Of a stretch of DNA of 64,000 bases, positions 1 to 64,000 are shown in pieces (within the stretch, counting starts at the first letter, position 1; each line of letters opens with the position of its first letter). Source of the DNA: Spirochaetales bacterium (GTDB taxonomy: Bacteria; Spirochaetota; Spirochaetia; JABEVK01); contig JBAXAI010000009.1 of NCBI GenBank assembly GCA_037142615.1, positions 58,460-122,459 on the forward strand, read 5' to 3'. Under the pieces are notes generated by a model. The model had not been told where the DNA came from. It searched no databases and worked only from the letters and a program-made list of their open reading frames with translations. Both the position numbers and the translations under genes were made by a program.

Positions 1-1306
1 ACTTAATGAAACCGAGCTTGCGGGCGGCTTCCTTGTACTTGGTGTTCGACAGCGTGTTGAGCTCGTCGATCACGTCGGCCACTTTTACGTCACCGCGAAC
101 CGAGTTCCACAGCAGGTCGCCGATCTTTTGTCCGGCCTTGACCTGGCCATCCCAGCGGGCGGGAATGTAACCGGGGAGCCATTTGAAGGCTTCGACGACG
201 CCCTTGTCGAGAGTGGCGTAAAGGGCCTTCACACCGGGGACGGTCTGCACTTTGAAGTACGCGTCGAGCACCGTCTTGTCGGTCACCATGGGCAGGGTGC
301 TGGGCAGCGTATTGGCCTTGGCGGCGAGTTGCAGACGCTTCAGGAAGCCTTCTTTGCCCCAGCTCATCCATTTGGCGAACTCGTAGGCTTCGGCGGGGCG
401 CTTGGTCCCGTTGGCGATGCCAACGTAGTCGTTGACGATGATGGTGCGGCCACCAGGAACGCCGATGAAGTCCCAGTTGAACTTGGCGAGCTTGGTGATA
501 TCGGGAACGGCCCAGGTTCCGTCCCAGCGCAGGGCGATGTTGCCGTTGTTCCAGGCTTCGCCGTGCCAGCCACCGGGGAACTTGTCCTTGATGTCCTTGG
601 GCTGGGCTTCCCAAACGGCGGGAGCGGTCCACAAGCTCTTGGCGAGCGCGATGCCTTCGAGGAACTCCTTGCTGTTCAGGTTGAACTTGCTGCCATCCCA
701 GGTGAAGTAGCCCATCTTGGGGTTGGCCGCCGAGGCGTACCAGTCGACGATCTGGACTTCTTCGCTCAGGGGCAGCACGCCGCTGGCCGGTTGGTTGTAG
801 TCCTTCATGATCTTGGTGAAGTCAGCAAGCTTCCACGCGGTGGTGGGGGCCTTGGCGTTCGCGCCTTCGAACACGTCCTTGTTCACAAAGTAGCCCATCA
901 TGTGCAGGGCGAACGGAACGGCGAAGGTCTTGCCGTTGTAGACGGTGGCGCCGGAGACGACCTTGGGAAGGGTGCTGTACTCTTTGTCGGCCTTGGCGAG
1001 GGCGCTGATGTCCATCACCCAGTCGTTGGCCAAGGCCCCGGGGATAGTCTGGAGCATGAACACGTCGGGCAAGCCACCAGCAGCGGCGGCAGCGGCGAGG
1101 GCGGCGGGCCAGTCGCCCGTAATGCGGTCGTCAATCTTCACCACGATGTTCGGGTGAGTTTCCATGAACGCAGCGATCATCTGCCGTTCGATGTTGTTTT
1201 CTTCGGCCGTTCCCAAGTTCCAGTTGGCGTACTTGAGCGTGACCGTCTGAGCGGACAGACCAATGACCAGCATGGTCATGGCCAGAATTACCAGGAATTT
1301 CTTCAT
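1..1306 (-). CDS. Sugar ABC transporter extracellular solute-binding protein (3' end at window edge)
   Basis: Open frame from ATG at 1306 (RBS GGAGG): MKKFLVILAMTMLVIGLSAQTVTLKYANWNLGTAEENN... Signal peptide and family-1 SBP-like motifs. Runs to ...RKLGFIK at base 2, so the stop is presumably just off the edge. Absent from the ORF track. Confidence 0.85.
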   Translation of the reverse strand, partial: MKKFLVILAMTMLVIGLSAQTVTLKYANWNLGTAEENNIERQMIAAFMETHPNIVVKIDDRITGDWPAALAAAAAAGGLPDVFMLQTIPGALANDWVMDISALAKADKEYSTLPKVVSGATVYNGKTFAVPFALHMMGYFVNKDVFEGANAKAPTTAWKLADFTKIMKDYNQPASGVLPLSEEVQIVDWYASAANPKMGYFTWDGSKFNLNSKEFLEGIALAKSLWTAPAVWEAQPKDIKDKFPGGWHGEAWNNGNIALRWDGTWAVPDITKLAKFNWDFIGVPGGRTIIVNDYVGIANGTKRPAEAYEFAKWMSWGKEGFLKRLQLAAKANTLPSTLPMVTDKTVLDAYFKVQTVPGVKALYATLDKGVVEAFKWLPGYIPARWDGQVKAGQKIGDLLWNSVRGDVKVADVIDELNTLSNTKYKEAARKLGFIK

Positions 1307-1356
1307 GGTTTCCTCCAAAAAATCGATTCCGGCAGTCCTACGGACCACCACGGGGT

Positions 1357-3840
1357 TTAGACCCCGATTTCCACCACGATTGAGCTGGATGTACCCGGGG
1401 CCGGAGCCTCGGCTAGTCCATCGGGACGGAGTACCCCGTCCTGCACCAACGAGCGCACCCGGTTACCAGGACCCACCCGCTTCACCTCGATCTCGACCCG
1501 GCCGCCGCGGAAGGGGCGCCCGTAGCGGAACCCCGGCCATTCTGCGGGTACCAGCGGCGCCACCCGCAACTTCCCGCCCTCGGGTCGAACGCCCAGCAAC
1601 CAGTGGACGGCCATGCGGTGCATCCACTGGGCGCTGCCGGTGTACCAACTCCAGCCGGCCCGGCCGTGCAGGGGCGAATCGGGGCCGTCGATGTTGCCGG
1701 GCATCACGTAAGGTTCGGCCTGCCAGCGCTCGGGGTTGGCCCCCCGTTTGGGAGGGCAGATTCGGGCCCAGGCCTCCCAGGCCAACTCAGCGTTGCCCAA
1801 CAGCGCCCAAGCCCACACGGCCCAGGTCGCGGCGTGGCTGTAGGTGCCGCCGTTCTCGCGAAGACCGGGGGCGTAGCGCGTGATGTAGCCGATGTCGGTG
1901 CGGGGGCTGTGATAGGCCGGTCGCAACAGCACGGCTCCGTCTGCCTCGAGCAGCTCTTTTTCGACGCTCGCCATAGCCGTTGCCTGCCGCTCGGCGGGCG
2001 CCAGCCCGGAAATGACCGCCCAGGTCTGCGGGTTGAGAAAGATCCGACCCTCGCTCGCCGACGCCGTGCCGAGAATCTCAGCGTTGTCGTTGGTGGCGGC
2101 GTGGTACCAGGCTCCGTCCCACGCGTGGGCTTCGAGGGCCTTGGCCATGCCCGCGCGCAGGCCACGGCAGGTCTTGGCGAAGGCAGGGTCGCCGCGCTTC
2201 TCGACCAGCGGGGCCCAACGCTCGAGGATGAAGCCGAGAAACTGGGCCACCCACATGCTCTCGCCCTTCATCTGGTTGCCCACCGCCGACAGGCCGTCGT
2301 TCCAGTCGTGGTCACCCATCAGTGGGATTCCCCGGGGAGAGAAGCGGCTGAAGGCCTTCTTGAGCGCGCGCTCGCAGTGTTCGCGGATCGTTGCTTCGCC
2401 GCCGTCCTGCCAAGGGGCCATGCGGTCGAGAATCGCTTCATCGCCGGTTTCTTCGAGGTACAGTTCGACAGCAAAGGGAAGCCACAGCAAGTCGTCCGAA
2501 CAGGTGCCGCGGGGGCCCCCTCCCCGGATGGTGAACCACCAGTGCAGTACGTCCCCTTCCTGAAACTGATGCCCGGCGTGCAGCACAATCTGGTCTGCTG
2601 TGCGCTCGGGGTGGCTCTCGAGCCAGACCAGACTGTCTTGCAGTTGGTCGCGGAAGCCCCAGCCGGCGCTCACTTGGTAGGGGCCGCTCTTGGCCCACAG
2701 CCGGCAGGCGATGGCCTGATAGCGGCTCCACCGCTGGGTAAACAGCGTGAAGGCGTCGTCGGGCGTCGACAGAGTCTCGACGTCGAGCAAGTTGTCCCAG
2801 AAGGCGTGAACCGCCTCACGGGCCTTGCGGGCGCCTTCGGGGTGGCAATGCTCGGCGACCAGGGCGGTCCAATCCTCGGCGGCAACGGGAGTCTTCACGC
2901 TGGTGGCGTAGCCGCCGGGACCGTGCTGGGCTCCTCCTTGGGCGAGCGACAACGGCGGAGGGGCGTCGGCGTGGCGGGCAGCGCCCGTAGCGAACACGAC
3001 GATGACCGTCTGACCCGGCTCCAACTCTACGATAGTGCGAAGGGCGGCGATGGCATCGCCGATACGGCCGGTATTGCGCGCCAACTCGTCGGCCTCGAGG
3101 GCAGCGGGTGCGGCGGCGTTGCCCCAGCCCCCTAGGAACGACAGCTTGTCGGCGTCGTACGACTGCACCTCGGCACTGCACGCGTGGAAGGCGGTGTACG
3201 GCCAACTGACGTTGTTCCACCGACCGAGTTCGTCGGGGAAGCCCCATAGGTGTTTGTTTGCGGTAAGGGCCCCTTGTTTGGCGTGCCACGCGGTGTCGAT
3301 GAACAGCTTGTGAAACTCGCGATGCTCAGCCGGGGCCTGGCCCAGTTCCCACTCAAGGGCGCTGGTCAACTCGATACGCCGTGGCTTCAGGCCGGTGTTG
3401 GTCAGGTGAAGCTCGGCCAGTTCCATCGGTGCGCCGGGCACGGCATAGCGCCACAGGTCGCTGCGGATGTCGCCCTGTCGTTGCAAGAAGCGTGCAAAAC
3501 CGGCGCCGTAGCGCACTTCAAACTCGTCGGGTGTCTTTCGGGTGGGCTGCCAGGTGAGGCTCCAGACGTCGTGGTAGGTCGCACCCGGGGTCAGATCGCG
3601 GGCGTAGAACCAGGTTCCCATGGCGTCCTGGACGAGGTCCTGAAACGAACGGGTCACGCGGTTCTGCCCCGCGTTGTCGCGCCACGAGTAGCCGGCGCCC
3701 ACCTGGCTCACCAGGAAGTTCCACTCGCCGTTCGAGACGATCTGCGACCACGGCCGTGGCGTCTTGGCCTTGCGGATGACGTATTCCTTGCCGTCGGCGC
3801 TGAAGCCGCCGTAGCCGTTGTCGAGTTTCAGCTTTTTCAT
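1357..3840 (-). CDS. GH94 family glycoside phosphorylase (cellobiose/cellodextrin phosphorylase-like)
   Basis: Start MKKLKLDNGYGGFSADGKEY; motifs PRPWSQIVSN, GWGFRDQLQD, DWNDGL, RENGGTYSHAATW, WYTGSAQW. Confidence 0.9.
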   Translation of the reverse strand: MKKLKLDNGYGGFSADGKEYVIRKAKTPRPWSQIVSNGEWNFLVSQVGAGYSWRDNAGQNRVTRSFQDLVQDAMGTWFYARDLTPGATYHDVWSLTWQPTRKTPDEFEVRYGAGFARFLQRQGDIRSDLWRYAVPGAPMELAELHLTNTGLKPRRIELTSALEWELGQAPAEHREFHKLFIDTAWHAKQGALTANKHLWGFPDELGRWNNVSWPYTAFHACSAEVQSYDADKLSFLGGWGNAAAPAALEADELARNTGRIGDAIAALRTIVELEPGQTVIVVFATGAARHADAPPPLSLAQGGAQHGPGGYATSVKTPVAAEDWTALVAEHCHPEGARKAREAVHAFWDNLLDVETLSTPDDAFTLFTQRWSRYQAIACRLWAKSGPYQVSAGWGFRDQLQDSLVWLESHPERTADQIVLHAGHQFQEGDVLHWWFTIRGGGPRGTCSDDLLWLPFAVELYLEETGDEAILDRMAPWQDGGEATIREHCERALKKAFSRFSPRGIPLMGDHDWNDGLSAVGNQMKGESMWVAQFLGFILERWAPLVEKRGDPAFAKTCRGLRAGMAKALEAHAWDGAWYHAATNDNAEILGTASASEGRIFLNPQTWAVISGLAPAERQATAMASVEKELLEADGAVLLRPAYHSPRTDIGYITRYAPGLRENGGTYSHAATWAVWAWALLGNAELAWEAWARICPPKRGANPERWQAEPYVMPGNIDGPDSPLHGRAGWSWYTGSAQWMHRMAVHWLLGVRPEGGKLRVAPLVPAEWPGFRYGRPFRGGRVEIEVKRVGPGNRVRSLVQDGVLRPDGLAEAPAPGTSSSIVVEIGV

Positions 3841-4811
3841 GGTGTTCCCCCTTGCAAAACGGCGCCGTGCGAAGCGCGGAGAACGGGTTTGAGCGCTACC
3901 AGTCGGGTCTGACTCCAGCCGGGGTGAGCCAACATCTTGAGCAGGATGTCGGCCGCCTGACGGCCCCACTCGGCGCGAGGCACCTGAACCGTCGTCAGCG
4001 CCGGGTGAAGAAACTCGGCCACCTGGATGTCGTCAAACCCGGTAACACCGATGTCCTGACCCAGCTCGACCTTCTCGGCCGTGAACACGCGGTAGATGCC
4101 CAAAGCCGTCTCGTCGTTGGCGCACACAACAAGCTTTGGCCGAAGCTTCAGGCCCAGAATCTGGCGGGCAACCCGGTGGCCACCGTCTTCGGTGAAGTCT
4201 CCCCCAAGAACCCGGAGGTCCTTTCCGAACCGGAGGTGCATGGCGGCCAACCGCTCTTCGGCGTCGTGGGAGTGTTCGGGTCCCCCGACGTAAACGAGGT
4301 CTTCCCTCGGCGGTGAGCCCAGACCATCGAGCAACTGGTTGAGCCCACCCGCGTTGTCGAGCACGCAACTGGAAAGTCCTGCGGCCTTCAGGTTGCGGTC
4401 CATTGTTACCAAGGGAAGTCCCGCGGCGGCGGCCTCAAGGATCTTCTGGTCGGGGATGGCGGCGTCGAGAATGACGCCGGCGTCGAGGCGGCGTCCGCGC
4501 AGGTAATCGGTCCGTGGCGATCGGAAGCAGACAATCAGGTCGTACCCGGCAACATCCAGTTGGTGCCGCACGCCCGCGAGCACATCGTGGTAGAACGGCC
4601 CGGCGAGGTCGTTCACGAAGAAGCCCACCGTGCGCGTTTCGCGGATCTTGAGGCTACGGGCGATTTCGTGCGGTCGGTAGTCGAGTTCGCGGGCAATGGA
4701 AAGGATCCGGTTGCGGGTCGTAGGAGCCACCCGGCTGTCGCCGTTGAGAGCAAGAGAGGTCGTCGAAACAGAAACCCCTGCGCGAAGGGCAATTTCCTTC
4801 AGTCCGGCCAT
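3837..4811 (-). CDS. LacI family transcriptional regulator
   Basis: N-terminal LKEIALRAGVSVSTTSLALN HTH; C-terminal VTGFDD...PALTTV. Confidence 0.93.
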   Translation of the reverse strand: MAGLKEIALRAGVSVSTTSLALNGDSRVAPTTRNRILSIARELDYRPHEIARSLKIRETRTVGFFVNDLAGPFYHDVLAGVRHQLDVAGYDLIVCFRSPRTDYLRGRRLDAGVILDAAIPDQKILEAAAAGLPLVTMDRNLKAAGLSSCVLDNAGGLNQLLDGLGSPPREDLVYVGGPEHSHDAEERLAAMHLRFGKDLRVLGGDFTEDGGHRVARQILGLKLRPKLVVCANDETALGIYRVFTAEKVELGQDIGVTGFDDIQVAEFLHPALTTVQVPRAEWGRQAADILLKMLAHPGWSQTRLVALKPVLRASHGAVLQGGTP

Positions 4812-4832
4812 GTTGAGTGAACCCCTATAACC

Positions 4833-4848
4833 ATCGATACGTTTCGAT
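4833..4848. promoter_or_regulatory. Putative LacI-family operator ATCGATACGTTTCGAT (weaker second site ATCGAAACGATTGAAA at 4865-4880)
   Basis: Near-palindrome with central CG, directly upstream of the LacI-GH94-SBP operon. Confidence 0.65.
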
Positions 4849-4918
4849 TGTGCCTAAAGACCCTATCGAAACGATTGAAATACGATACACCCAGTCTTTC
4901 GAGCGCGCAAGGACTTTC

Positions 4919-6835
4919 TTAGACGGTGAAGCCCTTCACCCGTTCCTGCAGGCGGAACGCGGCTTCGGCGTTGGCTTGGGCCCCCATGGCGACGGCTGCC
5001 ATGGCCTTGGTCAACTGCTGGGTCTTGAGGGATTGCGACGTGACAGCCTGCTCGATGCGACGGGTGGCTTGAATGATTTCGGCCATCGCCCGCGAGGCGT
5101 CGACCGAATGGCCCTTCTGCTCCTGGGTGAGGTCGCGGATCACGTTCATCGCCTCAACCAACCCTTGTGTCGAGCCGAGAACCTGATCGGTGCCGGTCTG
5201 CTGTTCGGTCATGGTCAAGGCGATCGTACGCAGCAAAGTCGAGGTCTCTTCGGTCCGGCGGGCGATTTCAGTAAAAGCGTCGCCGGCCTGGCCCGCCAGT
5301 TGGCCCCCGGTTTGGATCTTGCGGTCCATGTCCTGGATATGCGTGCGGATCTCGCGAGCGTTGCGCGCGCTGGTCTCGGCCAGATTGCGAACCTCGTCTG
5401 CGACCACGGCAAAGCCGCTCCCCGAGTCCCCTGCGTGGGCGGCTTCGATGGCGGCATTCATTGCCAGAAGATTGGTCTGCGCGGCAATTTTGGCAATCAA
5501 GCCCACAATCTCGTTGACGCTGCGCGAAGCGTCTTGAATCTCGCCCATCGAGCGCGACATGTTGCCCATGGCGGTCGCACCGGCCTGGGTGATCTCGGCC
5601 AAACCTTGACCCACGATATCGGCCTTTCGGGTCATCTCGCCTACCGAAGTGATGTTTCCGGCCATTTGGGCGATCGCCGTCGAGCTCTCGCCCACCAAGC
5701 GCACCTGTTCCTCAACCCGCGTCTCGACGATGAGAGTCGATTCCCCGACCTTCGCCAGCAACTGCTCCGCTTGCCGGATGGCGCTCACCTGCTCTTCGAC
5801 GGACTGCTGGACGTTGCCCTGCGAGCCCGCGAGGCTGATGGTGGTCAGCGAGGCGTCGGCCGACTCGGCCTGGACCTGAGTCGACGACCCAGAGACTTCG
5901 GTGGCGCTGGCCTTCACCTCGGCCACCAAAGGCTGAAGGTTAGAAAGAAACTGATTGATGTGGCCCGTCAGGCGGCCGATTTCGTCATAAAAAACGACGG
6001 GAACCCGAACCGTGAGGTCCGAAGACCCGGTGGCGAGTTCGGTGATCTTCGTATCGAGCCGCCTGAGTTGACGGCGGAGGTTATCGACCACGACAAAAAT
6101 GAGAAAAACGGTCCAGATGACGAGGAAAGCCGCAAGACCGCCCATCTGCAACACGACGCCCAATTCGCTGGAAGCCAGCGCCTGATCGCCCGAAACGGTG
6201 GCCCCTGCCAGAGCATCGGCGGCCAACTGAGAGTAGTAGTGACTCACTTCGCGGTAGAAACCGAGGGTTGCCACCGACATGAGAATACTTCCCAAGAACA
6301 CCGACCCGAGGACAGTCCACAGCAGCCGGCTGGGCAAACTGAGGTCGCGGATCTGGGGCGGCAGTTCCCTCACTCCCAGCTTCTCACGAAGGCGGACCAA
6401 GACGCTGTCCGACATGGCCAACCCTTGAAGAATCCCCATCCCACCGGTAGCTACACCCAACAGCACGCTGACCCACAGATCCAGCGCGGCCATTTTTCCA
6501 CCAGCCAGAAGGTCGAGCAACAGGGTTTGACCGGTGGTCCCCAACACAAAAACCAACACGTTCGACACCACAAAAAAACGCGGAAGACCCGCGAGGACCT
6601 TCCAGACCTCGGTCCTTTCCAACTGGGGTTTGCGCAGAGCCCTCACACGCCACCGCATCACCACGGCCCCGCCGATCGCCATCACAAGAGCCCAGGGGAT
6701 GGTGACAAACAGGGTGCTGAGCAAGGTGGTGAACGCCCTGTGGAAGAACAAGGCCTCAAAAAGCAGGATGAAGCCTTGACCCAAAAGAGTCAGGCCGAGG
6801 AAGACGAGGGCAAGAAGGTTGGCAGGGTTTCCCAT
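4919..6835 (-). CDS. Methyl-accepting chemotaxis protein
   Basis: Multi-TM N-terminus, HAMP (DEIGRL), signalling hairpin [17 protein letters not shown]; start at MGNPANLL is inferred. Confidence 0.9.
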
Positions 6836-6879
6836 GATGGTCCATTGTCGTGCACCGCGTTCGGGTTTACAATACGGGC

Positions 6880-7299
6880 ATGTCACTGACGGTTTCCCGC
6901 ACCAATAATCAAGAAGCGGTGATGGCAATGGTGCGCCAGTTGCAGTCGCGCGATGCAACGGTCCGCAACCACGAAGCCGCCCATATCGGGGCCGGCGGCG
7001 GGGTGATCACCGGTGGTGCCCACTACAGCTACCAAAAGGGCCCCGACGGCCGCAACTACGCCATCGGTGGTGAGGTCGGCATCGATTCGAGCCCGGTTTC
7101 GGGGAATCCGCAGGCCACTCTCAGCAAAATGGCTTTGGTGAAGGCGGCCGCTTTGGCGCCTTCGGAACCCAGCGCGGCCGATCAGTCGGTCGCCGCCTCC
7201 GCCACCCAGATCGAGGCACAGGCGCGGGTCGAGGCCTACCGCAAGGGCCAGCAAACCAGTGATTCAGCACGGGGAACCAACGTGGATCTGACGGTATGA
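6880..7299 (+). CDS. SprA-related family protein
   Basis: [12 protein letters not shown]...[19 protein letters not shown]...[16 protein letters not shown] motif string. Confidence 0.8.
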
Positions 7300-8117
7300 A
7301 ACCCCTTCCCTGCGTCCGCACGCTCGCTGGGTGGGCCGTTGTCATGGTGCTGACGCTCGCGACCCAGCCTCTCGCGGCGCAGTCCGAGTCCGTGCCGGTC
7401 GTGAAGGCGCTTTTGGTCGACGGTGGCCCCTTTCTCCAGGGCAACCGCACCATCGAACCGATGGTCGCTGGCAAAAAAGTCACCGTCTCGTCGTTCTGGA
7501 TGGCCGAGACCGAGACGACGCAGCGCCAGTACAAAGAGGTCACCGGGAGCGATCCGAGCTGGTTCCACAACGCCGAGAACCCTGTCGAGAAAGTCTCGTG
7601 GTACGAAGCCATCGCGTTTTGCAACCTGCTGTCGGTCCGCGACGGCCTCGAGCCTGCCTACAGTGTCGAAGGGACCAAGGTCACGTGGAACCACGAGGCC
7701 CAAGGTTGGCGGCTTCCCACCGAGGCCGAGTTCGAGTTTGCGGCGCGCGGGGGTCTGCAAGGTCACGACTACGCGTTCCCGGGGAGCGGCGCCGCCGACG
7801 AAGTGGGCTGGAGCTTCAGCAATTCCGGCAAGCAAACCCGCCCGGTCAAATCCCTAAAGCCCAACGAGTTGAATCTGTACGGGCTGGCCGGAAACGTGTG
7901 GGAGTGGTGTTGGGATTGGTACACCTTCGATCGGTCGTCGTTGCCGGAAGTGAACCCGCAGGGGCCGTTGGTCGGCTCCGACAAGGTGAACCGGGGCGGC
8001 GGTTGGAACGACGACTTCGTCGATTCCTTCCGCCCGTACTTCCGCGCCGATGACGGTCCCGACTCGCGCGACAGCGACCTCGGGTTTCGCGTTGTCCGCA
8101 ACTCGCTCGGCTTGTAA
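7296..8117 (+). CDS. Formylglycine-generating enzyme (SUMF1/FGE-sulfatase) domain secreted protein
   Basis: Signal peptide; RLPTEAEFEFAARGG, GNVWEWCWDWY, RGGGW, LGFRVVR. Confidence 0.88.
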   Translation: MKPLPCVRTLAGWAVVMVLTLATQPLAAQSESVPVVKALLVDGGPFLQGNRTIEPMVAGKKVTVSSFWMAETETTQRQYKEVTGSDPSWFHNAENPVEKVSWYEAIAFCNLLSVRDGLEPAYSVEGTKVTWNHEAQGWRLPTEAEFEFAARGGLQGHDYAFPGSGAADEVGWSFSNSGKQTRPVKSLKPNELNLYGLAGNVWEWCWDWYTFDRSSLPEVNPQGPLVGSDKVNRGGGWNDDFVDSFRPYFRADDGPDSRDSDLGFRVVRNSLGL

Positions 8118-8130
8118 CTCCACCCCTGGG

Positions 8131-9270
8131 CTAAAAAGTCGTGAGCGGCAACAGGATGAACTGGAGCGTCACGCCCGCCTCGTTTACCCTGGCCAAGGTC
8201 GCCGTCTCGCCAAGCTTGCCGCGGGCGACATCGTGCTGGGCCGCGTCGGCGAAGACGACCACCTGCCTGGGGTTGGCCGCTTTGCTACCCGCAGGCGCCA
8301 CCACGTCGAGCGCGGCCGAAAGGGCCTCGATCGCCGCTTCGGGCACATCGCCTCCGGCATCGGCCGACGCCCCGAGCAGTTCACTCTTCCAAACCGAGCG
8401 GTCCGAGGTCAGCTTGACGGTCTTGGTCAAGTACAGTTCCTGGTAGTCGCGGTAGAACACGAAGCCGAGCCGCAGCCCGGCCAGGCCTTCGGTGAGGGCT
8501 TCGATCTGCGGCGCCAAGGTTTCCCGGACAGCGGCAAGGTCCTGCTTCATGCTCTTGGTGGTGTCGATGGCCCACACCAGGTCGACGTTGTCGCGCAAGG
8601 TGGCCGTCAACCGCTTCACGCCGTCGGCGGGATCGAGGGCCTTTTCGGTCGGGCCCAGGCGCCGGAACAGGTCCTCGGCGCCTTTGACGTACTTGCCATG
8701 GTCGGGAGGCAGTTCGGCCACGACTGTCAGCGTGGAAAGCTCAAAGGCGTTGTCTTTGTACGCGCCGGTGTAGTCCTCGTAGGGTTTGGCGAACGTACGG
8801 ATCGAGAACCACACCTTGCCACCGGCCTTGGCCAACTCCTGCGACACGTTGAGCTTGCCATAGCGGGCCCCGGGCGCCGTGGTGCTGCCGTACTCGATCA
8901 GCGTCGGGATCACGACTTCGAACGAGGCGCCAAAGCGGGGGTCTGCCACCACCGTCGATGACACGAGAAACGAGTTGGGCGCCTTGAGCGGCACGCCGTT
9001 CAGCAGACGTTTCTCGTTCGCCCCGGAAGGGTAGTCACCCACGGACTTCCAGGAATACGTGGCCAGCTTGTGGTCGGGCAGTTCGTAGGATTCGACCAAC
9101 ATCACCGACGAAAGACCGGTCGTCTGCCGGATGATCAGGTGGAACCCGTCGTCACGGCTCTCGATGCGCACGTCGCCGGCCTTGAGCGTCAGCCCTTCGG
9201 GCACCTGAGCCCACACCGCCGAAGCCGTGAACAGCGCGAGGAACACACTGCGGAACCAAGAAGCTTTCAT
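8131..9270 (-). CDS. Secreted vWA-domain protein
   Basis: Signal peptide; MIDAS-like DTTKSM, FYRDY, GGDVPEA, DAAQH. Confidence 0.75.
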   Translation of the reverse strand: MKASWFRSVFLALFTASAVWAQVPEGLTLKAGDVRIESRDDGFHLIIRQTTGLSSVMLVESYELPDHKLATYSWKSVGDYPSGANEKRLLNGVPLKAPNSFLVSSTVVADPRFGASFEVVIPTLIEYGSTTAPGARYGKLNVSQELAKAGGKVWFSIRTFAKPYEDYTGAYKDNAFELSTLTVVAELPPDHGKYVKGAEDLFRRLGPTEKALDPADGVKRLTATLRDNVDLVWAIDTTKSMKQDLAAVRETLAPQIEALTEGLAGLRLGFVFYRDYQELYLTKTVKLTSDRSVWKSELLGASADAGGDVPEAAIEALSAALDVVAPAGSKAANPRQVVVFADAAQHDVARGKLGETATLARVNEAGVTLQFILLPLTTF

Positions 9271-9327
9271 ACCTGCCAGATTACGGCAGAAACCGTCCCT
9301 CGGGCAAGGTTTGCCCGGAGGGGTCTG

Positions 9328-12300
9328 TCAGCGCGTTCGCATGACGGCGCCGCCGAAGGTAAAGCCGCCGCCAAAAGCGCACAGCCCGACCACCTTGCCG
9401 GGCACCAACTCGGGGGTCAGCTCGAAAAGTGCCAACGGAATCGAGTTCGACGACGTGTTTCCAAAGTGCCCGATGTTCGAGAAGATCCTGTCGGCCGTCA
9501 ATTTTGTCTTTTGGCGCACGGCGTTCAAGATGCGCTGGTTGGCCTGGTGGGCCACAACGAGGTCGAGGTCGTGCGGCGCCATACCGCTGGCGTGGCAAGC
9601 TTGTTCCAGCAGGAGCACCATGTGCTTCACGGCTTCCAGGTACACCTTGGGACCGTCCATGCTGATGAACTCTTCGGCTGAAAGCGGCACCTTGAGGCTG
9701 CTCCCGTCCTCGCCACGGCCCGAAAGTACCGGGCGGTCAAACTCGGCCAGGATTTCGTGGGCCCTGTCGGCACCGACCACCAGGCTGGCGGTGGCGGCAT
9801 CACCAAAGACGGGGGCCGTCTGCACGTCGGTGTGGTCGGTTCGTCGGCTGAGCACCTCGGTGGTAATCACCAAAACGCGCCCGTTGGGGTTGTAAGCCAA
9901 ATGGTCCCACGCCGCCTGCAGGCTGTACAGGTAGCCGGAACAGGCCGCGTTGATGTCGTTGACCTGAATGAGCGGTTCCACACTTCGGCCCCTGGTCAAT
10001 TCGGCCAGAACCAGACAAGCCATCGAGGGCGTGAAACTGGCGGGGGTCCCCGTGGTGCAAAAAACCGCTGTCAGGTCCTCGGGCGCGAGTTTGTGGGCGT
10101 CGAGGAGTTCGCGGCTGGCGCGGACCGCCAGGCTGAGCGCTGTTTCGTCGTCGGTGGCCCACTGGCGCGTATGAATGCCGATGCGCTTCACGATGCCGGC
10201 GGGGGTCCAGTCGGGGCAAAGGGCCGCGATCTCTTCGTTGGTCACGGTACGCGAACCGGGGGCGATGCGGATGCCGGCCACACCAACCAGCGGTGCGCGG
10301 GCGCTGCGGTGCGTCGGCTGGGACTGCGCCCCGGTGTCGAGCCAAACGATGTGCGGGGTCCCGGGGTTCTCGAGCGTGATCGGCTTCTTTGAAACGCGGG
10401 CCGAGCCGGTGGCCACTTTGAGCAAGGGTGTGCCCACCTTCACCTGCTCACCGACGGGGACCAAGACCTCTGCGAGCGTACCTTCCAGCGGGCTCGAAAG
10501 GTCGAACGCGGCCTTGTCGGCCTCAAGCTCGGCCAGCTTCAGGCCCGGCGTGAGTTTCTGGCCCGGCTTTACCAACCATTCCAGCACGGTCACCGACTCA
10601 TCCGAGGGACTGGAACCGACGGCCTCGACGAAGGCAAAGCCGGCCTCGATCTTCAGGTCGAGCTCCCAGGTCAGTTCGCCGCCAAACAGGTCGACGGCGG
10701 TGGTGAGGATTTTTTTGTACGACGGGAGCACTTCGAGCTGGTTGCCGAAGTTGCACGGCACGTAGGTGTCGGGGCGTGCCACACGCCGTATCTGCACCGG
10801 CACCCCGGCCTTTTCGGCGACGGTGGCAGCGATTTCACTCGCCATCGACGCCGAGTGAGAATCTTCCTGCGCGATGATCAGTCGGCCGGTCTTGCGCACC
10901 GACTCGAGCACCAGCGGCTCGTCCCAGGGTGAGAGCGAGCGCAAGTCGATCACGTCGCAGGGCTTGCCGGCGGCGGCCAGCGCGTCGGCAGCCTTGAGGC
11001 ACAGGTTCAGCGTGTTGCCCCAGCCCACCAGCGTCAACTGATCGCCATGCCGGTGCAAGCGCCCGCGGCCGATGGGAACCAAGTGCTGGCGGATGTCTTT
11101 GCTGGTGGCCTGCGTGCGGTCGTTGAGGCAGCTTTTCGGGTAAAAGAACACTGTCGGGCGCTTGGACTCGAAAGCGGCGTTGAGCAGGCCGGCCGCGTCG
11201 CCGGCGGTGGCTGGCAAAAAGACGTCGAGGCCGGGCGTGTGCGCGGCGATCGATTCCATGCTGCTGGCGTGGAACGGCCCCAACCCTGGCTTGTAGCCAC
11301 CGCAACTGACCATCAGGATCATCGGCGCCTTCCAACCACCGTCGGTGCGCCAGTGCATCGAGCCCATTTCGGCGAAAATCTGGTTGTAGGCGATGGCAAA
11401 GAAGTCGGCAAACTGCAAAAAACCGACGGGGTGACGACCGGCCAGGGCCTGCCCCACGCTGACGCCCACAATGGTTGACTCGGCCAGCGGCGAGTTCTTC
11501 ACGCGGCCGGGGAAGGCTTCGCTGAGTCCCTTGGTGACGCCGAACACGTCGCCTTTGGGGTCTTCGATGTCTTCGCCAAACAGGCTAACCGCCGGATCGG
11601 TTTCCAAGCGGTGGCGGAGCACTTCGCGCAGGGCTTCAAGCATCGTGATCTGCTCGCCGCCCTCGACACCGGTGTTCTCCTCGGCCGGGTTGGTCAGGTG
11701 CGACGGCAAGTCGGCCTTAGCGGTATAGATTGGTTCGGGCTCGGCGCTGTCTTGGGCCCGAAGGGAGTCGGCCTGCACCTCGTCCTTCAGGCGCGCGCGC
11801 AGCTCGGCAAGCCGGTCCAGTGCGACACCGTTGTGCTCCAGCCAAGCCTCGAGGCGGGGCAGCGGGTCATCGCGGCGCCGGGTCTCTTCGATCTCTTCGA
11901 GCGAGCGGTAGCTTCGGTGGTCGTCGGCGTTGGTGTGGCTGTTGAGCCGGCTGACCTGAAAGATCACGATGGCAGGGCCCCGATGCTCGCGGACCCCTTC
12001 AACGGCCCGGCCGAAAGTCTCGTAGCTTGCCACGGGGTCGCGACCATCGACGCGCAAGAGCGGAAGCCCGTAGAACTCCTGGGCGTCGCCGCTGGGCCGA
12101 CTGTAGAACGTCTGGCCCTTGGTCTTGGTGCTGATGGCCCACGTATTGTCTTCCACCACAAAGAGTACTGGAAGATGCTCGCGCACAGCGTGGGCGATGG
12201 CCTCCAGCACCTCACCTTGCTGGGTGGTGCCGTCACCCAACGCGCAAACCACCAGCGGTCGGCTGGGCTGCTCTTTGATCACGGAGGCGACGCCGACAGC

Positions 12301-12663
12301 CTGCAACGCGTTGTTGCCCACGGGCCCGACCAGACTGAGCACTTTGAGCGCTGGGTCGCTGAGGTGCGCCGACATCTGGCGGCCCCGGCTGTGGCTGCCG
12401 TCCTTGCAAAACAAGCTCAGAAAGAACTGGTAAGGGCTGATACCGCGGTCGATCAGGAGCGCCTTGTCGCGGTAATGGCAGTGCAGGTAGTCGTCGGCAG
12501 TCAAATGGGGGTTCAGGAAGGCGATGTTTTCGTGGCCGGTTCCCGAAACATGGAAGAACGCTTCGCCGCGCTGGGTGTAGTCTTGCTCCAGGAGGTCGAC
12601 CTCCCGAGACTTGACGATGCTTTCATAAATAGAAAGGAATCGCTCCACGGTGGGTTGTTGCAT
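9328..12663 (-). CDS. Fusion protein: 2-oxoacid dehydrogenase E1 alpha + E1 beta + lipoyl domain + 3-oxoacyl-ACP synthase III (FabH)
   Basis: TPP motif GDGTTQQG...EDN, E1beta SPLAESTIVG/QFADF, lipoyl LEADKA, FabH NAACSG/HQAN/GNTSS in a single 1111-aa frame. Confidence 0.9.
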   Translation of the reverse strand: MQQPTVERFLSIYESIVKSREVDLLEQDYTQRGEAFFHVSGTGHENIAFLNPHLTADDYLHCHYRDKALLIDRGISPYQFFLSLFCKDGSHSRGRQMSAHLSDPALKVLSLVGPVGNNALQAVGVASVIKEQPSRPLVVCALGDGTTQQGEVLEAIAHAVREHLPVLFVVEDNTWAISTKTKGQTFYSRPSGDAQEFYGLPLLRVDGRDPVASYETFGRAVEGVREHRGPAIVIFQVSRLNSHTNADDHRSYRSLEEIEETRRRDDPLPRLEAWLEHNGVALDRLAELRARLKDEVQADSLRAQDSAEPEPIYTAKADLPSHLTNPAEENTGVEGGEQITMLEALREVLRHRLETDPAVSLFGEDIEDPKGDVFGVTKGLSEAFPGRVKNSPLAESTIVGVSVGQALAGRHPVGFLQFADFFAIAYNQIFAEMGSMHWRTDGGWKAPMILMVSCGGYKPGLGPFHASSMESIAAHTPGLDVFLPATAGDAAGLLNAAFESKRPTVFFYPKSCLNDRTQATSKDIRQHLVPIGRGRLHRHGDQLTLVGWGNTLNLCLKAADALAAAGKPCDVIDLRSLSPWDEPLVLESVRKTGRLIIAQEDSHSASMASEIAATVAEKAGVPVQIRRVARPDTYVPCNFGNQLEVLPSYKKILTTAVDLFGGELTWELDLKIEAGFAFVEAVGSSPSDESVTVLEWLVKPGQKLTPGLKLAELEADKAAFDLSSPLEGTLAEVLVPVGEQVKVGTPLLKVATGSARVSKKPITLENPGTPHIVWLDTGAQSQPTHRSARAPLVGVAGIRIAPGSRTVTNEEIAALCPDWTPAGIVKRIGIHTRQWATDDETALSLAVRASRELLDAHKLAPEDLTAVFCTTGTPASFTPSMACLVLAELTRGRSVEPLIQVNDINAACSGYLYSLQAAWDHLAYNPNGRVLVITTEVLSRRTDHTDVQTAPVFGDAATASLVVGADRAHEILAEFDRPVLSGRGEDGSSLKVPLSAEEFISMDGPKVYLEAVKHMVLLLEQACHASGMAPHDLDLVVAHQANQRILNAVRQKTKLTADRIFSNIGHFGNTSSNSIPLALFELTPELVPGKVVGLCAFGGGFTFGGAVMRTR

Positions 12664-12708
12664 GACGCAATAACGGTACGTTGGACACTCTAAAAAGTCA
12701 ACAAACGC

Positions 12709-13029
12709 TTACGTCTGCAGGGGCTGGATGAACAATCTTTCACCGTCGTAGAAGACCACTGCCTTGGGAGGACAGCCGAGCAGTTTCCAGTGGGAAGCGC
12801 CAAGCTGAAGGGTCTGATGGGGGCACTCGTTGAGAATATCGACCTCGGCTGGGCTACGAGTTCCGGACTCGCCCTTGAGGTAGTCCTGGACACTGATTTC
12901 GCCACAAAGCTGGACTTCGTGCTTCACGCGCATCAGGCCGAGGTCAAAGCCGTCGTTGGGATGAAGGATCAGTTTCCCCTTGGGGATGTGCTGACTCGCC
13001 GAAACCTGCAGGGTCAACGTCTTCTTCAT
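12709..13029 (-). CDS. Hypothetical protein (106 aa)
   Basis: ORF with GGAGG RBS, co-oriented between the lipid kinase gene and the E1-FabH fusion. Confidence 0.65.
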   Translation of the reverse strand: MKKTLTLQVSASQHIPKGKLILHPNDGFDLGLMRVKHEVQLCGEISVQDYLKGESGTRSPAEVDILNECPHQTLQLGASHWKLLGCPPKAVVFYDGERLFIQPLQT

Positions 13030-13039
13030 GGGCCGCCTC

Positions 13040-14074
13040 CTAATGACTACGTGACAACGTCCTCAGACCGCTGGCCACGCGTTTCATCGTCAGGGGAAAA
13101 TCCCCTGGTTCCAGCCAGAACTCCTCGCCATCGAGTTGCAGAGGAAGCCGCGCCGACTGGTGAACCGACAGCGAATCGCCCCGGGCAAACTCGATGCCGG
13201 GCAAGCCCCGGTGCGTCCCCCGGTAAATGGGTTCGCGGTAGCTGAGTTTGGTCAGCAGGTTCACCCGGTGGGCGAGCACGAGGTTGTCTTCGTCGGGCAA
13301 AATATGCTTTCCGGCCCCGTAGGTCCGGTGCCCGGAGGTCCCGAAGGCCACCAGCAGCAATTGGTCTTTCCACGCCGCCACCGGCTTGCCGTCTTGGGTC
13401 AGCTCGACGTCCATGACCACCATCTTGGTGGCCCACTCATAGAACAGCGTCGCCGCGTCGACCATGAGGCTGTACGTGTTGCCTGGCATCACTTTGCGGA
13501 AGCGATTGGTGAGAGACACCACCCAGGCGTCGAGACCGACACTGCCGATGTTGAAGCTGTGGTGCAGACCCAACCGGGGCGCGCGTACCTCGAGCATGTC
13601 GAGCGGGCGCGGTTCAAAACCGGGGGCCTCGTCGCCCGAGAGCACGTCGAGACAAGTGTTCCAGTCGTCGGCGTCGGCAGCGTCGTTTCCTGTCCCCAAG
13701 GGCAGCCGGAAAAACAGGAGTTTGGCCTTTTCCTCGTCGGTCATGCCCAGGGCAGAAATCAAGGCGGCACGCGAGGTGCCGTCGCCGCCAGCCACGATGA
13801 CAAGCTGAAGATCGGGACCCACGGGGTGCGCCACCATGGGTGGCAGTTCAGGGCTGGTCAGACGGATGCTGACGGTCACCTTTCGCCCCGGGGTTGCGAC
13901 AACAGGCCGTTCTACCAAGCCCTGAATGAGGCGGCTGAGGCGACCTTTGTGGCGAAAGGCTCCAGCGTGCGGGTTCACCAGCAGGTCGATGTGCAACGAC
14001 CGGTCGGGAAAAAGGCGGGTGGCGCGTAACCAGGCGCTGAACAGGGCACTGAAAGTGGCGACTGAAATTTCCAT
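13040..14074 (-). CDS. Diacylglycerol/lipid kinase family protein
   Basis: LVNPHAG, AGGDGT, LPLGTGND, QLDGE motifs; start MEISVATF is inferred. Confidence 0.82.
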   Translation of the reverse strand: MEISVATFSALFSAWLRATRLFPDRSLHIDLLVNPHAGAFRHKGRLSRLIQGLVERPVVATPGRKVTVSIRLTSPELPPMVAHPVGPDLQLVIVAGGDGTSRAALISALGMTDEEKAKLLFFRLPLGTGNDAADADDWNTCLDVLSGDEAPGFEPRPLDMLEVRAPRLGLHHSFNIGSVGLDAWVVSLTNRFRKVMPGNTYSLMVDAATLFYEWATKMVVMDVELTQDGKPVAAWKDQLLLVAFGTSGHRTYGAGKHILPDEDNLVLAHRVNLLTKLSYREPIYRGTHRGLPGIEFARGDSLSVHQSARLPLQLDGEEFWLEPGDFPLTMKRVASGLRTLSRSH

Positions 14075-14094
14075 CACCACGAATTGTCGGCCCT

Positions 14095-15444
14095 CTAGCC
14101 CGAAATTGCCAATCCGTATTCTTTGATCTTGTTGAACATGGTCCGCCGGGTGATGCCAAGCTCTTCGGCGGCCCTGGTCTGGTTGCCTTCCCACTTGAGC
14201 AGAGTTTCCTGGATGGCTTTGCGCTCCAGTTCCCTCAGGGTGCCACCGGCCACCGGTTCTGAGTCGGTCGCCTCGCCGGCTTCCAACAGGGGAAGTTCCA
14301 GGTCGGCCTCGGTGACGACTTCGCCTTCGGCAAAAATCAGCGCCCTTTCCAGCAGGTTTTCGAGCTCGCGGATGTTCCCCGGAAAGCTGTAGGCCCGCAG
14401 CCTCGCCATGGCGGCCCCGGTCAAACCCGAAACCTTCTTGCCCATGGCTTTGGACAACTTATCGAGCAAACGCGAGCACAGCCACGGCAGATCGTCGAGC
14501 CGGTCGCGCAGGGGCGGCAGCAAAATCGGCACCACGTTGAGGCGGTAGTACAGGTCCTCGCGGAAGCGGCCGGCCTTCACCTCGTCGGCGAGGTTGCGGT
14601 TGGTCGCGGCCAGAATGCGCGATTCCACCGGGATCGACACCGTGCCGCCGATGCGCTGGATCTTGCGTTCCTGCAGCACCCGCAGAAGCTTCACCTGCAG
14701 GGGCAACGGCATTTCACCGATCTCATCGAGGAACAGTGTGCCGCCCGAAGCGAGCTCGAAAAGGCCATTCTTGCGTTTGTCGGCGCCGGTGAACGAACCC
14801 TTTTCAAAACCAAACAGCTCGCTTTCCAAAAGGTTCTCGGGGATGCCACCGACATTGATGGCCAAGAAGGGCCCGCTGGCAAAGGCCGACTCGGTGTGGA
14901 TGCGCCGCGCCAGCACTTCTTTGCCCGTGCCGCTTTCGCCGGTGATCAGGATCAGCGAGGTGGTCGGTGCCGCCTTTTTGACCAGCGCGTCGATGCGCAC
15001 CCAGGCCGAGGACTGCGGACCAAGTCCACCGGCGGTGCGGCTGTCGGCTGGCTGCACTTGCACGCTGCGGGCAATTCGGTGGTCGCGGTGGGCTTCGAGG
15101 GCTTGCCTCAACCGGTAGTCGAGCTCGTCGGGATCAAAGGGTTTGGTGATGTAATCGCGGGCTCCGCGCTTCATGGCTTCGACCGCGTCGGCGATTTCGC
15201 CGTGGGCCGAGATCATCACAAAGGGCACATCAGGCCCTTCGGCTCGGCACCAGCTCAGCAGTTCCAGCCCATCCATGCCGGGCATTTTGAGGTCGGCAAT
15301 GACGCCCGCGTAGGCCTCTTCTTGCAAACGGCGCTGGGCAGCCAGACCGTTTTCGGCGGCCTCGGCCTCCCAACCCGACGAGCGGAGCAGTTTGACCAGC
15401 GCTTCGCGGATGTTCTTCTCGTCGTCGGCGACCAGGATTTTCAC
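14095..15444 (-). CDS. Sigma-54-dependent response regulator (NtrC/AtoC/ZraR type)
   Basis: REC (DD, DLKMP), GESGTGKE, GSFTGA, FREDLYYRL, Fis HTH. Confidence 0.93.
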   Translation of the reverse strand: MKILVADDEKNIREALVKLLRSSGWEAEAAENGLAAQRRLQEEAYAGVIADLKMPGMDGLELLSWCRAEGPDVPFVMISAHGEIADAVEAMKRGARDYITKPFDPDELDYRLRQALEAHRDHRIARSVQVQPADSRTAGGLGPQSSAWVRIDALVKKAAPTTSLILITGESGTGKEVLARRIHTESAFASGPFLAINVGGIPENLLESELFGFEKGSFTGADKRKNGLFELASGGTLFLDEIGEMPLPLQVKLLRVLQERKIQRIGGTVSIPVESRILAATNRNLADEVKAGRFREDLYYRLNVVPILLPPLRDRLDDLPWLCSRLLDKLSKAMGKKVSGLTGAAMARLRAYSFPGNIRELENLLERALIFAEGEVVTEADLELPLLEAGEATDSEPVAGGTLRELERKAIQETLLKWEGNQTRAAEELGITRRTMFNKIKEYGLAISG

Positions 15445-16709
15445 GGTGTTCCCTCCACAGGATGGCTTTCAGAGACCTTGGCCTCGGGCAGGTCGATGTA
15501 CACCCTGGCACCGCCTTCGGGCCGGTTCTCCCACTTGAGGGCTCCGCCGGCGGCTTTCACAAAACTCTCGGTGATCGAAAGCCCGATTCCGGAACCTTGG
15601 ATCTTGGTGGTGAAGAACGGCGTCGACGCCTCCTTGAGGCTTGCGCCGGTAAAGCCAGCACCCGAGTCGAGCACCTCGAAGCGTACCCAACCGGCCTTGG
15701 GATGGCTCAGGCGCACTTCCGGCCGGGCGTCGGGGCCGCTTTCGACAGCGTTCTTGAGCAGGTTTTCGAGCACCGAGCGAAGCCGGTGCGGGTCAAAACT
15801 GACGCGCCAACTCTGGCCGGGTTCGCGGTTCCAACGAATCGGCTCGGCAAAGCGTTCGAGCAGAGAGGCCAGAGCCTCGCCCAGGTCGACCACCACCGGC
15901 TGGCCCGACGGATCCTTGAGGAACTCGCGCACCCGGCTCACCAAGTGATTGATCCGTTGGGTTTCCTCTTCAATGAGAATGAGTTCTTGCGGCGGTTCGG
16001 CCCCCGCGCTGCGTTTGAGCAGGGCCGTCTGAAGCAAAATGGCCGCCAGCGGGTTCTTGATTTCGTGTGAAAGCGTTCGCGCCGCCTCGGCAAACTGCAG
16101 CAGCTCGCGGTTGTTGCTGATCGCCGCCTGATACTGGCGGCTACGGTTCCACAACCACCCGATGAAGACCAGAAAGGCCGCCCAAACCAGCGGCCCCAGC
16201 ACGGCGGCAGCCGTCCACGCCACCCCTTGCGACAGGAGCGAGTCTTCCTTGAGGCGCAGGAACAGGGCGGCACCGCCCAATCTTCGGGGCTGATGGTCGG
16301 CCTCGCCTTCGTCGTCGGTGACCATCATCGGGCCGGGCCGGTCGAGGCGTTTCAGAAAATCCAGCACTCCGAGTCCGGCTTGCCGGAACACCCGGCCATC
16401 GCGTCCAGCCCCACCATTCATCAGGGGCAAAACAAGCTCTGCGGGTGCTTCACCGTACTGGACGAGGGCTTCACCCGTGCGGGTGTACAGGCCGAAACCC
16501 ACAATGTCAGCGGGCAGAGTCGGGGGCAATTGCCCCAGGAGCGTCACCCGCACCAGTTCGTCGCCCAGCCGCTCGGTTTGATACTGAAAGACCTCGTCGA
16601 GGTGCGACTGCTGCTCGTGGACGAACAGCAACCACAACACCGATCCGGTCAAAAAGAGTGTCAGGAGGACGACGAGGGGCATGTGCTTCAGAAGCTTCAT
16701 ATTCCGCAT
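15441..16709 (-). CDS. Sensor histidine kinase
   Basis: Two TM segments; H-box SHEIKNPL, N-box NLLKNA, DSGAG, GSGIGL. Confidence 0.92.
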   Translation of the reverse strand: MRNMKLLKHMPLVVLLTLFLTGSVLWLLFVHEQQSHLDEVFQYQTERLGDELVRVTLLGQLPPTLPADIVGFGLYTRTGEALVQYGEAPAELVLPLMNGGAGRDGRVFRQAGLGVLDFLKRLDRPGPMMVTDDEGEADHQPRRLGGAALFLRLKEDSLLSQGVAWTAAAVLGPLVWAAFLVFIGWLWNRSRQYQAAISNNRELLQFAEAARTLSHEIKNPLAAILLQTALLKRSAGAEPPQELILIEEETQRINHLVSRVREFLKDPSGQPVVVDLGEALASLLERFAEPIRWNREPGQSWRVSFDPHRLRSVLENLLKNAVESGPDARPEVRLSHPKAGWVRFEVLDSGAGFTGASLKEASTPFFTTKIQGSGIGLSITESFVKAAGGALKWENRPEGGARVYIDLPEAKVSESHPVEGTP

Positions 16710-16733
16710 TGTCGTCCTCCTTGGGTCACTTTG

Positions 16734-17291
16734 CTAATCTCGGTCGTCCGATTCGCCGCGCCGTCCACCATCATCGTCTTCCGAGTCGAAACTGCGGCTC
16801 TGCGATTGAAAACTGCCGCGGCGGTCGGCAACAAACGCTTGGGACACGGCGTTGGTCCTACCGCCTGACGTCACGTTCGAAACGAGCACCAATGAAACGT
16901 TGCCGGTGCGGGCCTGAAGGATCTGGCCCTGGACGGTCACGGTGTCGCCCGACTTGAGGCCCATCGACGCCAGCGTGTCGGGTGCGATCGCCAGGAGGTA
17001 CTGCTTTTTGCCCACGGTCAGGCCCACCGTGCCCCAAGCGTCCATCACAACCTTGCCCGTCAGCGACTGGGTAGAACTGGACTTCGGGGTTTGGCCGAAC
17101 TGCTGTTGGCCTTGACCGAACGACTGCTGGTTGTTCCAGGCAGGCGCAGCCTTGCGGCCGGTACTCGCCGCGCCGAGGGCATCCGGGGCTCCGGTGCTCG
17201 AAAACGGGTTGGTCGGAGTTCCCAAAGACTGAGCGGAAAGCACGAACCCAAGGCCCAGCGACAGCAGTGTGTAGAGAGTCTTTTTCATCAT
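16734..17291 (-). CDS. Secreted hypothetical protein (paralogue of upstream gene)
   Basis: Signal peptide MMKKTLYTLL..., Q-rich linker, core LTGKVV...GLKSGDTVTVQG. Confidence 0.7.
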   Translation of the reverse strand: MMKKTLYTLLSLGLGFVLSAQSLGTPTNPFSSTGAPDALGAASTGRKAAPAWNNQQSFGQGQQQFGQTPKSSSTQSLTGKVVMDAWGTVGLTVGKKQYLLAIAPDTLASMGLKSGDTVTVQGQILQARTGNVSLVLVSNVTSGGRTNAVSQAFVADRRGSFQSQSRSFDSEDDDGGRRGESDDRD

Positions 17292-17299
17292 CGATTTCC

Positions 17300-17758
17300 T
17301 CAATCGTCCCCACCGCGCCGGGCGAAGGCCTGCAGGGTGATCACCTTGCCGCCTATGGTGGCAGTCAGGGGTCGGTAGCTCGGCTTCACGTCCTGGCCCT
17401 TCACCGTGGTCAGAACGCCCTCAAAAGCCACCTTGTCGCCGGTCTTCACGCCGAGTTGCTGCACCTGATTCGGGAACAGAGTCAGGGTGTAGACCACGCT
17501 CCCCACCTTGAGGGTGGCTGCATTGTTGGCTCCCAGCGTGATAACGCCGGTCAGCGCCTTGTACTCCTGCAGCACGCTCACGCCGGCCTTCCAGGTCACC
17601 TGCGGACCACCAAAACCCCCGGCGCCAGGACCCCCAGGGCCAAAGCCACCCCCGCCATTACCGCCTCCGCCACCACCCCCGAAAGGATCAGGACCGTTTT
17701 GGGCAAACAGCGCGGCCGACCCCGCGAGCAACAGGACTGTCAATAATCGTCTCTTCAT
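17300..17758 (-). CDS. Secreted Gly-rich hypothetical protein
   Basis: Start MKRRLLTVLLLAGSAALFA after RBS GGAGG; poly-Gly segment; core LTGVIT...GVKTGDKVAFEG. Confidence 0.7.
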   Translation of the reverse strand: MKRRLLTVLLLAGSAALFAQNGPDPFGGGGGGGNGGGGFGPGGPGAGGFGGPQVTWKAGVSVLQEYKALTGVITLGANNAATLKVGSVVYTLTLFPNQVQQLGVKTGDKVAFEGVLTTVKGQDVKPSYRPLTATIGGKVITLQAFARRGGDD

Positions 17759-17806
17759 TTCTTCCTCCATGCTGGGGCTCGTTGTGGCCCGACACATCCG
17801 TAGTTG

Positions 17807-17822
17807 AGCAAACGCCGTGCCA
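17807..17822 (-). promoter_or_regulatory. Sigma-54 (-24/-12) promoter
   Basis: Minus strand TGGCACGGCGTTTGCT matches TGGCAC-N5-TTGCW, ~50 bp upstream of the 17758 start. Confidence 0.85.
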
Positions 17823-17870
17823 GCTATTGGCAGTTCGAGCGAGTCCGACAGACCATTTTCGGCGAAGGTT

Positions 17871-17919
17871 CTGTGAAATTTTTTCCGCCAGTGGGCCCTG
17901 ACGGGAAAAAACTTCCCGT
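17871..17919. promoter_or_regulatory. Putative tandem upstream activator sites for the sigma-54 regulator
   Basis: ACGGGAA-AAAAC-TTCCCGT perfect 7-bp inverted repeat (17901-17919) and a related site (minus strand GGCGGAAAAAATTTCACAG, 17871-17889). Confidence 0.55.
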
Positions 17920-17937
17920 TTATGATAACACAAGCAG

Positions 17938-18534
17938 GTGCGAGTTCCCCTCCTGCCCGCCCGGGCCGAATTGACGGTGTCGAGGTCACGCTTTCTCGCC
18001 CTCATCGAAGGCATCGCTTCGGCCGAAGAGGCCCGAGCTCACTTGAAGGCTCTCAAAGCCCAGCACGCCGATGCCAGCCATGTAGTCCACGCCTTTGTGC
18101 TCGGCGAGGGCAACTCCCGCAATTCCGGCTGCAGCGACGACGGCGAACCCCCGGGTACCGCTGGGAGGCCCGTGCTCGATGTGTTGGCCGGCAGCGGAGG
18201 TTCGAATGCTTTTGTCGCCGTGGTCCGCTGGTTCGGCGGCACCAAACTGGGCACAGGGGGGCTGGTGAAGGCTTACTCCGAGGCGACGCGGGCCGTGCTG
18301 GCCGTCACAGCCTGGACCACGCTGCGCGACCTGGTCTCGCTGGGCCTGGAACTCCCGTATGAGAGCCTGCGCCCGCTGAAAACGCTGTTGGAAGAGGCCG
18401 AAGCCCAGGATGTCGTCGAGGTGTTCGCCGAAACCGTCACCGTCACCGCACGGGTGCCCCGGGAACACGTTGAAACGCTGCAGGCCCGCACCCGTGACCT
18501 GACGCGAGGGCTAGAGTTCCGCAACCTCGGGTAG
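17938..18534 (+). CDS. yigZ: YigZ/IMPACT family protein
   Basis: SRFLA, ASHVVHAF, SDDGEPPGTAGRP, VVRWFGGTKLGTGGLVKAY. Confidence 0.9.
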   Translation: MRVPLLPARAELTVSRSRFLALIEGIASAEEARAHLKALKAQHADASHVVHAFVLGEGNSRNSGCSDDGEPPGTAGRPVLDVLAGSGGSNAFVAVVRWFGGTKLGTGGLVKAYSEATRAVLAVTAWTTLRDLVSLGLELPYESLRPLKTLLEEAEAQDVVEVFAETVTVTARVPREHVETLQARTRDLTRGLEFRNLG

Positions 18535-19503
18535 CCGACCCTTCTTCTGGATGACGTAGTAGAGGTACAGCTCGAGCAACATGCCGTGGTGTTCGCCCTT
18601 GAACTGCCGTAGCCTTTGGTCAAACTCCGAGGTCAGCACGAGGATGTTCTGGAGGTCACTCAGGTTGTAGTGGCGCGCACCGTTGCGCAACCCTGCCTGA
18701 GCCTTCTTTCCAAACACCTTGAGCTGGGCGAAGGCCTCTTCGGCGGGATTGCGCTCCATCAGTTTGACTTGAAACGCGAGCAGGTTCTTGAACTGCCATG
18801 TCAGCCCGCCAAGCAGGCCGATCCCTTCGGTCTCTTTCGAGGCGATCATTTTCTTGAGCACTTCGAGCGCCTTGGGAAACTGCGCCTCGGTGATCTTTTC
18901 AAACAGCGTGAAGACGTTTTCCTCGCGTGAATGGACCAGGTAGTGCTCGAGGTCGTCGAGGCTGATGGTGGCGCCGCGCTCGAAAAACGCCAGCAGCTTC
19001 TGGGCCTCCATGCGCAACTGGTCGGTACTGTTGTCGATCATTTCGAGAAAGAACTCGGCCGCGTCGGTGGTCAAGCCCAAACCGATGTCCTTGAAATGGT
19101 GGATGAGCCAGCCTTTCTTCTCGTTTTCGAACATCTCCCAAAACACGTGCACCTGGTCTTTGGCCAGCACCCGGGTCAGAGTTTCGAGCTTGGTTTCGTC
19201 GCTGACCAGCACGAGGGTAGATTCCTCGGCCGGGTGCTTGAGGTAGCCCTTGATCAAGTCGAGGTCGGCTTTTTTGTAGTCCTCGACGCTGTTGACGACC
19301 ACGAGCTTGTGCGCGCAAAACAGGTCGCCGTTCTGCAACAGTGACAAAATGTCGGTGAATGGCGCCTCAAACGCGTAGAACTTGTGCTGTTCGGGGGCCT
19401 CTTTGAACTGCTTGGTGAGCTTGTCGCGCAGGGCGTTCAGGTGTTCCTGACGACGACCGTGCTCGGGCCCCATCAGCAGGCATACCCGGTCCGAAGCGGC
19501 CAT
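18511..19503 (-). CDS. holA: DNA polymerase III subunit delta
   Basis: LLMGPE N-terminus, HSREENVFTLF, ~330 aa, position after lexA. Confidence 0.82.
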   Translation of the reverse strand: MAASDRVCLLMGPEHGRRQEHLNALRDKLTKQFKEAPEQHKFYAFEAPFTDILSLLQNGDLFCAHKLVVVNSVEDYKKADLDLIKGYLKHPAEESTLVLVSDETKLETLTRVLAKDQVHVFWEMFENEKKGWLIHHFKDIGLGLTTDAAEFFLEMIDNSTDQLRMEAQKLLAFFERGATISLDDLEHYLVHSREENVFTLFEKITEAQFPKALEVLKKMIASKETEGIGLLGGLTWQFKNLLAFQVKLMERNPAEEAFAQLKVFGKKAQAGLRNGARHYNLSDLQNILVLTSEFDQRLRQFKGEHHGMLLELYLYYVIQKKGRLPEVAEL

Positions 19504-20105
19504 CAGTACTTCCGGATGACGGTGACGAGCTTGCCGAGAATTCGCACACTCTGCGTGTAGATGGGGTTGTAAGCGGGGTTTTCGGCCTGAAGCTTGACCC
19601 GGGTGCGCTCCTGGAAGAAGCGTTTGAGCGTCACGGCGTCGTCGCCGGTCATCGCCACGACGATTTCACCGTTTTCGGCGGTCGGCTGGCTCTTGATGAC
19701 GGCCAAATCGCCGTCGAGGATGCCTGCGCCGGTCATGCTGTCGCCCCGAACCCTGAGCGCGAAGTGGTTGCCACGGTCAAGAAAGTCTTGCGTCACCAGC
19801 AGGTTCCCCTCGAGGTTTTCTTCGGCCATGATAGGGATGCCCGCCGCGACGCGTCCCAAAATCGGTATCGAGATGACCGGGCTTTCGTCGTCGCCGTCTT
19901 GGATCACTTCGATCGACCGTGACCGGTTGCTGTTGCTGCGGATGAGGCCCTTCTTGCTCAGTGCCTTGACGTGGTTGTAGGCGCCCATCACCGAAAGGTC
20001 AAAGTGGTCGGCGATCTCGCGGATGGTGGGAGGGTACTTGTTAAGCAGCAGAAACTCTTTGACGAAGTCGAGAACTTCTTCCTGCCGACGGGTCGCAGCC
20101 TTCAT
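19503..20105 (-). CDS. lexA: SOS repressor LexA
   Basis: YPPTIREIA, GRVAAGIP cleavage site, VRGDSM (Ser), TLKRF (Lys). Confidence 0.96.
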   Translation of the reverse strand: MKAATRRQEEVLDFVKEFLLLNKYPPTIREIADHFDLSVMGAYNHVKALSKKGLIRSNSNRSRSIEVIQDGDDESPVISIPILGRVAAGIPIMAEENLEGNLLVTQDFLDRGNHFALRVRGDSMTGAGILDGDLAVIKSQPTAENGEIVVAMTGDDAVTLKRFFQERTRVKLQAENPAYNPIYTQSVRILGKLVTVIRKY

Positions 20106-21478
20106 TTTTCCACCTCGATGGCGAACTTCTTGAGTTTGGTATGCAGGTTGCTGGCGTACAGCCCCAAAGCCTGCGCGGTCTTGGCGATATTATACTGGTT
20201 TTTGCGGAGTTTTTCTTCGATGAAGGCCTTCTCGAACGCGTCTTTGGCGTCGTTGAGCCCCAGATGCTCCCAAGGGTCGAGTTCGCTGGCCACGGGCTCG
20301 CCGCTCTGCGTGGTGTGTCCCAGAAAAAGCTGCGCCGCTTCGGGGCCGATCACGTCGTCATCGACCATCAAGGAAACGCGTTCGAGGTAGTTGCGCAGTT
20401 CGCGGATGTTGCCCGGCCAGGGGTAGGCCTTGAGCACGGCCAGGCCCTCAGCCGAAAACACGGGAAGCGAGCCCTCGGTCCCTTGCACCCGGTGAAAGCG
20501 CCGAAAGAAGTAGGCGATCAACTCGGGCAAGTCGTCGGTGCGCTCACGAAGCGCGGGGACAGAAATCGGCACCACGTTGAGGCGGTAGAACAGGTCTTCG
20601 CGGAACCGGCCTGTGGCCACCTCGGCGCGAATATCCTTGTTGGTGGCGCAAATAATCCGCACATCGACCTGCAGCGTCTGTTCGCCACCCACCCGTTCGA
20701 ACCGCATTTCCTGAACGGCCCGCAAGAGTTTGGCTTGAGCAGGGAGTGACAGGTCGGCCACCTCATCCAAGAAGAGCGTTCCACCATCGGCCAGCTCAAA
20801 CTTGCCCTTGCGGCGGCTCACAGCGCTCGTGAAGGCGCCCTTTTCGTGACCGAACAGCTCACTCTCAAACAGGGCGTCGGGAATGGCGGCGCAATTGACT
20901 TCAATAAAGGGTTTGCGGACGCGCGGGCTGCGTCGGTGGATCTCGCGGGCCACGAGCTCTTTTCCGGTACCGTTTTCACCCAGGATCATGACCCGGGTGT
21001 TGGCACCGGCGCTTTGGCCAATCAGGTCGTGCACCTTCTTCATTGAGCTGCCGGACCCGATCATCTGATCCTCGCTGGCCAACACGGTCTTCAGTTCGCG
21101 GTTTTCGCGCTTCAACTCGACCATCTTCAACGCGTTTTGCGTCACGGCCAGCGTCTTGTCCATCGACAGGGGCTTTTCCAGAAAATCCCAGGCCCCGTTC
21201 TTCACGGCCCGCACCGCCATGTCGATGTTGGCGTGCCCCGAAATCATCAGCACGGGCAACTCAGGATAGGTTTCGCGTATGGCCTTGAGCACGTCGAGGC
21301 CGCCCATCCCAGGCATCCAGACGTCGAGGAAGACGAGGTCGATGAGTTCGACCGAAAGCAGACGAAGGCCTTCGGGACCATCGGCTGCCTTGAACACCTG
21401 GTAATGTTCGTCGGTCAGAATGTCGCTCAGGACGTTGCGGATGCCGTCTTCGTCATCGATGATCAGAATCTGGTTCAC
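20102..21478 (-). CDS. NtrX-like sigma-54-interacting response regulator
   Basis: REC DVWMP, GENGTGKE, GAFTSA, WPGNIRELRN, Fis HTH. Confidence 0.9.
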   Translation of the reverse strand: MNQILIIDDEDGIRNVLSDILTDEHYQVFKAADGPEGLRLLSVELIDLVFLDVWMPGMGGLDVLKAIRETYPELPVLMISGHANIDMAVRAVKNGAWDFLEKPLSMDKTLAVTQNALKMVELKRENRELKTVLASEDQMIGSGSSMKKVHDLIGQSAGANTRVMILGENGTGKELVAREIHRRSPRVRKPFIEVNCAAIPDALFESELFGHEKGAFTSAVSRRKGKFELADGGTLFLDEVADLSLPAQAKLLRAVQEMRFERVGGEQTLQVDVRIICATNKDIRAEVATGRFREDLFYRLNVVPISVPALRERTDDLPELIAYFFRRFHRVQGTEGSLPVFSAEGLAVLKAYPWPGNIRELRNYLERVSLMVDDDVIGPEAAQLFLGHTTQSGEPVASELDPWEHLGLNDAKDAFEKAFIEEKLRKNQYNIAKTAQALGLYASNLHTKLKKFAIEVEK

Positions 21479-23250
21479 GTCGCGCTCTCCAAAGGGAGGT
21501 CCAAAAAGAACGTCGTGCCGAACCCCGGTTCGGACTCAAACCAGACTCGTCCCTGGTGGTCGAAAAGAATCCGTTCGACAATGGCCAGGCCGAGCCCGGT
21601 GCCGTCGGCTTTCGACGTCACGTAGGGGTGAAACACGCGGTCACGCAGGTCGGCCGGGATGCCCGGCCCGTTGTCGTGTAACTGTACCCTACAATAGGAA
21701 ATGTTGCCCTTCTTGACAAGGTTCGACACGGCAGTGATTTGCCCCTTGCCCCCCATGGCGTCGACGGCGTTCTTCACCAGGTTGGCGAACACCTGTTCCA
21801 GCTGCCTTTCGTCGGCCTGGACAGTCACGTCGGCTAGCACCCCGGCGGCACTGACCGTCAGTTCAGCCTGCGAGGCCGCGTAGGTTCCCAGCACCCGTTC
21901 GATCAGAGGCTTCAGGTCGACCCGGCTCTTCTGGGGGGCCGGTAGGCGGGCGAAACCGGCGAACTCCTTGAGAAGCGTGTCGAGGCGCACCACCTCGGTC
22001 ACAATGGCTTCGACGGCTGGCTCCACGATTTCGACCAAGCGCGAAGGGTCCGATTGGGCGCGGCGGAGGATGCGCTCGGCCGACAGGCGGATGGGGGTCA
22101 AGGGATTGCGAAGCTCGTGGGCCAACTGCCTCGCGATCTCTTGCCAAGCCGTGACCTTTTCAGTTTGTTGCAGTTTTGTGCGGCTCACGGCCAACTCGGC
22201 TGTCATGGCGTTGAAGCTTTCGGCCAAAAAAGCCAGCTCGTCCCGCTCGGGGGTTAGAATCTTGGTGGTGTAGTCACCCGACGCAATACGGCGGGTCGCC
22301 GACTCAAGGTTGATCAGCGGACGGATCAACTCGTCGCTCTGGGTGAACGAGATGAGCAGGGCAATCAGTAGGATGGGCAAGGCAAACAGCAAGAAAAACA
22401 AGGATAGGAGATTCCGGAAGGTGTCATTGCTGGTCTGCAGTTTTTTGAACGTCTCGACGGCTTCGGTCAGGCTCTGAGTGGCCTCCTCGAAACCTTTTGG
22501 CAGAATCTGAGACACCACGACCGAGTACGGAATGCCTCCAGCGACCACGTGGCGGAGCTGACGGAGGAGGGTCACCGAACCCGAGGTCTCCTTGGGAAGT
22601 GGGCCATCAACCATCGGGAGGCCGGCTGACCTGGTGAGGCGCGCGCTCTTTTCCCCGATCGACAGAAGCTCGCTCCCTGTCGGGTCAAACACCTGAAGGG
22701 CATCGGGCTTGAGGTTCGACGCCTCGAGCGCGTTGGCAAGCAGGGCCACATCCCGTCCTGGAAGCGCCCGGCGGACCATGTCGGGGATGAGCGGCGACTG
22801 AGAAATGTTGGTCAGTTCTTCGATGCGGTCGTGGTGATACTCCAGGGCCGTGTCGAGCCCGCCTTGAAGCGCCTCGCCCCAGCGTTGGTTCACCCAAGTC
22901 TTCATGGCCGTATCGATGAAACTGATCGACAGGATGGTTTGGGGCACCGAAGCCAGCACCGCTGTGAGGGCAAAGAACAGGCTGATGCGCATTTTGAGCT
23001 GAGTGCCGGGCTTGCCCTGTTTGCGGTCGCGAAGAAGGGTCCAGATCTGGTAGCCGACGGCGCCAAGCAACGTGAGCGGCAACACCAGCACCACGGGAAT
23101 GAGGACGGCGTCAAACTGACGTTTGGTGTCGGCGACATCGGCAAGAATCTGGCTCGACAGAAAAAGGGTGAAGGCGACCAGCAGGACCAACAGGCCCAGC
23201 AGGCTTAGGAACGGGGCAAAGCGTTTGGAGGTAGAGAGGTCACTCTTCAA
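21475..23250 (-). CDS. NtrY-like HAMP sensor histidine kinase (start approximate)
   Basis: AWQEIARQLAHELRNPLTPI, HAMP DELAFLAESFN, GTGLGL; TTG start overlapping ptsH is inferred. Confidence 0.87.
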   Translation of the reverse strand: MKSDLSTSKRFAPFLSLLGLLVLLVAFTLFLSSQILADVADTKRQFDAVLIPVVLVLPLTLLGAVGYQIWTLLRDRKQGKPGTQLKMRISLFFALTAVLASVPQTILSISFIDTAMKTWVNQRWGEALQGGLDTALEYHHDRIEELTNISQSPLIPDMVRRALPGRDVALLANALEASNLKPDALQVFDPTGSELLSIGEKSARLTRSAGLPMVDGPLPKETSGSVTLLRQLRHVVAGGIPYSVVVSQILPKGFEEATQSLTEAVETFKKLQTSNDTFRNLLSLFFLLFALPILLIALLISFTQSDELIRPLINLESATRRIASGDYTTKILTPERDELAFLAESFNAMTAELAVSRTKLQQTEKVTAWQEIARQLAHELRNPLTPIRLSAERILRRAQSDPSRLVEIVEPAVEAIVTEVVRLDTLLKEFAGFARLPAPQKSRVDLKPLIERVLGTYAASQAELTVSAAGVLADVTVQADERQLEQVFANLVKNAVDAMGGKGQITAVSNLVKKGNISYCRVQLHDNGPGIPADLRDRVFHPYVTSKADGTGLGLAIVERILFDHQGRVWFESEPGFGTTFFLDLPLESAT

Positions 23251-23503
23251 AACGGTTGTCGATGAGCTTGACCAACGCATCCACGGCCGCAGCCTCATCG
23301 GAGCCGCTGGCAGTAATCTTGACAACCGTATTGCATAGGACGCCCAGAGTGATCAGACCCATGATCGATTTGGCATTGATCTTCTCATTTTCTTTCTCGA
23401 TGAAGATTTGCGAACTGAACTTGTTCGCGAGAGTGACGATCATCCCTGCCGGTCTGGCATGGATACCCGCCCTGTTCTTCACCGTCACGTCCTTCTCAAC
23501 CAT
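23240..23503 (-). CDS. ptsH: Phosphocarrier protein HPr
   Basis: GIHARPA (His15), NAKSIMG (Ser46). Confidence 0.95.
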   Translation of the reverse strand: MVEKDVTVKNRAGIHARPAGMIVTLANKFSSQIFIEKENEKINAKSIMGLITLGVLCNTVVKITASGSDEAAAVDALVKLIDNRFEE

Positions 23504-23513
23504 GAGCCGACCT

Positions 23514-24509
23514 TTATAAGACGGGAGTGTCCTTGTTTTTCCTCAAATATACGTTGCGCGCGTTCTCGCTTTCAAGCCATGATATCACGTTTTGGTTGAA
23601 TTCTTGGGCTGAATGAAAACCCATCTGCTTGAGGCGATGGTTCATCACGGCGGTTTCGATCAAGATGGCGATGTTGCGCCCTGGTTTGACGGGAATCTTC
23701 ATGGAGGGCATGCGAACACCGAGGATCTCGGTACCTTGGTCCTTGGTACCCAAGCGCTCGTACTCCTTGTTGGGGTCCCACAGTTCCAGTTCGATCACCA
23801 TCTCGATTTCTTTCTGGAATTGTATGGCAGAAACGCCAAACAACTGGGCCACGTTGATGATGCCGATGCCGCGAACCTCAAGGTGGTGACCCAACGTGGG
23901 ATTCACGGGCTTGCCGAGCAAGGTATTGCCGCTCACACAGCGGATGTCGACCGCGTCGTCGCACACCAGGCGGTGGCCCCGCTCAATCAGTTCCAGCGCC
24001 GCCTCGCTCTTGCCGACCCCGCTGTCGCCCAGCAGGAGCACACCCATGCCCGACACTTCGACAAACACTCCATGCACGGTTCTCTGCGGCGCGAAAATGT
24101 CGGCCAGGGTGCGGATCAGGCGCACCGAAAAGTCAGACGAACTGAGCGTGGTCGACAGGACGGGCACGTGGTGCACTTCGGCGAGCTCGATGAACCGCTC
24201 CGGCGGCAGGTGATTGGCGGTGAAGATCATGCAGGGCGGTTCGAGGCGGAAAACCTGCTCCACGCTGGCCCAGTTGTTCTCGTGCTCGAGCTTGCGGATG
24301 TAGGCACTCTCGCCGTTGCCGAACAACTGAAGCCGCATGGCGTTGAAGTCGTCGAAGAAGCCGCTCAGCGCCAAGCCCGGCCGGTTGATGTCGGGCTGGG
24401 TGATCGGCTTCGACAAGCCTTTCCGCCCGGCTTTGCAAACCAGATGCAGGGCATTGTGAGCCCGTAGGTCGAGGTCGAGCAAGTCCAGGACGGTGAAGGC
24501 TTTGGTCAC
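23514..24509 (-). CDS. hprK: HPr(Ser) kinase/phosphorylase
   Basis: INRPGLALSG, GDSGVGKSE, GHRLVCDD, LEVRGIGII, PVKPGRN. Confidence 0.96.
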   Translation of the reverse strand: MTKAFTVLDLLDLDLRAHNALHLVCKAGRKGLSKPITQPDINRPGLALSGFFDDFNAMRLQLFGNGESAYIRKLEHENNWASVEQVFRLEPPCMIFTANHLPPERFIELAEVHHVPVLSTTLSSSDFSVRLIRTLADIFAPQRTVHGVFVEVSGMGVLLLGDSGVGKSEAALELIERGHRLVCDDAVDIRCVSGNTLLGKPVNPTLGHHLEVRGIGIINVAQLFGVSAIQFQKEIEMVIELELWDPNKEYERLGTKDQGTEILGVRMPSMKIPVKPGRNIAILIETAVMNHRLKQMGFHSAQEFNQNVISWLESENARNVYLRKNKDTPVL

Positions 24510-24511
24510 GG

Positions 24512-24841
24512 CTATTCGACCTCTTCTTCTTTGACGGTGTGGCCGTGCGGGTGGTGCTCCTTAAGCTTGTCCTTTTCCTTCGAGACCTTGGCGTCGAGCT
24601 TGTGCATGAGGTTTTCAATGGCCGGGTAAAGTTCCAAATGGGATTCGGTAAGGTGCACGTTGGAGCCAAAACGGAAGTGCACGTTGGACTCGACCTGAAA
24701 GCTCGCCTTTTCCTTGGTGACGGTCACTTCCACGGTAACGATCAAGTCTTTGAACGGGTCAATGTGGCTCAGTTTCTCGCTGATAAACTCCCGGGTCCGG
24801 TCGCTGATGTCGTAGTGGACACCCTTGATGGTGATGTTCAT
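24512..24841 (-). CDS. hpf: Ribosome hibernation factor (RaiA/HPF)
   Basis: MNITIKGVHYDISD..., LYPAIE...KL; located between rpoN and hprK. Confidence 0.88.
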   Translation of the reverse strand: MNITIKGVHYDISDRTREFISEKLSHIDPFKDLIVTVEVTVTKEKASFQVESNVHFRFGSNVHLTESHLELYPAIENLMHKLDAKVSKEKDKLKEHHPHGHTVKEEEVE

Positions 24842-24855
24842 GTTCGTGCTCCTTC

Positions 24856-26205
24856 TTACGCGTACTCTTTCGAAAGTTCCAGGCGGTACTTGGTAACGGT
24901 GCGCCGGGCAATTTCGATGCCTCTTTGACTCAAGAGGTCCGAGATCTTCTGGTCTGACAGCTTCTTGGTCCCGGCCCCCGCCCGGGTGCCCGCTTCGTGG
25001 GCAGAGAGGATTTCGCGGATGATTTCCTTGACGCCTTCCTTTGAGAACTCGCTGGAAGAAATGGCGTTGCTGAAGAAGTGCTTGAGTTCGTACAGGCCCC
25101 ATTCGGTTTGCACATACTTGCCGGTGGTGATGCGCGACACCGTCGATTCGTTCTTTTCGATCTGTTCGGCCACGTCGCGCAACGTCAGGGGCTTGAGGTA
25201 CTTGGGTCCTCGGCGAAAGAACTCCACCTGAAACTCCATGATCGACCGGCAGACCTGAAAAAGGGTGCTGCGCCGATAACGGATGTTCTGGATGAAGCGC
25301 TCGGCCTCGCTCACCTTTTGCTTCACGAAGGAGCGGGCGTCTTTGTCGACCAGGCCTCCGCCCAACCCACTCTGGAAGCCATCGTCGATCCTCAGCACGG
25401 GGATTTCTTCTTCGTTGAACACCAACTGCAGTTGCCCGTTCTTGAAGCCGATGGCGGCGTCGGGGACCACGTAGCCGGGGGGTTGAAGCGAGTAGGCGCG
25501 GCCAGGAAAAGGCGTCAGGCTCGACAGATCTTCGAGCAAGGCCTGGATTTCGTCTTCGCTCACCTTGAGGCGGCTGGCGAGTTCTTTGTACTTCTTTTTT
25601 TCGAGAAGCTCCCAGCCGTCGGTGACCAAGTGGGTGGCTTCCTCGTCAAAATGCTGCAGGCGCATCTGGACCAGCAGTGACTCCCGCCAGTCCGAAACGG
25701 CACACCCTTGGGGCTCCAAACGGCGGATGGTCTCGAGCAACTCCTCGATCAGCTCGGCCTCAACGCAGGCAACACCGTCGGTCAGGGGAAAAAGCATCGA
25801 GGGTGGCTCGAGGTGAAACCCGTCGGCGTCCAAGTTGTTGATAAGCAGCTCGCCAATTTCGAGCGAGGCCGGTGGGAGCGGTTGCAGGCGAAGTTGCCAC
25901 AGCAAGTGCTCGTGCAGGCTTTCGCCGCGGCTGATGACGCCCTCCAGAAAGCGCCGCTGGGTGTCTTCGTCATCGAAGGACGAGCCGGAAGACCGGATGC
26001 GATGGCCCGACATGGCGTCGAGCTCATCGTAGCTGACGAGTGTCTTGTCGCCCACGGCCTCGAGCGCCGGGTTCTTTTCGAGCTCTTCTTCGATGCGCTG
26101 TTTGAGTTCGTTCAGAGTCAGAGGCAACAGGTTGATGGACTGGATGAGCTGGAGGGACATCTTCTGTCGTTGCTCCTGCCGCATAACCGGTCGTTGAAAC
26201 TGCAC
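24856..26205 (-). CDS. rpoN: RNA polymerase sigma-54 factor
   Basis: Q-rich region I, LKPLTLRDVA, ESTVSR, RpoN box ARRTVTKYR; GTG start at 26205 is inferred. Confidence 0.95.
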   Translation of the reverse strand: MQFQRPVMRQEQRQKMSLQLIQSINLLPLTLNELKQRIEEELEKNPALEAVGDKTLVSYDELDAMSGHRIRSSGSSFDDEDTQRRFLEGVISRGESLHEHLLWQLRLQPLPPASLEIGELLINNLDADGFHLEPPSMLFPLTDGVACVEAELIEELLETIRRLEPQGCAVSDWRESLLVQMRLQHFDEEATHLVTDGWELLEKKKYKELASRLKVSEDEIQALLEDLSSLTPFPGRAYSLQPPGYVVPDAAIGFKNGQLQLVFNEEEIPVLRIDDGFQSGLGGGLVDKDARSFVKQKVSEAERFIQNIRYRRSTLFQVCRSIMEFQVEFFRRGPKYLKPLTLRDVAEQIEKNESTVSRITTGKYVQTEWGLYELKHFFSNAISSSEFSKEGVKEIIREILSAHEAGTRAGAGTKKLSDQKISDLLSQRGIEIARRTVTKYRLELSKEYA

Positions 26206-26326
26206 GTTAGCCCCCCTCTGGCTTCCATGGTAGTGCAAGAAGGGGGCCAAATCAAACAGTTCCGGAAGAACCGAACCCGTTGACAGTGCCGAACCGTTTC
26301 CCGATGCTGGGTTCTAGGAGTATCCC

Positions 26327-27016
26327 ATGAAATCAGTTCTGCTCGTCGTTGTGCTATTGTGCCTATCGTTTGTCAGCCTCACCGCCCAGGCGGTTGGGGG
26401 TGGCCTGTCGGTCTTCGTTCCCGAGGAACTCTACACCTCAGGCCAAGGCACCGTGGCTTTCGAGCAGGGGCTGTCGACATCGATTGGCTTCGGGGACCTG
26501 CTGAGCATTCCGATCGGCGTGGCCTACCATGCCGCCGGCAGCTTCGTCCTCGATCCCGCCGAGCACCCGGATCACGTTGGCCCCGACCTCTATGGCGACG
26601 TGCTCATCCCTTCAGTTCAGGTCAAGATGCACGTTGGCTTGGGGTCGCTGGTCTACGTCGAAGCTCACGGTGGCGGAGCGGCCGCGTGGGCCTTTTCGCT
26701 GCGGCCCACCGCATCGTTCGCGCAGGCCCTCGTCACGGACAGGACTGCCCTCGCCGTGGCCACCGACGTTGTGATCAAGCAGGGGCTCGGCTTCGGCTGG
26801 GTTGCCGGTGGGGCCTTCGGGGTAAACTTCGGCGCCATCAGCGTCGATCTCGGGGCGACATACCGCTGGCTAAGGATTCCGCTGGACCTTTCGGCGAACG
26901 TCACCAGCGGCCAGGCGGGCAGTTTTTGGTCCGCCTCGACCCCGTTCACATCGACGACCCAAGCCGCCCTTTTGCGGGGCTTGTCGATCCAACTCGGCGG
27001 CAGCTACAAGCTGTAG
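26327..27016 (+). CDS. Hypothetical exported protein, possibly outer-membrane beta-barrel
   Basis: RBS AGGAG, signal peptide, alternating hydrophobic strands, C-terminal IQLGGSYKL. Confidence 0.65.
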   Translation: MKSVLLVVVLLCLSFVSLTAQAVGGGLSVFVPEELYTSGQGTVAFEQGLSTSIGFGDLLSIPIGVAYHAAGSFVLDPAEHPDHVGPDLYGDVLIPSVQVKMHVGLGSLVYVEAHGGGAAAWAFSLRPTASFAQALVTDRTALAVATDVVIKQGLGFGWVAGGAFGVNFGAISVDLGATYRWLRIPLDLSANVTSGQAGSFWSASTPFTSTTQAALLRGLSIQLGGSYKL

Positions 27017-27035
27017 GCTCGCCACCTAGCAGGGC

Positions 27036-27758
27036 CTACATGCTAAAGTGTTCTCCCAAATAGATTTGTCGGGCTCGCTCGTCGGCGAGGATCTCGTCGC
27101 GGGTGCCCTGAGTCAAAATCTCGCCCACGTTAATGATGCAGGCGCGGCTGGTGATGTCGAGGGTATCGCGCACGTTGTGGTCGGTGATGAGCACACCAAT
27201 GCCCTGGTCGGCCAGTTGCCGGATGATTTTTTTGATCTCGTACACGGCGATGGGGTCGATGCCGGCGAACGGCTCGTCGAGCAGCAGGAACTTCGGTTCA
27301 ATGGCCAGCGCCCGGGCGATCTCGGTGCGGCGCCGCTCGCCACCCGACAGCGTGTAGGCCTTCTGTTTGCGCAGGCGCTCGATGCCCAGTTCCACGAGCA
27401 GTTCCTCGAGTCGGGCCTTGCGGGCCTTGCCGTTCATGCCCCGACGCGTTTCGAGCACGGCCCGGATGTTGTCTTCGACACTCAGTTTGCGGAACACCGA
27501 AGCCTCTTGCGGCAGATAAGCGATGCCCGCGCGGGCCCGTTTGTACATGGGGTAGCGCGTGATGGCCTTTTCATTGAGCAGGATCTTTCCGGCCGTGGGG
27601 CGAAGGAAACCGGCGATCATGTAAAACACGGTGGTCTTGCCCGCGCCATTGGGGCCGAGCAATCCGACGATCTCGCCGGCATTCATCGAAAAACTCACCT
27701 GGCGGACGGCCATTTTTTTGCCAAAGCGCTTTTTGAGGCCCTGTACCGAAAGCGTCAC
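27036..27758 (-). CDS. lptB: LPS export ABC transporter ATP-binding protein
   Basis: GPNGAGKTT, YLPQEASVFRKL, LSGGERRR, DEPFAGIDP, ITDHNVRDTL. Confidence 0.95.
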   Translation of the reverse strand: MTLSVQGLKKRFGKKMAVRQVSFSMNAGEIVGLLGPNGAGKTTVFYMIAGFLRPTAGKILLNEKAITRYPMYKRARAGIAYLPQEASVFRKLSVEDNIRAVLETRRGMNGKARKARLEELLVELGIERLRKQKAYTLSGGERRRTEIARALAIEPKFLLLDEPFAGIDPIAVYEIKKIIRQLADQGIGVLITDHNVRDTLDITSRACIINVGEILTQGTRDEILADERARQIYLGEHFSM

Positions 27759-28423
27759 GGTTGAGCCTCCTGGGCTGCCGGGGTTTCTTTGGCAGGGGTG
27801 ATGCTGCCCGATACCCGGCCGTCGAGCAGGATCTCTTCGGTCTTGAGGTTGACGCGGATGGTGCCGGCCTTATACTCGTCTTTCTTCTTGTTCACCTGCG
27901 GCAACCCTGTTAGTTCCAAGCTGTCTTTCGTACGCGCGTACACGGCGTTTTCGCTGCGGCAAACGAGGTCCTTCTTGAAGATCTTGACGCCGATCTGCAT
28001 GTTGAACTTCTCCAGGGCCTCATCGTATTCGAAGTACCCCGAGCGGATGCTCAGTTCATTGGTCGGGTCCTGCATTTCGCAAACGCCGCGGAAACGGCTC
28101 AACTTGAGCACCCGGTCGTACTCCATGGTATCGGCCTTGATGGTGATGTTCTTTTTGCCATCGACGACCACAACCTGACCCTTGCAGGTGGCATACCGGA
28201 ACGACTTGCCCGAGAGTTCGATCGAGTCGGCCTGGATGGTCAGGTTGCCCGTGCTCACGGTGGCGTTGCCCGTCAGTTGGGTTTTTTCCTGGCCCGCGGT
28301 GAAGTGGCTGGTGAGCCGGTCACCCCGAAACGTGAACGGGTCTTCGGCGGCAAAAACCGGTGCGGCCAGCACCAGGCACAAGGCCGACACGAGCAAGCTT
28401 TGCCTGGGCAGACGACCCATCAC
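27755..28423 (-). CDS. lptA: LptA/OstA-like LPS transport periplasmic protein
   Basis: Signal peptide, beta-jellyroll-like repeats (LTGNA, LELTGLP), between lptC and lptB. Confidence 0.75.
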   Translation of the reverse strand: MMGRLPRQSLLVSALCLVLAAPVFAAEDPFTFRGDRLTSHFTAGQEKTQLTGNATVSTGNLTIQADSIELSGKSFRYATCKGQVVVVDGKKNITIKADTMEYDRVLKLSRFRGVCEMQDPTNELSIRSGYFEYDEALEKFNMQIGVKIFKKDLVCRSENAVYARTKDSLELTGLPQVNKKKDEYKAGTIRVNLKTEEILLDGRVSGSITPAKETPAAQEAQP

Positions 28424-28986
28424 GGGGCTTCCTCATTGGTCTGCCAGACGCCGGTAATGGCCTTGTCGAGAGCGAGGTCGTTGCTCTTGAGGTTGAGAAC
28501 CATACCCTGCGCGGTGATGCGCGAGCCGTCGTCTTTCTTCAACACAACGCTGCTCCCATCGAGGGTAGTCATCACCTTCTCCTGATTCTTCCACTCGACG
28601 CTCCCACCCGGGCCACCGATGATGGTGAGCGCGACACCCTGCTTGGTCGAAGAGGCCCGCAGGGTTCCGTCGAGGTGCGCGTTATTGGTGTCGGTATGAA
28701 TGATCGCCGCCTGCGAACTCCCCTGCGACACCACTTTGCCCTCGCCATCATACTCTTGGAAGGTGAAGTCCTTCAATCGTATCTCTTGGTGGGAACTATA
28801 GTTTTCAGCTCTTGCGCCCTGTACGGAGTACAATACGCGTCCATCCCGCACGGTGGACTGCTCGAAGTCCTGCATCACCAGAAGGGGAACGTCGTCGGGG
28901 TTGACGGTGGGCGTAGAGGTCAAGTCAAGCGTGCATCCCGAAACAGCGAGAACGAAAACAAGGCTGAACGGGAGGCCACTCTTCAT
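28420..28986 (-). CDS. lptC: LPS export protein LptC-like lipoprotein
   Basis: MKSGLPF...VSGC lipobox; synteny pyrG-lptC-lptA-lptB. Confidence 0.7.
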   Translation of the reverse strand: MKSGLPFSLVFVLAVSGCTLDLTSTPTVNPDDVPLLVMQDFEQSTVRDGRVLYSVQGARAENYSSHQEIRLKDFTFQEYDGEGKVVSQGSSQAAIIHTDTNNAHLDGTLRASSTKQGVALTIIGGPGGSVEWKNQEKVMTTLDGSSVVLKKDDGSRITAQGMVLNLKSNDLALDKAITGVWQTNEEAP

Positions 28987-30581
28987 TTGGCCACTGAGGC
29001 AGCGACAAACGCCTGAAACAGCGGGTGCGGCTTGGTCGGCTTGCTGGTAAACTCGGGGTGGAACTGCACGCCGGTACTCCAGGGGTGGTCCTTCCACTCG
29101 GTCGACTCGACCAGGCCACCGTCGGGGGTGTAGCCCGAGATTTTCAAACCGGCGTTTTCGAGCGCCTCCTTGTAGGCGTTGGCAAACTCGTAACGGTGGC
29201 GATGCCGTTCCCAAATCACCTCGTGGCCGTAGGCCGAGCGGATGTGGGTGTGACCCTTGGTGTGCGTGGCGCTCTTGCCCAGACGCATGGTGCCGCCCAT
29301 CTTGGTGATGCCTTCCTGCTCCTCGAGCAGGCTGACCACGGGGTGCGCGGTCTGTGGGTTCATTTCGGTGCTATTGGCCCCTTCGAGGCCCAGTACGTGG
29401 CGGGCGTACTCGATCACCATGATCTGCATTCCCAGGCAGATGCCCAGGTAGGGTTTTTTGGACTCGCGGGCGTACTGAGCAGCCAGGACCATGCCCTCCA
29501 CCCCCCGCTGACCAAAGCCACCGGGTACCAGGATGGCGTCGGCGTGACCAAGAAGGTCCTCGGCGGTGGCGCCCTTTTCGAACTTCTCGGCGTCGATCTT
29601 GAGGACCTTCACCTTCACCTTGTTTCCCATGCCCGCGTGTACGAGCGCCTCATCGATGCTCTTGTAGGTGTCGTGCAGGTCGACGTATTTGCCCACCATG
29701 GCAATGGTCACGGTGTTCTTGGCGTTTTTGTAGCCCTCAACCATCGCGGACAGATGGTCCACCTGCGCCGGCTTCAGATCGAGGTGCAGTTTGCGAAGCA
29801 CGATTTCGTCGAGCTTCTGCTGGTGGTAGATCAAAGGAATCTCGTAAATGGTTGTATTGACATCAATTGCTGACAGCACCGATTCGACGTCAACGTTGGT
29901 GAAGTTGGCGATCTTTTTGCGCATGCCGTCGCTGAGTTCTTTTTTGGCTCGGCACAGCAGAATGTCGGGCTGGATGCCGATCTCACGCAGTTCTTTGACG
30001 CTGTGCTGCGTCGGCTTGGTCTTCATCTCGTCGCCCGAGACGGTGGGCACCAGCGTGAGGTGCACCGACAGCACGTTTTCACGGCCTAGCTCGTGAATAA
30101 TCTGCCGGGCGGTTTCAAGGAAGGGCACCGATTCGATGTCGCCCACCGTGCCGCCCACCTCCACGATGGTGATGTCGGTTTCTTTCGAGGCGCCGATGCG
30201 CAGGATCTGGCTCTTGATTTCGTCGGTGATATGGGGAATCACCTGCACCGTTTTGCCCAGGTACTTGCCTTCGCGCTCTTTGTTGATGACGGTTTGGTAC
30301 ACTTGCCCGGTGGTGATGGAGTTGGCCTTGCTCAGCGGACTCGAGGTGAAGCGGGCGTAGTTGCCTAGGTCGAGGTCGGTTTCGGCGCCATCGTCGGTGA
30401 CGTACACTTCGCCGTGCTGGTAGGGGCTCATCGTGCCCGCATCGACGTTCAGATACGGATCGATCTTGATCATGCTGACGCGGAAGCCCCGGCTCTCCAA
30501 AAGGGTGCCGATCGAGGCGGCCGCAATGCCTTTTCCGAGGCTCGAACAAACCCCGCCCGTGACGAAAATGTATTTCTTCAT
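28983..30581 (-). CDS. pyrG: CTP synthase
   Basis: KYIFVTGGVCSSLGKG, KTKPTQHSV, GICLGMQ, QFHPEF. Confidence 0.98.
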   Translation of the reverse strand: MKKYIFVTGGVCSSLGKGIAAASIGTLLESRGFRVSMIKIDPYLNVDAGTMSPYQHGEVYVTDDGAETDLDLGNYARFTSSPLSKANSITTGQVYQTVINKEREGKYLGKTVQVIPHITDEIKSQILRIGASKETDITIVEVGGTVGDIESVPFLETARQIIHELGRENVLSVHLTLVPTVSGDEMKTKPTQHSVKELREIGIQPDILLCRAKKELSDGMRKKIANFTNVDVESVLSAIDVNTTIYEIPLIYHQQKLDEIVLRKLHLDLKPAQVDHLSAMVEGYKNAKNTVTIAMVGKYVDLHDTYKSIDEALVHAGMGNKVKVKVLKIDAEKFEKGATAEDLLGHADAILVPGGFGQRGVEGMVLAAQYARESKKPYLGICLGMQIMVIEYARHVLGLEGANSTEMNPQTAHPVVSLLEEQEGITKMGGTMRLGKSATHTKGHTHIRSAYGHEVIWERHRHRYEFANAYKEALENAGLKISGYTPDGGLVESTEWKDHPWSTGVQFHPEFTSKPTKPHPLFQAFVAASVAK

Positions 30582-30678
30582 GGGATTTCATTCTCCCCTT
30601 AAGGCACGGGTGTGTCAACAAAGGTTTTCTTGACTTGACTGGTCGCCAAGCCTAGACTTCAGCCTTGGGAGACTGGAA

Positions 30679-31500
30679 ATGTCGGAGTTCCTTACGGATC
30701 AGCACTTTGAAAAGTTCCGCAGTCTCATCTACGATTCCAGCGGCATCACGTTCTCGAACTCGAACCGCCCCATTCTCGAAAGTCGGCTCCGGGAACGGCT
30801 CCGTCTGGCCAAACTCGACGACGTGGGCGTGTATTTTGACCTGATCAAACGCAGCGAAGGCGAAATGAAAACCTTCCTCGATTCGATCACCACCAACCTG
30901 ACCCGCTTCTTCCGCAACCAGGCGCACTTCGATGCGATGGAAAACCACGTGCTTCCTGACCTCATCAAGCACAAACGCGCCAAAAACCTCGAAAAGAAGA
31001 TCCGCGTGTGGAGCGCCGGCTGTTCCACCGGCGAGGAACCCTACACCATTTCGATGATCCTCAAGGACAGGTTGCCTCCCGACTTCACTTACGACATTAC
31101 GGCTTCGGACCTCAGCCTCAAGTCACTGATGACCGCTAGCCAGGGGTTCTATCCGGATGCCCGCATCCAAGGCATCCCAGACGGTTACCTGAGCCGTTTC
31201 TTCACCCGCGCCGGTGATGGCTATCAGGCCAAGGATGAGATCAAGAACCGCATCAAGTTTGACTATCACAACCTCAAGTTCGATTCGGGACTCCGCAACC
31301 TCGACATCATTTTTTGCCGCAACGTGCTCATCTACTTTGACGAGGCGGCGCAGAAGAACGTCATTGACCGGTTCTGGACCTCGATGACCAACCATGCTTT
31401 TCTGTACATCGGCCATTCCGAGTCGCTGTTCGGCATGAAGACCGAGTTTAAGTTCCTCAAGACCGAGTGGGCCGTCTTGTACACCAAGCTTCAGGACTAA
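30679..31500 (+). CDS. cheR: Chemotaxis methyltransferase
   Basis: TTNLTRFFR, WSAGCSTGEEPYT, IFCRNVLIYFD, IGHSES. Confidence 0.96.
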   Translation: MSEFLTDQHFEKFRSLIYDSSGITFSNSNRPILESRLRERLRLAKLDDVGVYFDLIKRSEGEMKTFLDSITTNLTRFFRNQAHFDAMENHVLPDLIKHKRAKNLEKKIRVWSAGCSTGEEPYTISMILKDRLPPDFTYDITASDLSLKSLMTASQGFYPDARIQGIPDGYLSRFFTRAGDGYQAKDEIKNRIKFDYHNLKFDSGLRNLDIIFCRNVLIYFDEAAQKNVIDRFWTSMTNHAFLYIGHSESLFGMKTEFKFLKTEWAVLYTKLQD

Positions 31501-31503
31501 CGA

Positions 31504-32655
31504 ATGACCGAACAAACCATCAATGTCCTGATCGTGGACGATTCCGCGCTGATGCGGAACCTCATTGGCCGAATTGTCGAGGCGGCCCCTGGCTTCGCGG
31601 TCGCAGGCAAGGCTATGAACGGCCTGTTTGCCCTCAAGAAGCTCGAGACTCTGACACCCGATGTCATCGTTCTTGACCTCGAAATGCCCGAAATGAACGG
31701 CATCGAGTTCCTCAAGAAGCGCCGTGAACTGCGCATCGACGTTCCGGTGATCATCCTGAGTTCCATCGCCCGAAGGGGTGCCGAAGTCACGATGGAAGCC
31801 CTCAATCTCGGAGCCTCGGATTTTGTGAAGAAGCCGTCGGGCTCCGTGAGTGAAGACATTCATCTGGTGGGCGAACAGCTGATTGAACTGCTTCGCGTGT
31901 ACGGCGGACGGCGCAAGCCGCTGGCGGCCTACATGCCCCGGCCGGTGGCGCCGACACCCTCGCCAGAGGTGCACGTCCCGGCGCCGGTGGCCCACGCTCC
32001 GCCTTCCGCGTACGTGGGCCAACCGGCCAAACCGTTGGTACTTCCTTCGGGCAACCTTCGGCCGCATAGCAATTTGCAGATCCTTGCCATCGGTATTTCG
32101 ACCGGAGGGCCCAACGCGCTGCGCCAGGTCTTCCAAGACCTTGATCCGAACTTCCCGTTGCCGATTTTGGTGGTGCAGCACATGCCGGCCGGCTTCACCG
32201 CCGAGTTTGCCCGCTCACTCAACCGCAACTGCCCGCTCGAGGTAAAAGAGGCCGAAGAAGGCGACATCGTCAAAAAGGGCCGCATCCTGATCGCACCCGG
32301 CGACTACCATATCGAGGTCGAAAAACGGTCGCTGGCAGGGATTGTGCATGTGACCCAAACCGAACAGACCAACGGGCACCGGCCGTCGGCGGGGGTGCTG
32401 TTCAAGTCAGTGGCCAAACAGTACGGGGCGAGCGCGTTTGCAGTGATCATGACGGGCATGGGCAAGGACGGCTCGGCCGAGATCGGCGAAGTCTATCGGG
32501 CTGGTGGCCTCACGTTGGCACAAGACGAAGCCAGCAGCGTCGTGTTCGGCATGCCCAAGGTCGCTATCGAAATGGGCCACGCCGAAAAGGTTGTTGCCCT
32601 TGCCGAAATGGCCACCACGCTCAACTCGCTGGCCAAGCAGTTCGCTAAGGCCTAA
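31504..32655 (+). CDS. cheB: Chemotaxis response regulator methylesterase
   Basis: REC domain + GISTGGP, VQHMP, MTGMGKDG, VFGMP. Confidence 0.96.
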   Translation: MTEQTINVLIVDDSALMRNLIGRIVEAAPGFAVAGKAMNGLFALKKLETLTPDVIVLDLEMPEMNGIEFLKKRRELRIDVPVIILSSIARRGAEVTMEALNLGASDFVKKPSGSVSEDIHLVGEQLIELLRVYGGRRKPLAAYMPRPVAPTPSPEVHVPAPVAHAPPSAYVGQPAKPLVLPSGNLRPHSNLQILAIGISTGGPNALRQVFQDLDPNFPLPILVVQHMPAGFTAEFARSLNRNCPLEVKEAEEGDIVKKGRILIAPGDYHIEVEKRSLAGIVHVTQTEQTNGHRPSAGVLFKSVAKQYGASAFAVIMTGMGKDGSAEIGEVYRAGGLTLAQDEASSVVFGMPKVAIEMGHAEKVVALAEMATTLNSLAKQFAKA

Positions 32656-33062
32656 GCCCGAGCGGCAAATGGCGTGAAGTCGCCCACGGGGATGATAGCC
32701 TCGACCTTCGGGTGGCCCGACTCCGGGTTTTGCGGAAAAATGAGGCTGGCGCCTAGACCAACAGCGGCGAGCACCGCAGCCACCCAGCCGTTCCAGAACA
32801 CCAAGCCGAGGGCCAGCAACGCCGCGGGAACGACGACGAGGCGAACAACTCCGCCCCAAGCGGCACCGGTCGGTGTGCTCACTTCGACGTAGTCGCCGAG
32901 TGAAAGATTGAGGTTCTTGTTGTTGAGTGCCTTGAACTCGACCAGGGCGGTAGAACTGGCGCAGTGGCAGGCCGAGCCGTCGCCGCTGCAACAGGCCAGC
33001 GGAGCAAAGCTGATCCACACGTTCTTGCCTTCAATCTTCTTGATCGTTCCCTGACGGTTCAT
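32652..33062 (-). CDS. RseC/MucC family membrane protein
   Basis: Cys cluster ACCSGDGSACHC, then NNKNLNLSLGDYVEV and two TM segments. Confidence 0.7.
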   Translation of the reverse strand: MNRQGTIKKIEGKNVWISFAPLACCSGDGSACHCASSTALVEFKALNNKNLNLSLGDYVEVSTPTGAAWGGVVRLVVVPAALLALGLVFWNGWVAAVLAAVGLGASLIFPQNPESGHPKVEAIIPVGDFTPFAARA

Positions 33063-33852
33063 GCGCTTCCTCCAAGCAGGGCCGCGAGATCCGTTCGATG
33101 GACTTGGGCCGGCCCGAGTTTTCAATATCGATCAAAACGCCCTGAAAAACCAGACCCTCCCAGCTTTCCTGGCTGCGGTCGGGCAACCCGGTCAAGAAGC
33201 GGCCGATTTCTTTGGTGGGCAAAAAGCCCTGCACCGACTGCACCGACCCCGTGCGACCAGCGTCGGTGATGACGGCCGTGCCTTTGGGCATCAGGCGCTC
33301 GTCGGCGGTGACGATCTTGCCGTGGCTTCCGATGACAGCCGAAACCCGCCCGTCGGCGTAGTGAAACAAGGTGTTCTTTTCGGCGGTGGTGGCCGCGTGA
33401 AAGTCGACCACGACGGCCTTGACCTCGCGCGGGATTTTCTCGAGCACGGCGTCGAGCGTAAGGAAGGGGCTGGGCACGTGCGACTTGGAAAAGCCGCTTT
33501 GGCCGAGCAGCGAAATGACGCCGATCCGGCCCGCCGGGGTGTCGAACACCTTGAACCCCCGACCGGGTGACTCGGCCGGATAGTTGGCCGGCCGAAGAAC
33601 AAAGCTCATCGTCGAAAGCGCCGGCGGCAGATCCTTCTTGAAGTAGGCGCACTCGCCCAGCGTCACGGCGCCGAGGCCCAGCTTGTGGAGGTAGAACGCG
33701 TGGTTCTTGCCCAAGCCGAAGCCGCCGGTGGTGCCGTCGCCGCTGCCGAAAATGAAGTCGGGCTTCAACTCGTCTTTGAGGGCGGCCAAAGTGCTCTTGA
33801 GGGTGAAGATTCCAGGCTTGCCGACGATTTCGGCCACGTAGAGCACTCGCAT
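33031..33852 (-). CDS. YmdB family metallophosphoesterase
   Basis: MRVLYVAEIVGKPG, LRPANYP, DFHAATTAEK, TADER, TDAGRTG. Confidence 0.88.
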   Translation of the reverse strand: MRVLYVAEIVGKPGIFTLKSTLAALKDELKPDFIFGSGDGTTGGFGLGKNHAFYLHKLGLGAVTLGECAYFKKDLPPALSTMSFVLRPANYPAESPGRGFKVFDTPAGRIGVISLLGQSGFSKSHVPSPFLTLDAVLEKIPREVKAVVVDFHAATTAEKNTLFHYADGRVSAVIGSHGKIVTADERLMPKGTAVITDAGRTGSVQSVQGFLPTKEIGRFLTGLPDRSQESWEGLVFQGVLIDIENSGRPKSIERISRPCLEEAHEPSGNDQED

Positions 33853-33870
33853 GCCTGAGCCTACCTCACT

Positions 33871-33898
33871 TTGACTCCCTGCGAAAGGGGAGTATATT
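33871..33898 (+). promoter_or_regulatory. Putative sigma-70 promoter of hsp20, overlapped by an inverted repeat
   Basis: TTGACT-16 bp-TATATT; ACTCCC...GGGAGT repeat spans the spacer. Confidence 0.55.
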
Positions 33899-33987
33899 GG
33901 TCGTGTGGCCCGTTGGGCCGCTCCGGTCGCCGAAGGGGTCCGGATATCCCAACTTGATGCCCAAGATGGGCGTCTAGGAGAGTCAAG

Positions 33988-34497
33988 ATGAGTAAGGACA
34001 ACAAGTTCCCGTTCCCTGACCTGAACAAGCTTCTCGATGAGGTGTTCGGCCAGGTCGATTCCATCAGCGAAAAGCTGCAGACCGAGATGGAAAAGGGTTT
34101 CGCCTTTCACGGCCACGGCATTTGGGGCGAAGGCCTGGATTTCTACCCTGGCTACGCCTACCCCCCCATGAACGTTTACCTCACCCCCGACAAGTCGATC
34201 GTGATCGAAATGGCCATGGCTGGCTTCCAACAGGAAGACCTGAGTCTGCAGTTCGTGGGCGACAACCTGGTGTTCAGCGCCAAGCCCCAAAACGTCGAAG
34301 AGACCGAAGGCCTGCGCTACCTGAAGCGCCGCTTGAAGGTTAAGCCCGTTGAGGAACAGAAGTATTTCGTTCCTGCCGACAAGTTCGAGCAGAGCCAGAT
34401 CAGCGCCGTGTTCAAAAACGGCCTGCTTCGAATCACGGTGCCTTCGAAGTCGATCGTAACACCCAAAGAAGGCGTCAAGGTCGATATCAAGGGTTGA
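33988..34497 (+). CDS. Hsp20/alpha-crystallin small heat shock protein
   Basis: YPPMNVY, MAMAGF, AVFKNGLLRITVP. Confidence 0.9.
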   Translation: MSKDNKFPFPDLNKLLDEVFGQVDSISEKLQTEMEKGFAFHGHGIWGEGLDFYPGYAYPPMNVYLTPDKSIVIEMAMAGFQQEDLSLQFVGDNLVFSAKPQNVEETEGLRYLKRRLKVKPVEEQKYFVPADKFEQSQISAVFKNGLLRITVPSKSIVTPKEGVKVDIKG

Positions 34498-34543
34498 GCA
34501 AGGGATTGGCGGAAAGTAACCCTTTCGATTAACCTTGGGGACA

Positions 34544-35911
34544 ATGAAGCCCAACCGCCGAATCGTCTTCTTCTATCTGGTCTTCTGCCTCGCCTTTGGC
34601 TTGGCCATGGGACTGGTATTTCCCGTGTACGCGGGATTCTTTGTCGAGTTCAAAAGCCCGGCGCATCAAATGGTGTTCGTGTTGGGTTGCCTGGTCGCGG
34701 GCGTGGTCGTCGGTTTGGCCTCGTACGTGATCGGGCGACTCACCATTCTCCGGGTCATCCGCATGATTTCGCGGCGCTTCGAAGTGCTCAGCAGCGCCGA
34801 GGGCGACCTGAGCCAAGACATCGACTTCCAGTCATCCGACTGCCTGGGCGAACTGGTAAGCCACTTCAACGCGTTTCAAGGCAAGCTTCGCTTACTGGTG
34901 CAAGAGCTGCGGGAGTTGTCGAACGAAGTGCAGTCCCTGTCATCCTCGCTGAGTTCGGCCGCAGAGCAATCGGCAACCACGCTCGAGGAATTGTCGGCGA
35001 CGGCCAGTGCGGTGGCCCGCCAGGCCCAGTTTCAGTCTCAAGACACCCAAAAGTCGGTCGAGGAAGTTCGGGTCATCCTCGAAGGCATCGAGAGCTCGGA
35101 CCGCTCGGCCGGCGGCATGGCCTCGCAGTTCTTCCTGTTCAGCCAGTCGATGGAGGCCAACCGAAAAGGAATCCAGGCCGTATCGCAGGAAGCCCAGACT
35201 ACAGGCAGGCTTGCCGAGCAGCTCGGCCATTCGGGCGACAGCGGACAGCAAGTCCTGATCCGTCTGAGTGAAGAGATCTCGGCCGTAGCGCAACGGGCCC
35301 ACGAGATTCAAGACATCGTTCAGATCATCCTCGACATTGCCGGTCAAACCAACCTGTTGTCGATGAATGCAGCCATCGAGGCGGCCCACGCAGGCGAGGC
35401 CGGAAGGGGCTTTTCGGTGGTCGCCGAAGAAATCCGCAAACTTGCCGACACCAGCGCGGCCCAAGGACAAACCATCAAGCGGCTTCTCGGAGGAATCGCG
35501 GAGGCCGTGAACCAGACCCTGGTTCAGTCGAAGGCGACGGAAGCCAGCTTTGAGGCCATTCAGCGCGACATCGCTTCGGTTCGCAATTCGGGCTTGTCGA
35601 TTTCGCTCCAAATGGTCAAGCAAGAGGAAGAGGACTCGAAGTTGTCGGAAGGACTGCTGGAGTTTACCCAGCTCTACGAGGGACTGTCGCAGACCTTGGT
35701 TGATCAGCTTCGGCGAAGTCAAATCGTGAGGGAAAGCCTGACAGCGGTCGAAGATGCCAGCCACCAAATCAGTGAGGCAATGGGCGAACAGTCGTTCGGC
35801 GCGGAACATTCTGCCATCGCGATGACACAGGTCAAAGAGACGGCAACAAGTCTGTCGCGGGTGGTCGCCGACCTCACGGCGCTCACGCAGAGGTTCAAGC
35901 TCAAGTCGTGA
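34544..35911 (+). CDS. Methyl-accepting chemotaxis protein
   Basis: Two N-terminal TMs, [38 protein letters not shown]. Confidence 0.92.
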
Positions 35912-35921
35912 TCGCCAACCC

Positions 35922-35951
35922 TTGACACCACCCCCGGGTTCCCGCTAAGTT
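35922..35951 (+). promoter_or_regulatory. Putative sigma-70 promoter of tRNA-Leu
   Basis: TTGACA-18 bp-TAAGTT, 12 nt upstream of the tRNA. Confidence 0.55.
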
Positions 35952-35963
35952 GTCGGCACACCT

Positions 35964-36045
35964 GCCCAGGTGGTGAAATTGGTATACACGCTAGTTTCAG
36001 GTACTAGTGCCGCGAGGCGTGGAGGTTCGAGTCCTCTTCTGGGCA
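35964..36045 (+). tRNA. tRNA-Leu (anticodon CAG), CCA not encoded
   Basis: Acceptor GCCCAGG/TCTGGGC-A, D-loop GGTGAAATTGGTA, anticodon stem CTAGT-TTCAGGT-ACTAG, long variable arm, GGTTCGAGTCC. Confidence 0.95.
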
Positions 36046-36074
36046 ACTGCTAATTCCTTGCAGTGAAAGGGATT

Positions 36075-36101
36075 AAAGAGCATCGCAAGATGCTCTTTTT
36101 T
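36075..36101 (+). terminator. Rho-independent terminator after tRNA-Leu
   Basis: AAAGAGCATC-GCAA-GATGCTCTTT followed by a T-run. Confidence 0.8.
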
Positions 36102-36125
36102 ATTGCCCGAAGGCTTTTCGGGGCA

Positions 36126-36188
36126 CTGACGCCGATATTGACGCCTTTTGGTTTGCCTCGCCGGTGGGATGGAATGTGGCGAGATTTC
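36126..36188 (+). repeat. 63-bp left-end repeat, copy 1 (copy 2 at 43975-44037)
   Basis: CTGACGCCGATATTGACGCCTTTTGG...GAGATTTC; 58/63 identical to copy 2 by manual alignment. Confidence 0.9.
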
Positions 36189-36273
36189 GGGATTAGGAAC
36201 CCTTCCAAGGAAGACTCTGCCCAATCCTGAGCTTGAACGAAAGAGTCCGCGAGCAATCTTTATCGCCCATGTG

Positions 36274-36579
36274 TCACGGAATCGAGTCAGCCGCGGCTAT
36301 GGCGGCCTGCAAGGCCTTCAGTTCAGCGTTGCAGTCGGGGCAACCACGCTTCAGATGCCGGTCAACGCCAGGAAAGAGGGTTCCGACGTTATCGTGACGC
36401 TCCAAACCCTCGACATACTGATCCAGGAGTTCGCAGGTCTGGTCGCAGTCGAGTTCCTCCTCGTCCGTCATTTCCAGAATGGTCCGCAGGTCCGGCATCG
36501 TCGAGGGAGGGCCGAAGCCGGGTTGCAGAAGGTCCTTCAAAGGGGTCACCAGAATCTCCTTGGCACGACGATCAAGCAT
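36274..36579 (-). CDS. Small zinc-binding anti-sigma-like protein (zf-HC2-like)
   Basis: LDCDQTCELLDQYV...HLKRGCPDC; overlaps the end of the ECF sigma gene. Confidence 0.7.
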   Translation of the reverse strand: MLDRRAKEILVTPLKDLLQPGFGPPSTMPDLRTILEMTDEEELDCDQTCELLDQYVEGLERHDNVGTLFPGVDRHLKRGCPDCNAELKALQAAIAAADSIP

Positions 36580-37219
36580 GCTCCACCTCTCTAGAGGGGA
36601 CGGCTGGGGATTTTCTTTCTTTTGGCTTTTGCCCTGTAGGGTCCACCATTACTCCTTCCCTGAGGAGCCTCTGCCTGAGCTTAAGTCGGGCATCGTGGAC
36701 AATCTTGTACAGAGCACCCCTCGTCGTGCCGAGCTTGACGACGACGGCATCCGACGACATTCCTTGAACGGCCAGCGCGGTCAGTGCTGTCTTTTGCAAG
36801 GGTGTCAGCTCCTCATCCATGATTTTCTGGACCCAGGTCAGCATCATGTGGTCCTCCACGCTTTCCAAGGCAGCATCTGGCGAACTCGCAATGGATTCGT
36901 CGTCCTTCAGCGGGACGTCGTTCCAGCGGGCGCGACGAAGCTCGGCCAAGGCCACGCGGATGGTGATCTTGTGGGCCCAGGTGGTGAACCGCGACAACCC
37001 CTGGAAGTCCCCCAGACGCGTCAGGATGATGATCAGCGCCTCCTGGACAAAATCCTCGCAATAGCCGGCAAAATCCTGATGGTCCTGCTGCAGCACGTTA
37101 TGCAAGGCGCCGACCAACCCCCGCAGCAGGATGATGCGCAGGTCGCCTAGAGCCTCGGTCCTTCGCCCGTCTTCCGAGGAGAGGTCTTCGATCCAGCGTG
37201 CGTTGTCGCGTTCCGTCAC
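36572..37219 (-). CDS. ECF-type RNA polymerase sigma factor
   Basis: GTG start after GAGGAGGAG; EDFVQEAL, SRFTTWAHKI, ELTPLQ, GALYKIVHDARLKLR. Confidence 0.88.
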   Translation of the reverse strand: MTERDNARWIEDLSSEDGRRTEALGDLRIILLRGLVGALHNVLQQDHQDFAGYCEDFVQEALIIILTRLGDFQGLSRFTTWAHKITIRVALAELRRARWNDVPLKDDESIASSPDAALESVEDHMMLTWVQKIMDEELTPLQKTALTALAVQGMSSDAVVVKLGTTRGALYKIVHDARLKLRQRLLREGVMVDPTGQKPKERKSPAVPSREVEHA

Positions 37220-37331
37220 CGAAGCTCCTCCTCGACCTTCCCCCTTCAAAGTCAGGGAATCCGTCCGAAAGTTCAAGAGCTACGTAAGGGAACCAGCGGA
37301 CACCCCCTCTAGAAGGCACAGGAGAACTGAA

Positions 37332-37664
37332 ATGAACGAAAACAACAATCCAGAGCCGGCCTCCAAACCCGGCTTTGTCATGGTCCACATGAAGGTGCAC
37401 AGCCTCGACGACCTGAACGAACGGTACGCACCCCATGTGTTTCCCATTCTGGCCAAACACGGGGGAGAGATGATCGCTGGGACGGCGACGCCTGAAGTCA
37501 AGGAAGGCGAGTGGAACGGCAATTGGGCGGCCGTGCTCCGGTTTCCGAGCGTCCAGGCGGCTCGCAACTGGTACCACGACGTCGAATATCAGCCCTACCG
37601 CGAGCTCCGGATCAAAGAGATCCAGTCGGAAGCCGGCCGTGTCGTCATCCTCGAAGGGTTTTGA
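37332..37664 (+). CDS. DUF1330 family protein
   Basis: KHGGEMI...EGEW...VLRFPSVQAARNWY...EYQP...VILEG. Confidence 0.85.
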   Translation: MNENNNPEPASKPGFVMVHMKVHSLDDLNERYAPHVFPILAKHGGEMIAGTATPEVKEGEWNGNWAAVLRFPSVQAARNWYHDVEYQPYRELRIKEIQSEAGRVVILEGF

Positions 37665-37677
37665 AAGGAGCCACCTT

Positions 37678-38667
37678 ATGAACGAAAAAGTCCTCTTAAC
37701 AGGAATCACTGGCTACGTTGGCCAACACTGTGCCGCCGAGCTCCTCCGCCAAGGGTACGAGGTGGTCGGCACCGTGCGCTCGACCCAGAAGGCGGAAGCG
37801 ACCAAGGTGGCGATTGCGAAAGTGGCGCCTGTCGAGAAACTGAGTTTTGCTCAGGCGGAACTGCTCTCCGATGCGGGGTGGTCCGAGGCCCTGACGGGTT
37901 GTCAGTTTGTGCTGCACGTCGCTTCGCCGTTTTTCAGCGCCGAGCCCAAGGACGAGAATGAGCTGATCGCTCCCGCAGTGGAAGGGACAAAGCGGGTGAT
38001 GGCGTTTGCCCAGAAGGCGGGCGTCCAGCGTCTGGTTCTCACCTCGTCCATCGTCGCGGTAATGGCGGGGCGCAAAACCGGCACCTACGGCCCCGAAACG
38101 TGGTCGGACCTCAAGAAAAACATCGGCGCGTACAACAAGAGTAAGACTCTGGCGGAGCAGGCGGCCTGGAAGGCGGCAGAGAAGTCGAAGATGGAACTGA
38201 CGGTGGTCTGCCCCGGCGGCATCTTCGGCCCCCCGGTGGGCGACACTATCGAGGGAGAGAGCGTGACCATCGTCCGGGGCATGATTACCGGCAAAACACC
38301 CATGCTGCCCGATGCCGCCATGGGGATGGTCGACGTGCGTGATGTCGCCCGCCTTCACGTCGCGGCCCTGACCGCTCCCGGAGCCGCTGGAAAACGCTTT
38401 ATCGCAGCGACGGCCCAGCCCGTCGAAATGACGACGTTGGCGGCCATCTTGCGGGGGGCTGGGTTTCCCAAAGTCCCTTCGATGAAGGCTCCGTCGTTCC
38501 TCCTTCGGTTCATGGCGCTGTTTGACGCGCAGGCCAAGGGGTTCGCGCCCTTCCTAGGCCGTAAGGCGTCGTTTGACAACCGGGCGACCTTCGAGGTCCT
38601 GAGGTGGAAGCCGACGCCCATCGAAACCTCGCTGACCGAGATGGCCAAGGCGATTTCATCCCGATAG
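37678..38667 (+). CDS. NAD-dependent epimerase/dehydratase (aldehyde reductase/dihydroflavonol reductase-like)
   Basis: TGITGYVG, HVASP, LTSS, YNKSKTLAE, VDVRDVA. Confidence 0.9.
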   Translation: MNEKVLLTGITGYVGQHCAAELLRQGYEVVGTVRSTQKAEATKVAIAKVAPVEKLSFAQAELLSDAGWSEALTGCQFVLHVASPFFSAEPKDENELIAPAVEGTKRVMAFAQKAGVQRLVLTSSIVAVMAGRKTGTYGPETWSDLKKNIGAYNKSKTLAEQAAWKAAEKSKMELTVVCPGGIFGPPVGDTIEGESVTIVRGMITGKTPMLPDAAMGMVDVRDVARLHVAALTAPGAAGKRFIAATAQPVEMTTLAAILRGAGFPKVPSMKAPSFLLRFMALFDAQAKGFAPFLGRKASFDNRATFEVLRWKPTPIETSLTEMAKAISSR

Positions 38668-38683
38668 TTGGAACGGACAACTG

Positions 38684-38717
38684 GTGGTGTCCCGGAGGAC
38701 GATGTCCGGGGCACCAC
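38684..38717. terminator. Stem-loop downstream of the reductase gene
   Basis: GTGGTGTCCCGGA / TCCGGGGCACCAC 13-bp stem with one G-U pair; no strong U-tract. Confidence 0.45.
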
Positions 38718-38780
38718 TTCGTACGACCTCTACGAAACGTCCCGAGGCGCCGGGGATACTTCTGCTGAGACGGGCAATTT

Positions 38781-38808
38781 CGGCGGCATAAGTTGCATTA
38801 TGTTGCAC
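38781..38808 (+). other. dif-like (XerC/XerD-type) site
   Basis: CGGCGGCATAA-GTTGCA-TTATGTTGCAC versus E. coli dif GGTGCGCATAA-TGTATA-TTATGTTAAAT. Confidence 0.5.
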
Positions 38809-38875
38809 CTTTTCCTGTCCATTATGTCGTACCTCTTGGACTTGCACCCTGTGCGCCAATGGCGTACATTGAAGC

Positions 38876-38991
38876 ATGGAACTCATTGAGACTTCGATCT
38901 TTACGCGACTGATCGAAACCCTGCTCGATGCGGAACATTAGCGGAGCAGAAATCGGTGCTGACCAAGTTGGTCAAGGATGAGTGGAAATGA
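38876..38991 (+). pseudogene. HigB/RelE-like toxin pseudogene (internal ~200-bp deletion and stop)
   Basis: MELIETSIFTRLIETLLDAEH* joined directly to the ...EQKSVLTKLVKDEWK* tail; compare the intact copy at 42441-42758. Confidence 0.85.
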
Positions 38992-39278
38992 AAGACGAGG
39001 ATTTTGCAGAACTGGTCGAAAGCGTCAAAGAGGCTGGAGCCATCATGCGGGGCGATGTTCAGCCCCGCCGCCGGATCGAGGTCACCAGCCTCGACATCAA
39101 AGCAATCCGCGAAGGAACCAAGAAGTCACAGAATGAGTTCGCCCTGATGATCGGAGTGAGTCTGGGAACCCTCCGCAATTGGGAGCAAGGACGCCGAAAG
39201 CCCGATGGTCCGGCCCGTGCTCTTCTCAAGGTCGTTGCCCGGGACCCAGCCTACGTGGAGCAGGTCCTGACTCACTGA
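38988..39278 (+). CDS. HigA-like HTH (XRE) antitoxin, copy 1
   Basis: IKAIRE..SQNEFALMIGVSLGTLRNWEQGRRKPDGPARALL. Confidence 0.88.
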   Translation: MKDEDFAELVESVKEAGAIMRGDVQPRRRIEVTSLDIKAIREGTKKSQNEFALMIGVSLGTLRNWEQGRRKPDGPARALLKVVARDPAYVEQVLTH

Positions 39279-39301
39279 GAACTGACGCCAGTATCGACGG
39301 C
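39249..39301 (+). repeat. 53-bp right-end repeat, copy 1 (higA tail + CTGACGCCAGTATCGACGGC; copy 2 at 46521-46573)
   Basis: 49/53 identical to 46521-46573 by manual alignment. Confidence 0.9.
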
Positions 39302-39303
39302 AA

Positions 39304-39346
39304 TTGAATATCTCCAGAAAGTATCGTATACTGATACTTTCTGGAG
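39304..39346 (+). promoter_or_regulatory. AbiE operon promoter with perfect 14-bp inverted repeat operator
   Basis: TTGAAT-17-TATACT; CTCCAGAAAGTATC-7 bp-GATACTTTCTGGAG (39312-39346). Confidence 0.8.
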
Positions 39347-39351
39347 GTGAT

Positions 39352-39939
39352 TTGCTCAAAGACACTCTGGGCCTGATGCAAGACCTCGCCGCATACGGGA
39401 ACCCCAAGACCAAGCTCAGTCGCCTGGTCAAGTCGGGTGCCGTCACGCAGGTTCGTCGCGGTCTGTACGTCGAAGGCTCCCCACCGCCGCCAATCGCCCT
39501 CGCGCCGGTGATCTATGGTCCGTCCTACCTTTCGTTCGAGTTCGCCTTGGCGTTCCACAGACTTATTCCTGAGCGGGTTTCCGTTTTCACCTCGGCCGCT
39601 TACGGCAAAAACAAAGACAAGGCCTTCACAACGCCCTACGGCGAGTTCACCTACGCCTACCTGCCCAGGGCCGCCTACCCGTACGGCCTCGAGCGAAAGG
39701 AGGAAGGGGGCTATCACTTTCTGATCGCTTGCCCCGAGAAAGCTCTGGCCGACGTGGTCTACAAGCGTTCGGGAATCCAAAGTCCCGGTGATGTCCGTGA
39801 CCTGCTTTTCGACGACTTGCGTATCGAGCCGTCAAGCCTGCACGCTTTTGATTGGAATCAGATTCGGGACTGGAGCCCCCTGTATGGGGGGCGTTCCGTA
39901 AAAGCTCTCGCAAACTGGGGGTCGATGACTTATGCCTAA
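39352..39939 (+). CDS. AbiEi-type type IV antitoxin / transcriptional regulator
   Basis: RLVKSG..QVRRGLY, PSYLSFEFALAFHRLIPE, IACPEKALAD; TTG start is inferred. Confidence 0.82.
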   Translation: MLKDTLGLMQDLAAYGNPKTKLSRLVKSGAVTQVRRGLYVEGSPPPPIALAPVIYGPSYLSFEFALAFHRLIPERVSVFTSAAYGKNKDKAFTTPYGEFTYAYLPRAAYPYGLERKEEGGYHFLIACPEKALADVVYKRSGIQSPGDVRDLLFDDLRIEPSSLHAFDWNQIRDWSPLYGGRSVKALANWGSMTYA

Positions 39940-40789
39940 TCCTGTCCAAGATATGCTTGCTGGCTACCAGTGCAAAACGGCCGATGACTACCGCAATGCG
40001 CTGAAGGAAATCATCCAGGAGATCACCCTGCTCGGTTTGTCGCGCTCGGGGTTCTTCGGCCATGGCGCCTTCTATGGGGGCACTGCCCTGCGGATCTTCC
40101 ACGGGCTCGACCGCTTCTCCGAAGACCTCGACTTCACTCTTTCGTCGCCCGATCCTGAGTTTTCTATCCAGAACTACACGAGGGCCGTCCGGGACGAACT
40201 CGCCGCGTACGGTTTTGAGGTACAGGTCGAGAAAAAGGAGAAGTCGCCTGACACGGCCATTCATTCTGCGTTTATCAAGGGTGGCACGCTCATCCATCTG
40301 CTCAAGGTCGCCTCGCTCACACCTCCGGTGTCGGGGGTTCCACCGACCGAGCAGCTCAAAATCAAGTTCGAGGTTGATACCGACCCTCCCGCCGGGGCCA
40401 CGTACCAGGTGAAGTACCAGCTCAATCCCATTCCGTACTCGGTGCGGTTATACGACCTTCCCTCGTTGTTTGCGGGAAAGCTTCATGCCGTCCTCTGCCG
40501 CCAATGGAAGTCGAGGGTGAAGGGCCGTGACTTCTACGACCTTCTGTGGTACCTGTCGAAGTCGGTGGCGCCGAATCTTGTCCATCTCGAAAACCGGATG
40601 CGCCAGTCCGGCCATTGGGACAGCTCTGAATCCCTGGATCGGCACCGTCTGTTGCAGTTGCTTCTTGAGCGGTACGCCCAAGTGGACTTTGCCCAAGCCG
40701 CGAACGACGCGCGGCCTTTTGTCCGCGATCAGCGCAGCCTTGAGCTTTGGAGCTCGGATTTCTTCGAGGCGGTCACGTTGGATCGGTGA
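39932..40789 (+). CDS. AbiEii/AbiGii nucleotidyltransferase toxin
   Basis: FYGGTALRIFHGLDRFSEDLDF, AGKLHAVLCR, KGRDFYDLLWY. Confidence 0.88.
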   Translation: MPNPVQDMLAGYQCKTADDYRNALKEIIQEITLLGLSRSGFFGHGAFYGGTALRIFHGLDRFSEDLDFTLSSPDPEFSIQNYTRAVRDELAAYGFEVQVEKKEKSPDTAIHSAFIKGGTLIHLLKVASLTPPVSGVPPTEQLKIKFEVDTDPPAGATYQVKYQLNPIPYSVRLYDLPSLFAGKLHAVLCRQWKSRVKGRDFYDLLWYLSKSVAPNLVHLENRMRQSGHWDSSESLDRHRLLQLLLERYAQVDFAQAANDARPFVRDQRSLELWSSDFFEAVTLDR

Positions 40790-40802
40790 TCTATTGGTTC
40801 AA

Positions 40803-41609
40803 CTATGCCGGGGGGCTCAGCCGAAAGTCAGTGGGGGACTGCCCAACCAACTTGCGAAAGAACCTCGAGAAATAGGCCTGGTCGGTAAACCGGAGCCGGT
40901 TGGAGATCTCTCCTATCGTCAGCCCGGTGTGCGTCAGGAGCCGCTTGGCTTCAAGAACAAGGTGGTTCTGAATGAGCTGACTCGGCGAGAACTTCAGCAG
41001 CTTTCGAAACGACGCCGCAAGGTGGTCCGGGGTGACGCCCAAGCGGCTTGCATAGTCGGCGATCTGGCGATGGTGGAGGAACTCTTCAGAGACCATGAGG
41101 CAGTATTCCTCGACGAGACGGCGGGTCGCATTGGCCGGAACGCCGGCCCAGAAGTCGGGGTACTTGCGCTGTAGCGTCACCAGCAGAATCCTGAGGAGCG
41201 ACTTTTGAACGACGGTCGCCCCGAAGTCTCCAGTCCCGGTTTCGCTTTCCAACTGCAGGAAGAGTAACTCCAGGACCGACCGGTCTGCGGCTTCGACCTT
41301 GAGCTCAGGCTGACGGTCGATGGTGTGGAAATAGCCGAGAGTGCGCAAGAGTCGCTGGTCTGGCGGACCGCCATCGAGAAAGTCGATTGAAAACCGAAGT
41401 TACCAACCAGAAAAGTCCGGACTCCGCGTCCAACCCCCGGCTCGCCTCGGTGCCCAGAAGTAGAAGCAGCCCGCTGTTGCCCGGTGGGACTCGAAGTCGA
41501 TCGTGACCTCGGCGTTTCCACGCGTCACCCAGAGCAGTTGGTAATCGTCGTTGGTCGCCAACCGCCTCTCCGGATCGAACGGCTGGAGTTGCCTGACCAA
41601 GATACTCAT
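40803..41609 (-). pseudogene. AraC family regulator interrupted by one in-frame TAA (41400-41402)
   Basis: Cupin N-part (YQLLWVTRG..TIDF) and HTH C-part (YASRLGVTPDHL...FTDQAYFSRFFRK) are in the same frame, separated by GW*LRFSIDFL. Confidence 0.8.
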
Positions 41610-41744
41610 GGGCCTAACATGGACCGAGCCAACTGAGGCATTCAAGTCCCCTTGTGGTCATTTCTCGGAAAAGTGCCAAGAAATCCGGTTTGCGTGCATG
41701 GGAGGTCTTGGAAGATCCGAATACTTTATCCACAAGGAGTTAAT

Positions 41745-42230
41745 ATGGAAATATCGAAGAAAGGATCGCCGGCTGGTTTAATGGCCAAGATCGGAGCCGT
41801 ACTGTTTCTCATTTGGAGCATCTTGCATGTCTATGTCGGCGTCGCGGGGCTGATTGCCTTTTTGACCGCGCCGGTGAGTTCTCAGTTCCAAATGCTGTTC
41901 GGTGGAGCCAATGCCACGTGGAGTGAGATCGTGCTTCCCACCGACAAGGTTACGCTCAACGCCCTGTCTCACCTGTTTGGGAACTTTGTCGTCGATGTGG
42001 GAGGCTACGGTGTGCTCGGCATAATCGTTGCGTGGATGATCTGGAAGCAGGGTTCTTGGCTCGGGTACCTCATCGGTGCCGTTGCCATCGGAATCTGCGA
42101 CTTGGCTTTCACGTTCTTCCTGGTAACGCCCGGCATCATCACCCTCGACCTGGCTAGCGTTTCAGGCCCTGTGATTTGGGTGGTCGCCGTCGTTCTCACA
42201 CCGTTTGGGTTGCCCCGCAAAGCTGTTTGA
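41745..42230 (+). CDS. Hypothetical membrane protein (~4 TM)
   Basis: RBS AAGGAG, hydrophobic segments; divergent from the AraC pseudogene. Confidence 0.75.
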   Translation: MEISKKGSPAGLMAKIGAVLFLIWSILHVYVGVAGLIAFLTAPVSSQFQMLFGGANATWSEIVLPTDKVTLNALSHLFGNFVVDVGGYGVLGIIVAWMIWKQGSWLGYLIGAVAIGICDLAFTFFLVTPGIITLDLASVSGPVIWVVAVVLTPFGLPRKAV

Positions 42231-42406
42231 AACGGACTCAACCACGGATCGCCAATGCAAATCGAAGCAGGTTTCCGAACCTCTCGCGCCCAGGGCTCAA
42301 GGTGATTCTGTGATTGAGATCCTCGGCGACTTTCCCGACTTGGAAGCTTCTGGCCCCCGGGTATGAGACTTTGGGGTGTCCCGCAGCTTATGTGGTCAAT
42401 TGCGAC

Positions 42407-42435
42407 TTGCTTGCTATGCGCCAATGGCGTATATT
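42407..42435 (+). promoter_or_regulatory. HigBA promoter/operator (equivalent site at 38842-38870)
   Basis: TTGCTT-17-TATATT with palindrome TGCGCCAATGGCGTA; ATG only 5 nt after the -10, suggesting a leaderless mRNA. Confidence 0.65.
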
Positions 42436-42440
42436 TGATC

Positions 42441-42758
42441 ATGGAGTTCCTTGAGACCTCGGTCTTCACGCGGCTCATCGATACCTTGCTCGACTCGGAT
42501 CAATACCGGGCACTTCAGGATGCACTTATCCTCCGTCCGGAGGCGGGCGACCTAATTCAGGGCACCGTAGGGCTCCGCAAGGTCCGGTGGGGCGCGGAAG
42601 GCCGAGGGAAACGTGGCGGCCTGAGGGTTATCTATTACTTCAAAAACGACCGCGGACAGATCTACTTCTTGTACGCGTACCCGAAGCACAAGCAGGAAGA
42701 TCTGTCGGTGGAGCAAAGATCGGTGCTGACCAAGTTGGTCAAGGACGAGTGGAAATGA
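42441..42758 (+). CDS. HigB/RelE-family toxin
   Basis: AGDLIQGTVGLRKVRW..GRGKRGGLRVIYY...YAYPK..EDLS. Confidence 0.88.
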   Translation: MEFLETSVFTRLIDTLLDSDQYRALQDALILRPEAGDLIQGTVGLRKVRWGAEGRGKRGGLRVIYYFKNDRGQIYFLYAYPKHKQEDLSVEQRSVLTKLVKDEWK

Positions 42759-43045
42759 AAGACGAGGATTTTGCTGAACTGGTCGAAAGCGTCAAAGAGG
42801 CCGGTGCGATTATGCGAGGCGAGGCACAGCCCAGTCGCAGGATTGAGGTCACCAGCTTGGACATCAAAGCAATCCGTGAGGGAACCAAGAAGTCTCAAAA
42901 CGAGTTTGCCCTCATGATCGGTGTCAGCCTGGGAACCCTACGCAATTGGGAACAGGGACGTCGGAGGCCTGACGGTCCGGCTCGTGCTCTTCTTAAGGTC
43001 GTTGCCCAGGACCCAGCCTACGTGGAGCAGGTTCTGACGCACTGA
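42755..43045 (+). CDS. HigA-like HTH antitoxin, copy 2
   Basis: Near-identical protein to 38988-39278; ATGA overlap with the toxin. Confidence 0.88.
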   Translation: MKDEDFAELVESVKEAGAIMRGEAQPSRRIEVTSLDIKAIREGTKKSQNEFALMIGVSLGTLRNWEQGRRRPDGPARALLKVVAQDPAYVEQVLTH

Positions 43046-43060
43046 CAACGACCCCAGAGG

Positions 43061-43564
43061 CTAGATTTCTGGTCTTGCCTTGGCGTCAACGAGCTCGGCG
43101 ACAGTGACGAACAGACGCATTGGTTCATCCAAGAACTGATGGAAGCCAACATGCCGGTAGAACCCCAGGGCTTCGTCGTCGAGAGCATCGACGATGACTG
43201 CGAAGATTGCCACTTCGCCGCACGCCAAAATCACCTTCTCGAAGGCCTGCCGCAATAGCCACGATCCGACGCCTTTTCCCTTGTCACGGGCAGCAAGCTT
43301 TCCGATCAACGCGACGGGGAGCGGATATTTTCCAAGTCCCCGCCGGACAGACTCTGGCCAATAAGGGCTTTCGACGTGGCCCGAGCTGAGCGTAAAGTAG
43401 CCTACGACATTTTCAGCCTCATCGATGGCGACAAAGGCCCGGCTTATTCCCGCAGCGTCATTCTTGAGGGCGTAGTGTTTGAAGTAGTCGTCCAGGGAAG
43501 GTTTGCCGCAGTGGAACGGCCTCTTGGCCCAGCTCCGAGAGATTCGTTCGAGACGAAAGCTCAT
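43061..43564 (-). CDS. GNAT acetyltransferase toxin (TacT/AtaT-like)
   Basis: FHCGKPSLDDY, VGYFTL, PVALIGKLA, GKGVG, IVDALDDEALGFYRHVGF. Confidence 0.85.
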   Translation of the reverse strand: MSFRLERISRSWAKRPFHCGKPSLDDYFKHYALKNDAAGISRAFVAIDEAENVVGYFTLSSGHVESPYWPESVRRGLGKYPLPVALIGKLAARDKGKGVGSWLLRQAFEKVILACGEVAIFAVIVDALDDEALGFYRHVGFHQFLDEPMRLFVTVAELVDAKARPEI

Positions 43565-43830
43565 GGGTTGGTTTGAGCGAAAAACCGCCGGAGTTCCTTG
43601 TTGGGTTCCGGGGGCGAGCTGATCGCGGCTAAGAACGCTGCGCTGTCCTGCTCTTTTAGCGTGAAGGTCTGGCTTTGGGTGACCTCTTCCTCGGCACGCT
43701 TCAGCATGGTCTCAAGCACACAAGCAGAGATCGTCTTGTTGGCCAGGCGGGCCGCCCGCTCGAGCAAATCCTTGGCCGGACGAGAAGCTCTCAGTTCGAT
43801 GCGGGCATCAGCCTTGATGGAAGCATGCAT
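43561..43830 (-). CDS. DUF1778 RHH antitoxin
   Basis: ARIELRA...LERAARL..TISA...FLAAISSPPEPNKEL; upstream of the GNAT gene. Confidence 0.85.
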   Translation of the reverse strand: MHASIKADARIELRASRPAKDLLERAARLANKTISACVLETMLKRAEEEVTQSQTFTLKEQDSAAFLAAISSPPEPNKELRRFFAQTNP

Positions 43831-43861
43831 ACTGACCACTCCTGAGTACAGAAGATATTAC

Positions 43862-43888
43862 AATTGTACGGCATATGTCCATACAATT
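43862..43888. promoter_or_regulatory. Operator of the DUF1778/GNAT TA pair
   Basis: AATTGTACGG-CATATGT-CCATACAATT inverted repeat (one mismatch). Confidence 0.65.
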
Positions 43889-43974
43889 TCCGATTTCCGT
43901 CGCCGCTCAATCCACCACAACCGACCACAGGCGCGCACGTGCCGCCAACGGGAAGGGCGAGTCCCCGAAAGCCC

Positions 43975-44037
43975 CTGACGCCGATATTGATGCCTTTTGG
44001 TTTGCCTCACTGGTGGAACGGAATGTGGCGAGATTTC
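43975..44037 (+). repeat. 63-bp left-end repeat, copy 2
   Basis: CTGACGCCGATATTGATGCCTTTTGG...GAGATTTC. Confidence 0.9.
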
Positions 44038-44107
44038 CGAATTGCGCAGCAATCTCGCCTTCTCAAACTCTACTTGAGCTGTCGGAACGCCGAGGCCCCT
44101 GAGAAGT

Positions 44108-44548
44108 TCAACTTCGGGGAATCCGCTTCCAGAACTCGGCCATCTGCGTCAGCTCAAGCTCGGAGAAGTGTTGAAGAAAGTACGAGTTCACGATCTTCAC
44201 GTGCGCCTTAAGCGCCCTCTCAAAGTGTTCCTGGCCCTGGAGACTCAGCACCGCGTAGGCGCCGCGGCGATCCTCGGGAGCCACCTCTTTGGTAACGTAC
44301 CCAGCCTTCTCCAGCCGGTCGACCAGCCGGCTGACACCGCTGCGCGTCAAAACGCTGTCAGCGGCGAGGTCCTGGATGCGGGCTCTGTGATCCTGAGCCC
44401 AGCCTAGGCGCAACAAGACTTCAAACTCCGGGTGCGAGATCTGGAACTTTTCCTGGAGGTCACTTTCGATGAAGCCCATCATCCGGCTATGGGCCCACAG
44501 AAGCCCTCCCCAAGAATCCTGTTCCAGTGGCGTGAATGGCTCATTCAT
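44108..44548 (-). CDS. MarR family transcriptional regulator
   Basis: EFEVLLRL, LTRSGVSRLVDRLEKAGYV, EDRRG. Confidence 0.9.
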   Translation of the reverse strand: MNEPFTPLEQDSWGGLLWAHSRMMGFIESDLQEKFQISHPEFEVLLRLGWAQDHRARIQDLAADSVLTRSGVSRLVDRLEKAGYVTKEVAPEDRRGAYAVLSLQGQEHFERALKAHVKIVNSYFLQHFSELELTQMAEFWKRIPRS

Positions 44549-44573
44549 AATTCCTGACCTTTCTGCTTGACAA

Positions 44574-44589
44574 CTGCGTGCGCACGCAG
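44574..44589. promoter_or_regulatory. MarR operator, perfect palindrome CTGCGTGCGCACGCAG
   Basis: 16-bp palindrome directly after TTGACA (44567-44572) in the divergent intergenic region. Confidence 0.75.
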
Positions 44590-44654
44590 GTAGTTTGTTT
44601 TGAGTGCCTGAGCACATAACTAGACTACTATAGATTGGCGGGAGGAAGAAGGCT

Positions 44655-45260
44655 ATGACCACCGGAAAGAATCGACTGGAAGCGTTCAGCGACGGCATGT
44701 TTGCCATCATCCTCACGGTGCTGGTGCTGGAACTGAAGGTGCCCCAGTTGGCTGACTCCTCGTTCCCGACCTTCTTGGCGGCGATGGGTGAAATTGCTCC
44801 CAAGCTTCTGAGCTTCTTGTTCAGCTTCTTCATCCTGGCCATCTTCTGGGTCAACCATCACCACCTCGTCCACGCCATTCAGAAGGTGGACGCGAAGCTC
44901 CTGTGGCTCAACATGTTCTTGTTGTTTTTCGCTTGCCTGTTTCCGTTCCTGACGGCCTTCATCGGTGACTACCCGCTCAACTCATGGGTGGTGGCGCTGT
45001 TCCCGCTCAACATGGCGATGTCGTCGGTGGTGCTGCGCGCGTTCTGGAAGCACGCCTTTGTTGACAGCAACTTGGCACCGAACACTTTGACCGCTGCCGA
45101 GAAGAAAGCTCGCCTTCGCCAGGAGACGATCGCGGCGCTAGTCAATCTGGTTTCAGCGGCCCTGGCGTTCGTTTGGGTGCCGATCACCCTGGCCATCATG
45201 ATTGTGATGCCCTTTTTGTTTGTCGTTCCGGAGTTGATCCGCAACAAGTCTGAGGAGTAA
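44655..45260 (+). CDS. TMEM175 (DUF1211) family potassium channel-like protein
   Basis: RLEAFSDGMFAIILTVLVLEL signature, FWVNHH, LLWLN. Confidence 0.88.
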   Translation: MTTGKNRLEAFSDGMFAIILTVLVLELKVPQLADSSFPTFLAAMGEIAPKLLSFLFSFFILAIFWVNHHHLVHAIQKVDAKLLWLNMFLLFFACLFPFLTAFIGDYPLNSWVVALFPLNMAMSSVVLRAFWKHAFVDSNLAPNTLTAAEKKARLRQETIAALVNLVSAALAFVWVPITLAIMIVMPFLFVVPELIRNKSEE

Positions 45261-45270
45261 GGAGTTTCTG

Positions 45271-45636
45271 ATGAGCGATACGAAGAAACTGGTCCCCGTG
45301 TGGACCCGCATTCTGACGGCCTTTTTGGGCTTGGCAAACACAGCCTTCGGCGTGATGGGGTATGTCACGGCAAATGGCGTTGACTTGGCCCAGCAGTTCT
45401 CAGCCCGCAACACCGCCATTGGCTTGGCCATCCTGTTGGTCAGCGTCGCCGGCGTTCCCGAAAGCATTGCGATCACGATGCTGATCCGCTTGCTGATCGA
45501 GGGCCAAGACCTGGTCCTGGGTGTTCTCAAGTCCGGTCTGACGATGGGAGTCCTCATGCCCTTGGGCTTCATGGTGGTCGAGGCGGTCATCTTCGTGACG
45601 ATGTTCCGGGCCGCCAACCAGAAATCTCATGCGTAA
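45271..45636 (+). CDS. Small hypothetical membrane protein
   Basis: RBS AAGGAG; about four hydrophobic segments, ARNTAIGL. Confidence 0.7.
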   Translation: MSDTKKLVPVWTRILTAFLGLANTAFGVMGYVTANGVDLAQQFSARNTAIGLAILLVSVAGVPESIAITMLIRLLIEGQDLVLGVLKSGLTMGVLMPLGFMVVEAVIFVTMFRAANQKSHA

Positions 45637-46474
45637 ACTGGCGCTGATTACTGGGGCCACCGATGGCATCGGAAAAGCCACCCTCTGGCGTTTTGCGCGG
45701 GAGGGCTGGGCGGTCGTTGCGGTGGGAAGGGATGTTGGAAAGCTGGCGAACGTTGCTCGCGAACTTCGAGAACAGGTTCCCGGGGCCGAGGTCGAGACGC
45801 TTCAGGCTGACCTCGGAATCATGGAAGAGGTTGTGGCCGTGTGCGACCGATTCTTGGCTTCCCACCAGACCCTGGACCTGCTCTTTCTCAACGCCAACAC
45901 CATCACCCAGGAGCGAACGATCAGTTCCGAAGGCTTCGAGGCCAACCTCGCCGTGGGGCACCTCGGGCGCGCCCTGATGGCATGGAAGCTGGAGTCGATC
46001 CTGGCCGCGACGCCCGGATCTCAGATTCTCTGTACCGTGGGGTTGAACCTTGAACGACTCGACTTTGAAGACCTGACGATGGGCAAGAACTTCAGGGCGA
46101 TGGTGGCGTTGGGACGCTGGCAGTGGGCCAACCAGGTTTTCAGTCGAGTGTGGAACCGGAGCAGCAAGGTGCCGATGAACATTTTCATGCCGGGGTTAGT
46201 CAAAACCAAGATCCTGAGCACCGAGCCGGGCTTCCAACGGGTTCTCATCTTGTTGGTAATGACATTTGTAGCCATTTCAACTCGAAAAGCTGCAGAACAG
46301 GTCTTTTCCACCGTGTCGCAGGCAACCGAACAGCTGTCACGTGATCACTATTACGCGACGGGCCAAGACAAAGGAACACGTCCTTTGGCCATGGAAATTG
46401 GTGATGAAGACCGGGTCTGGTCGGTGACCAAGGACCAGTTATCACGGTTCCTGGTCAGCAGATCCGGGACTTAG
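45629..46474 (+). CDS. Short-chain dehydrogenase/reductase
   Basis: ITGATDGIG, ADL, PGLVKT; canonical YxxxK not evident. Confidence 0.8.
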   Translation: MRKLALITGATDGIGKATLWRFAREGWAVVAVGRDVGKLANVARELREQVPGAEVETLQADLGIMEEVVAVCDRFLASHQTLDLLFLNANTITQERTISSEGFEANLAVGHLGRALMAWKLESILAATPGSQILCTVGLNLERLDFEDLTMGKNFRAMVALGRWQWANQVFSRVWNRSSKVPMNIFMPGLVKTKILSTEPGFQRVLILLVMTFVAISTRKAAEQVFSTVSQATEQLSRDHYYATGQDKGTRPLAMEIGDEDRVWSVTKDQLSRFLVSRSGT

Positions 46475-46520
46475 TGACTCTCGGCTTGACCTGAATCGCC
46501 ACGGGGTTCACAGACAACCG

Positions 46521-46573
46521 GCCTACGTGGAGCAGGTTCTGACTCACTGAAATCTGACGCCAGCATCGACGGC
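46521..46573 (+). repeat. 53-bp right-end repeat, copy 2 (isolated higA 3' remnant)
   Basis: GCCTACGTGGAGCAGGTTCTGACTCACTGA...CTGACGCCAGCATCGACGGC. Confidence 0.88.
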
Positions 46574-46619
46574 GCTTCGTACCTGCGCACGTAAGCCGTG
46601 GGGCCGCTTCCTCAGCGCC

Positions 46620-46958
46620 CCCCTGTAATTTGATGGAAACCTCGATCTCCCAGGTCTTCTTGAGACGAAACTGCCGACGATCGGTTAGGACCGTTTCACA
46701 GCGGCAGGCAAAGGCATCCCCCTTGGGGTCGTCCCACCGGTCGGCAACCCAGTTGCGATTCTTCATCGCCTCGAGCAAGAGCTTGTTCCCCAGGAGGCCG
46801 TGGGCGTTGATTCCACGAACCGAAAGCCACCGATCCAGTTCGCTGCGCAGCTTGTCGGCCATCGGGTGCATACCGCGCATGGGAGTGGTGATGCGAATCC
46901 CCAGGTAACCGACAGCAGTTCGCTCAAGGAGGTAAGGCTCTTTCGTGATCGTCAACAT
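46620..46958 (-). pseudogene. GyrI-like small-molecule-binding protein, internally deleted (3' boundary approximate)
   Basis: N-part YLGIRITTPM...RWL and C-part DRWDDPKGDAF...WEIEVSIKL; the middle strand region appears to be missing. Confidence 0.55.
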
Positions 46959-47014
46959 CGCTGCACCAAGGCGAAGTCAGAGGGCGTCTGCCACCTGGTT
47001 CGCTAAGTTCAAGC

Positions 47015-48217
47015 TTACAGTGCTTTCCTTTCACGGAACAAGAACAGACTGACGCCTCCCAAGAGCGAGACCACGATACCGGCGCCCACCATCCAAAGGC
47101 TGATGCCAATCAGTTCGGCAACCGGGCCCGCAACGGCCATGCCAAGCGGGACGCCCAGGCTGATCAGGCTGGTGACCGTCGCAATGACCTTGCCCAGGTT
47201 CTCGGGTGCAATGTTCGCTTGAATGGCCGCCATGTACGGAATATTGCCGACCATGCCGGCAGCTCCAATGCCGACGACCACAAGGCAAAACAGCCAGAAC
47301 GCACCGGCCGGAACCAGCCCCCCGGACAGCAGAAACACCCCCAGCCCGGTGGTAGAAAGCGCAATCCTCGTGAACGGCTTCTGGTTTCCCGCCAGAACTC
47401 CAAGGACGAGGGCGGCCAGCAGCATGCCCGCCGAAAACAAAGCCTGAACCAACCCAGCTTGCCAGGCCGTGCCGGCGAAAAAATCCTTGACCTGCAACGG
47501 CAACAGCGAACCGAGGGGTAGGAACACCATCCCGGTCAAAAAGACCAGGCCGGTGGCAGCCAAGATGGTCTTGTTTTTGGTCAACGCCCGGAAGCCTTGC
47601 CGCATCTCGGCAAACACGCCCCGGACCGGCGCCGAAGCGGCGGGTGAGGGAAACCTGACCAACGCCAGCGTCACGATCGCCAACAGGGCGCCGAGCACAT
47701 CAATCAACACGACCACGCCAAGCGGAGCAATGCCCATCAACAGGGCTCCCAGCATGGGACCCGCCATCGCGCTCACCGACACCATCAGCTGCCCCAGGCC
47801 CCCGGCGCGTTGCAGTTCCTGTGTTGGAACCAGCGACGGGACGGCGGCCTGAAGCGCCGGCTTTTGAAAGGTCTCGCCCACAGCCCGCAGGAACAGAATG
47901 AGGTAGACGAGCCCGAGCGCCGGCTCGCCGAACAGACAACTGACGGCCAACGCGGCGCTGGCCACGGCAACGAGGGTCGCGGCCAGAGTCATCGTCACCT
48001 TGCGGGGATATCGATCGATGAGCACCCCTGCAAAGGGCCCCAACACGATTTGCGGAACCAGCCCCAAGAAACTTGCCAGCGTCAGCGCCAGCGGAGAGCC
48101 CGTGTGCACGGTGATCCACCAAATGAGGGCAAACTGGACGGCCGTCGACGACACCAGAAAGATCGCCTGCCCGGAGTACAGGGTCAAGAAAGGCCTTTTC
48201 CACGCGGTGCTAGGCAT
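47015..48217 (-). CDS. MFS efflux transporter (DHA3/Mef-like)
   Basis: GQAIFLVSSTAVQFALIWWIT, GPFAGVLIDRYPRK, PALQAAVPSLVP. Confidence 0.88.
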   Translation of the reverse strand: MPSTAWKRPFLTLYSGQAIFLVSSTAVQFALIWWITVHTGSPLALTLASFLGLVPQIVLGPFAGVLIDRYPRKVTMTLAATLVAVASAALAVSCLFGEPALGLVYLILFLRAVGETFQKPALQAAVPSLVPTQELQRAGGLGQLMVSVSAMAGPMLGALLMGIAPLGVVVLIDVLGALLAIVTLALVRFPSPAASAPVRGVFAEMRQGFRALTKNKTILAATGLVFLTGMVFLPLGSLLPLQVKDFFAGTAWQAGLVQALFSAGMLLAALVLGVLAGNQKPFTRIALSTTGLGVFLLSGGLVPAGAFWLFCLVVVGIGAAGMVGNIPYMAAIQANIAPENLGKVIATVTSLISLGVPLGMAVAGPVAELIGISLWMVGAGIVVSLLGGVSLFLFRERKAL

Positions 48218-49481
48218 GAGTGGCCTTGCCGTCGGGGGTCGTGGCGAGCGCGGCGGCAATCACCCTCGCTCCTTCCCGCGCTCCGTTTTCGGTGGCAAGG
48301 GCCCGACCGAGCTCGGCGGCCGCAGCGATCACCCCCGGTTGAAGCGCGAGCTCCAGCGCCTGCGCCAGTTTGGCGGCCGTGAGCTTCTTCACCGGCAGCG
48401 GAGGCGCCCCTACGCCCAGTTCAAACGACCGCTGAGCCCACGCAAACTGGTCCAGGGCAAAAGGCAGGATGACGCTCGGCACCCCGGCCCGGAAGCCAGC
48501 CGCCGAAGTCCCGGCTCCACCGTGGTGGCAGACCGCCCCCATTCGCGGAAACAGCCACGAGTGAGGCACCCCGTCCACTGCCAGCATTCCTTCGGGGAGC
48601 CCCAGCCCACTCATGCCGTTGATCACGCCGCGCTTTCCGGCAAGGACAAGCGCCTCGACCACCGTTCGGCCCACCGTTTCGGTATCGCCCTTGTCGAACA
48701 TCGAGCCGAAGCCCACATAGACGGGCTTTTCGCCCGCCGCCAGGAAAGCGCTCAATTCCGGCGAAGGTTGGTACGGGCCGGGTTCCTCGACAAACCAGTA
48801 CCCGGCCTGGTGAACGTGGGGGTGCCAGTCGGCGGGTCGCGAAAAAACGAACTCGCTGCACGAAGCAAGGGCCGGCGTGCGGGCGGTGGTGTGCTTCTCG
48901 AAGGGTTGGCCGAAGCCGGGGGGTAGTTTGCCGTATTTTTGCTTCCAAAACGGGGCCAGCGAGGCCCCCGAGGCCATCCACAACATGCCTTGCAAGGCCG
49001 AATAGGTCAGGCGGTTGAGGGGTCCCCAGTTGGGTGACTTTCCGTAAAGGACCACCGAAGACCGCACCGAGGTGCGGTGTAGCGGGAAAGGACTGGCCAG
49101 AATCGACGGGATTCCCAGCCGCTGGGCCATGAAGTACCCGATGGTGAGCCCTGGGTGGTACACCAAGGCATCGCTGCCCAAGCACGCATCGTGGTAGGCC
49201 TCGACCATGTGCACCCCGTAGGCCTTCATCTTCTGGAAGCTGCCCATCATCTTGAGCAGGTTGTCGGCCCGCTGGGCTTGGCGGACCATCTCGGGGTCCA
49301 CTCCCGCCGAAGCGAAATCGACCGCGATGGGGTAAAAGTCGAGCCCGTACCCGCGCACAAAAGCCTCGAAGTGGTGATTGGTGGCAATGCGTGTGGCCAA
49401 ACCCAGCTTTTGCAGTTCTTGAGCCAGCGCCAGGTAGGGCTGAACGTCGCCCCGGGTGCCGGAGCAAAGGATGGTGATCAT
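48210..49481 (-). CDS. GT1/GT28-type glycosyltransferase (sterol/macrolide glucosyltransferase-like)
   Basis: GTRGDVQPYLALA, VYVGFGSM, PHSWLFPR..HHGGAGT..AGVP..PFALDQ. Confidence 0.9.
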   Translation of the reverse strand: MITILCSGTRGDVQPYLALAQELQKLGLATRIATNHHFEAFVRGYGLDFYPIAVDFASAGVDPEMVRQAQRADNLLKMMGSFQKMKAYGVHMVEAYHDACLGSDALVYHPGLTIGYFMAQRLGIPSILASPFPLHRTSVRSSVVLYGKSPNWGPLNRLTYSALQGMLWMASGASLAPFWKQKYGKLPPGFGQPFEKHTTARTPALASCSEFVFSRPADWHPHVHQAGYWFVEEPGPYQPSPELSAFLAAGEKPVYVGFGSMFDKGDTETVGRTVVEALVLAGKRGVINGMSGLGLPEGMLAVDGVPHSWLFPRMGAVCHHGGAGTSAAGFRAGVPSVILPFALDQFAWAQRSFELGVGAPPLPVKKLTAAKLAQALELALQPGVIAAAAELGRALATENGAREGARVIAAALATTPDGKATHA

Positions 49482-49505
49482 GAAGGTCTCCTGTGCTACA
49501 GTATT

Positions 49506-49520
49506 CCAACAACGTGTTGG
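49506..49520. promoter_or_regulatory. Putative TetR operator CCAACA-ACG-TGTTGG
   Basis: Palindrome in the divergent GT/TetR intergenic region. Confidence 0.6.
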
Positions 49521-49546
49521 GGAAACAACCAACACCGGGGGGAACT

Positions 49547-50083
49547 TTGTCGGAAAAAGCCCGTGCCCACCTGCTCGAAGCCTTTTGGGACCTGTATCGC
49601 CAGTCCCGAATCGACCAGATCACCGTCAAAGAAGTGGCCGCTAAGGCAGGCTATAACCGTAGCACCTTCTACGAACACTTTGACGACGTGCACCAATGCC
49701 TGCACGAAATCGAGCAGCTCTGCCTACCAAACCTCGACGAACTGCCCCCGACGCTGCTGTCCGCCGAGCCCTCGCCCGACTTTTTGCAGACCTTTTTGGC
49801 GGTTTACGAAGCCAAGGCGGCGTACTACAACGTGCTCCTGGGAGTTAACGGGGACCCGTCCTTCCGACGACGACTGATCGACCAAACCAAGGCGGCCTTC
49901 CTGGGCAAGGAGGGGGCCTCGGAAAAAGGGACTGCCTTGTTGCCCGAGGATCCGTTGGAGCGCGACCTTGCCTTGGAGTACCGAATTGCAGGTCTGTTGG
50001 GGGTGCTCACGTATTGCAGCACGCATCCGGAGCTGGCGTCTCGGGAAGCGGTGGCGCGTGCTATTTTCCGGGTGCTGGGGTAA
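49547..50083 (+). CDS. TetR/AcrR family regulator
   Basis: ITVKEVAAKAGYNRSTFYEHF; TTG start is inferred. Confidence 0.88.
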   Translation: MSEKARAHLLEAFWDLYRQSRIDQITVKEVAAKAGYNRSTFYEHFDDVHQCLHEIEQLCLPNLDELPPTLLSAEPSPDFLQTFLAVYEAKAAYYNVLLGVNGDPSFRRRLIDQTKAAFLGKEGASEKGTALLPEDPLERDLALEYRIAGLLGVLTYCSTHPELASREAVARAIFRVLG

Positions 50084-50126
50084 CCAGGCGCGTCGGAGCA
50101 AAGTTTTTGCTCCCCAAGGGGGAAGG

Positions 50127-50525
50127 ATGTCAAAGAAGAAAATGGGTTTGATTGTTCCGGGTGGCGTTGACGAGTACATCGCAGGCCAGCCGGAACCTAG
50201 CCGCAAGAGTTTGACGCAACTGAGGGCCCTCATCCGGGAATGTGCCCCCGACGCCGTTGAAACCGTCAGCTACTTTCAGATCCCCGGGTACTCTTACCCG
50301 GGCTACGACTACAACGGGATGTTCGCATGGTTCAGTTACCAGAAGCCCCATGTCCGGCTTCACGTGCGCCCACCTGTCCTGGAAAACAACCACGACGGCC
50401 TGAAGAAGCTTAAGTCGACCAAGGCAATTGTCTGGTTCCCAGCTGACCAGGATTTGCCGCGTGAGCTCATTGCGAAACTCGTGGTCGAGAGCATCCACGA
50501 AATGAAAGGCAAGAGTGGCGACTGA
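50127..50525 (+). CDS. DUF1801 (YdhG-like) protein
   Basis: VDEYIA...LRALIRECAPDAVETVSYFQIPGY...LPRELIAKLV. Confidence 0.8.
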   Translation: MSKKKMGLIVPGGVDEYIAGQPEPSRKSLTQLRALIRECAPDAVETVSYFQIPGYSYPGYDYNGMFAWFSYQKPHVRLHVRPPVLENNHDGLKKLKSTKAIVWFPADQDLPRELIAKLVVESIHEMKGKSGD

Positions 50526-50544
50526 CCGATTCCATCGGCCCGGC

Positions 50545-50675
50545 TTGAACCCGTTCAGACCGATGCGGGGGACTCCCATCACGGTGAAGTCCACGGTCAG
50601 CACGTCGCCTTCTTTGCCGTCAGGAGAGTCCGCTGGTGCTCGTGCCACCGCGTCCACCCTAGAATCGGGAAAGGA
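50545..50675 (-). pseudogene. Fragment of a VOC/PhnB (3-demethylubiquinone-9 methyltransferase-like) gene
   Basis: FPDSRVDAVARAPADSPDGKEGDVLTVDFTVMGVPRIGLNG with no recognisable start or C-terminus. Confidence 0.6.
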
Positions 50676-50777
50676 CTTCTGCTGGCCCTTGACCCGCAAG
50701 CAAAATCGCCCAGATTCAGGTGCTTGGGAATCGTTTCGGGGTGCTGCGGGTCTATACTGCAGGGATCGGAGGCACGC

Positions 50778-51548
50778 ATGAGCGCAAGACCCTGGATACT
50801 GCAAGAAACGACCTGGAGCGAGGTGGAGAACCAAACCTACGACGTGGCGATTCTTCCCTGGGGTGCCACAGAGCCGCACAACTACCACCTTCCTTTTGGA
50901 ACTGACACCTACGAATCCTCGACGATGGCAGACCGGAGCGCAGGGCGAGCGTGGTCGCTCGGGGCGAGACCGATCGTGCTGCCAACCGTGCCGTGGGGCG
51001 TCAACACGGGCCAAACCGACCTCAAGCTTTGCCTCAATATTTTCCCCACCACACAGTTGGTTCTGCTGGGCGACCTGGTCGATAACTTGGCCCGGCACAA
51101 CATCCGAAAGCTGGTGATCCTCAATAGCCACGGGGGCAATCAGTTTCAGCCCTTGATCCGCGAGCTGTCGGTCAAGCACCCGGGCGTCTTTGTCTGCGCC
51201 CTGGACTGGTGGAAGGCGTGCGACCTCAAGGCCTTTTTCGTCGAGCCCGGAGACCATGCCGGGGAGTGGGAAACCAGCGTGATGCTGAACACGCATCCGG
51301 ACTTGGTGCTTCCCCTCGATAAGGCCGGAAACGGGGCCGCCAAACGCTTTGCCGTGAAGGGCCTGCGCGAGGGCTGGGTGTGGAGCCAGCGTCAATGGAC
51401 CTCGGTGACCACCAGCACCGGTGTCGGCAACCCCCAGTTTGCCACGGCAGAAAAGGGCGCGGCGTTTCTAGAAGCCACCACCGCCAAGGTGGCAGAGTTT
51501 CTGGTTGAACTGGCCGCAGCAGAGTTGGACCGGCTGTATTCCGACTGA
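50778..51548 (+). CDS. Creatininase family amidohydrolase
   Basis: PWGATEPHNYHLPFGTD, LNSHGGN, DHAGEWETS, GVGNP..ATAEKG. Confidence 0.9.
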   Translation: MSARPWILQETTWSEVENQTYDVAILPWGATEPHNYHLPFGTDTYESSTMADRSAGRAWSLGARPIVLPTVPWGVNTGQTDLKLCLNIFPTTQLVLLGDLVDNLARHNIRKLVILNSHGGNQFQPLIRELSVKHPGVFVCALDWWKACDLKAFFVEPGDHAGEWETSVMLNTHPDLVLPLDKAGNGAAKRFAVKGLREGWVWSQRQWTSVTTSTGVGNPQFATAEKGAAFLEATTAKVAEFLVELAAAELDRLYSD

Positions 51549-51556
51549 AGGCGGAT

Positions 51557-51576
51557 TGATATATCACTTGATATTT
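51557..51576. promoter_or_regulatory. Putative GntR-family operator half upstream of the aldolase/AGE operon
   Basis: TGATATATCACTTGATATTT resembles TAATATATTAGCTGATATTT at 61850-61869. Confidence 0.55.
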
Positions 51577-51620
51577 TCTGCTCCCGGATCTACTCTGGAG
51601 CTGTCCTGAAAGGAGTTCCG

Positions 51621-52505
51621 ATGAAACAGCTCAAAGGTATTTTTCCTGCCCTGCTGACGCCGTTTGACGCCACGGGCCACCTCAACGAAGCGAGCCTTCG
51701 CCGCCTGGTGTCGGTCAACATCGCCCGCGGGGTTACCGGCTTCTATGTCGCAGGCAGCACCGGCGAGGCCTTTCTGCTGACCGCGGAAGAACGCAAGCGC
51801 GTTTTCGAGATCGTTGCCGACGAAAACGCCGGCCGCGTCACGCTGATCGCGCACGTCGGTGCCATTGGTACAGACCTGACCCTGGATCTGGGACGCCATG
51901 CGGTGGCCCATGGGGCCGACGCCATTTCGTCCATTCCGCCGTTCTACTACAAGTTCTCGGGCGACGAGGTGGTGGGTTACTACACCGAGTTGGCTGACAA
52001 ACTTGACGCACCGATTATTCCTTACAATTTTCCCGCGTTGTCGGGGGTCACTCTCACCGGGCCGCTGATCCAAAGGCTTCGCAAGCACAAGCGCATCATG
52101 GGGGTCAAGTTCACCTCCAACGATTTGTTCCAGCTGGAGCAAATGAAGCAGGCCGACCCCGACCTTGTGGTGTACAACGGCTTTGACGAGATCTGCCTGG
52201 CCGGTCTGGCCATGGGCGCCGACGGGGCCATCGGAAGCACGTTCAACTTCATGCCCGAAAAGTTCCTTGCCATCCGCAAGCACTTCATGGCCGGTGAAAT
52301 GGCCTTGGCGCAGAAACAACAGAGCCAGGCCAACGAGGTGATCCAGGTGCTCATCGACACGGGCAAGTTGCTTGCCGGTGAAAAGTACCTGATGGACTTG
52401 CAGGGCATTCCCTGCGGAGCTTGCCGCAGTCCGTTCACCCCGCTGACCGATACCGACAAGAAGAACCTGCAGGACGTCGCCAAGAAACTGCTCGTCCCGA
52501 ACTGA
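51621..52505 (+). CDS. nanA: N-acetylneuraminate lyase (NanA/DHDPS family)
   Basis: GSTGE, IPPFYY, YNFP, Schiff-base GVKFTS, GAIGSTFN. Confidence 0.8.
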   Translation: MKQLKGIFPALLTPFDATGHLNEASLRRLVSVNIARGVTGFYVAGSTGEAFLLTAEERKRVFEIVADENAGRVTLIAHVGAIGTDLTLDLGRHAVAHGADAISSIPPFYYKFSGDEVVGYYTELADKLDAPIIPYNFPALSGVTLTGPLIQRLRKHKRIMGVKFTSNDLFQLEQMKQADPDLVVYNGFDEICLAGLAMGADGAIGSTFNFMPEKFLAIRKHFMAGEMALAQKQQSQANEVIQVLIDTGKLLAGEKYLMDLQGIPCGACRSPFTPLTDTDKKNLQDVAKKLLVPN

Positions 52506-52517
52506 GAGGAAAACGCT

Positions 52518-53696
52518 ATGCTGCTTGCCGAAATTCAACGCCTGCGTGAGTTCTACCGCCGCGAGCTGGTCGATGATACCCTGCCCTTCTGGCTCAACCA
52601 TGGACTGGACCACGAGCACGGCGGACTGCTGGACTTTCTGGCGCGCGACGGGTCGCCACTTTCGACTGACAAGGGTGGCTGGATTCAGGGCCGCTTCACG
52701 TGGGTGTTGGCCCGCTGTTGGAACGAGCTGGAAAAGCGGCCACAGTGGTTGGCGGCAGCGCGGAATTGCGCGGATTTTGTGCGTGACAAGGTGCTGTCGG
52801 GTCCGGGGGGCCGTGGCTACTTTGAAGTGACCCGCGAGGGGCATCCGCTGGTTCTGCGCCGTTACCTTTTTTCAGAACTCTTCGCCGTGTTGGGTCTCGC
52901 CGAGTTTTCGCGGGCCTCGGGCGAGGGGTCGTACTTGGCGGCGGCGCACAAGACCCTGGAGCTTTTTCACGCGACGAGGGGAACGCTCGAGCCCAAGCTC
53001 GACCCCAAGGTCCGCTCCCTGCGCGGGCACTCGGAAACCATGATGCTCATCCACGTGTACCAGATTCTGCGGGACGTTGAGCCGCAACGCGCCGGGGAAT
53101 ACACCGGCTTGATCGACCAGCAGATTGACGAGTTGAAGCGCTACTTTTACCGGCCTGACCTGCGGGCCATCCTCGAAACGGTGAACAGCGACGGGTCGCT
53201 GGCCGAAGGGACCGAAGGGCGCTGTCTCAATCCGGGTCACGGCACCGAGACAGCGTGGTTTCTACTCGAAGAAGCCCGTTGGCGCGGCGAGTCTGACCTG
53301 GTTGGGATGGGTCTCGATATTCTGCAATGGTCGCTGGAACGCGGCTGGGACCCGGTGCACGGTGGCCTGTTTTCGTTCGTCGACCTGGAAGGCAAGCAAC
53401 CGGCCCAGGTGGAATGGGACATGAAGTATTGGTGGCCCCATTGTGAGGCCACCTACGCGGCGCTGCTGGCGTATCACCTGACCGGTGACGGCAAGTGGGA
53501 ACGCTGGTTTGGTACCCTGCACGACTGGACCTGGAAGCATTTTCCAGACCCCGTGCACGGCGAGTGGTTTGGCTACTTGCATCGCGATGGTACAGTGGCC
53601 AACGACGTGAAAGGCAACCATTACAAGGGAGCCTTTCACGTTCCGCGATTTCAGCTCAACACCGTGCTCCTGCTCGACAAAATGGCAAGCTCCTAA
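52518..53696 (+). CDS. N-acylglucosamine 2-epimerase (AGE) family protein
   Basis: PFWL..GLD..HGG, DKGGWIQGR, NPGHGTE, EWDMKYWWPHCE, GEWFGYLHRDG, KGAFHVPR. Confidence 0.88.
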   Translation: MLLAEIQRLREFYRRELVDDTLPFWLNHGLDHEHGGLLDFLARDGSPLSTDKGGWIQGRFTWVLARCWNELEKRPQWLAAARNCADFVRDKVLSGPGGRGYFEVTREGHPLVLRRYLFSELFAVLGLAEFSRASGEGSYLAAAHKTLELFHATRGTLEPKLDPKVRSLRGHSETMMLIHVYQILRDVEPQRAGEYTGLIDQQIDELKRYFYRPDLRAILETVNSDGSLAEGTEGRCLNPGHGTETAWFLLEEARWRGESDLVGMGLDILQWSLERGWDPVHGGLFSFVDLEGKQPAQVEWDMKYWWPHCEATYAALLAYHLTGDGKWERWFGTLHDWTWKHFPDPVHGEWFGYLHRDGTVANDVKGNHYKGAFHVPRFQLNTVLLLDKMASS

Positions 53697-54598
53697 ATCT
53701 CGGCCGTCCAGGCCATCAGCTTGTCGTGGAGCACCTTGACCTTGGGCAGGTCGGCGGGCGTCAGCGGCAAGAAGGGCGAACGGACCGAGCCGACGTCGAG
53801 CCCGCGTAGACGCAGGATTTCCTTCGACGCGGAGAACAGGTTGGGGTAGTCCAGCAATTCCATGATGGCTTCGTTGATGCGAACCTGCCACTTTTGGGCC
53901 TCGGCGATCTTGCCTTCGACGTAACACTTCTCCAGGTGAACAAAGAGTTCGGGCATGGCGCCGTAGGTACCACCGATGCCGCCGTCGGCACCCATGATGC
54001 GGCCGGCGAGATACTGCTCGTCGGGGCCGTTGAACACCAGAAAATCGGGTCCGCCGGCCTTTTTGAACTGCTCGGTTTGAAGCGTGCTCATCGAGGAGTT
54101 CTTGACGCCGATCACCTTGGGATTGCGGATCATCTTCGCCAGAAGGCCCAGCGTCAAATCGTAACCGGTGAGTTGCGGGATGTTATAGATGATAAAGGGC
54201 AGTTCGGTGGCCGCGATCATTTGTGTCCAGTGGTGCTCGATGCTGGCCTCGGAAAGGCGGTAGTACACGCTCGGCACCGCCGAAAGGGCGTCGACGCCGC
54301 AGGTGGCCGCATGCTTGGCCAGTTCCACGCTGTCGCGGGTGGCAGCCGCGCCGATGTGCACAATGAGGTTCATCTTGCCTGCGACTTCGCGGCTCACGGC
54401 CTCGGTGATCTTCTTCCGTTCCTCAACATTGAGCAGAAAGCCCTCGCCGGAACTTCCGTTCAGGTAAAGTCCCCTGACACCTCGTTCTCGATAGAAGCGT
54501 GCCTGGGCCACGGCAGCGACCACGTCAATCTCGCCTTTCTTGTCGTAGGGTGCGTAGAACGCAACGGTCACCCCTTGGAACTTCTCTCTTGGTTTCAT
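53693..54598 (-). CDS. NanA/DHDPS family aldolase (second paralogue)
   Basis: GSSGE, YNIPQL, GVKNSS, GPDEQYL, GGIGGTYG. Confidence 0.85.
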   Translation of the reverse strand: MKPREKFQGVTVAFYAPYDKKGEIDVVAAVAQARFYRERGVRGLYLNGSSGEGFLLNVEERKKITEAVSREVAGKMNLIVHIGAAATRDSVELAKHAATCGVDALSAVPSVYYRLSEASIEHHWTQMIAATELPFIIYNIPQLTGYDLTLGLLAKMIRNPKVIGVKNSSMSTLQTEQFKKAGGPDFLVFNGPDEQYLAGRIMGADGGIGGTYGAMPELFVHLEKCYVEGKIAEAQKWQVRINEAIMELLDYPNLFSASKEILRLRGLDVGSVRSPFLPLTPADLPKVKVLHDKLMAWTAEI

Positions 54599-54639
54599 GG
54601 CTCACTCCTTAGTGATATTTCGGAAACGTTTATGGGGCC

Positions 54640-55311
54640 CTAACGTCCACGGCGTTCGAAGATCTGCTGGCGACCGCTGCGCAAGTGATTGCGAATGGCG
54701 CGCTCTGCCACGTCGGGATCGTCGGAAGTAAGTTTTTCGACCAGGGGCAGGTGGATATGGCTGTCGGGCTCGATTCCATCGCGTCGAATGCGTTCCACGT
54801 ACACCCGGTGCATGTTGTAAAATGTTCCCAACCGGATGGCGCGGTGAAAGGTTGTCACCAAAGAATTGCAACCCGAGAGCGAGACCAGCGTGGCGTGGAA
54901 GTTAATCTCATTTTGCCAGCGCGACGGGTCGCCCGCCTCGGAGCCATCGACGGCAATGGCCAGGGTTTGCAGCTGTTCGAAGTTTTCGCGTACCGTGGCG
55001 CCGCAATAAAGCCGGGCGGCCTCGCACTCCAGTGCCTCGCGCAACACCAGTTGGTCGTAAAAGTCGTTTTCCTCGACGGGTTTGACAATGGTGCCCTTGC
55101 GCGGCAGGGTTTCGACGAACCCTTCGAGCTCCAACTGCAAAATGGCCTCAAGCACGGGAGCGACGCTGACCCCTAGTTCGGCGGCCACCTCACGACGGTT
55201 CAGGATGTGCCCTGGCACCAACTCACCGTTCACCAACTTTTCCAGGAGCTTCTCGTAAACATCTTGGGCCAAAGACACCGCAGGCACTTTTTTCGTCGGT
55301 TTCTGTTTCAT
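54640..55311 (-). CDS. GntR (FCD) family regulator
   Basis: GELVPG..LNRREVAAELGVSVAPV.EA...EGFV...PRKGT; FHATLV. Confidence 0.88.
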   Translation of the reverse strand: MKQKPTKKVPAVSLAQDVYEKLLEKLVNGELVPGHILNRREVAAELGVSVAPVLEAILQLELEGFVETLPRKGTIVKPVEENDFYDQLVLREALECEAARLYCGATVRENFEQLQTLAIAVDGSEAGDPSRWQNEINFHATLVSLSGCNSLVTTFHRAIRLGTFYNMHRVYVERIRRDGIEPDSHIHLPLVEKLTSDDPDVAERAIRNHLRSGRQQIFERRGR

Positions 55312-55361
55312 CGCCGACGATCCTACTCCTTCGGGGGGACCCCTGTCGATTCGCTTCATGG

Positions 55362-56288
55362 TCACAACCCGTCCAGCGCAGCAACGCCGCGAAGGTTCTG
55401 GTCGTCTCGCCATTTTTTGACGCTGGCGCGAAGGGTCGAGGCCGCTGCCTGGGAAAGCGGCAAGAGCGGGTGTCGGCACGGGCCGGCATCGATGCCCGCA
55501 CCGAGCAAAAGGGCTTTGACCGCAGGAAGCAGGTTGTGCTCCAAGGCCCGGAAGATCACCCCGTTGGCCTGCTCCTGAAGTTGTCGGGCTTCGTCGAGAG
55601 CGCCACGCCCCACCGCAGCGTAGAGCCGCTGGAAAACCTCGGGAATGACGTTGTAGAACGAGCCGATGATGCCGTCTGCGCCCACCGAAAGCCCCGAAAA
55701 GGCCATTTCGTCGGCGCCGGAGTAGACCACGAAGTCGCGGCCCACTTCGGTCTTGATCCGTCCGATTTCAAAGTGACTGGGCGCGGTGTACTTGAGGCCC
55801 TTGACGTTGGGGAGCGCTGCCAGACGGCGGATCAAGTCAAAGCCGAAAAGGCCCGAAAGCGCGATGTTGTACGCCACCATGGGAATCTCGGTGGCTTCGC
55901 TGACCCGCTGGTAGTAGTCGACGATCTCGTCGTTGGTGAACTTCCAGTAGTAGGGGGGGACCGACGAAACCGCGTCGGCGCCGCTGGCTTGGGCGTGTCG
56001 CGCGAGTTCGGCCGACGCTTTGGTGCTCACCGCGCCGACATGGGCAATGACCGGCACTTGGCCCGCCACTTCGTCCAGAACGAGCTCAAGAATGTGACGC
56101 CGTTCTTCGGTCGAAAGCAGAAAGAACTCGCCGGTGCTGCCCGTGACGTAAAGTCCGTCGACCTTCTTGCTCAGCAGGAACCTGACGACGGCCCGCTGAC
56201 GCTTGGGATCGAACTCCCCGTGCTCATCAAAACAGGTGATCAGCGCGGGGATCACACCGCGGATGGAAGTTAAGGGCTTGATGCTCAT
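55362..56288 (-). CDS. NanA/DHDPS family aldolase (third paralogue)
   Basis: GSTGE, VPPYYW, YNIA, GLKYTA, SGADE, GIIGSFYN. Confidence 0.85.
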   Translation of the reverse strand: MSIKPLTSIRGVIPALITCFDEHGEFDPKRQRAVVRFLLSKKVDGLYVTGSTGEFFLLSTEERRHILELVLDEVAGQVPVIAHVGAVSTKASAELARHAQASGADAVSSVPPYYWKFTNDEIVDYYQRVSEATEIPMVAYNIALSGLFGFDLIRRLAALPNVKGLKYTAPSHFEIGRIKTEVGRDFVVYSGADEMAFSGLSVGADGIIGSFYNVIPEVFQRLYAAVGRGALDEARQLQEQANGVIFRALEHNLLPAVKALLLGAGIDAGPCRHPLLPLSQAAASTLRASVKKWRDDQNLRGVAALDGL

Positions 56289-56292
56289 AGCG

Positions 56293-57291
56293 TTACTCCT
56301 GGATCAGATGGCAAGCCACCGAGTGGTCGTGCCCGTTGATGACGTGTTTCTTGAGTTGGGGAGCCTCGGTTTCGCAGCGGGCCAGACGGTGGGCACAGCG
56401 GGGGTGAAACGGACAACCTGAAGGTGGATTGACCGGGCTAGGGACATCGCCGCCCAGGACGATGCGGTTCTTCACGTGGTCGAGGTTGGCCACAGGCACC
56501 GCCGAAAGCAGCGCCAGCGTGTACGGATGAAGGGCACCCCGGTACAAGTCGACAGCGTCGGCGAGTTCGACGATCTTGCCCAGATACATCACGGCAATGC
56601 GGTCGCTGATGTACTCCACCACGCTCAGGTCATGGGTGATGAACACGTAGGTCAGTCCTCGTTCCTGCTTCAGGCGCAGCAGGAGGTTGAGAACCTGAGC
56701 CCGGATCGACACGTCGAGCGCGCTGACGGCCTCGTCGCACACCAGGAGTTCGGGGTTGACGCACAGAGCCCGGGCGATACCGATGCGCTGGCGCTGACCG
56801 CCCGAAAACTCGTTGGGGTAGCGGTCCATATAGTCGGCTTTCATGTTCACCTGCTCCAGCAGGTCGCCGACGATGCGGCGGCGATCGGCCCGTTTGTGCA
56901 CGCCGAAGCGACGCAGCGGGTCTTCGAGCGAACCAAAGATGGTGAACGCCGGGTTGAGCGACGAATAGGGATCCTGAAACACGATTTGTAGCTTGCGGCG
57001 GGCCTCGTCCATCTCGCGGACGGACAATTGGCACAGGTCCTTTTGCACGCCGTCAAAGTCGTAGAGGATCTGGCCTTCGCTGGCCTTGGTCAGCTGCAAA
57101 AGGGTTTTGCCCAGCGTGGTCTTTCCGCAGCCCGATTCACCGACGAGGCCCAGGGTTTCCCCGCGACGGATCTCGAGGTCCACCCCGGCCACGGCTTTCA
57201 CCTGGCCCACGGTGCGCTGAAAGACTCCCTTTCTGACAGGAAACGAGGTCTTGAGTCCCCGTAGGGACACCAGCGGCAGTTCAGGCTTCAT
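56293..57291 (-). CDS. Dpp/Opp-type ABC transporter ATP-binding subunit (OppF-like)
   Basis: GESGCGKTT, FSGGQRQR, PSGCPFHPRC. Confidence 0.92.
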   Translation of the reverse strand: MKPELPLVSLRGLKTSFPVRKGVFQRTVGQVKAVAGVDLEIRRGETLGLVGESGCGKTTLGKTLLQLTKASEGQILYDFDGVQKDLCQLSVREMDEARRKLQIVFQDPYSSLNPAFTIFGSLEDPLRRFGVHKRADRRRIVGDLLEQVNMKADYMDRYPNEFSGGQRQRIGIARALCVNPELLVCDEAVSALDVSIRAQVLNLLLRLKQERGLTYVFITHDLSVVEYISDRIAVMYLGKIVELADAVDLYRGALHPYTLALLSAVPVANLDHVKNRIVLGGDVPSPVNPPSGCPFHPRCAHRLARCETEAPQLKKHVINGHDHSVACHLIQE

Positions 57292-58291
57292 TTGGTCCCC
57301 CAACAGGAAAAAAACAACGGAGGCGATGGGTAGACTCCCCCAACACCTGCTCGGGCGGCAAAGCCTGCTCACACAGGGGCTGGCAGCGGGGGCAGCGCGG
57401 GGCAAATTGGCACCCCGGTGGCCGCTCGTAGGGGTCGGGGGTGGTACCCTGAATCGGGTCGATCTTCTGGTCTTTGCCCCGGCCGAGCACGGGAATGGAG
57501 TCGAGCAAGGCCCGCGTGTACGGATGGCGCGGAGTGCGCAAAACCTCTTCGACGGTGCCCCCTTCGACGATGTTGCCCATGTACATCACGATCACGTCGT
57601 CGGCGAGTTCTGTGACCACACCCATGTCGTGCGTGATGAGCATCACGGCGGTCTGGTGTTTGGCTTTCAGCTTTTCCATCAGTTCGAACACCTGGGCCTG
57701 GATGGTCACGTCGAGGGCGGTGGTGGGCTCATCGGCGATCAGCACGTGGGGGTCACAGGCCATCGCCATGGCGATCATGGCCCGCTGGCGCATACCCCCC
57801 GAAAACTGGTGGGGGTATTCGTCCACCCGCTGTTCGGGGATCGGAATGCCCATTTCAGCCAGCAGCGAAATCGTCTTGGCGCGGCGGGCACGCGGCTTGA
57901 GCTTGGTATGGTAGCGCAGGTTCTCGCTGATCTGTTGGCCGATGGTGTACACCGGGTTGAGCGCCGTCATCGGGTCCTGGAAGATCATCGCGAGGTCGGC
58001 CCCGCGCAGGGCTCGCATTTTCTTGCCGTTTTTTGCCAACTGATCGATTCGGATCGGCCCCCCGGGGGACTGATACACGATCTGGCCACCCTCGATGCGG
58101 CTCAACTCCGGCAGCAGTTGCATCACGGAAGCTGCGGTGATGCTTTTTCCGCAACCCGATTCGCCGACCACGCAGAGGGTGCGCCCTTTGCGGATTTCGA
58201 AGGTCACGTCGTTCACCGCACGGTTGCAGCGGCCGTTGGCGTAGAGGAAGGTTTTGAGGTTCTGGACGCTGATCAGCACGTCGTCATGCAT
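57281..58291 (-). CDS. Dpp/Opp-type ABC transporter ATP-binding subunit (OppD-like)
   Basis: [32 protein letters not shown]. Confidence 0.92.
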
Positions 58292-58301
58292 GGCTCTTCC
58301 T

Positions 58302-59207
58302 TTATCCCAGTTGCGACGGGTCGGTGGAGTCCCGAAGGCCGTCGCCGATGAAGTTGACGCTGAGCACAAACAGCGAAATCACGGTGCCCACCGGCAGCCA
58401 GATCCACCAGTAGCGGGCCAGCACGTTCAGGTCGTTGGCCACGTTGAGGATGTTGCCCCACGTGGAAATCTCCAGCGGTACACCCAGCCCCAGAAAGCTG
58501 AGGGCTGCCTCTTGCAAAATGAACATCGCGGTGCTCAGGGTGATGTTGACGATGATGGGGCTCATGGCGTTCGGCAACATGTGCTTGTAACAGATGATCA
58601 GGTCGTTAAGCCCGAATGCTTTGAGTGCCAGCACGTACTCTTCCTCGCGGATCGAGAGCATGCGCGAGCGGGCCATGCGATAAATGCTTCCCCAGCCAGT
58701 AATAATGAAGATGACCATCAAATTGGTCACGCTCTGACCGATGATCGAAACCAGCAATAGCACCAGGATGATCTGCGGAAACGACATGAAGATCTCAGAA
58801 ACCCGAAGGAAGAGCCTGTCGATCCAGCCGCCCTTGTAGCCACCGTAGGCTCCCAGCGCCACCCCGATCGCCGCCGCGCCCAAGGCGCTGCCCAGGCCGA
58901 TGAGGATAGAAATCTGACCACCGTAGAGGACGCGGGCGAAGATATCGCGGCCCAGCTTGTCGGTGCCAAACCAGTGTTCCCACGACGGCGGTTTCAGGAT
59001 GCCTCTGAGGTCGATCTTGAGGGGGCTGTAGGCGCTGATCAGCGGCGCAAACACGGCCGACAAAACGATGATCGAAAACACGATCAGCCCCAGAACCGAC
59101 AGCGGATTGGAGATCATTCTTTTGAGAGCGCGGCTGCCGGCGAAGCGGGGCTTGCCAGTGGTCGGCAGGGTATCGCGAATCCGGTCGAACTTTCGGTTGG
59201 GCTTCAT
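58302..59207 (-). CDS. ABC transporter permease (OppC-like)
   Basis: HWFGTDKLGRD, EAALSFLGLG, NFIGDGLRD. Confidence 0.92.
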   Translation of the reverse strand: MKPNRKFDRIRDTLPTTGKPRFAGSRALKRMISNPLSVLGLIVFSIIVLSAVFAPLISAYSPLKIDLRGILKPPSWEHWFGTDKLGRDIFARVLYGGQISILIGLGSALGAAAIGVALGAYGGYKGGWIDRLFLRVSEIFMSFPQIILVLLLVSIIGQSVTNLMVIFIITGWGSIYRMARSRMLSIREEEYVLALKAFGLNDLIICYKHMLPNAMSPIIVNITLSTAMFILQEAALSFLGLGVPLEISTWGNILNVANDLNVLARYWWIWLPVGTVISLFVLSVNFIGDGLRDSTDPSQLG

Positions 59208-59224
59208 GAGGTTCTCCACCAGTC

Positions 59225-60184
59225 CTAGTGAAACTTGACGCGAGGGTCGAGCGCCGCCGTCAGCAGGTCGACCAAAAAACTCGCCAACAGGACAGCCGTC
59301 ACCGACAGCAGGGCGATCATCATGACCAAGGGAGAGTTTTGACCCCGGACCGCCGCCAGAAACTCGCTGCCGATGCCGGGCCACTGGAAGATCTGCTCGA
59401 TGACCACCGTGCCACCGATCAAGATGGGCAACCGGAACCCCACCAGCACCACGATCGGCGCCATGGCGACGCGGAAGCCGTGCACCAGGTTGACCCGCCA
59501 TTCCGGCAGGCCCTTGCTGCGGGCCGTTTTGACGTAGTCCTTATTGATGGTGTCGAGCATGCTCGAGCGTGCGTAACGCATCACGCCCGCGGTCATCGAA
59601 ATGCCCAGCACCAGCACCGGGAGCACCAGGTTGGGCAGGTGGTCCCAGTAGCTGGTGTACTCGGGTCGGATGCGCCCGCCGATGGGCAGCCATTGCAACT
59701 GGATGGCGAAAACCAGAAGCGCCACCAGCCCAAAGAAAAACTCAGGGATAGAAACCCCGATCATGCCGACCACGGTGAGACCCTGGTCCAAGAGCTTGCC
59801 CTTGCGCAGCGAGCTCAGCAACCCCAGCAGACTGCCAAGGAGCGTCGACACCACCAGCGCGAAAAAGGAAAGTTCGAGGGTGGCCGGTAGACGCTGGGCA
59901 AGAATGTCACCGATGGGCACGCCGCTGGTCAGCGAGTACCCGAAGTTGCCCGTCAACAGGCCACCGAGCCAGCGAAGGTAACGCAGCGGAAACGGGTCGT
60001 TGAGCCCCAGCGACTGGCGCAGTTCTGCCAGTTGCTGGGGATCCATATTGGCGATAGCCTCGGGACCAGCCACGAAGGATACGGCATCGCCAGGCATGAA
60101 CTCCAACCCCAGAAAGATCAGAAACGTCATCACAAGAAGCATGGGGATCAGAGTGAGCAAGCGGCGGACGGCGTACGCAAACAT
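59225..60184 (-). CDS. ABC transporter permease (OppB-like)
   Basis: PGDAV, RLPATLEL, DYVKTARSKGL, LDPRV. Confidence 0.92.
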   Translation of the reverse strand: MFAYAVRRLLTLIPMLLVMTFLIFLGLEFMPGDAVSFVAGPEAIANMDPQQLAELRQSLGLNDPFPLRYLRWLGGLLTGNFGYSLTSGVPIGDILAQRLPATLELSFFALVVSTLLGSLLGLLSSLRKGKLLDQGLTVVGMIGVSIPEFFFGLVALLVFAIQLQWLPIGGRIRPEYTSYWDHLPNLVLPVLVLGISMTAGVMRYARSSMLDTINKDYVKTARSKGLPEWRVNLVHGFRVAMAPIVVLVGFRLPILIGGTVVIEQIFQWPGIGSEFLAAVRGQNSPLVMMIALLSVTAVLLASFLVDLLTAALDPRVKFH

Positions 60185-60213
60185 GGCGGTCTCCTAAGCT
60201 AGTGTTCACGATA

Positions 60214-61827
60214 TCAGGGCTTCGGGAACTTGTTGACGAAGAACAGCCGGGTGTAGCGAATATCGACAGGGGTCACCTTCAGGTTGCTCAACTTCTCGGC
60301 TGCCAGAACATCGTCGACGCTCTTGGTGTAACCGTAGTCCAGCTGGGAAGCCGAAGCGTTCTTGATGAAGTTGGGGTCCGATTCGCCGCTCGGGTACATC
60401 TGGATTTCGTCGAGCTTGGCCACGCCACCCCAGTACTGCTTGAAGGGCACGAACGTCGCAAAGTTGTTCATCGACACGTCCTTGACCATGAAGGGGCCCG
60501 AGCCTACGGGCTTCTGCCAGAAGGCGGCCTGCTGGAACTTCATGGGGTCCACATCGGCAAAGTATTTCTTGGGAAGTGGGGGGAACTGCGAGAAGCACAG
60601 CAGAGCATTGGGGTCGGCCGTTGTGTATTGGAAGCTGACGGTGCTGCCCTTGATCGTGATTCCGGCAATGCCGTCGGTCTTGCCATCTTTGAAGTCTTGG
60701 AAGCCGACGAGGGCCTTGAGCATGCTGCCGTAGACCGAGTTGAGCGTAGGAACCTTGGCGGTGAACTCGTAGGTCCACTTCACGTCTTCGGGGGTGATGT
60801 CCGAGCCATCGTGCCACTTGATGCCCTTGCGCAGGGTGAAGGTGATCAGTTTGCCGTCAGCGCTGACTTTGTAGTCCGAGGCCAATTGACCCTTCGACGG
60901 CGTCAGGCTGGCGTCGGCCACCACCAGGTGGTCAAACAAGACCTTGGTGCTCATGAACAGGCCGGGGTTGAGGAACGGGGTTTCAAAGAAACTCACCGGG
61001 CCACCGTTGGTCTTGAGGACTTTCTTGCCGCTGGCATCAGCGGGCATGGTCCACTTGGTGATGTTCCAGTCGTAGTTGAACTGCTCGTTGCCGAAGGCCG
61101 AACCCGCGCGGTCGAGCTTGGTGTTTTGAACAACAAAGACCTGCTGGTAGTACAGAGGCAGGGCAAACAGGTTCTCGCCTTCGTAGGCCTGCAGGGCGTA
61201 GAACGCCTTTTTCTGGGCAGCGACGTCGACCACGTGCGTGGCGTCGATCAGTTTGGCCAGGGTCGGGTCGGTGGGCGTGTGCGAATTGGCTGTGCCGCCG
61301 GGAATGAAGCGGTCGTAGTACTCGTTCATCGACAGGGCAGCGACAGCGGCGTAGGCCAAGTCCCACTTGACGGCAGCGGGTCCGTTCACGGGGTCAGTCG
61401 GCGGCACCCACAACTGCGAGGCCAGGTCGCCTTCGAGCTTGCGGAAGGTCATTTTGACGCCCACATCGGCCAGGTAAGCCTGCACGGCGGTCATCAGGTC
61501 GACGGTCATCTGGTCACCGTAATAGAACACCACGTCGAGGGTGTAGTTCGGGTCCCAGTTGGCAGCCTTGAGCAGATCGCGGGCCTTCTGCGGATTGTAG
61601 GTATAGGTCTTCATGTTGGGCATTTTCCAAGCACCGTTGGGTGTCAGGGAGTTGGCCACGAGGGCCTTGCCGCTCATCAGGGAGTTAACGATCGTCTTCA
61701 TGTCGATGGCATAGGCCAGAGCCTGCCGGACTTTGACATCAGCCACCGGGCTGGTCTTCGCAACTTGGGCGAAAACTGCCGTACTGATAAACGCGATGCA
61801 CAGAAGTGCAACCAGAATCCTTTTCAT
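60214..61827 (-). CDS. Family-5 ABC solute-binding protein, apparently circularly permuted
   Basis: Signal peptide followed at once by DVKVRQALAYAID; the FTLRKGIKWHDG...PVGSGPF block lies in the C-terminal half. Confidence 0.85.
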   Translation of the reverse strand: MKRILVALLCIAFISTAVFAQVAKTSPVADVKVRQALAYAIDMKTIVNSLMSGKALVANSLTPNGAWKMPNMKTYTYNPQKARDLLKAANWDPNYTLDVVFYYGDQMTVDLMTAVQAYLADVGVKMTFRKLEGDLASQLWVPPTDPVNGPAAVKWDLAYAAVAALSMNEYYDRFIPGGTANSHTPTDPTLAKLIDATHVVDVAAQKKAFYALQAYEGENLFALPLYYQQVFVVQNTKLDRAGSAFGNEQFNYDWNITKWTMPADASGKKVLKTNGGPVSFFETPFLNPGLFMSTKVLFDHLVVADASLTPSKGQLASDYKVSADGKLITFTLRKGIKWHDGSDITPEDVKWTYEFTAKVPTLNSVYGSMLKALVGFQDFKDGKTDGIAGITIKGSTVSFQYTTADPNALLCFSQFPPLPKKYFADVDPMKFQQAAFWQKPVGSGPFMVKDVSMNNFATFVPFKQYWGGVAKLDEIQMYPSGESDPNFIKNASASQLDYGYTKSVDDVLAAEKLSNLKVTPVDIRYTRLFFVNKFPKP

Positions 61828-61842
61828 CAGAGCCTCCTCTTC

Positions 61843-61866
61843 TATCAGTTAATATATTAGCTGATA
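61843..61866. promoter_or_regulatory. 24-bp palindromic operator upstream of the ABC operon
   Basis: TATCAGTTAATA|TATTAGCTGATA, one mismatch. Confidence 0.7.
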
Positions 61867-62018
61867 TTTCACACAGCTTGAACCCGCAAGCCTGAACTGT
61901 CAAGCACAATTTTGACTTGCTTTCAGAGTGCGCGGTTGCTCCGCGGCTGATCGGGATTCCGGTGGCAGGCACCAGGTTCCCGCTGGCTGGTTCAAGCCAA
62001 TCCGGCTAAGATAGCGTC

Positions 62019-62381
62019 ATGGCGCGCCGCGAAGCACAAACCGAGCGAACCCTCGAAACCCAGCGGGTCTTCCGCAAAGCTCTGCTGGAGAGGTCCCAGC
62101 TTCAAGTTGTCGCCGAGTTGACGGCCGTCAACCCTGGTCCGGGGAGTCCCATGGAAGGGCTCCTGCGGACTTTCCGCCACATTCACGATCACCGCCGAGA
62201 GTATCAGGCCTTGTTGCGCGTCGAAGCTGTGGCGAAGTTCGAACGGCGGATGGTAACCAACGCCATCCACTCCCTGGCTCTCTGGTGGCTGGAACTCGAG
62301 CCGCCCGTACCCGCCGAGGAAGCCGCCCTGCTCACCCTGGGCCTACTGAAGAACGGGCTGGCGAGTCTGGCTCCCCGCTAA
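62019..62381 (+). pseudogene. Truncated TetR-like regulator lacking the HTH
   Basis: TetR-like first helix (TERTLETQRVFRKALLE) and C-terminal WWLE..PVPAEE, no GxxRxTFYxHF segment; only 120 aa. Confidence 0.5.
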
Positions 62382-62391
62382 GACGGAGAAA

Positions 62392-62406
62392 TCAACACAG
62401 TGTTGA
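62392..62406. promoter_or_regulatory. Palindrome TCAACA-CAG-TGTTGA overlapping TTGACA (-35)
   Basis: Upstream of the hydrolase operon. Confidence 0.6.
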
Positions 62407-62458
62407 CAAAGTTGCGATCCAGTCCTATTTTCAAAGCCGAGCCGAAACGGAGGTTCTC

Positions 62459-63406
62459 ATGAAGGGATTCTGGGCTGCAGGATTGGTGCTGGCAGCGCTT
62501 CTGACGGGGTGTGCCACCACGCCCCAAGCCGACGAGCCGGCCCATAGGGCCGTGGACGCGAACTACACCCATCGGTTCGTCCAGGCGGGGGGCGTGAACT
62601 GGCACTTCGTGGAGGCCGGTGATCCGAAGGGCCCCGTCGTCTTGATGCTCCACGGCCTACCGGAAAGCTGGTATTCCTGGAGCAAGGTGTTGCCCCTGCT
62701 CGATCCGGCCTACCACTACATTGTTCCCGATATGAAAGGCTACGGCCGGTCCACCTCGGTCGATACCAACTACAACTGGCACCACGTGGGCAACCAGACG
62801 CTCGCTTTGCTCGACACGCTGGGTGTGCAAAAAGCCTTTATCGTCGGTCATGACTGGGGCACTCTGATTTCGAGCATCATGGTCGTGGACCACCCGGACC
62901 GGTTCTTGGGGTACGTGCGCATGGAGGCCGACCTGGTCTACGACCCCGGGCAAAGCCTCGAGCGCCTCTACGAGCTGAAGCCGCAGTGGAAGCTGTTCCA
63001 AGACACGCCCAAAGCCATCGGTTTCCTCAAGGACGCCGCGATGGTGATCGACCGGGTGTACCCGACGCGCATGACCACCACGCTGCAAAAGGCCGACCGT
63101 GATTATTTCGTGGCCGAGTTTGCGCGGCCGGGCGTGGCCGAGGCGGTCGCCCAGTACTTCCGTTACGAGAATTGGGACCTGGAGGCCGCTGTGACCAAGG
63201 TCGCCAACAACACCTTCCCGTTCCCCGTGCTGCAACTGCAGGCCGACAGCGACGCCTCGCAGCCCGTGGCGAATTTCGCCGACGCCTCGAAGTTTCCGGG
63301 GGTCACGTTGAAGTGGATCACCAACGCCAACCACTTCAGCAACCTCGACCAGCCGCAACAGGTTGCCGATGCGATCAACACGTTCCTGAAGGAGACCAAC
63401 CGATGA
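62459..63406 (+). CDS. Alpha/beta hydrolase lipoprotein (epoxide hydrolase/dehalogenase-like)
   Basis: Lipobox LTGC; LHGLPESWYSW, DMKGYGRS, GHDWG (Asp nucleophile), C-terminal His NANHF. Confidence 0.88.
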   Translation: MKGFWAAGLVLAALLTGCATTPQADEPAHRAVDANYTHRFVQAGGVNWHFVEAGDPKGPVVLMLHGLPESWYSWSKVLPLLDPAYHYIVPDMKGYGRSTSVDTNYNWHHVGNQTLALLDTLGVQKAFIVGHDWGTLISSIMVVDHPDRFLGYVRMEADLVYDPGQSLERLYELKPQWKLFQDTPKAIGFLKDAAMVIDRVYPTRMTTTLQKADRDYFVAEFARPGVAEAVAQYFRYENWDLEAAVTKVANNTFPFPVLQLQADSDASQPVANFADASKFPGVTLKWITNANHFSNLDQPQQVADAINTFLKETNR

Positions 63407-64000
63407 ACAAGACCCTTTTCCCGTTTGCCCTCGCGGCACTCAGCTTGCTCACCTCGTGCGTGAGCATCTCGATGCCGACCGCGGCCGAGGCGGGAATCCG
63501 CTTCGAGACGAAGGCCGAGCCCCTTCCCGCCGACCTCGAATGGGGCCACCGCGCGGTGGCCCACGAACTCATCAATGCCAAGGAAATCGTCGTCGTCGTA
63601 TCCGGAGGTTCCAACCCGATACCGGACGAGGAGTGGGTGAAGTACAATCCGCCCCTTCCCTGGACCAAAAACATCGAGCGGAATCTCCTGTTCAGCCAGA
63701 CCTTCTTCATGCGCTCGCCCAACGCCCCCGCCGACGCCACAGGTGACGCCCGCTACACCTTCCGCGAAGTTTCGGGCCATACCTGGCTTGAGCTCGCGCA
63801 GCCGGTGGCCGTGGACCTCGTGCCCGCCGGCGAGAAGACCGACTGGCTGAAGCCCGCGCCCGGCCACCTCGTCATAAAAACCATCAGGAAGCCGCAGGTA
63901 ATGCGCTGGGACGGGCCGATCTACCGGCTCACGGACGGTCAGGGCAACGCCTACGTCATGCACGCCACCGAAACCGGCACGCCGAACCTCAACGTCACCC
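63403..64000 (+). CDS. Hypothetical lipoprotein (truncated at window edge)
   Basis: ATGA overlap; MNKTLFPFALAALSLLTSC lipobox; frame open to the end of the window. Confidence 0.7.
   Translation, partial: MNKTLFPFALAALSLLTSCVSISMPTAAEAGIRFETKAEPLPADLEWGHRAVAHELINAKEIVVVVSGGSNPIPDEEWVKYNPPLPWTKNIERNLLFSQTFFMRSPNAPADATGDARYTFREVSGHTWLELAQPVAVDLVPAGEKTDWLKPAPGHLVIKTIRKPQVMRWDGPIYRLTDGQGNAYVMHATETGTPNLNVT

Follow-up and report, generated by a model that had tools for sequence, protein, structure and literature searches.

A single-chain E1alpha-E1beta-lipoyl-FabH protein: a candidate CoA-independent enzyme for the start of fatty-acid synthesis

The window, a stretch of 64 000 nucleotides from a Spirochaetales bacterium, contains a gene for a single protein, P0001, in which two E1 modules, a lipoyl domain and a FabH domain follow each other (Table 1). 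All motifs listed for it in the initial annotation are present in the translation: GDG at residues 143–145 with N173, EADKA at 714–718, NAACSG at 905–910, HQAN at 1039–1042 and GNTSS at 1068–1072. Biotin_lipoyl scores 50.3 bits, and both FabH domains are above the Pfam cut-off (ACP_syn_III 57.4 bits, ACP_syn_III_C 83.7 bits). A Pfam search of the 1111-residue translation gave no match to the 2-oxoacid_dh E2 core (PF00198), in agreement with the earlier statement that the protein is devoid of one, and at E <= 0.01 no match to a peripheral-subunit (E3/E1) binding domain. The AF2 model (mean pLDDT 88.6) consists of three well-folded modules and low-confidence tethers, with pLDDT below 50 at residues 776–789. 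The lipoyl domain is built of beta strands, and the linker behind it forms a further strand at residues 769–774 with a pLDDT of about 64. Among the 115 relatives of our main family set, which are 54–83% identical to P0001, the linker motif is conserved (G768 and P770 each in 115, E765 in 113), while the length of the lipoyl-FabH linker varies from 51 to 105 residues across the family.

Table 1. Position of the fusion gene, its modules and its neighbours in the window.
Feature	Residues	Position	Strand	Basis or remark
Whole gene P0001, single-chain E1alpha-E1beta-lipoyl-FabH	1111 aa	9328–12663	minus	ATG at 12663; stop 9328–9330
E1alpha module	18–311	11731–12612	minus	Pfam E1_dh, E 3.5e-40; TPP motif G143-D/E-G145...N173; His243 in HTNADD
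E1beta module	338–644	10732–11652	minus	Pfam Transket_pyr 338–513 and Transketolase_C 532–644; His465 in PGLGPFH
Lipoyl domain	676–751	10411–10638	minus	Pfam Biotin_lipoyl 690–749, 2.1e-13; K717 (codon 10513–10515) in EADKA
Linker motif K760-P-x-T-x-E-x-P-G768-x-P770-x-I772, C-terminal to lipoyl domain	760–772	10348–10386	minus	Family conservation
Flexible tether, lipoyl module to FabH	776–789	10297–10338	minus	pLDDT <50
FabH (KAS III) domain	793–1111	9331–10287	minus	Pfam ACP_syn_III 903–972 and ACP_syn_III_C 1023–1109
FabH triad codons	C908; H1039; N1069	9940–9942; 9547–9549; 9457–9459	minus	Triad alignment to E. coli FabH
Upstream context: 106-aa ORF and DAGK/YegS-type lipid kinase		12709–14194	minus	Pfam
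Downstream context: VWA-domain protein		8131–9270	minus	Conserved in 1 of 55 related loci

The fusion is found far beyond this contig. Among the matches listed, 119 of 120 relatives (54–83% identity) have the E1, lipoyl and both FabH Pfam domains, the sole exception being P0102 with 823 residues. Full-length intact fusion ORFs occur at 74 distinct loci in genomes, among which are complete chromosomes and isolates. One contig of 3103 nt from a metagenome run of another study (X2) spans positions 9780–12800, across all three domain junctions, and contigs of runs X3 and X4 bridge the lipoyl/FabH and E1beta/lipoyl junctions. The X2 contig carries a 1-nt deletion at 12507, which is not in X3, X4 and X8. 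The concern that the fusion might be an assembly or frameshift artefact is thereby settled, as independent contigs bridge every domain junction and the relatives are intact. A frameshift accounts for some of the short 'lipoyl-FabH' entries in databases, such as locus L064 with its overlapping ORFs 5161–7050 and 6881–8476.

The taxonomic spread of the architecture, left to be checked in the initial annotation, is considerable. The family comprises about 39 clusters at 50% identity and, according to the sequence-record labels, at least nine phyla; it is thus not rare. Within the phylum of the present species, the fusion was detected in six of 301 sampled genomes, and together with the scattered occurrences in other phyla this gives a patchy, transfer-like distribution. 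The only labels that members bear in databases are 'beta-ketoacyl-ACP synthase 3', 'transketolase' or '2-oxoisovalerate dehydrogenase E1'. For residue counts, the main family set was complemented by a wider set of 75 ORFs, 43–83% identical, from genome loci of nine phyla (sequence-record labels).

P0001 has the features of a heterotetrameric alpha/beta-type E1 (E1_dh, Transket_pyr and Transketolase_C, the TPP/Mg motif and both active-site histidines) and also the N-terminal lipoyl domain with a DKA lysine that is one mark of an E2. The E1 residues G143, G145, N173, H243 and H465 are each present in 115 of 115 relatives, residue 144 of the TPP motif being Asp in 86 and Glu in 29. The lipoyl motif (E714, A715, D716, K717, A718) is equally invariant, and the lipoyl-lysine K717 is found in 75 of 75 proteins of the wider set. 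The best solved structures for the E1 part are 1um9_B (4.7e-55, beta) and 1um9_A (7.9e-36), of the Thermus branched-chain type, with 190.7 bits for beta vs 182.5 and 177.4 for pyruvate types. No substrate class was obtained from curated equivalogs, as none of the 25 NCBIfam matches listed reaches its cut-off (PDH E1beta, 198.2 vs 454). To the three other E1 sets of the same genome, the E1 part is only 26–34% identical.

C908, H1039 and N1069 of the FabH domain align with C112, H244 and N274 of E. coli FabH. Each is present in 115 of 115 relatives; in the wider set Cys and His are found in 75 of 75 and Asn in 73. R1044 is located at the position of E. coli Arg249, which we take to be the basic ACP-docking residue, and is Arg in all 115 relatives and in 73 of the wider set, which has Lys in the other two. 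On this evidence, each of the three modules appears to be fit for catalysis in the 115 relatives. The domain is matched by 42 solved FabH-type sequences at E <= 1e-10 (best 2ebd, 5.9e-41), and its likeness to E. coli FabH (1HND/1HNH with CoA; 109 bits to 1hn9) extends to the fold, the triad and Arg249. Unlike E. coli FabH, it remains below the NCBIfam FabH cut-offs (PRK09352, 226.3 vs 249; TIGR00747, 190.3 vs 292.1), and the position of Phe87 is occupied by Thr in 113 of the 115 fused proteins, a residue that leaves the acyl channel open in mycobacterial FabH.

A further difference concerns the site for the CoA adenine, which in E. coli FabH–CoA structures is stacked between Trp32 and Arg151, as a passage of PMC4606726 describes. 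P0001 has G823 and V947 at these positions. Trp at the former occurs in none of the 115 fused proteins, none of the wider 75 and two of 40 distant representatives, and Arg at the latter in none of the three groups. Instead, the 115 proteins have mostly Asp (93), Glu (9), Lys (6) or Gly (5) at the Trp32 position and Pro (59), Tyr (18), Phe (11) or Ala (8) at the Arg151 position. The 16 stand-alone FabHs that we compared, nine of which come from fusion-carrying genomes (two of this genome and seven of four others), have kept Trp in 16 cases and Arg in 14. A near-invariant Trp819 lies one helix turn ahead of the Trp32 position, placed by the alignments either at the E. coli Thr28 position or beside it, and Arg at the pantetheine-contacting R36 position is retained in 99 of 115. 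Judged from these alignments, the CoA site of the fused FabH is remodelled rather than simply deleted.

By its sequence, the E1-lipoyl module of P0001 belongs to a wider group of single-chain E1-lipoyl-X proteins. E1 modules 56–59% identical to that of P0001 precede a canonical E2 core (P0267, 59% identity over the E1 part), a thioesterase (P0272) or, in P0269, an unknown domain, and more distant ones precede an E2 core (seven representatives), an E2 core and ACP (P0331) or an E2 core-ACP-KS...C-A arrangement (P0302). P0267, P0304, P0308, P0311, P0314 and P0323, which are unnamed in databases, share the fused E1-lipoyl module, P0267 falling into the same or the sister E1 clade; they have the canonical 2-oxoacid_dh acyltransferase, also present in P0342, at the C-terminus, whereas P0001 has FabH there. 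P0250, with 1942 residues and 48% identity over residues 7–1109, has, C-terminal to FabH, a KR domain and an ACP with the LGIDSM serine motif, an extension that fits a 3-oxoacyl-ACP as the predicted product. P0250 and several of the X-variants are single clusters from one contig each. In the E1 tree (FastTree, midpoint root) the FabH-type rows are in one clade of 48 rows, 39 of them of FabH type, and E2 cores are found in the sister clade. At least seven changes of the FabH label are required on this tree, partly because of probable fragment rows. As X may be an E2 core, a thioesterase or FabH(-KR-ACP), FabH occupies the position of the acyl acceptor.

We lean towards reading P0001 as a self-contained enzyme that would convert a 2-oxoacid to a 3-oxoacyl-ACP, the acyl group being handed over without CoA or an E2 core. 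The E1alpha-E1beta module, expected to form an alpha2beta2 E1-like dimer, would decarboxylate the 2-oxoacid on TPP and reductively acylate its own K717, as the intact motifs suggest. The lipoyl domain would then swing on its tethers to FabH, which has a dimer-forming fold. In the step that would be new, the S-acyl-dihydrolipoyl arm would enter the remodelled tunnel and pass its acyl group to Cys908 by thioester exchange, so that CoA and the E2 core would be unneeded. His1039 and Asn1069 would decarboxylate malonyl-ACP docked at Arg1044, and the condensation would yield a 3-oxoacyl-ACP for type II fatty-acid synthesis; we infer this step because the residues are invariant and one relative has KR and ACP in cis. 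Finally, the dihydrolipoyl arm would be re-oxidised by a lipoamide dehydrogenase, for which the genome has genes at other places. The fused enzyme would work beside an ordinary acyl-CoA-using FabH and not replace it.

That FabH stands in for the E2 core and is loaded with the acyl group by the lipoyl arm had been proposed in the initial annotation. The proposal gains comparative support from the invariant catalytic residues, from the replaced CoA-adenine contacts next to a kept ACP-docking Arg, and from the E2 core or thioesterase at the same C-terminal position of relatives. The hand-off itself would probably be CoA-free. The lipoyl-lysine arm is shorter than the phosphopantetheine arm, and that it reaches into the FabH tunnel is therefore an assumption. 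The missing match to an E3-binding domain, the retained Trp819 and R36-position Arg, and the Trp at the Trp32 position of two of the 40 distant representatives also speak against our main reading.

The FabH-like domain might be a substitute for the E2 core and nothing else, acting as a transacylase that passes the acyl group from the lipoyl arm via Cys908 to CoA or holo-ACP, with acyl-CoA or acyl-ACP as product and no condensation. We consider this unlikely. FabH enzymes do have an acyl-CoA:ACP transacylase side activity, and transferases or hydrolases (E2 core, thioesterase) hold the C-terminal place in related chains, but the His-Asn pair, which is needed for malonyl decarboxylation and not for simple transacylation, is invariant (115 of 115; 73–75 of 75 in the wider set). 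Moreover, the ACP-docking Arg is kept in all 115 while the CoA adenine contacts are lost, and P0250 adds a KR, which requires a 3-oxo product.

The genome encodes two E2 cores and two lipoamide dehydrogenases above the curated cut-off, in both cases on contigs C3 and C11, and none on contig C9, to which the window belongs. Further E1 genes are located on C3, C11 and C47, a stand-alone FabH on C3 and a second FabH-like gene on C1; two genes are of the BPL/LplA/LipB family. All the stand-alone genes that were to be looked for (fabH, E2 and lpdA) are thus present. The observation that the window holds no E2 or E3 gene is correct, but it carries no weight because this genome and five of five other complete genomes with the fusion hold a stand-alone FabH (about 330–350 residues) and several E2 cores (at least three matches). 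For the same reason, the fused enzyme is dispensable for initiation, a further point against our main reading.

The E2 cores and E3 of this genome and of the five others would permit a conventional pathway, in which E1-lipoyl feeds a separate E2 core, the resulting acyl-CoA is used by the fused FabH, and all that the fusion achieves is co-localisation or co-regulation of the steps. The R36-position Arg and the nearby Trp819 could still hold pantetheine or a nucleotide. This arrangement, to which we assign a lower probability than to the transacylase, is difficult to reconcile with the replacement of Trp32 and Arg151 in all 115 and 75 fused proteins and their retention in stand-alone FabHs of the same genomes. 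Furthermore, the varied contexts examined hold no linked E2 gene, P0001 has no matched peripheral-subunit-binding domain to dock on an E2/E3 assembly, and the sister proteins hold their own E2 core in cis at the same position.

Upstream of the fusion gene, the 106-residue ORF has no family match in Pfam. By tblastn it was found in one of 55 related loci and the lipid kinase in two; both are restricted to the closest relatives and probably do not belong to the system. Neighbours of the fusion are generally conserved among close kin only, no partner genes travel with it, and in other contexts aconitase, seryl-tRNA synthetase, NeuB and other housekeeping or unrelated genes are adjacent. With neighbours conserved no further than this, the chain would depend on no partners but housekeeping ACP and E3.

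The same chemistry might serve another product, that is, a specialised lipid or small polyketide-like metabolite made from an unusual (aromatic, long-chain or hydroxylated) 2-oxoacid and not bulk membrane fatty acid. The patchy, transfer-like distribution would fit, as would the module relatives in PKS/NRPS chains (P0302) or with KR-ACP (P0250), the Thr in place of Phe87 and the lipid-kinase gene upstream here and in two of the 55 loci. However, in none of the contexts examined does the gene lie in a biosynthetic cluster, the neighbours being housekeeping or unrelated genes, and of the three alternatives we rate this one lowest. An assembly or frameshift artefact or a gene in decay, to which the deletion in X2 and frameshifted entries such as that at L064 might point, is refuted for practical purposes by the intact relatives and wider loci, the contigs free of the deletion and the invariant catalytic residues.

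For the self-contained enzyme, our leading guess at the substrate is the branched-chain 2-oxoacids, from which iso and anteiso primers would arise; we hold it tentatively, at rather less than an even chance. This part of the initial proposal agrees with the Thermus branched-chain type as best solved E1 match, but that match is only slightly ahead of the PDH types. The fusion hosts include, by sequence-record labels, Marinobacter and Xenococcus, which to our knowledge are not known for branched-chain lipids, and this weakens the guess. For a cultured member of the genus to which fusion-carrying MAGs (loci L026 and L033) belong, a passage of PMC4511686 gives iso-C15:0 (11.7%), anteiso-C15:0, iso-C13:0 and iso-C14:0. 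As support for branched primers, this profile is circumstantial only.

In Bacillus, Staphylococcus and Listeria, the branched-chain 2-oxoacid dehydrogenase complex (E1alpha/E1beta, E2, E3) feeds acyl-CoA to FabH. P0001 resembles this system in its alpha/beta-type TPP E1, its lipoyl-lysine arm and a Cys-His-Asn KAS III of the kind responsible for condensing short acyl primers with malonyl-ACP. Unlike it, P0001 is one polypeptide and has no E2 core, E3-binding domain or CoA-adenine contacts; as the E2 core and these contacts are missing, the acyl-CoA intermediate is probably skipped. Actinobacterial OdhA, termed a 'two-in-one' 2-oxoglutarate dehydrogenase in PMC10415282, likewise combines a decarboxylating E1 and an acyl-transfer step in one polypeptide. 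Unlike P0001, OdhA is of E1o type with a canonical succinyltransferase core, makes succinyl-CoA and has no condensing enzyme.

Three initiation routes are named in PMC10869286: FabH with acyl-CoA, malonyl-ACP decarboxylase and FabB. In the literature searched, we found neither a description of the E1-lipoyl-FabH single-chain architecture nor a report of a lipoyl arm loading a ketosynthase cysteine directly. Should the hand-off be real, it would link 2-oxoacid dehydrogenase chemistry to fatty-acid initiation without coenzyme A, and type II fatty-acid synthesis would gain a new initiation route. The E2 core would be shown to be a replaceable module, and engineered hosts could be given a compact one-gene part for branched or unusual primers from amino-acid-derived 2-oxoacids.

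In quinocarcin/naphthyridinomycin-type pathways, glycolicacyl-ACP is made by an E1-like enzyme, a lipoyl-bearing E2-like protein and an ACP. As proposed for P0001, a lipoyl arm conveys a TPP-bound unit to a thiol-template carrier, and no CoA intermediate is involved; there, an E2-type core transfers to the NRPS/PKS ACP, whereas here the KAS III cysteine is the proposed acceptor. We see an even chance that the lipoyl arm is a true acyl carrier of a thiol-template line, with an as yet undescribed group of E1alpha-E1beta-lipoyl-X enzymes converting 2-oxoacids to lipoyl-bound acyl groups and passing these directly to interchangeable acceptors (KAS III, thioesterase, E2 core, E2 core-ACP-PKS/NRPS) and the FabH member providing a further, CoA-independent start of fatty-acid synthesis in addition to the three routes named above. 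P0331 and P0302 look like in-cis versions of the glycolicacyl-ACP system.

The gene encodes a single chain of 1111 residues (P0001, the E1alpha–E1beta–lipoyl–FabH fusion), as the initial annotation had proposed; it has an ATG start, and every motif quoted in that annotation was found in the translation. In its proposed mode of action P0001 resembles FabH coupled to a branched-chain 2-oxoacid dehydrogenase complex; it is a strict member of neither family. The Pfam scan matched neither the 2-oxoacid_dh core of E2 nor an E3-binding domain, in agreement with the earlier statement that the protein has no E2 core. Among the 25 NCBIfam matches listed, none reached its curated cut-off, the best being a FabH subfamily model (226.3 bits compared with a cut-off of 249). 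P0001 is thus placed outside every named full-length family.

Features of the fusion gene, its flanks and the source genome G000 (contigs C1, C3, C11, C47; other positions are those of the window or residues of P0001)
Feature	Position	Strand	Remark
Single ORF, 1111 aa	9328..12663	-	ATG start, translation
E1_dh	aa 18-311	-	Pfam
Transket_pyr	aa 338-513	-	Pfam
Transketolase_C	aa 532-644	-	Pfam
Biotin_lipoyl	aa 690-749	-	Pfam
Proline-rich linker motif KPxTxExPGxPxI	aa 760-772; 10348-10386	-	Short strand in AlphaFold2 model
ACP_syn_III	aa 903-972	-	Pfam
ACP_syn_III_C	aa 1023-1109	-	Pfam
VWA-domain protein	8131-9270	as fusion	Recurs in 1/55 loci
106-aa ORF, no family match	12709-13029	as fusion	Recurs in 1/55 loci
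DAGK/YegS-type lipid kinase	13040-14194	as fusion	Recurs in 2/55 loci
PDH-type operon: E1alpha, E1beta, E2, E3	C3
Stand-alone FabH, 320 aa	C3
Second set: E2, E3 and 819-aa fused E1alpha-beta	C11
E1alpha/E1beta pair, then lipoyl protein without PF00198 core	C47
FabH-like gene adjoining enoyl-reductase-like gene	C1
Two BPL/LplA/LipB-family genes	G000

The TPP motif G-(D/E)-G...N, His243 (in HTNADD), His465 (in PGLGPFH), the lipoyl-lysine K717 (in EADKA) and the FabH triad of Cys908, His1039 and Asn1069 were each found in 115 of 115 aligned relatives. In a wider set of 75 ORFs (43–83% identical), both E1 histidines, the lipoyl-lysine and the FabH Cys and His were present in all 75, the Asn in 73. 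Linkers of 33–35 residues before the lipoyl domain and 51–105 residues after it were measured across the family. AlphaFold2, run with the family alignment, gave all modules as well folded (mean pLDDT 88.6, pTM 0.67); the low-confidence stretches, residues 670–672 and 776–789, are as expected of tethers. The lipoyl–FabH linker contains a conserved motif beginning at K760 (G768 and P770 in 115/115), which may be a docking element. A complex prediction of two copies of the FabH domain with the lipoyl domain, also with the family alignment, scored 0.00 with controls that did not fold, and carries weight in neither direction.

We propose a CoA-free relay of four steps for this protein. E1 would decarboxylate a 2-oxoacid and then acylate K717; the lipoyl arm would hand the acyl group to Cys908; His1039 and Asn1069 would bring about the condensation with malonyl-ACP, itself docked at Arg1044; and the arm would be re-oxidised by a genome-encoded lipoamide dehydrogenase (E3). 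From sequence comparison we consider this relay moderately probable. The fold requirements are compatible with it: FabH is a homodimer, and the alpha–beta fused E1 should dimerise in the manner of alpha2beta2 E1s.

Searching 1.84 billion cluster representatives exhaustively, and then applying Pfam scans and domain BLAST, revealed the fused E1alpha–E1beta–lipoyl module with varied C-terminal domains. The FabH-type representatives (at least 900 residues, 50% identity clustering) extend down to about 36% identity. Among these rare variants, P0250, P0269 and P0331 each form a cluster of a single member from one contig; P0267 and P0272 have two members. P0272, P0269, P0331, P0302 and P0250 are not named in databases. 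Simple regular expressions found neither the E2 motif DH[RK]..DG nor a GxSxG in the thioesterase protein, so that the E2-core and thioesterase assignments are made at the Pfam level only.

C-terminal domains found after the fused E1–lipoyl module
Domain	Proteins	Identity
FabH	39 representatives
Canonical E2 core	P0267, P0304, P0308, P0311, P0314, P0323, P0342	P0267, 59% (E1 part)
Thioesterase	P0272	56%
Unknown 258-aa domain	P0269	58%
E2 core + ACP	P0331
E2 core-ACP-KS-methyltransferase-C-A, PKS/NRPS loading end	P0302
FabH, then KR + ACP with LGIDSM serine motif	P0250, 1942 aa

A FastTree built from the E1 parts (91 rows, midpoint root) places every one of the 39 FabH-type rows in one clade of 48 rows (support 88), the sister of which (99) carries E2 cores. 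A few C-terminal swaps are nested inside the FabH clade. This is the strongest comparative clue: the domain at the C-terminal position appears to accept the acyl group from the lipoyl arm, and in P0001 that domain is FabH. As a first alternative to the relay, the FabH domain would only transacylate, passing the acyl group to CoA or ACP. E2 cores and a thioesterase stand at the same position in other proteins; the KR–ACP extension of P0250 implies a 3-oxoacyl-ACP product. We consider a mere transacylase unlikely and retain the condensation of the proposed relay.

In E. coli FabH–CoA structures, Trp32 and Arg151 sandwich the adenine ring and Thr28 bonds the adenine (PMC4606726). The K-12 record served as the E. 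coli reference and was aligned with the fusion family. In the 115-member fused set, the Trp32 position holds Asp in 93 members, Glu in 9, Lys in 6, Gly in 5 and other residues in 2, with no Trp; the Arg151 position holds Pro (59), Tyr (18), Phe (11), Ala (8) and others, with no Arg. Trp was found at its position in 0/75 of the ORF set and 2/40 distant representatives, Arg in 0/75 and 0/40. The stand-alone FabHs (E. coli, two from G000, seven from four other fusion genomes and six database matches) kept Trp32 in 16 of 16 and Arg151 in 14 of 16, and by these two residues of the acyl-CoA site P0001 is not a FabH in the strict sense. All 115 fused domains have Arg at the R249 position, which we take to be the ACP-docking residue, and Lys or Arg at position 257. 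The Phe87 position is Thr in 113 of 115; in mycobacterial FabH the same substitution opens up the acyl channel. As a caveat, Trp819, one helical turn ahead of the Trp32 position, is nearly invariant, which indicates that the tunnel mouth was remodelled, not merely stripped. With two bulky side chains gone, the shorter lipoyl-lysine arm could reach further in.

This site bears on a second alternative, a conventional acyl-CoA FabH tethered to the E1–lipoyl unit with E2 acting in trans. E2 genes are available in the genome; both adenine contacts are changed in the fused domain, and we regard this arrangement as improbable, ranking behind the transacylase.

The source genome G000 (4.27 Mb, 96.7% complete) encodes stand-alone FabH, E2 and E3 on contigs C3 and C11. 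The initial annotation was right that the window has no E2 or E3 gene, but this is without weight given the copies on these contigs. Its proposal that FabH takes the place of the E2 core is partly supported: the catalytic residues, the donor site and the comparison of C-terminal domains speak for it, and the comparative evidence has strengthened it. A stand-alone FabH, together with three or more E2-core matches, was also present in each of the five other complete fusion-carrying genomes tested. Replacement of FabH or E2 by the fusion, considered from co-occurrence, was therefore rejected; the fusion is an addition to the ordinary enzymes.

Two other loci of G000 deserve mention. The 819-aa single-chain E1alpha-beta of the second E2/E3 operon (L061:4364-6823, minus strand) reached no NCBIfam equivalog cut-off, and this set may be a branched-chain complex. 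Directly after the E1alpha/E1beta pair on C47 lies a gene for a 363-aa protein (L062:6753-7844, plus strand) that resembles E2 models in its first 170–185 residues, over their lipoyl and linker portions. The genome-wide search gave no match to the PF00198 core in this protein, possibly a further non-canonical partner that bears a lipoyl group.

Among solved structures, the E1 part of P0001 matched best the two subunits of the branched-chain-type enzyme of Thermus thermophilus (190.7 and 127.2 bits), with pyruvate-type E1s close behind (182.5 and 177.4 bits). Salinispira pacifica makes iso- and anteiso-fatty acids and does not use amino acids (PMC4511686), and MAGs of this genus carry the fusion. 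These fatty acids are suggestive, but only suggestive, of branched primers from the fusion. As a third alternative, the same relay chemistry could serve a specialised metabolite instead of membrane lipid; P0302 joins the E1–lipoyl module to a PKS/NRPS loading end. We rate it as improbable too, last of the three.

Relatives were collected from 5.8 billion clustered proteins. Among the best 120 listed (54–83% identical, P0001 itself counted), 119 have E1, lipoyl and both FabH domains; the exception, P0102 (823 residues), is without FabH. Two scans of species-representative genomes gave 55 and 57 loci, from which 74 distinct full-length fusion ORFs were taken, complete chromosomes and isolates among them. 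Contigs from three public sequencing runs of other studies (X2, X3, X4) showed zero base differences over the gene, and one X2 contig covers 9780–12800 and with it every domain junction. The fusion is real, and the assembly or frameshift artefact that the initial annotation had named as an objection is in effect ruled out by the relatives, the ORFs and the independent contigs, its probability being next to nil.

The same contig of X2, an independent freshwater run, has a 1-nt deletion at 12507 in the E1alpha coding part that is absent from three other runs; either the contig is in error there or the variant is a rare one. When shorter proteins were sought as natural lipoyl–FabH split forms, many entries were returned, most of them on short contigs. 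P0164, the entry inspected on a long contig (L064), was rejected as such a form, being most likely a frameshift: L064:5161-8476 is a fusion copy from a long-read MAG, broken up into two ORFs that overlap in different frames. This copy explains database 'lipoyl–FabH' entries such as P0164, and the short forms should not be taken as natural split genes.

Judged by record titles, free-living Spirochaetota are the most frequent hosts of the fusion. Other hosts are Armatimonadota, Planctomycetota, Alpha-, Beta- and Gammaproteobacteria, one cyanobacterium, Sumerlaeota, Bdellovibrionota, Lentisphaerota and Syntrophobacteraceae. Cultured hosts by these titles include Marinobacter halodurans YJ-S3-2, Xenococcus sp. 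PCC 7305 and Ca. Marispirochaeta associata JC231. Within the window's phylum, sampled evenly, 6 of 301 genomes (G000 counted) had the fusion, from three families only. This patchy distribution looks like horizontal transfer.

In its logic the relay comes closest to the TPP–lipoyl–ACP route by which some NRPS pathways make glycolicacyl-ACP. Of the fusions described, actinobacterial OdhA is nearest; it keeps a canonical E2 core (PMC10415282). An E1–lipoyl–FabH protein was not found in the PMC open subset or bioRxiv full text. Transfer from a lipoyl arm to a ketosynthase cysteine would be a genuinely new step, as predicted here.

Clustering of all ORFs across loci restricted conserved neighbours to one spirochaete group. 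Ten flanking proteins were scanned at five loci; the flanks of L012, representing this group, are aconitase, NeuB and seryl-tRNA synthetase, and those of the P0250 gene are likewise unrelated. Neighbours were therefore rejected as pointers to partners or products, those of the window recurring in only one or two of 55 loci. Since no gene travels with the fusion, it must rely on housekeeping partners. A consensus scan of the window found no sigma-54 promoter ahead of the fusion gene; the window has four sites with one mismatch or none, which is within chance, and sigma-70 and terminator scans gave chance level only.

The only perfect sigma-54 consensus in the window, TGGCAC-N5-TTGC at 17807–17822 (minus strand), is inside or ahead of unannotated ORFs (17300–17989) and near two histidine-kinase/sigma-54-activator pairs (14095–16709 and 20102–23325). 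In P0368 (1196 residues), a fused E1alpha–E1beta with partial Transketolase_C is joined to CHASE2 and adenylate/guanylate cyclase domains; it may be either a chimera of the assembly or a cyclase that senses 2-oxoacids. A GH94 glycoside phosphorylase of the cellobiose/chitobiose phosphorylase type, a solute-binding protein and a LacI-type regulator adjoin one another in the window (1357–3969 and 2–1351, both minus strand) and form an ordinary sugar-use locus.
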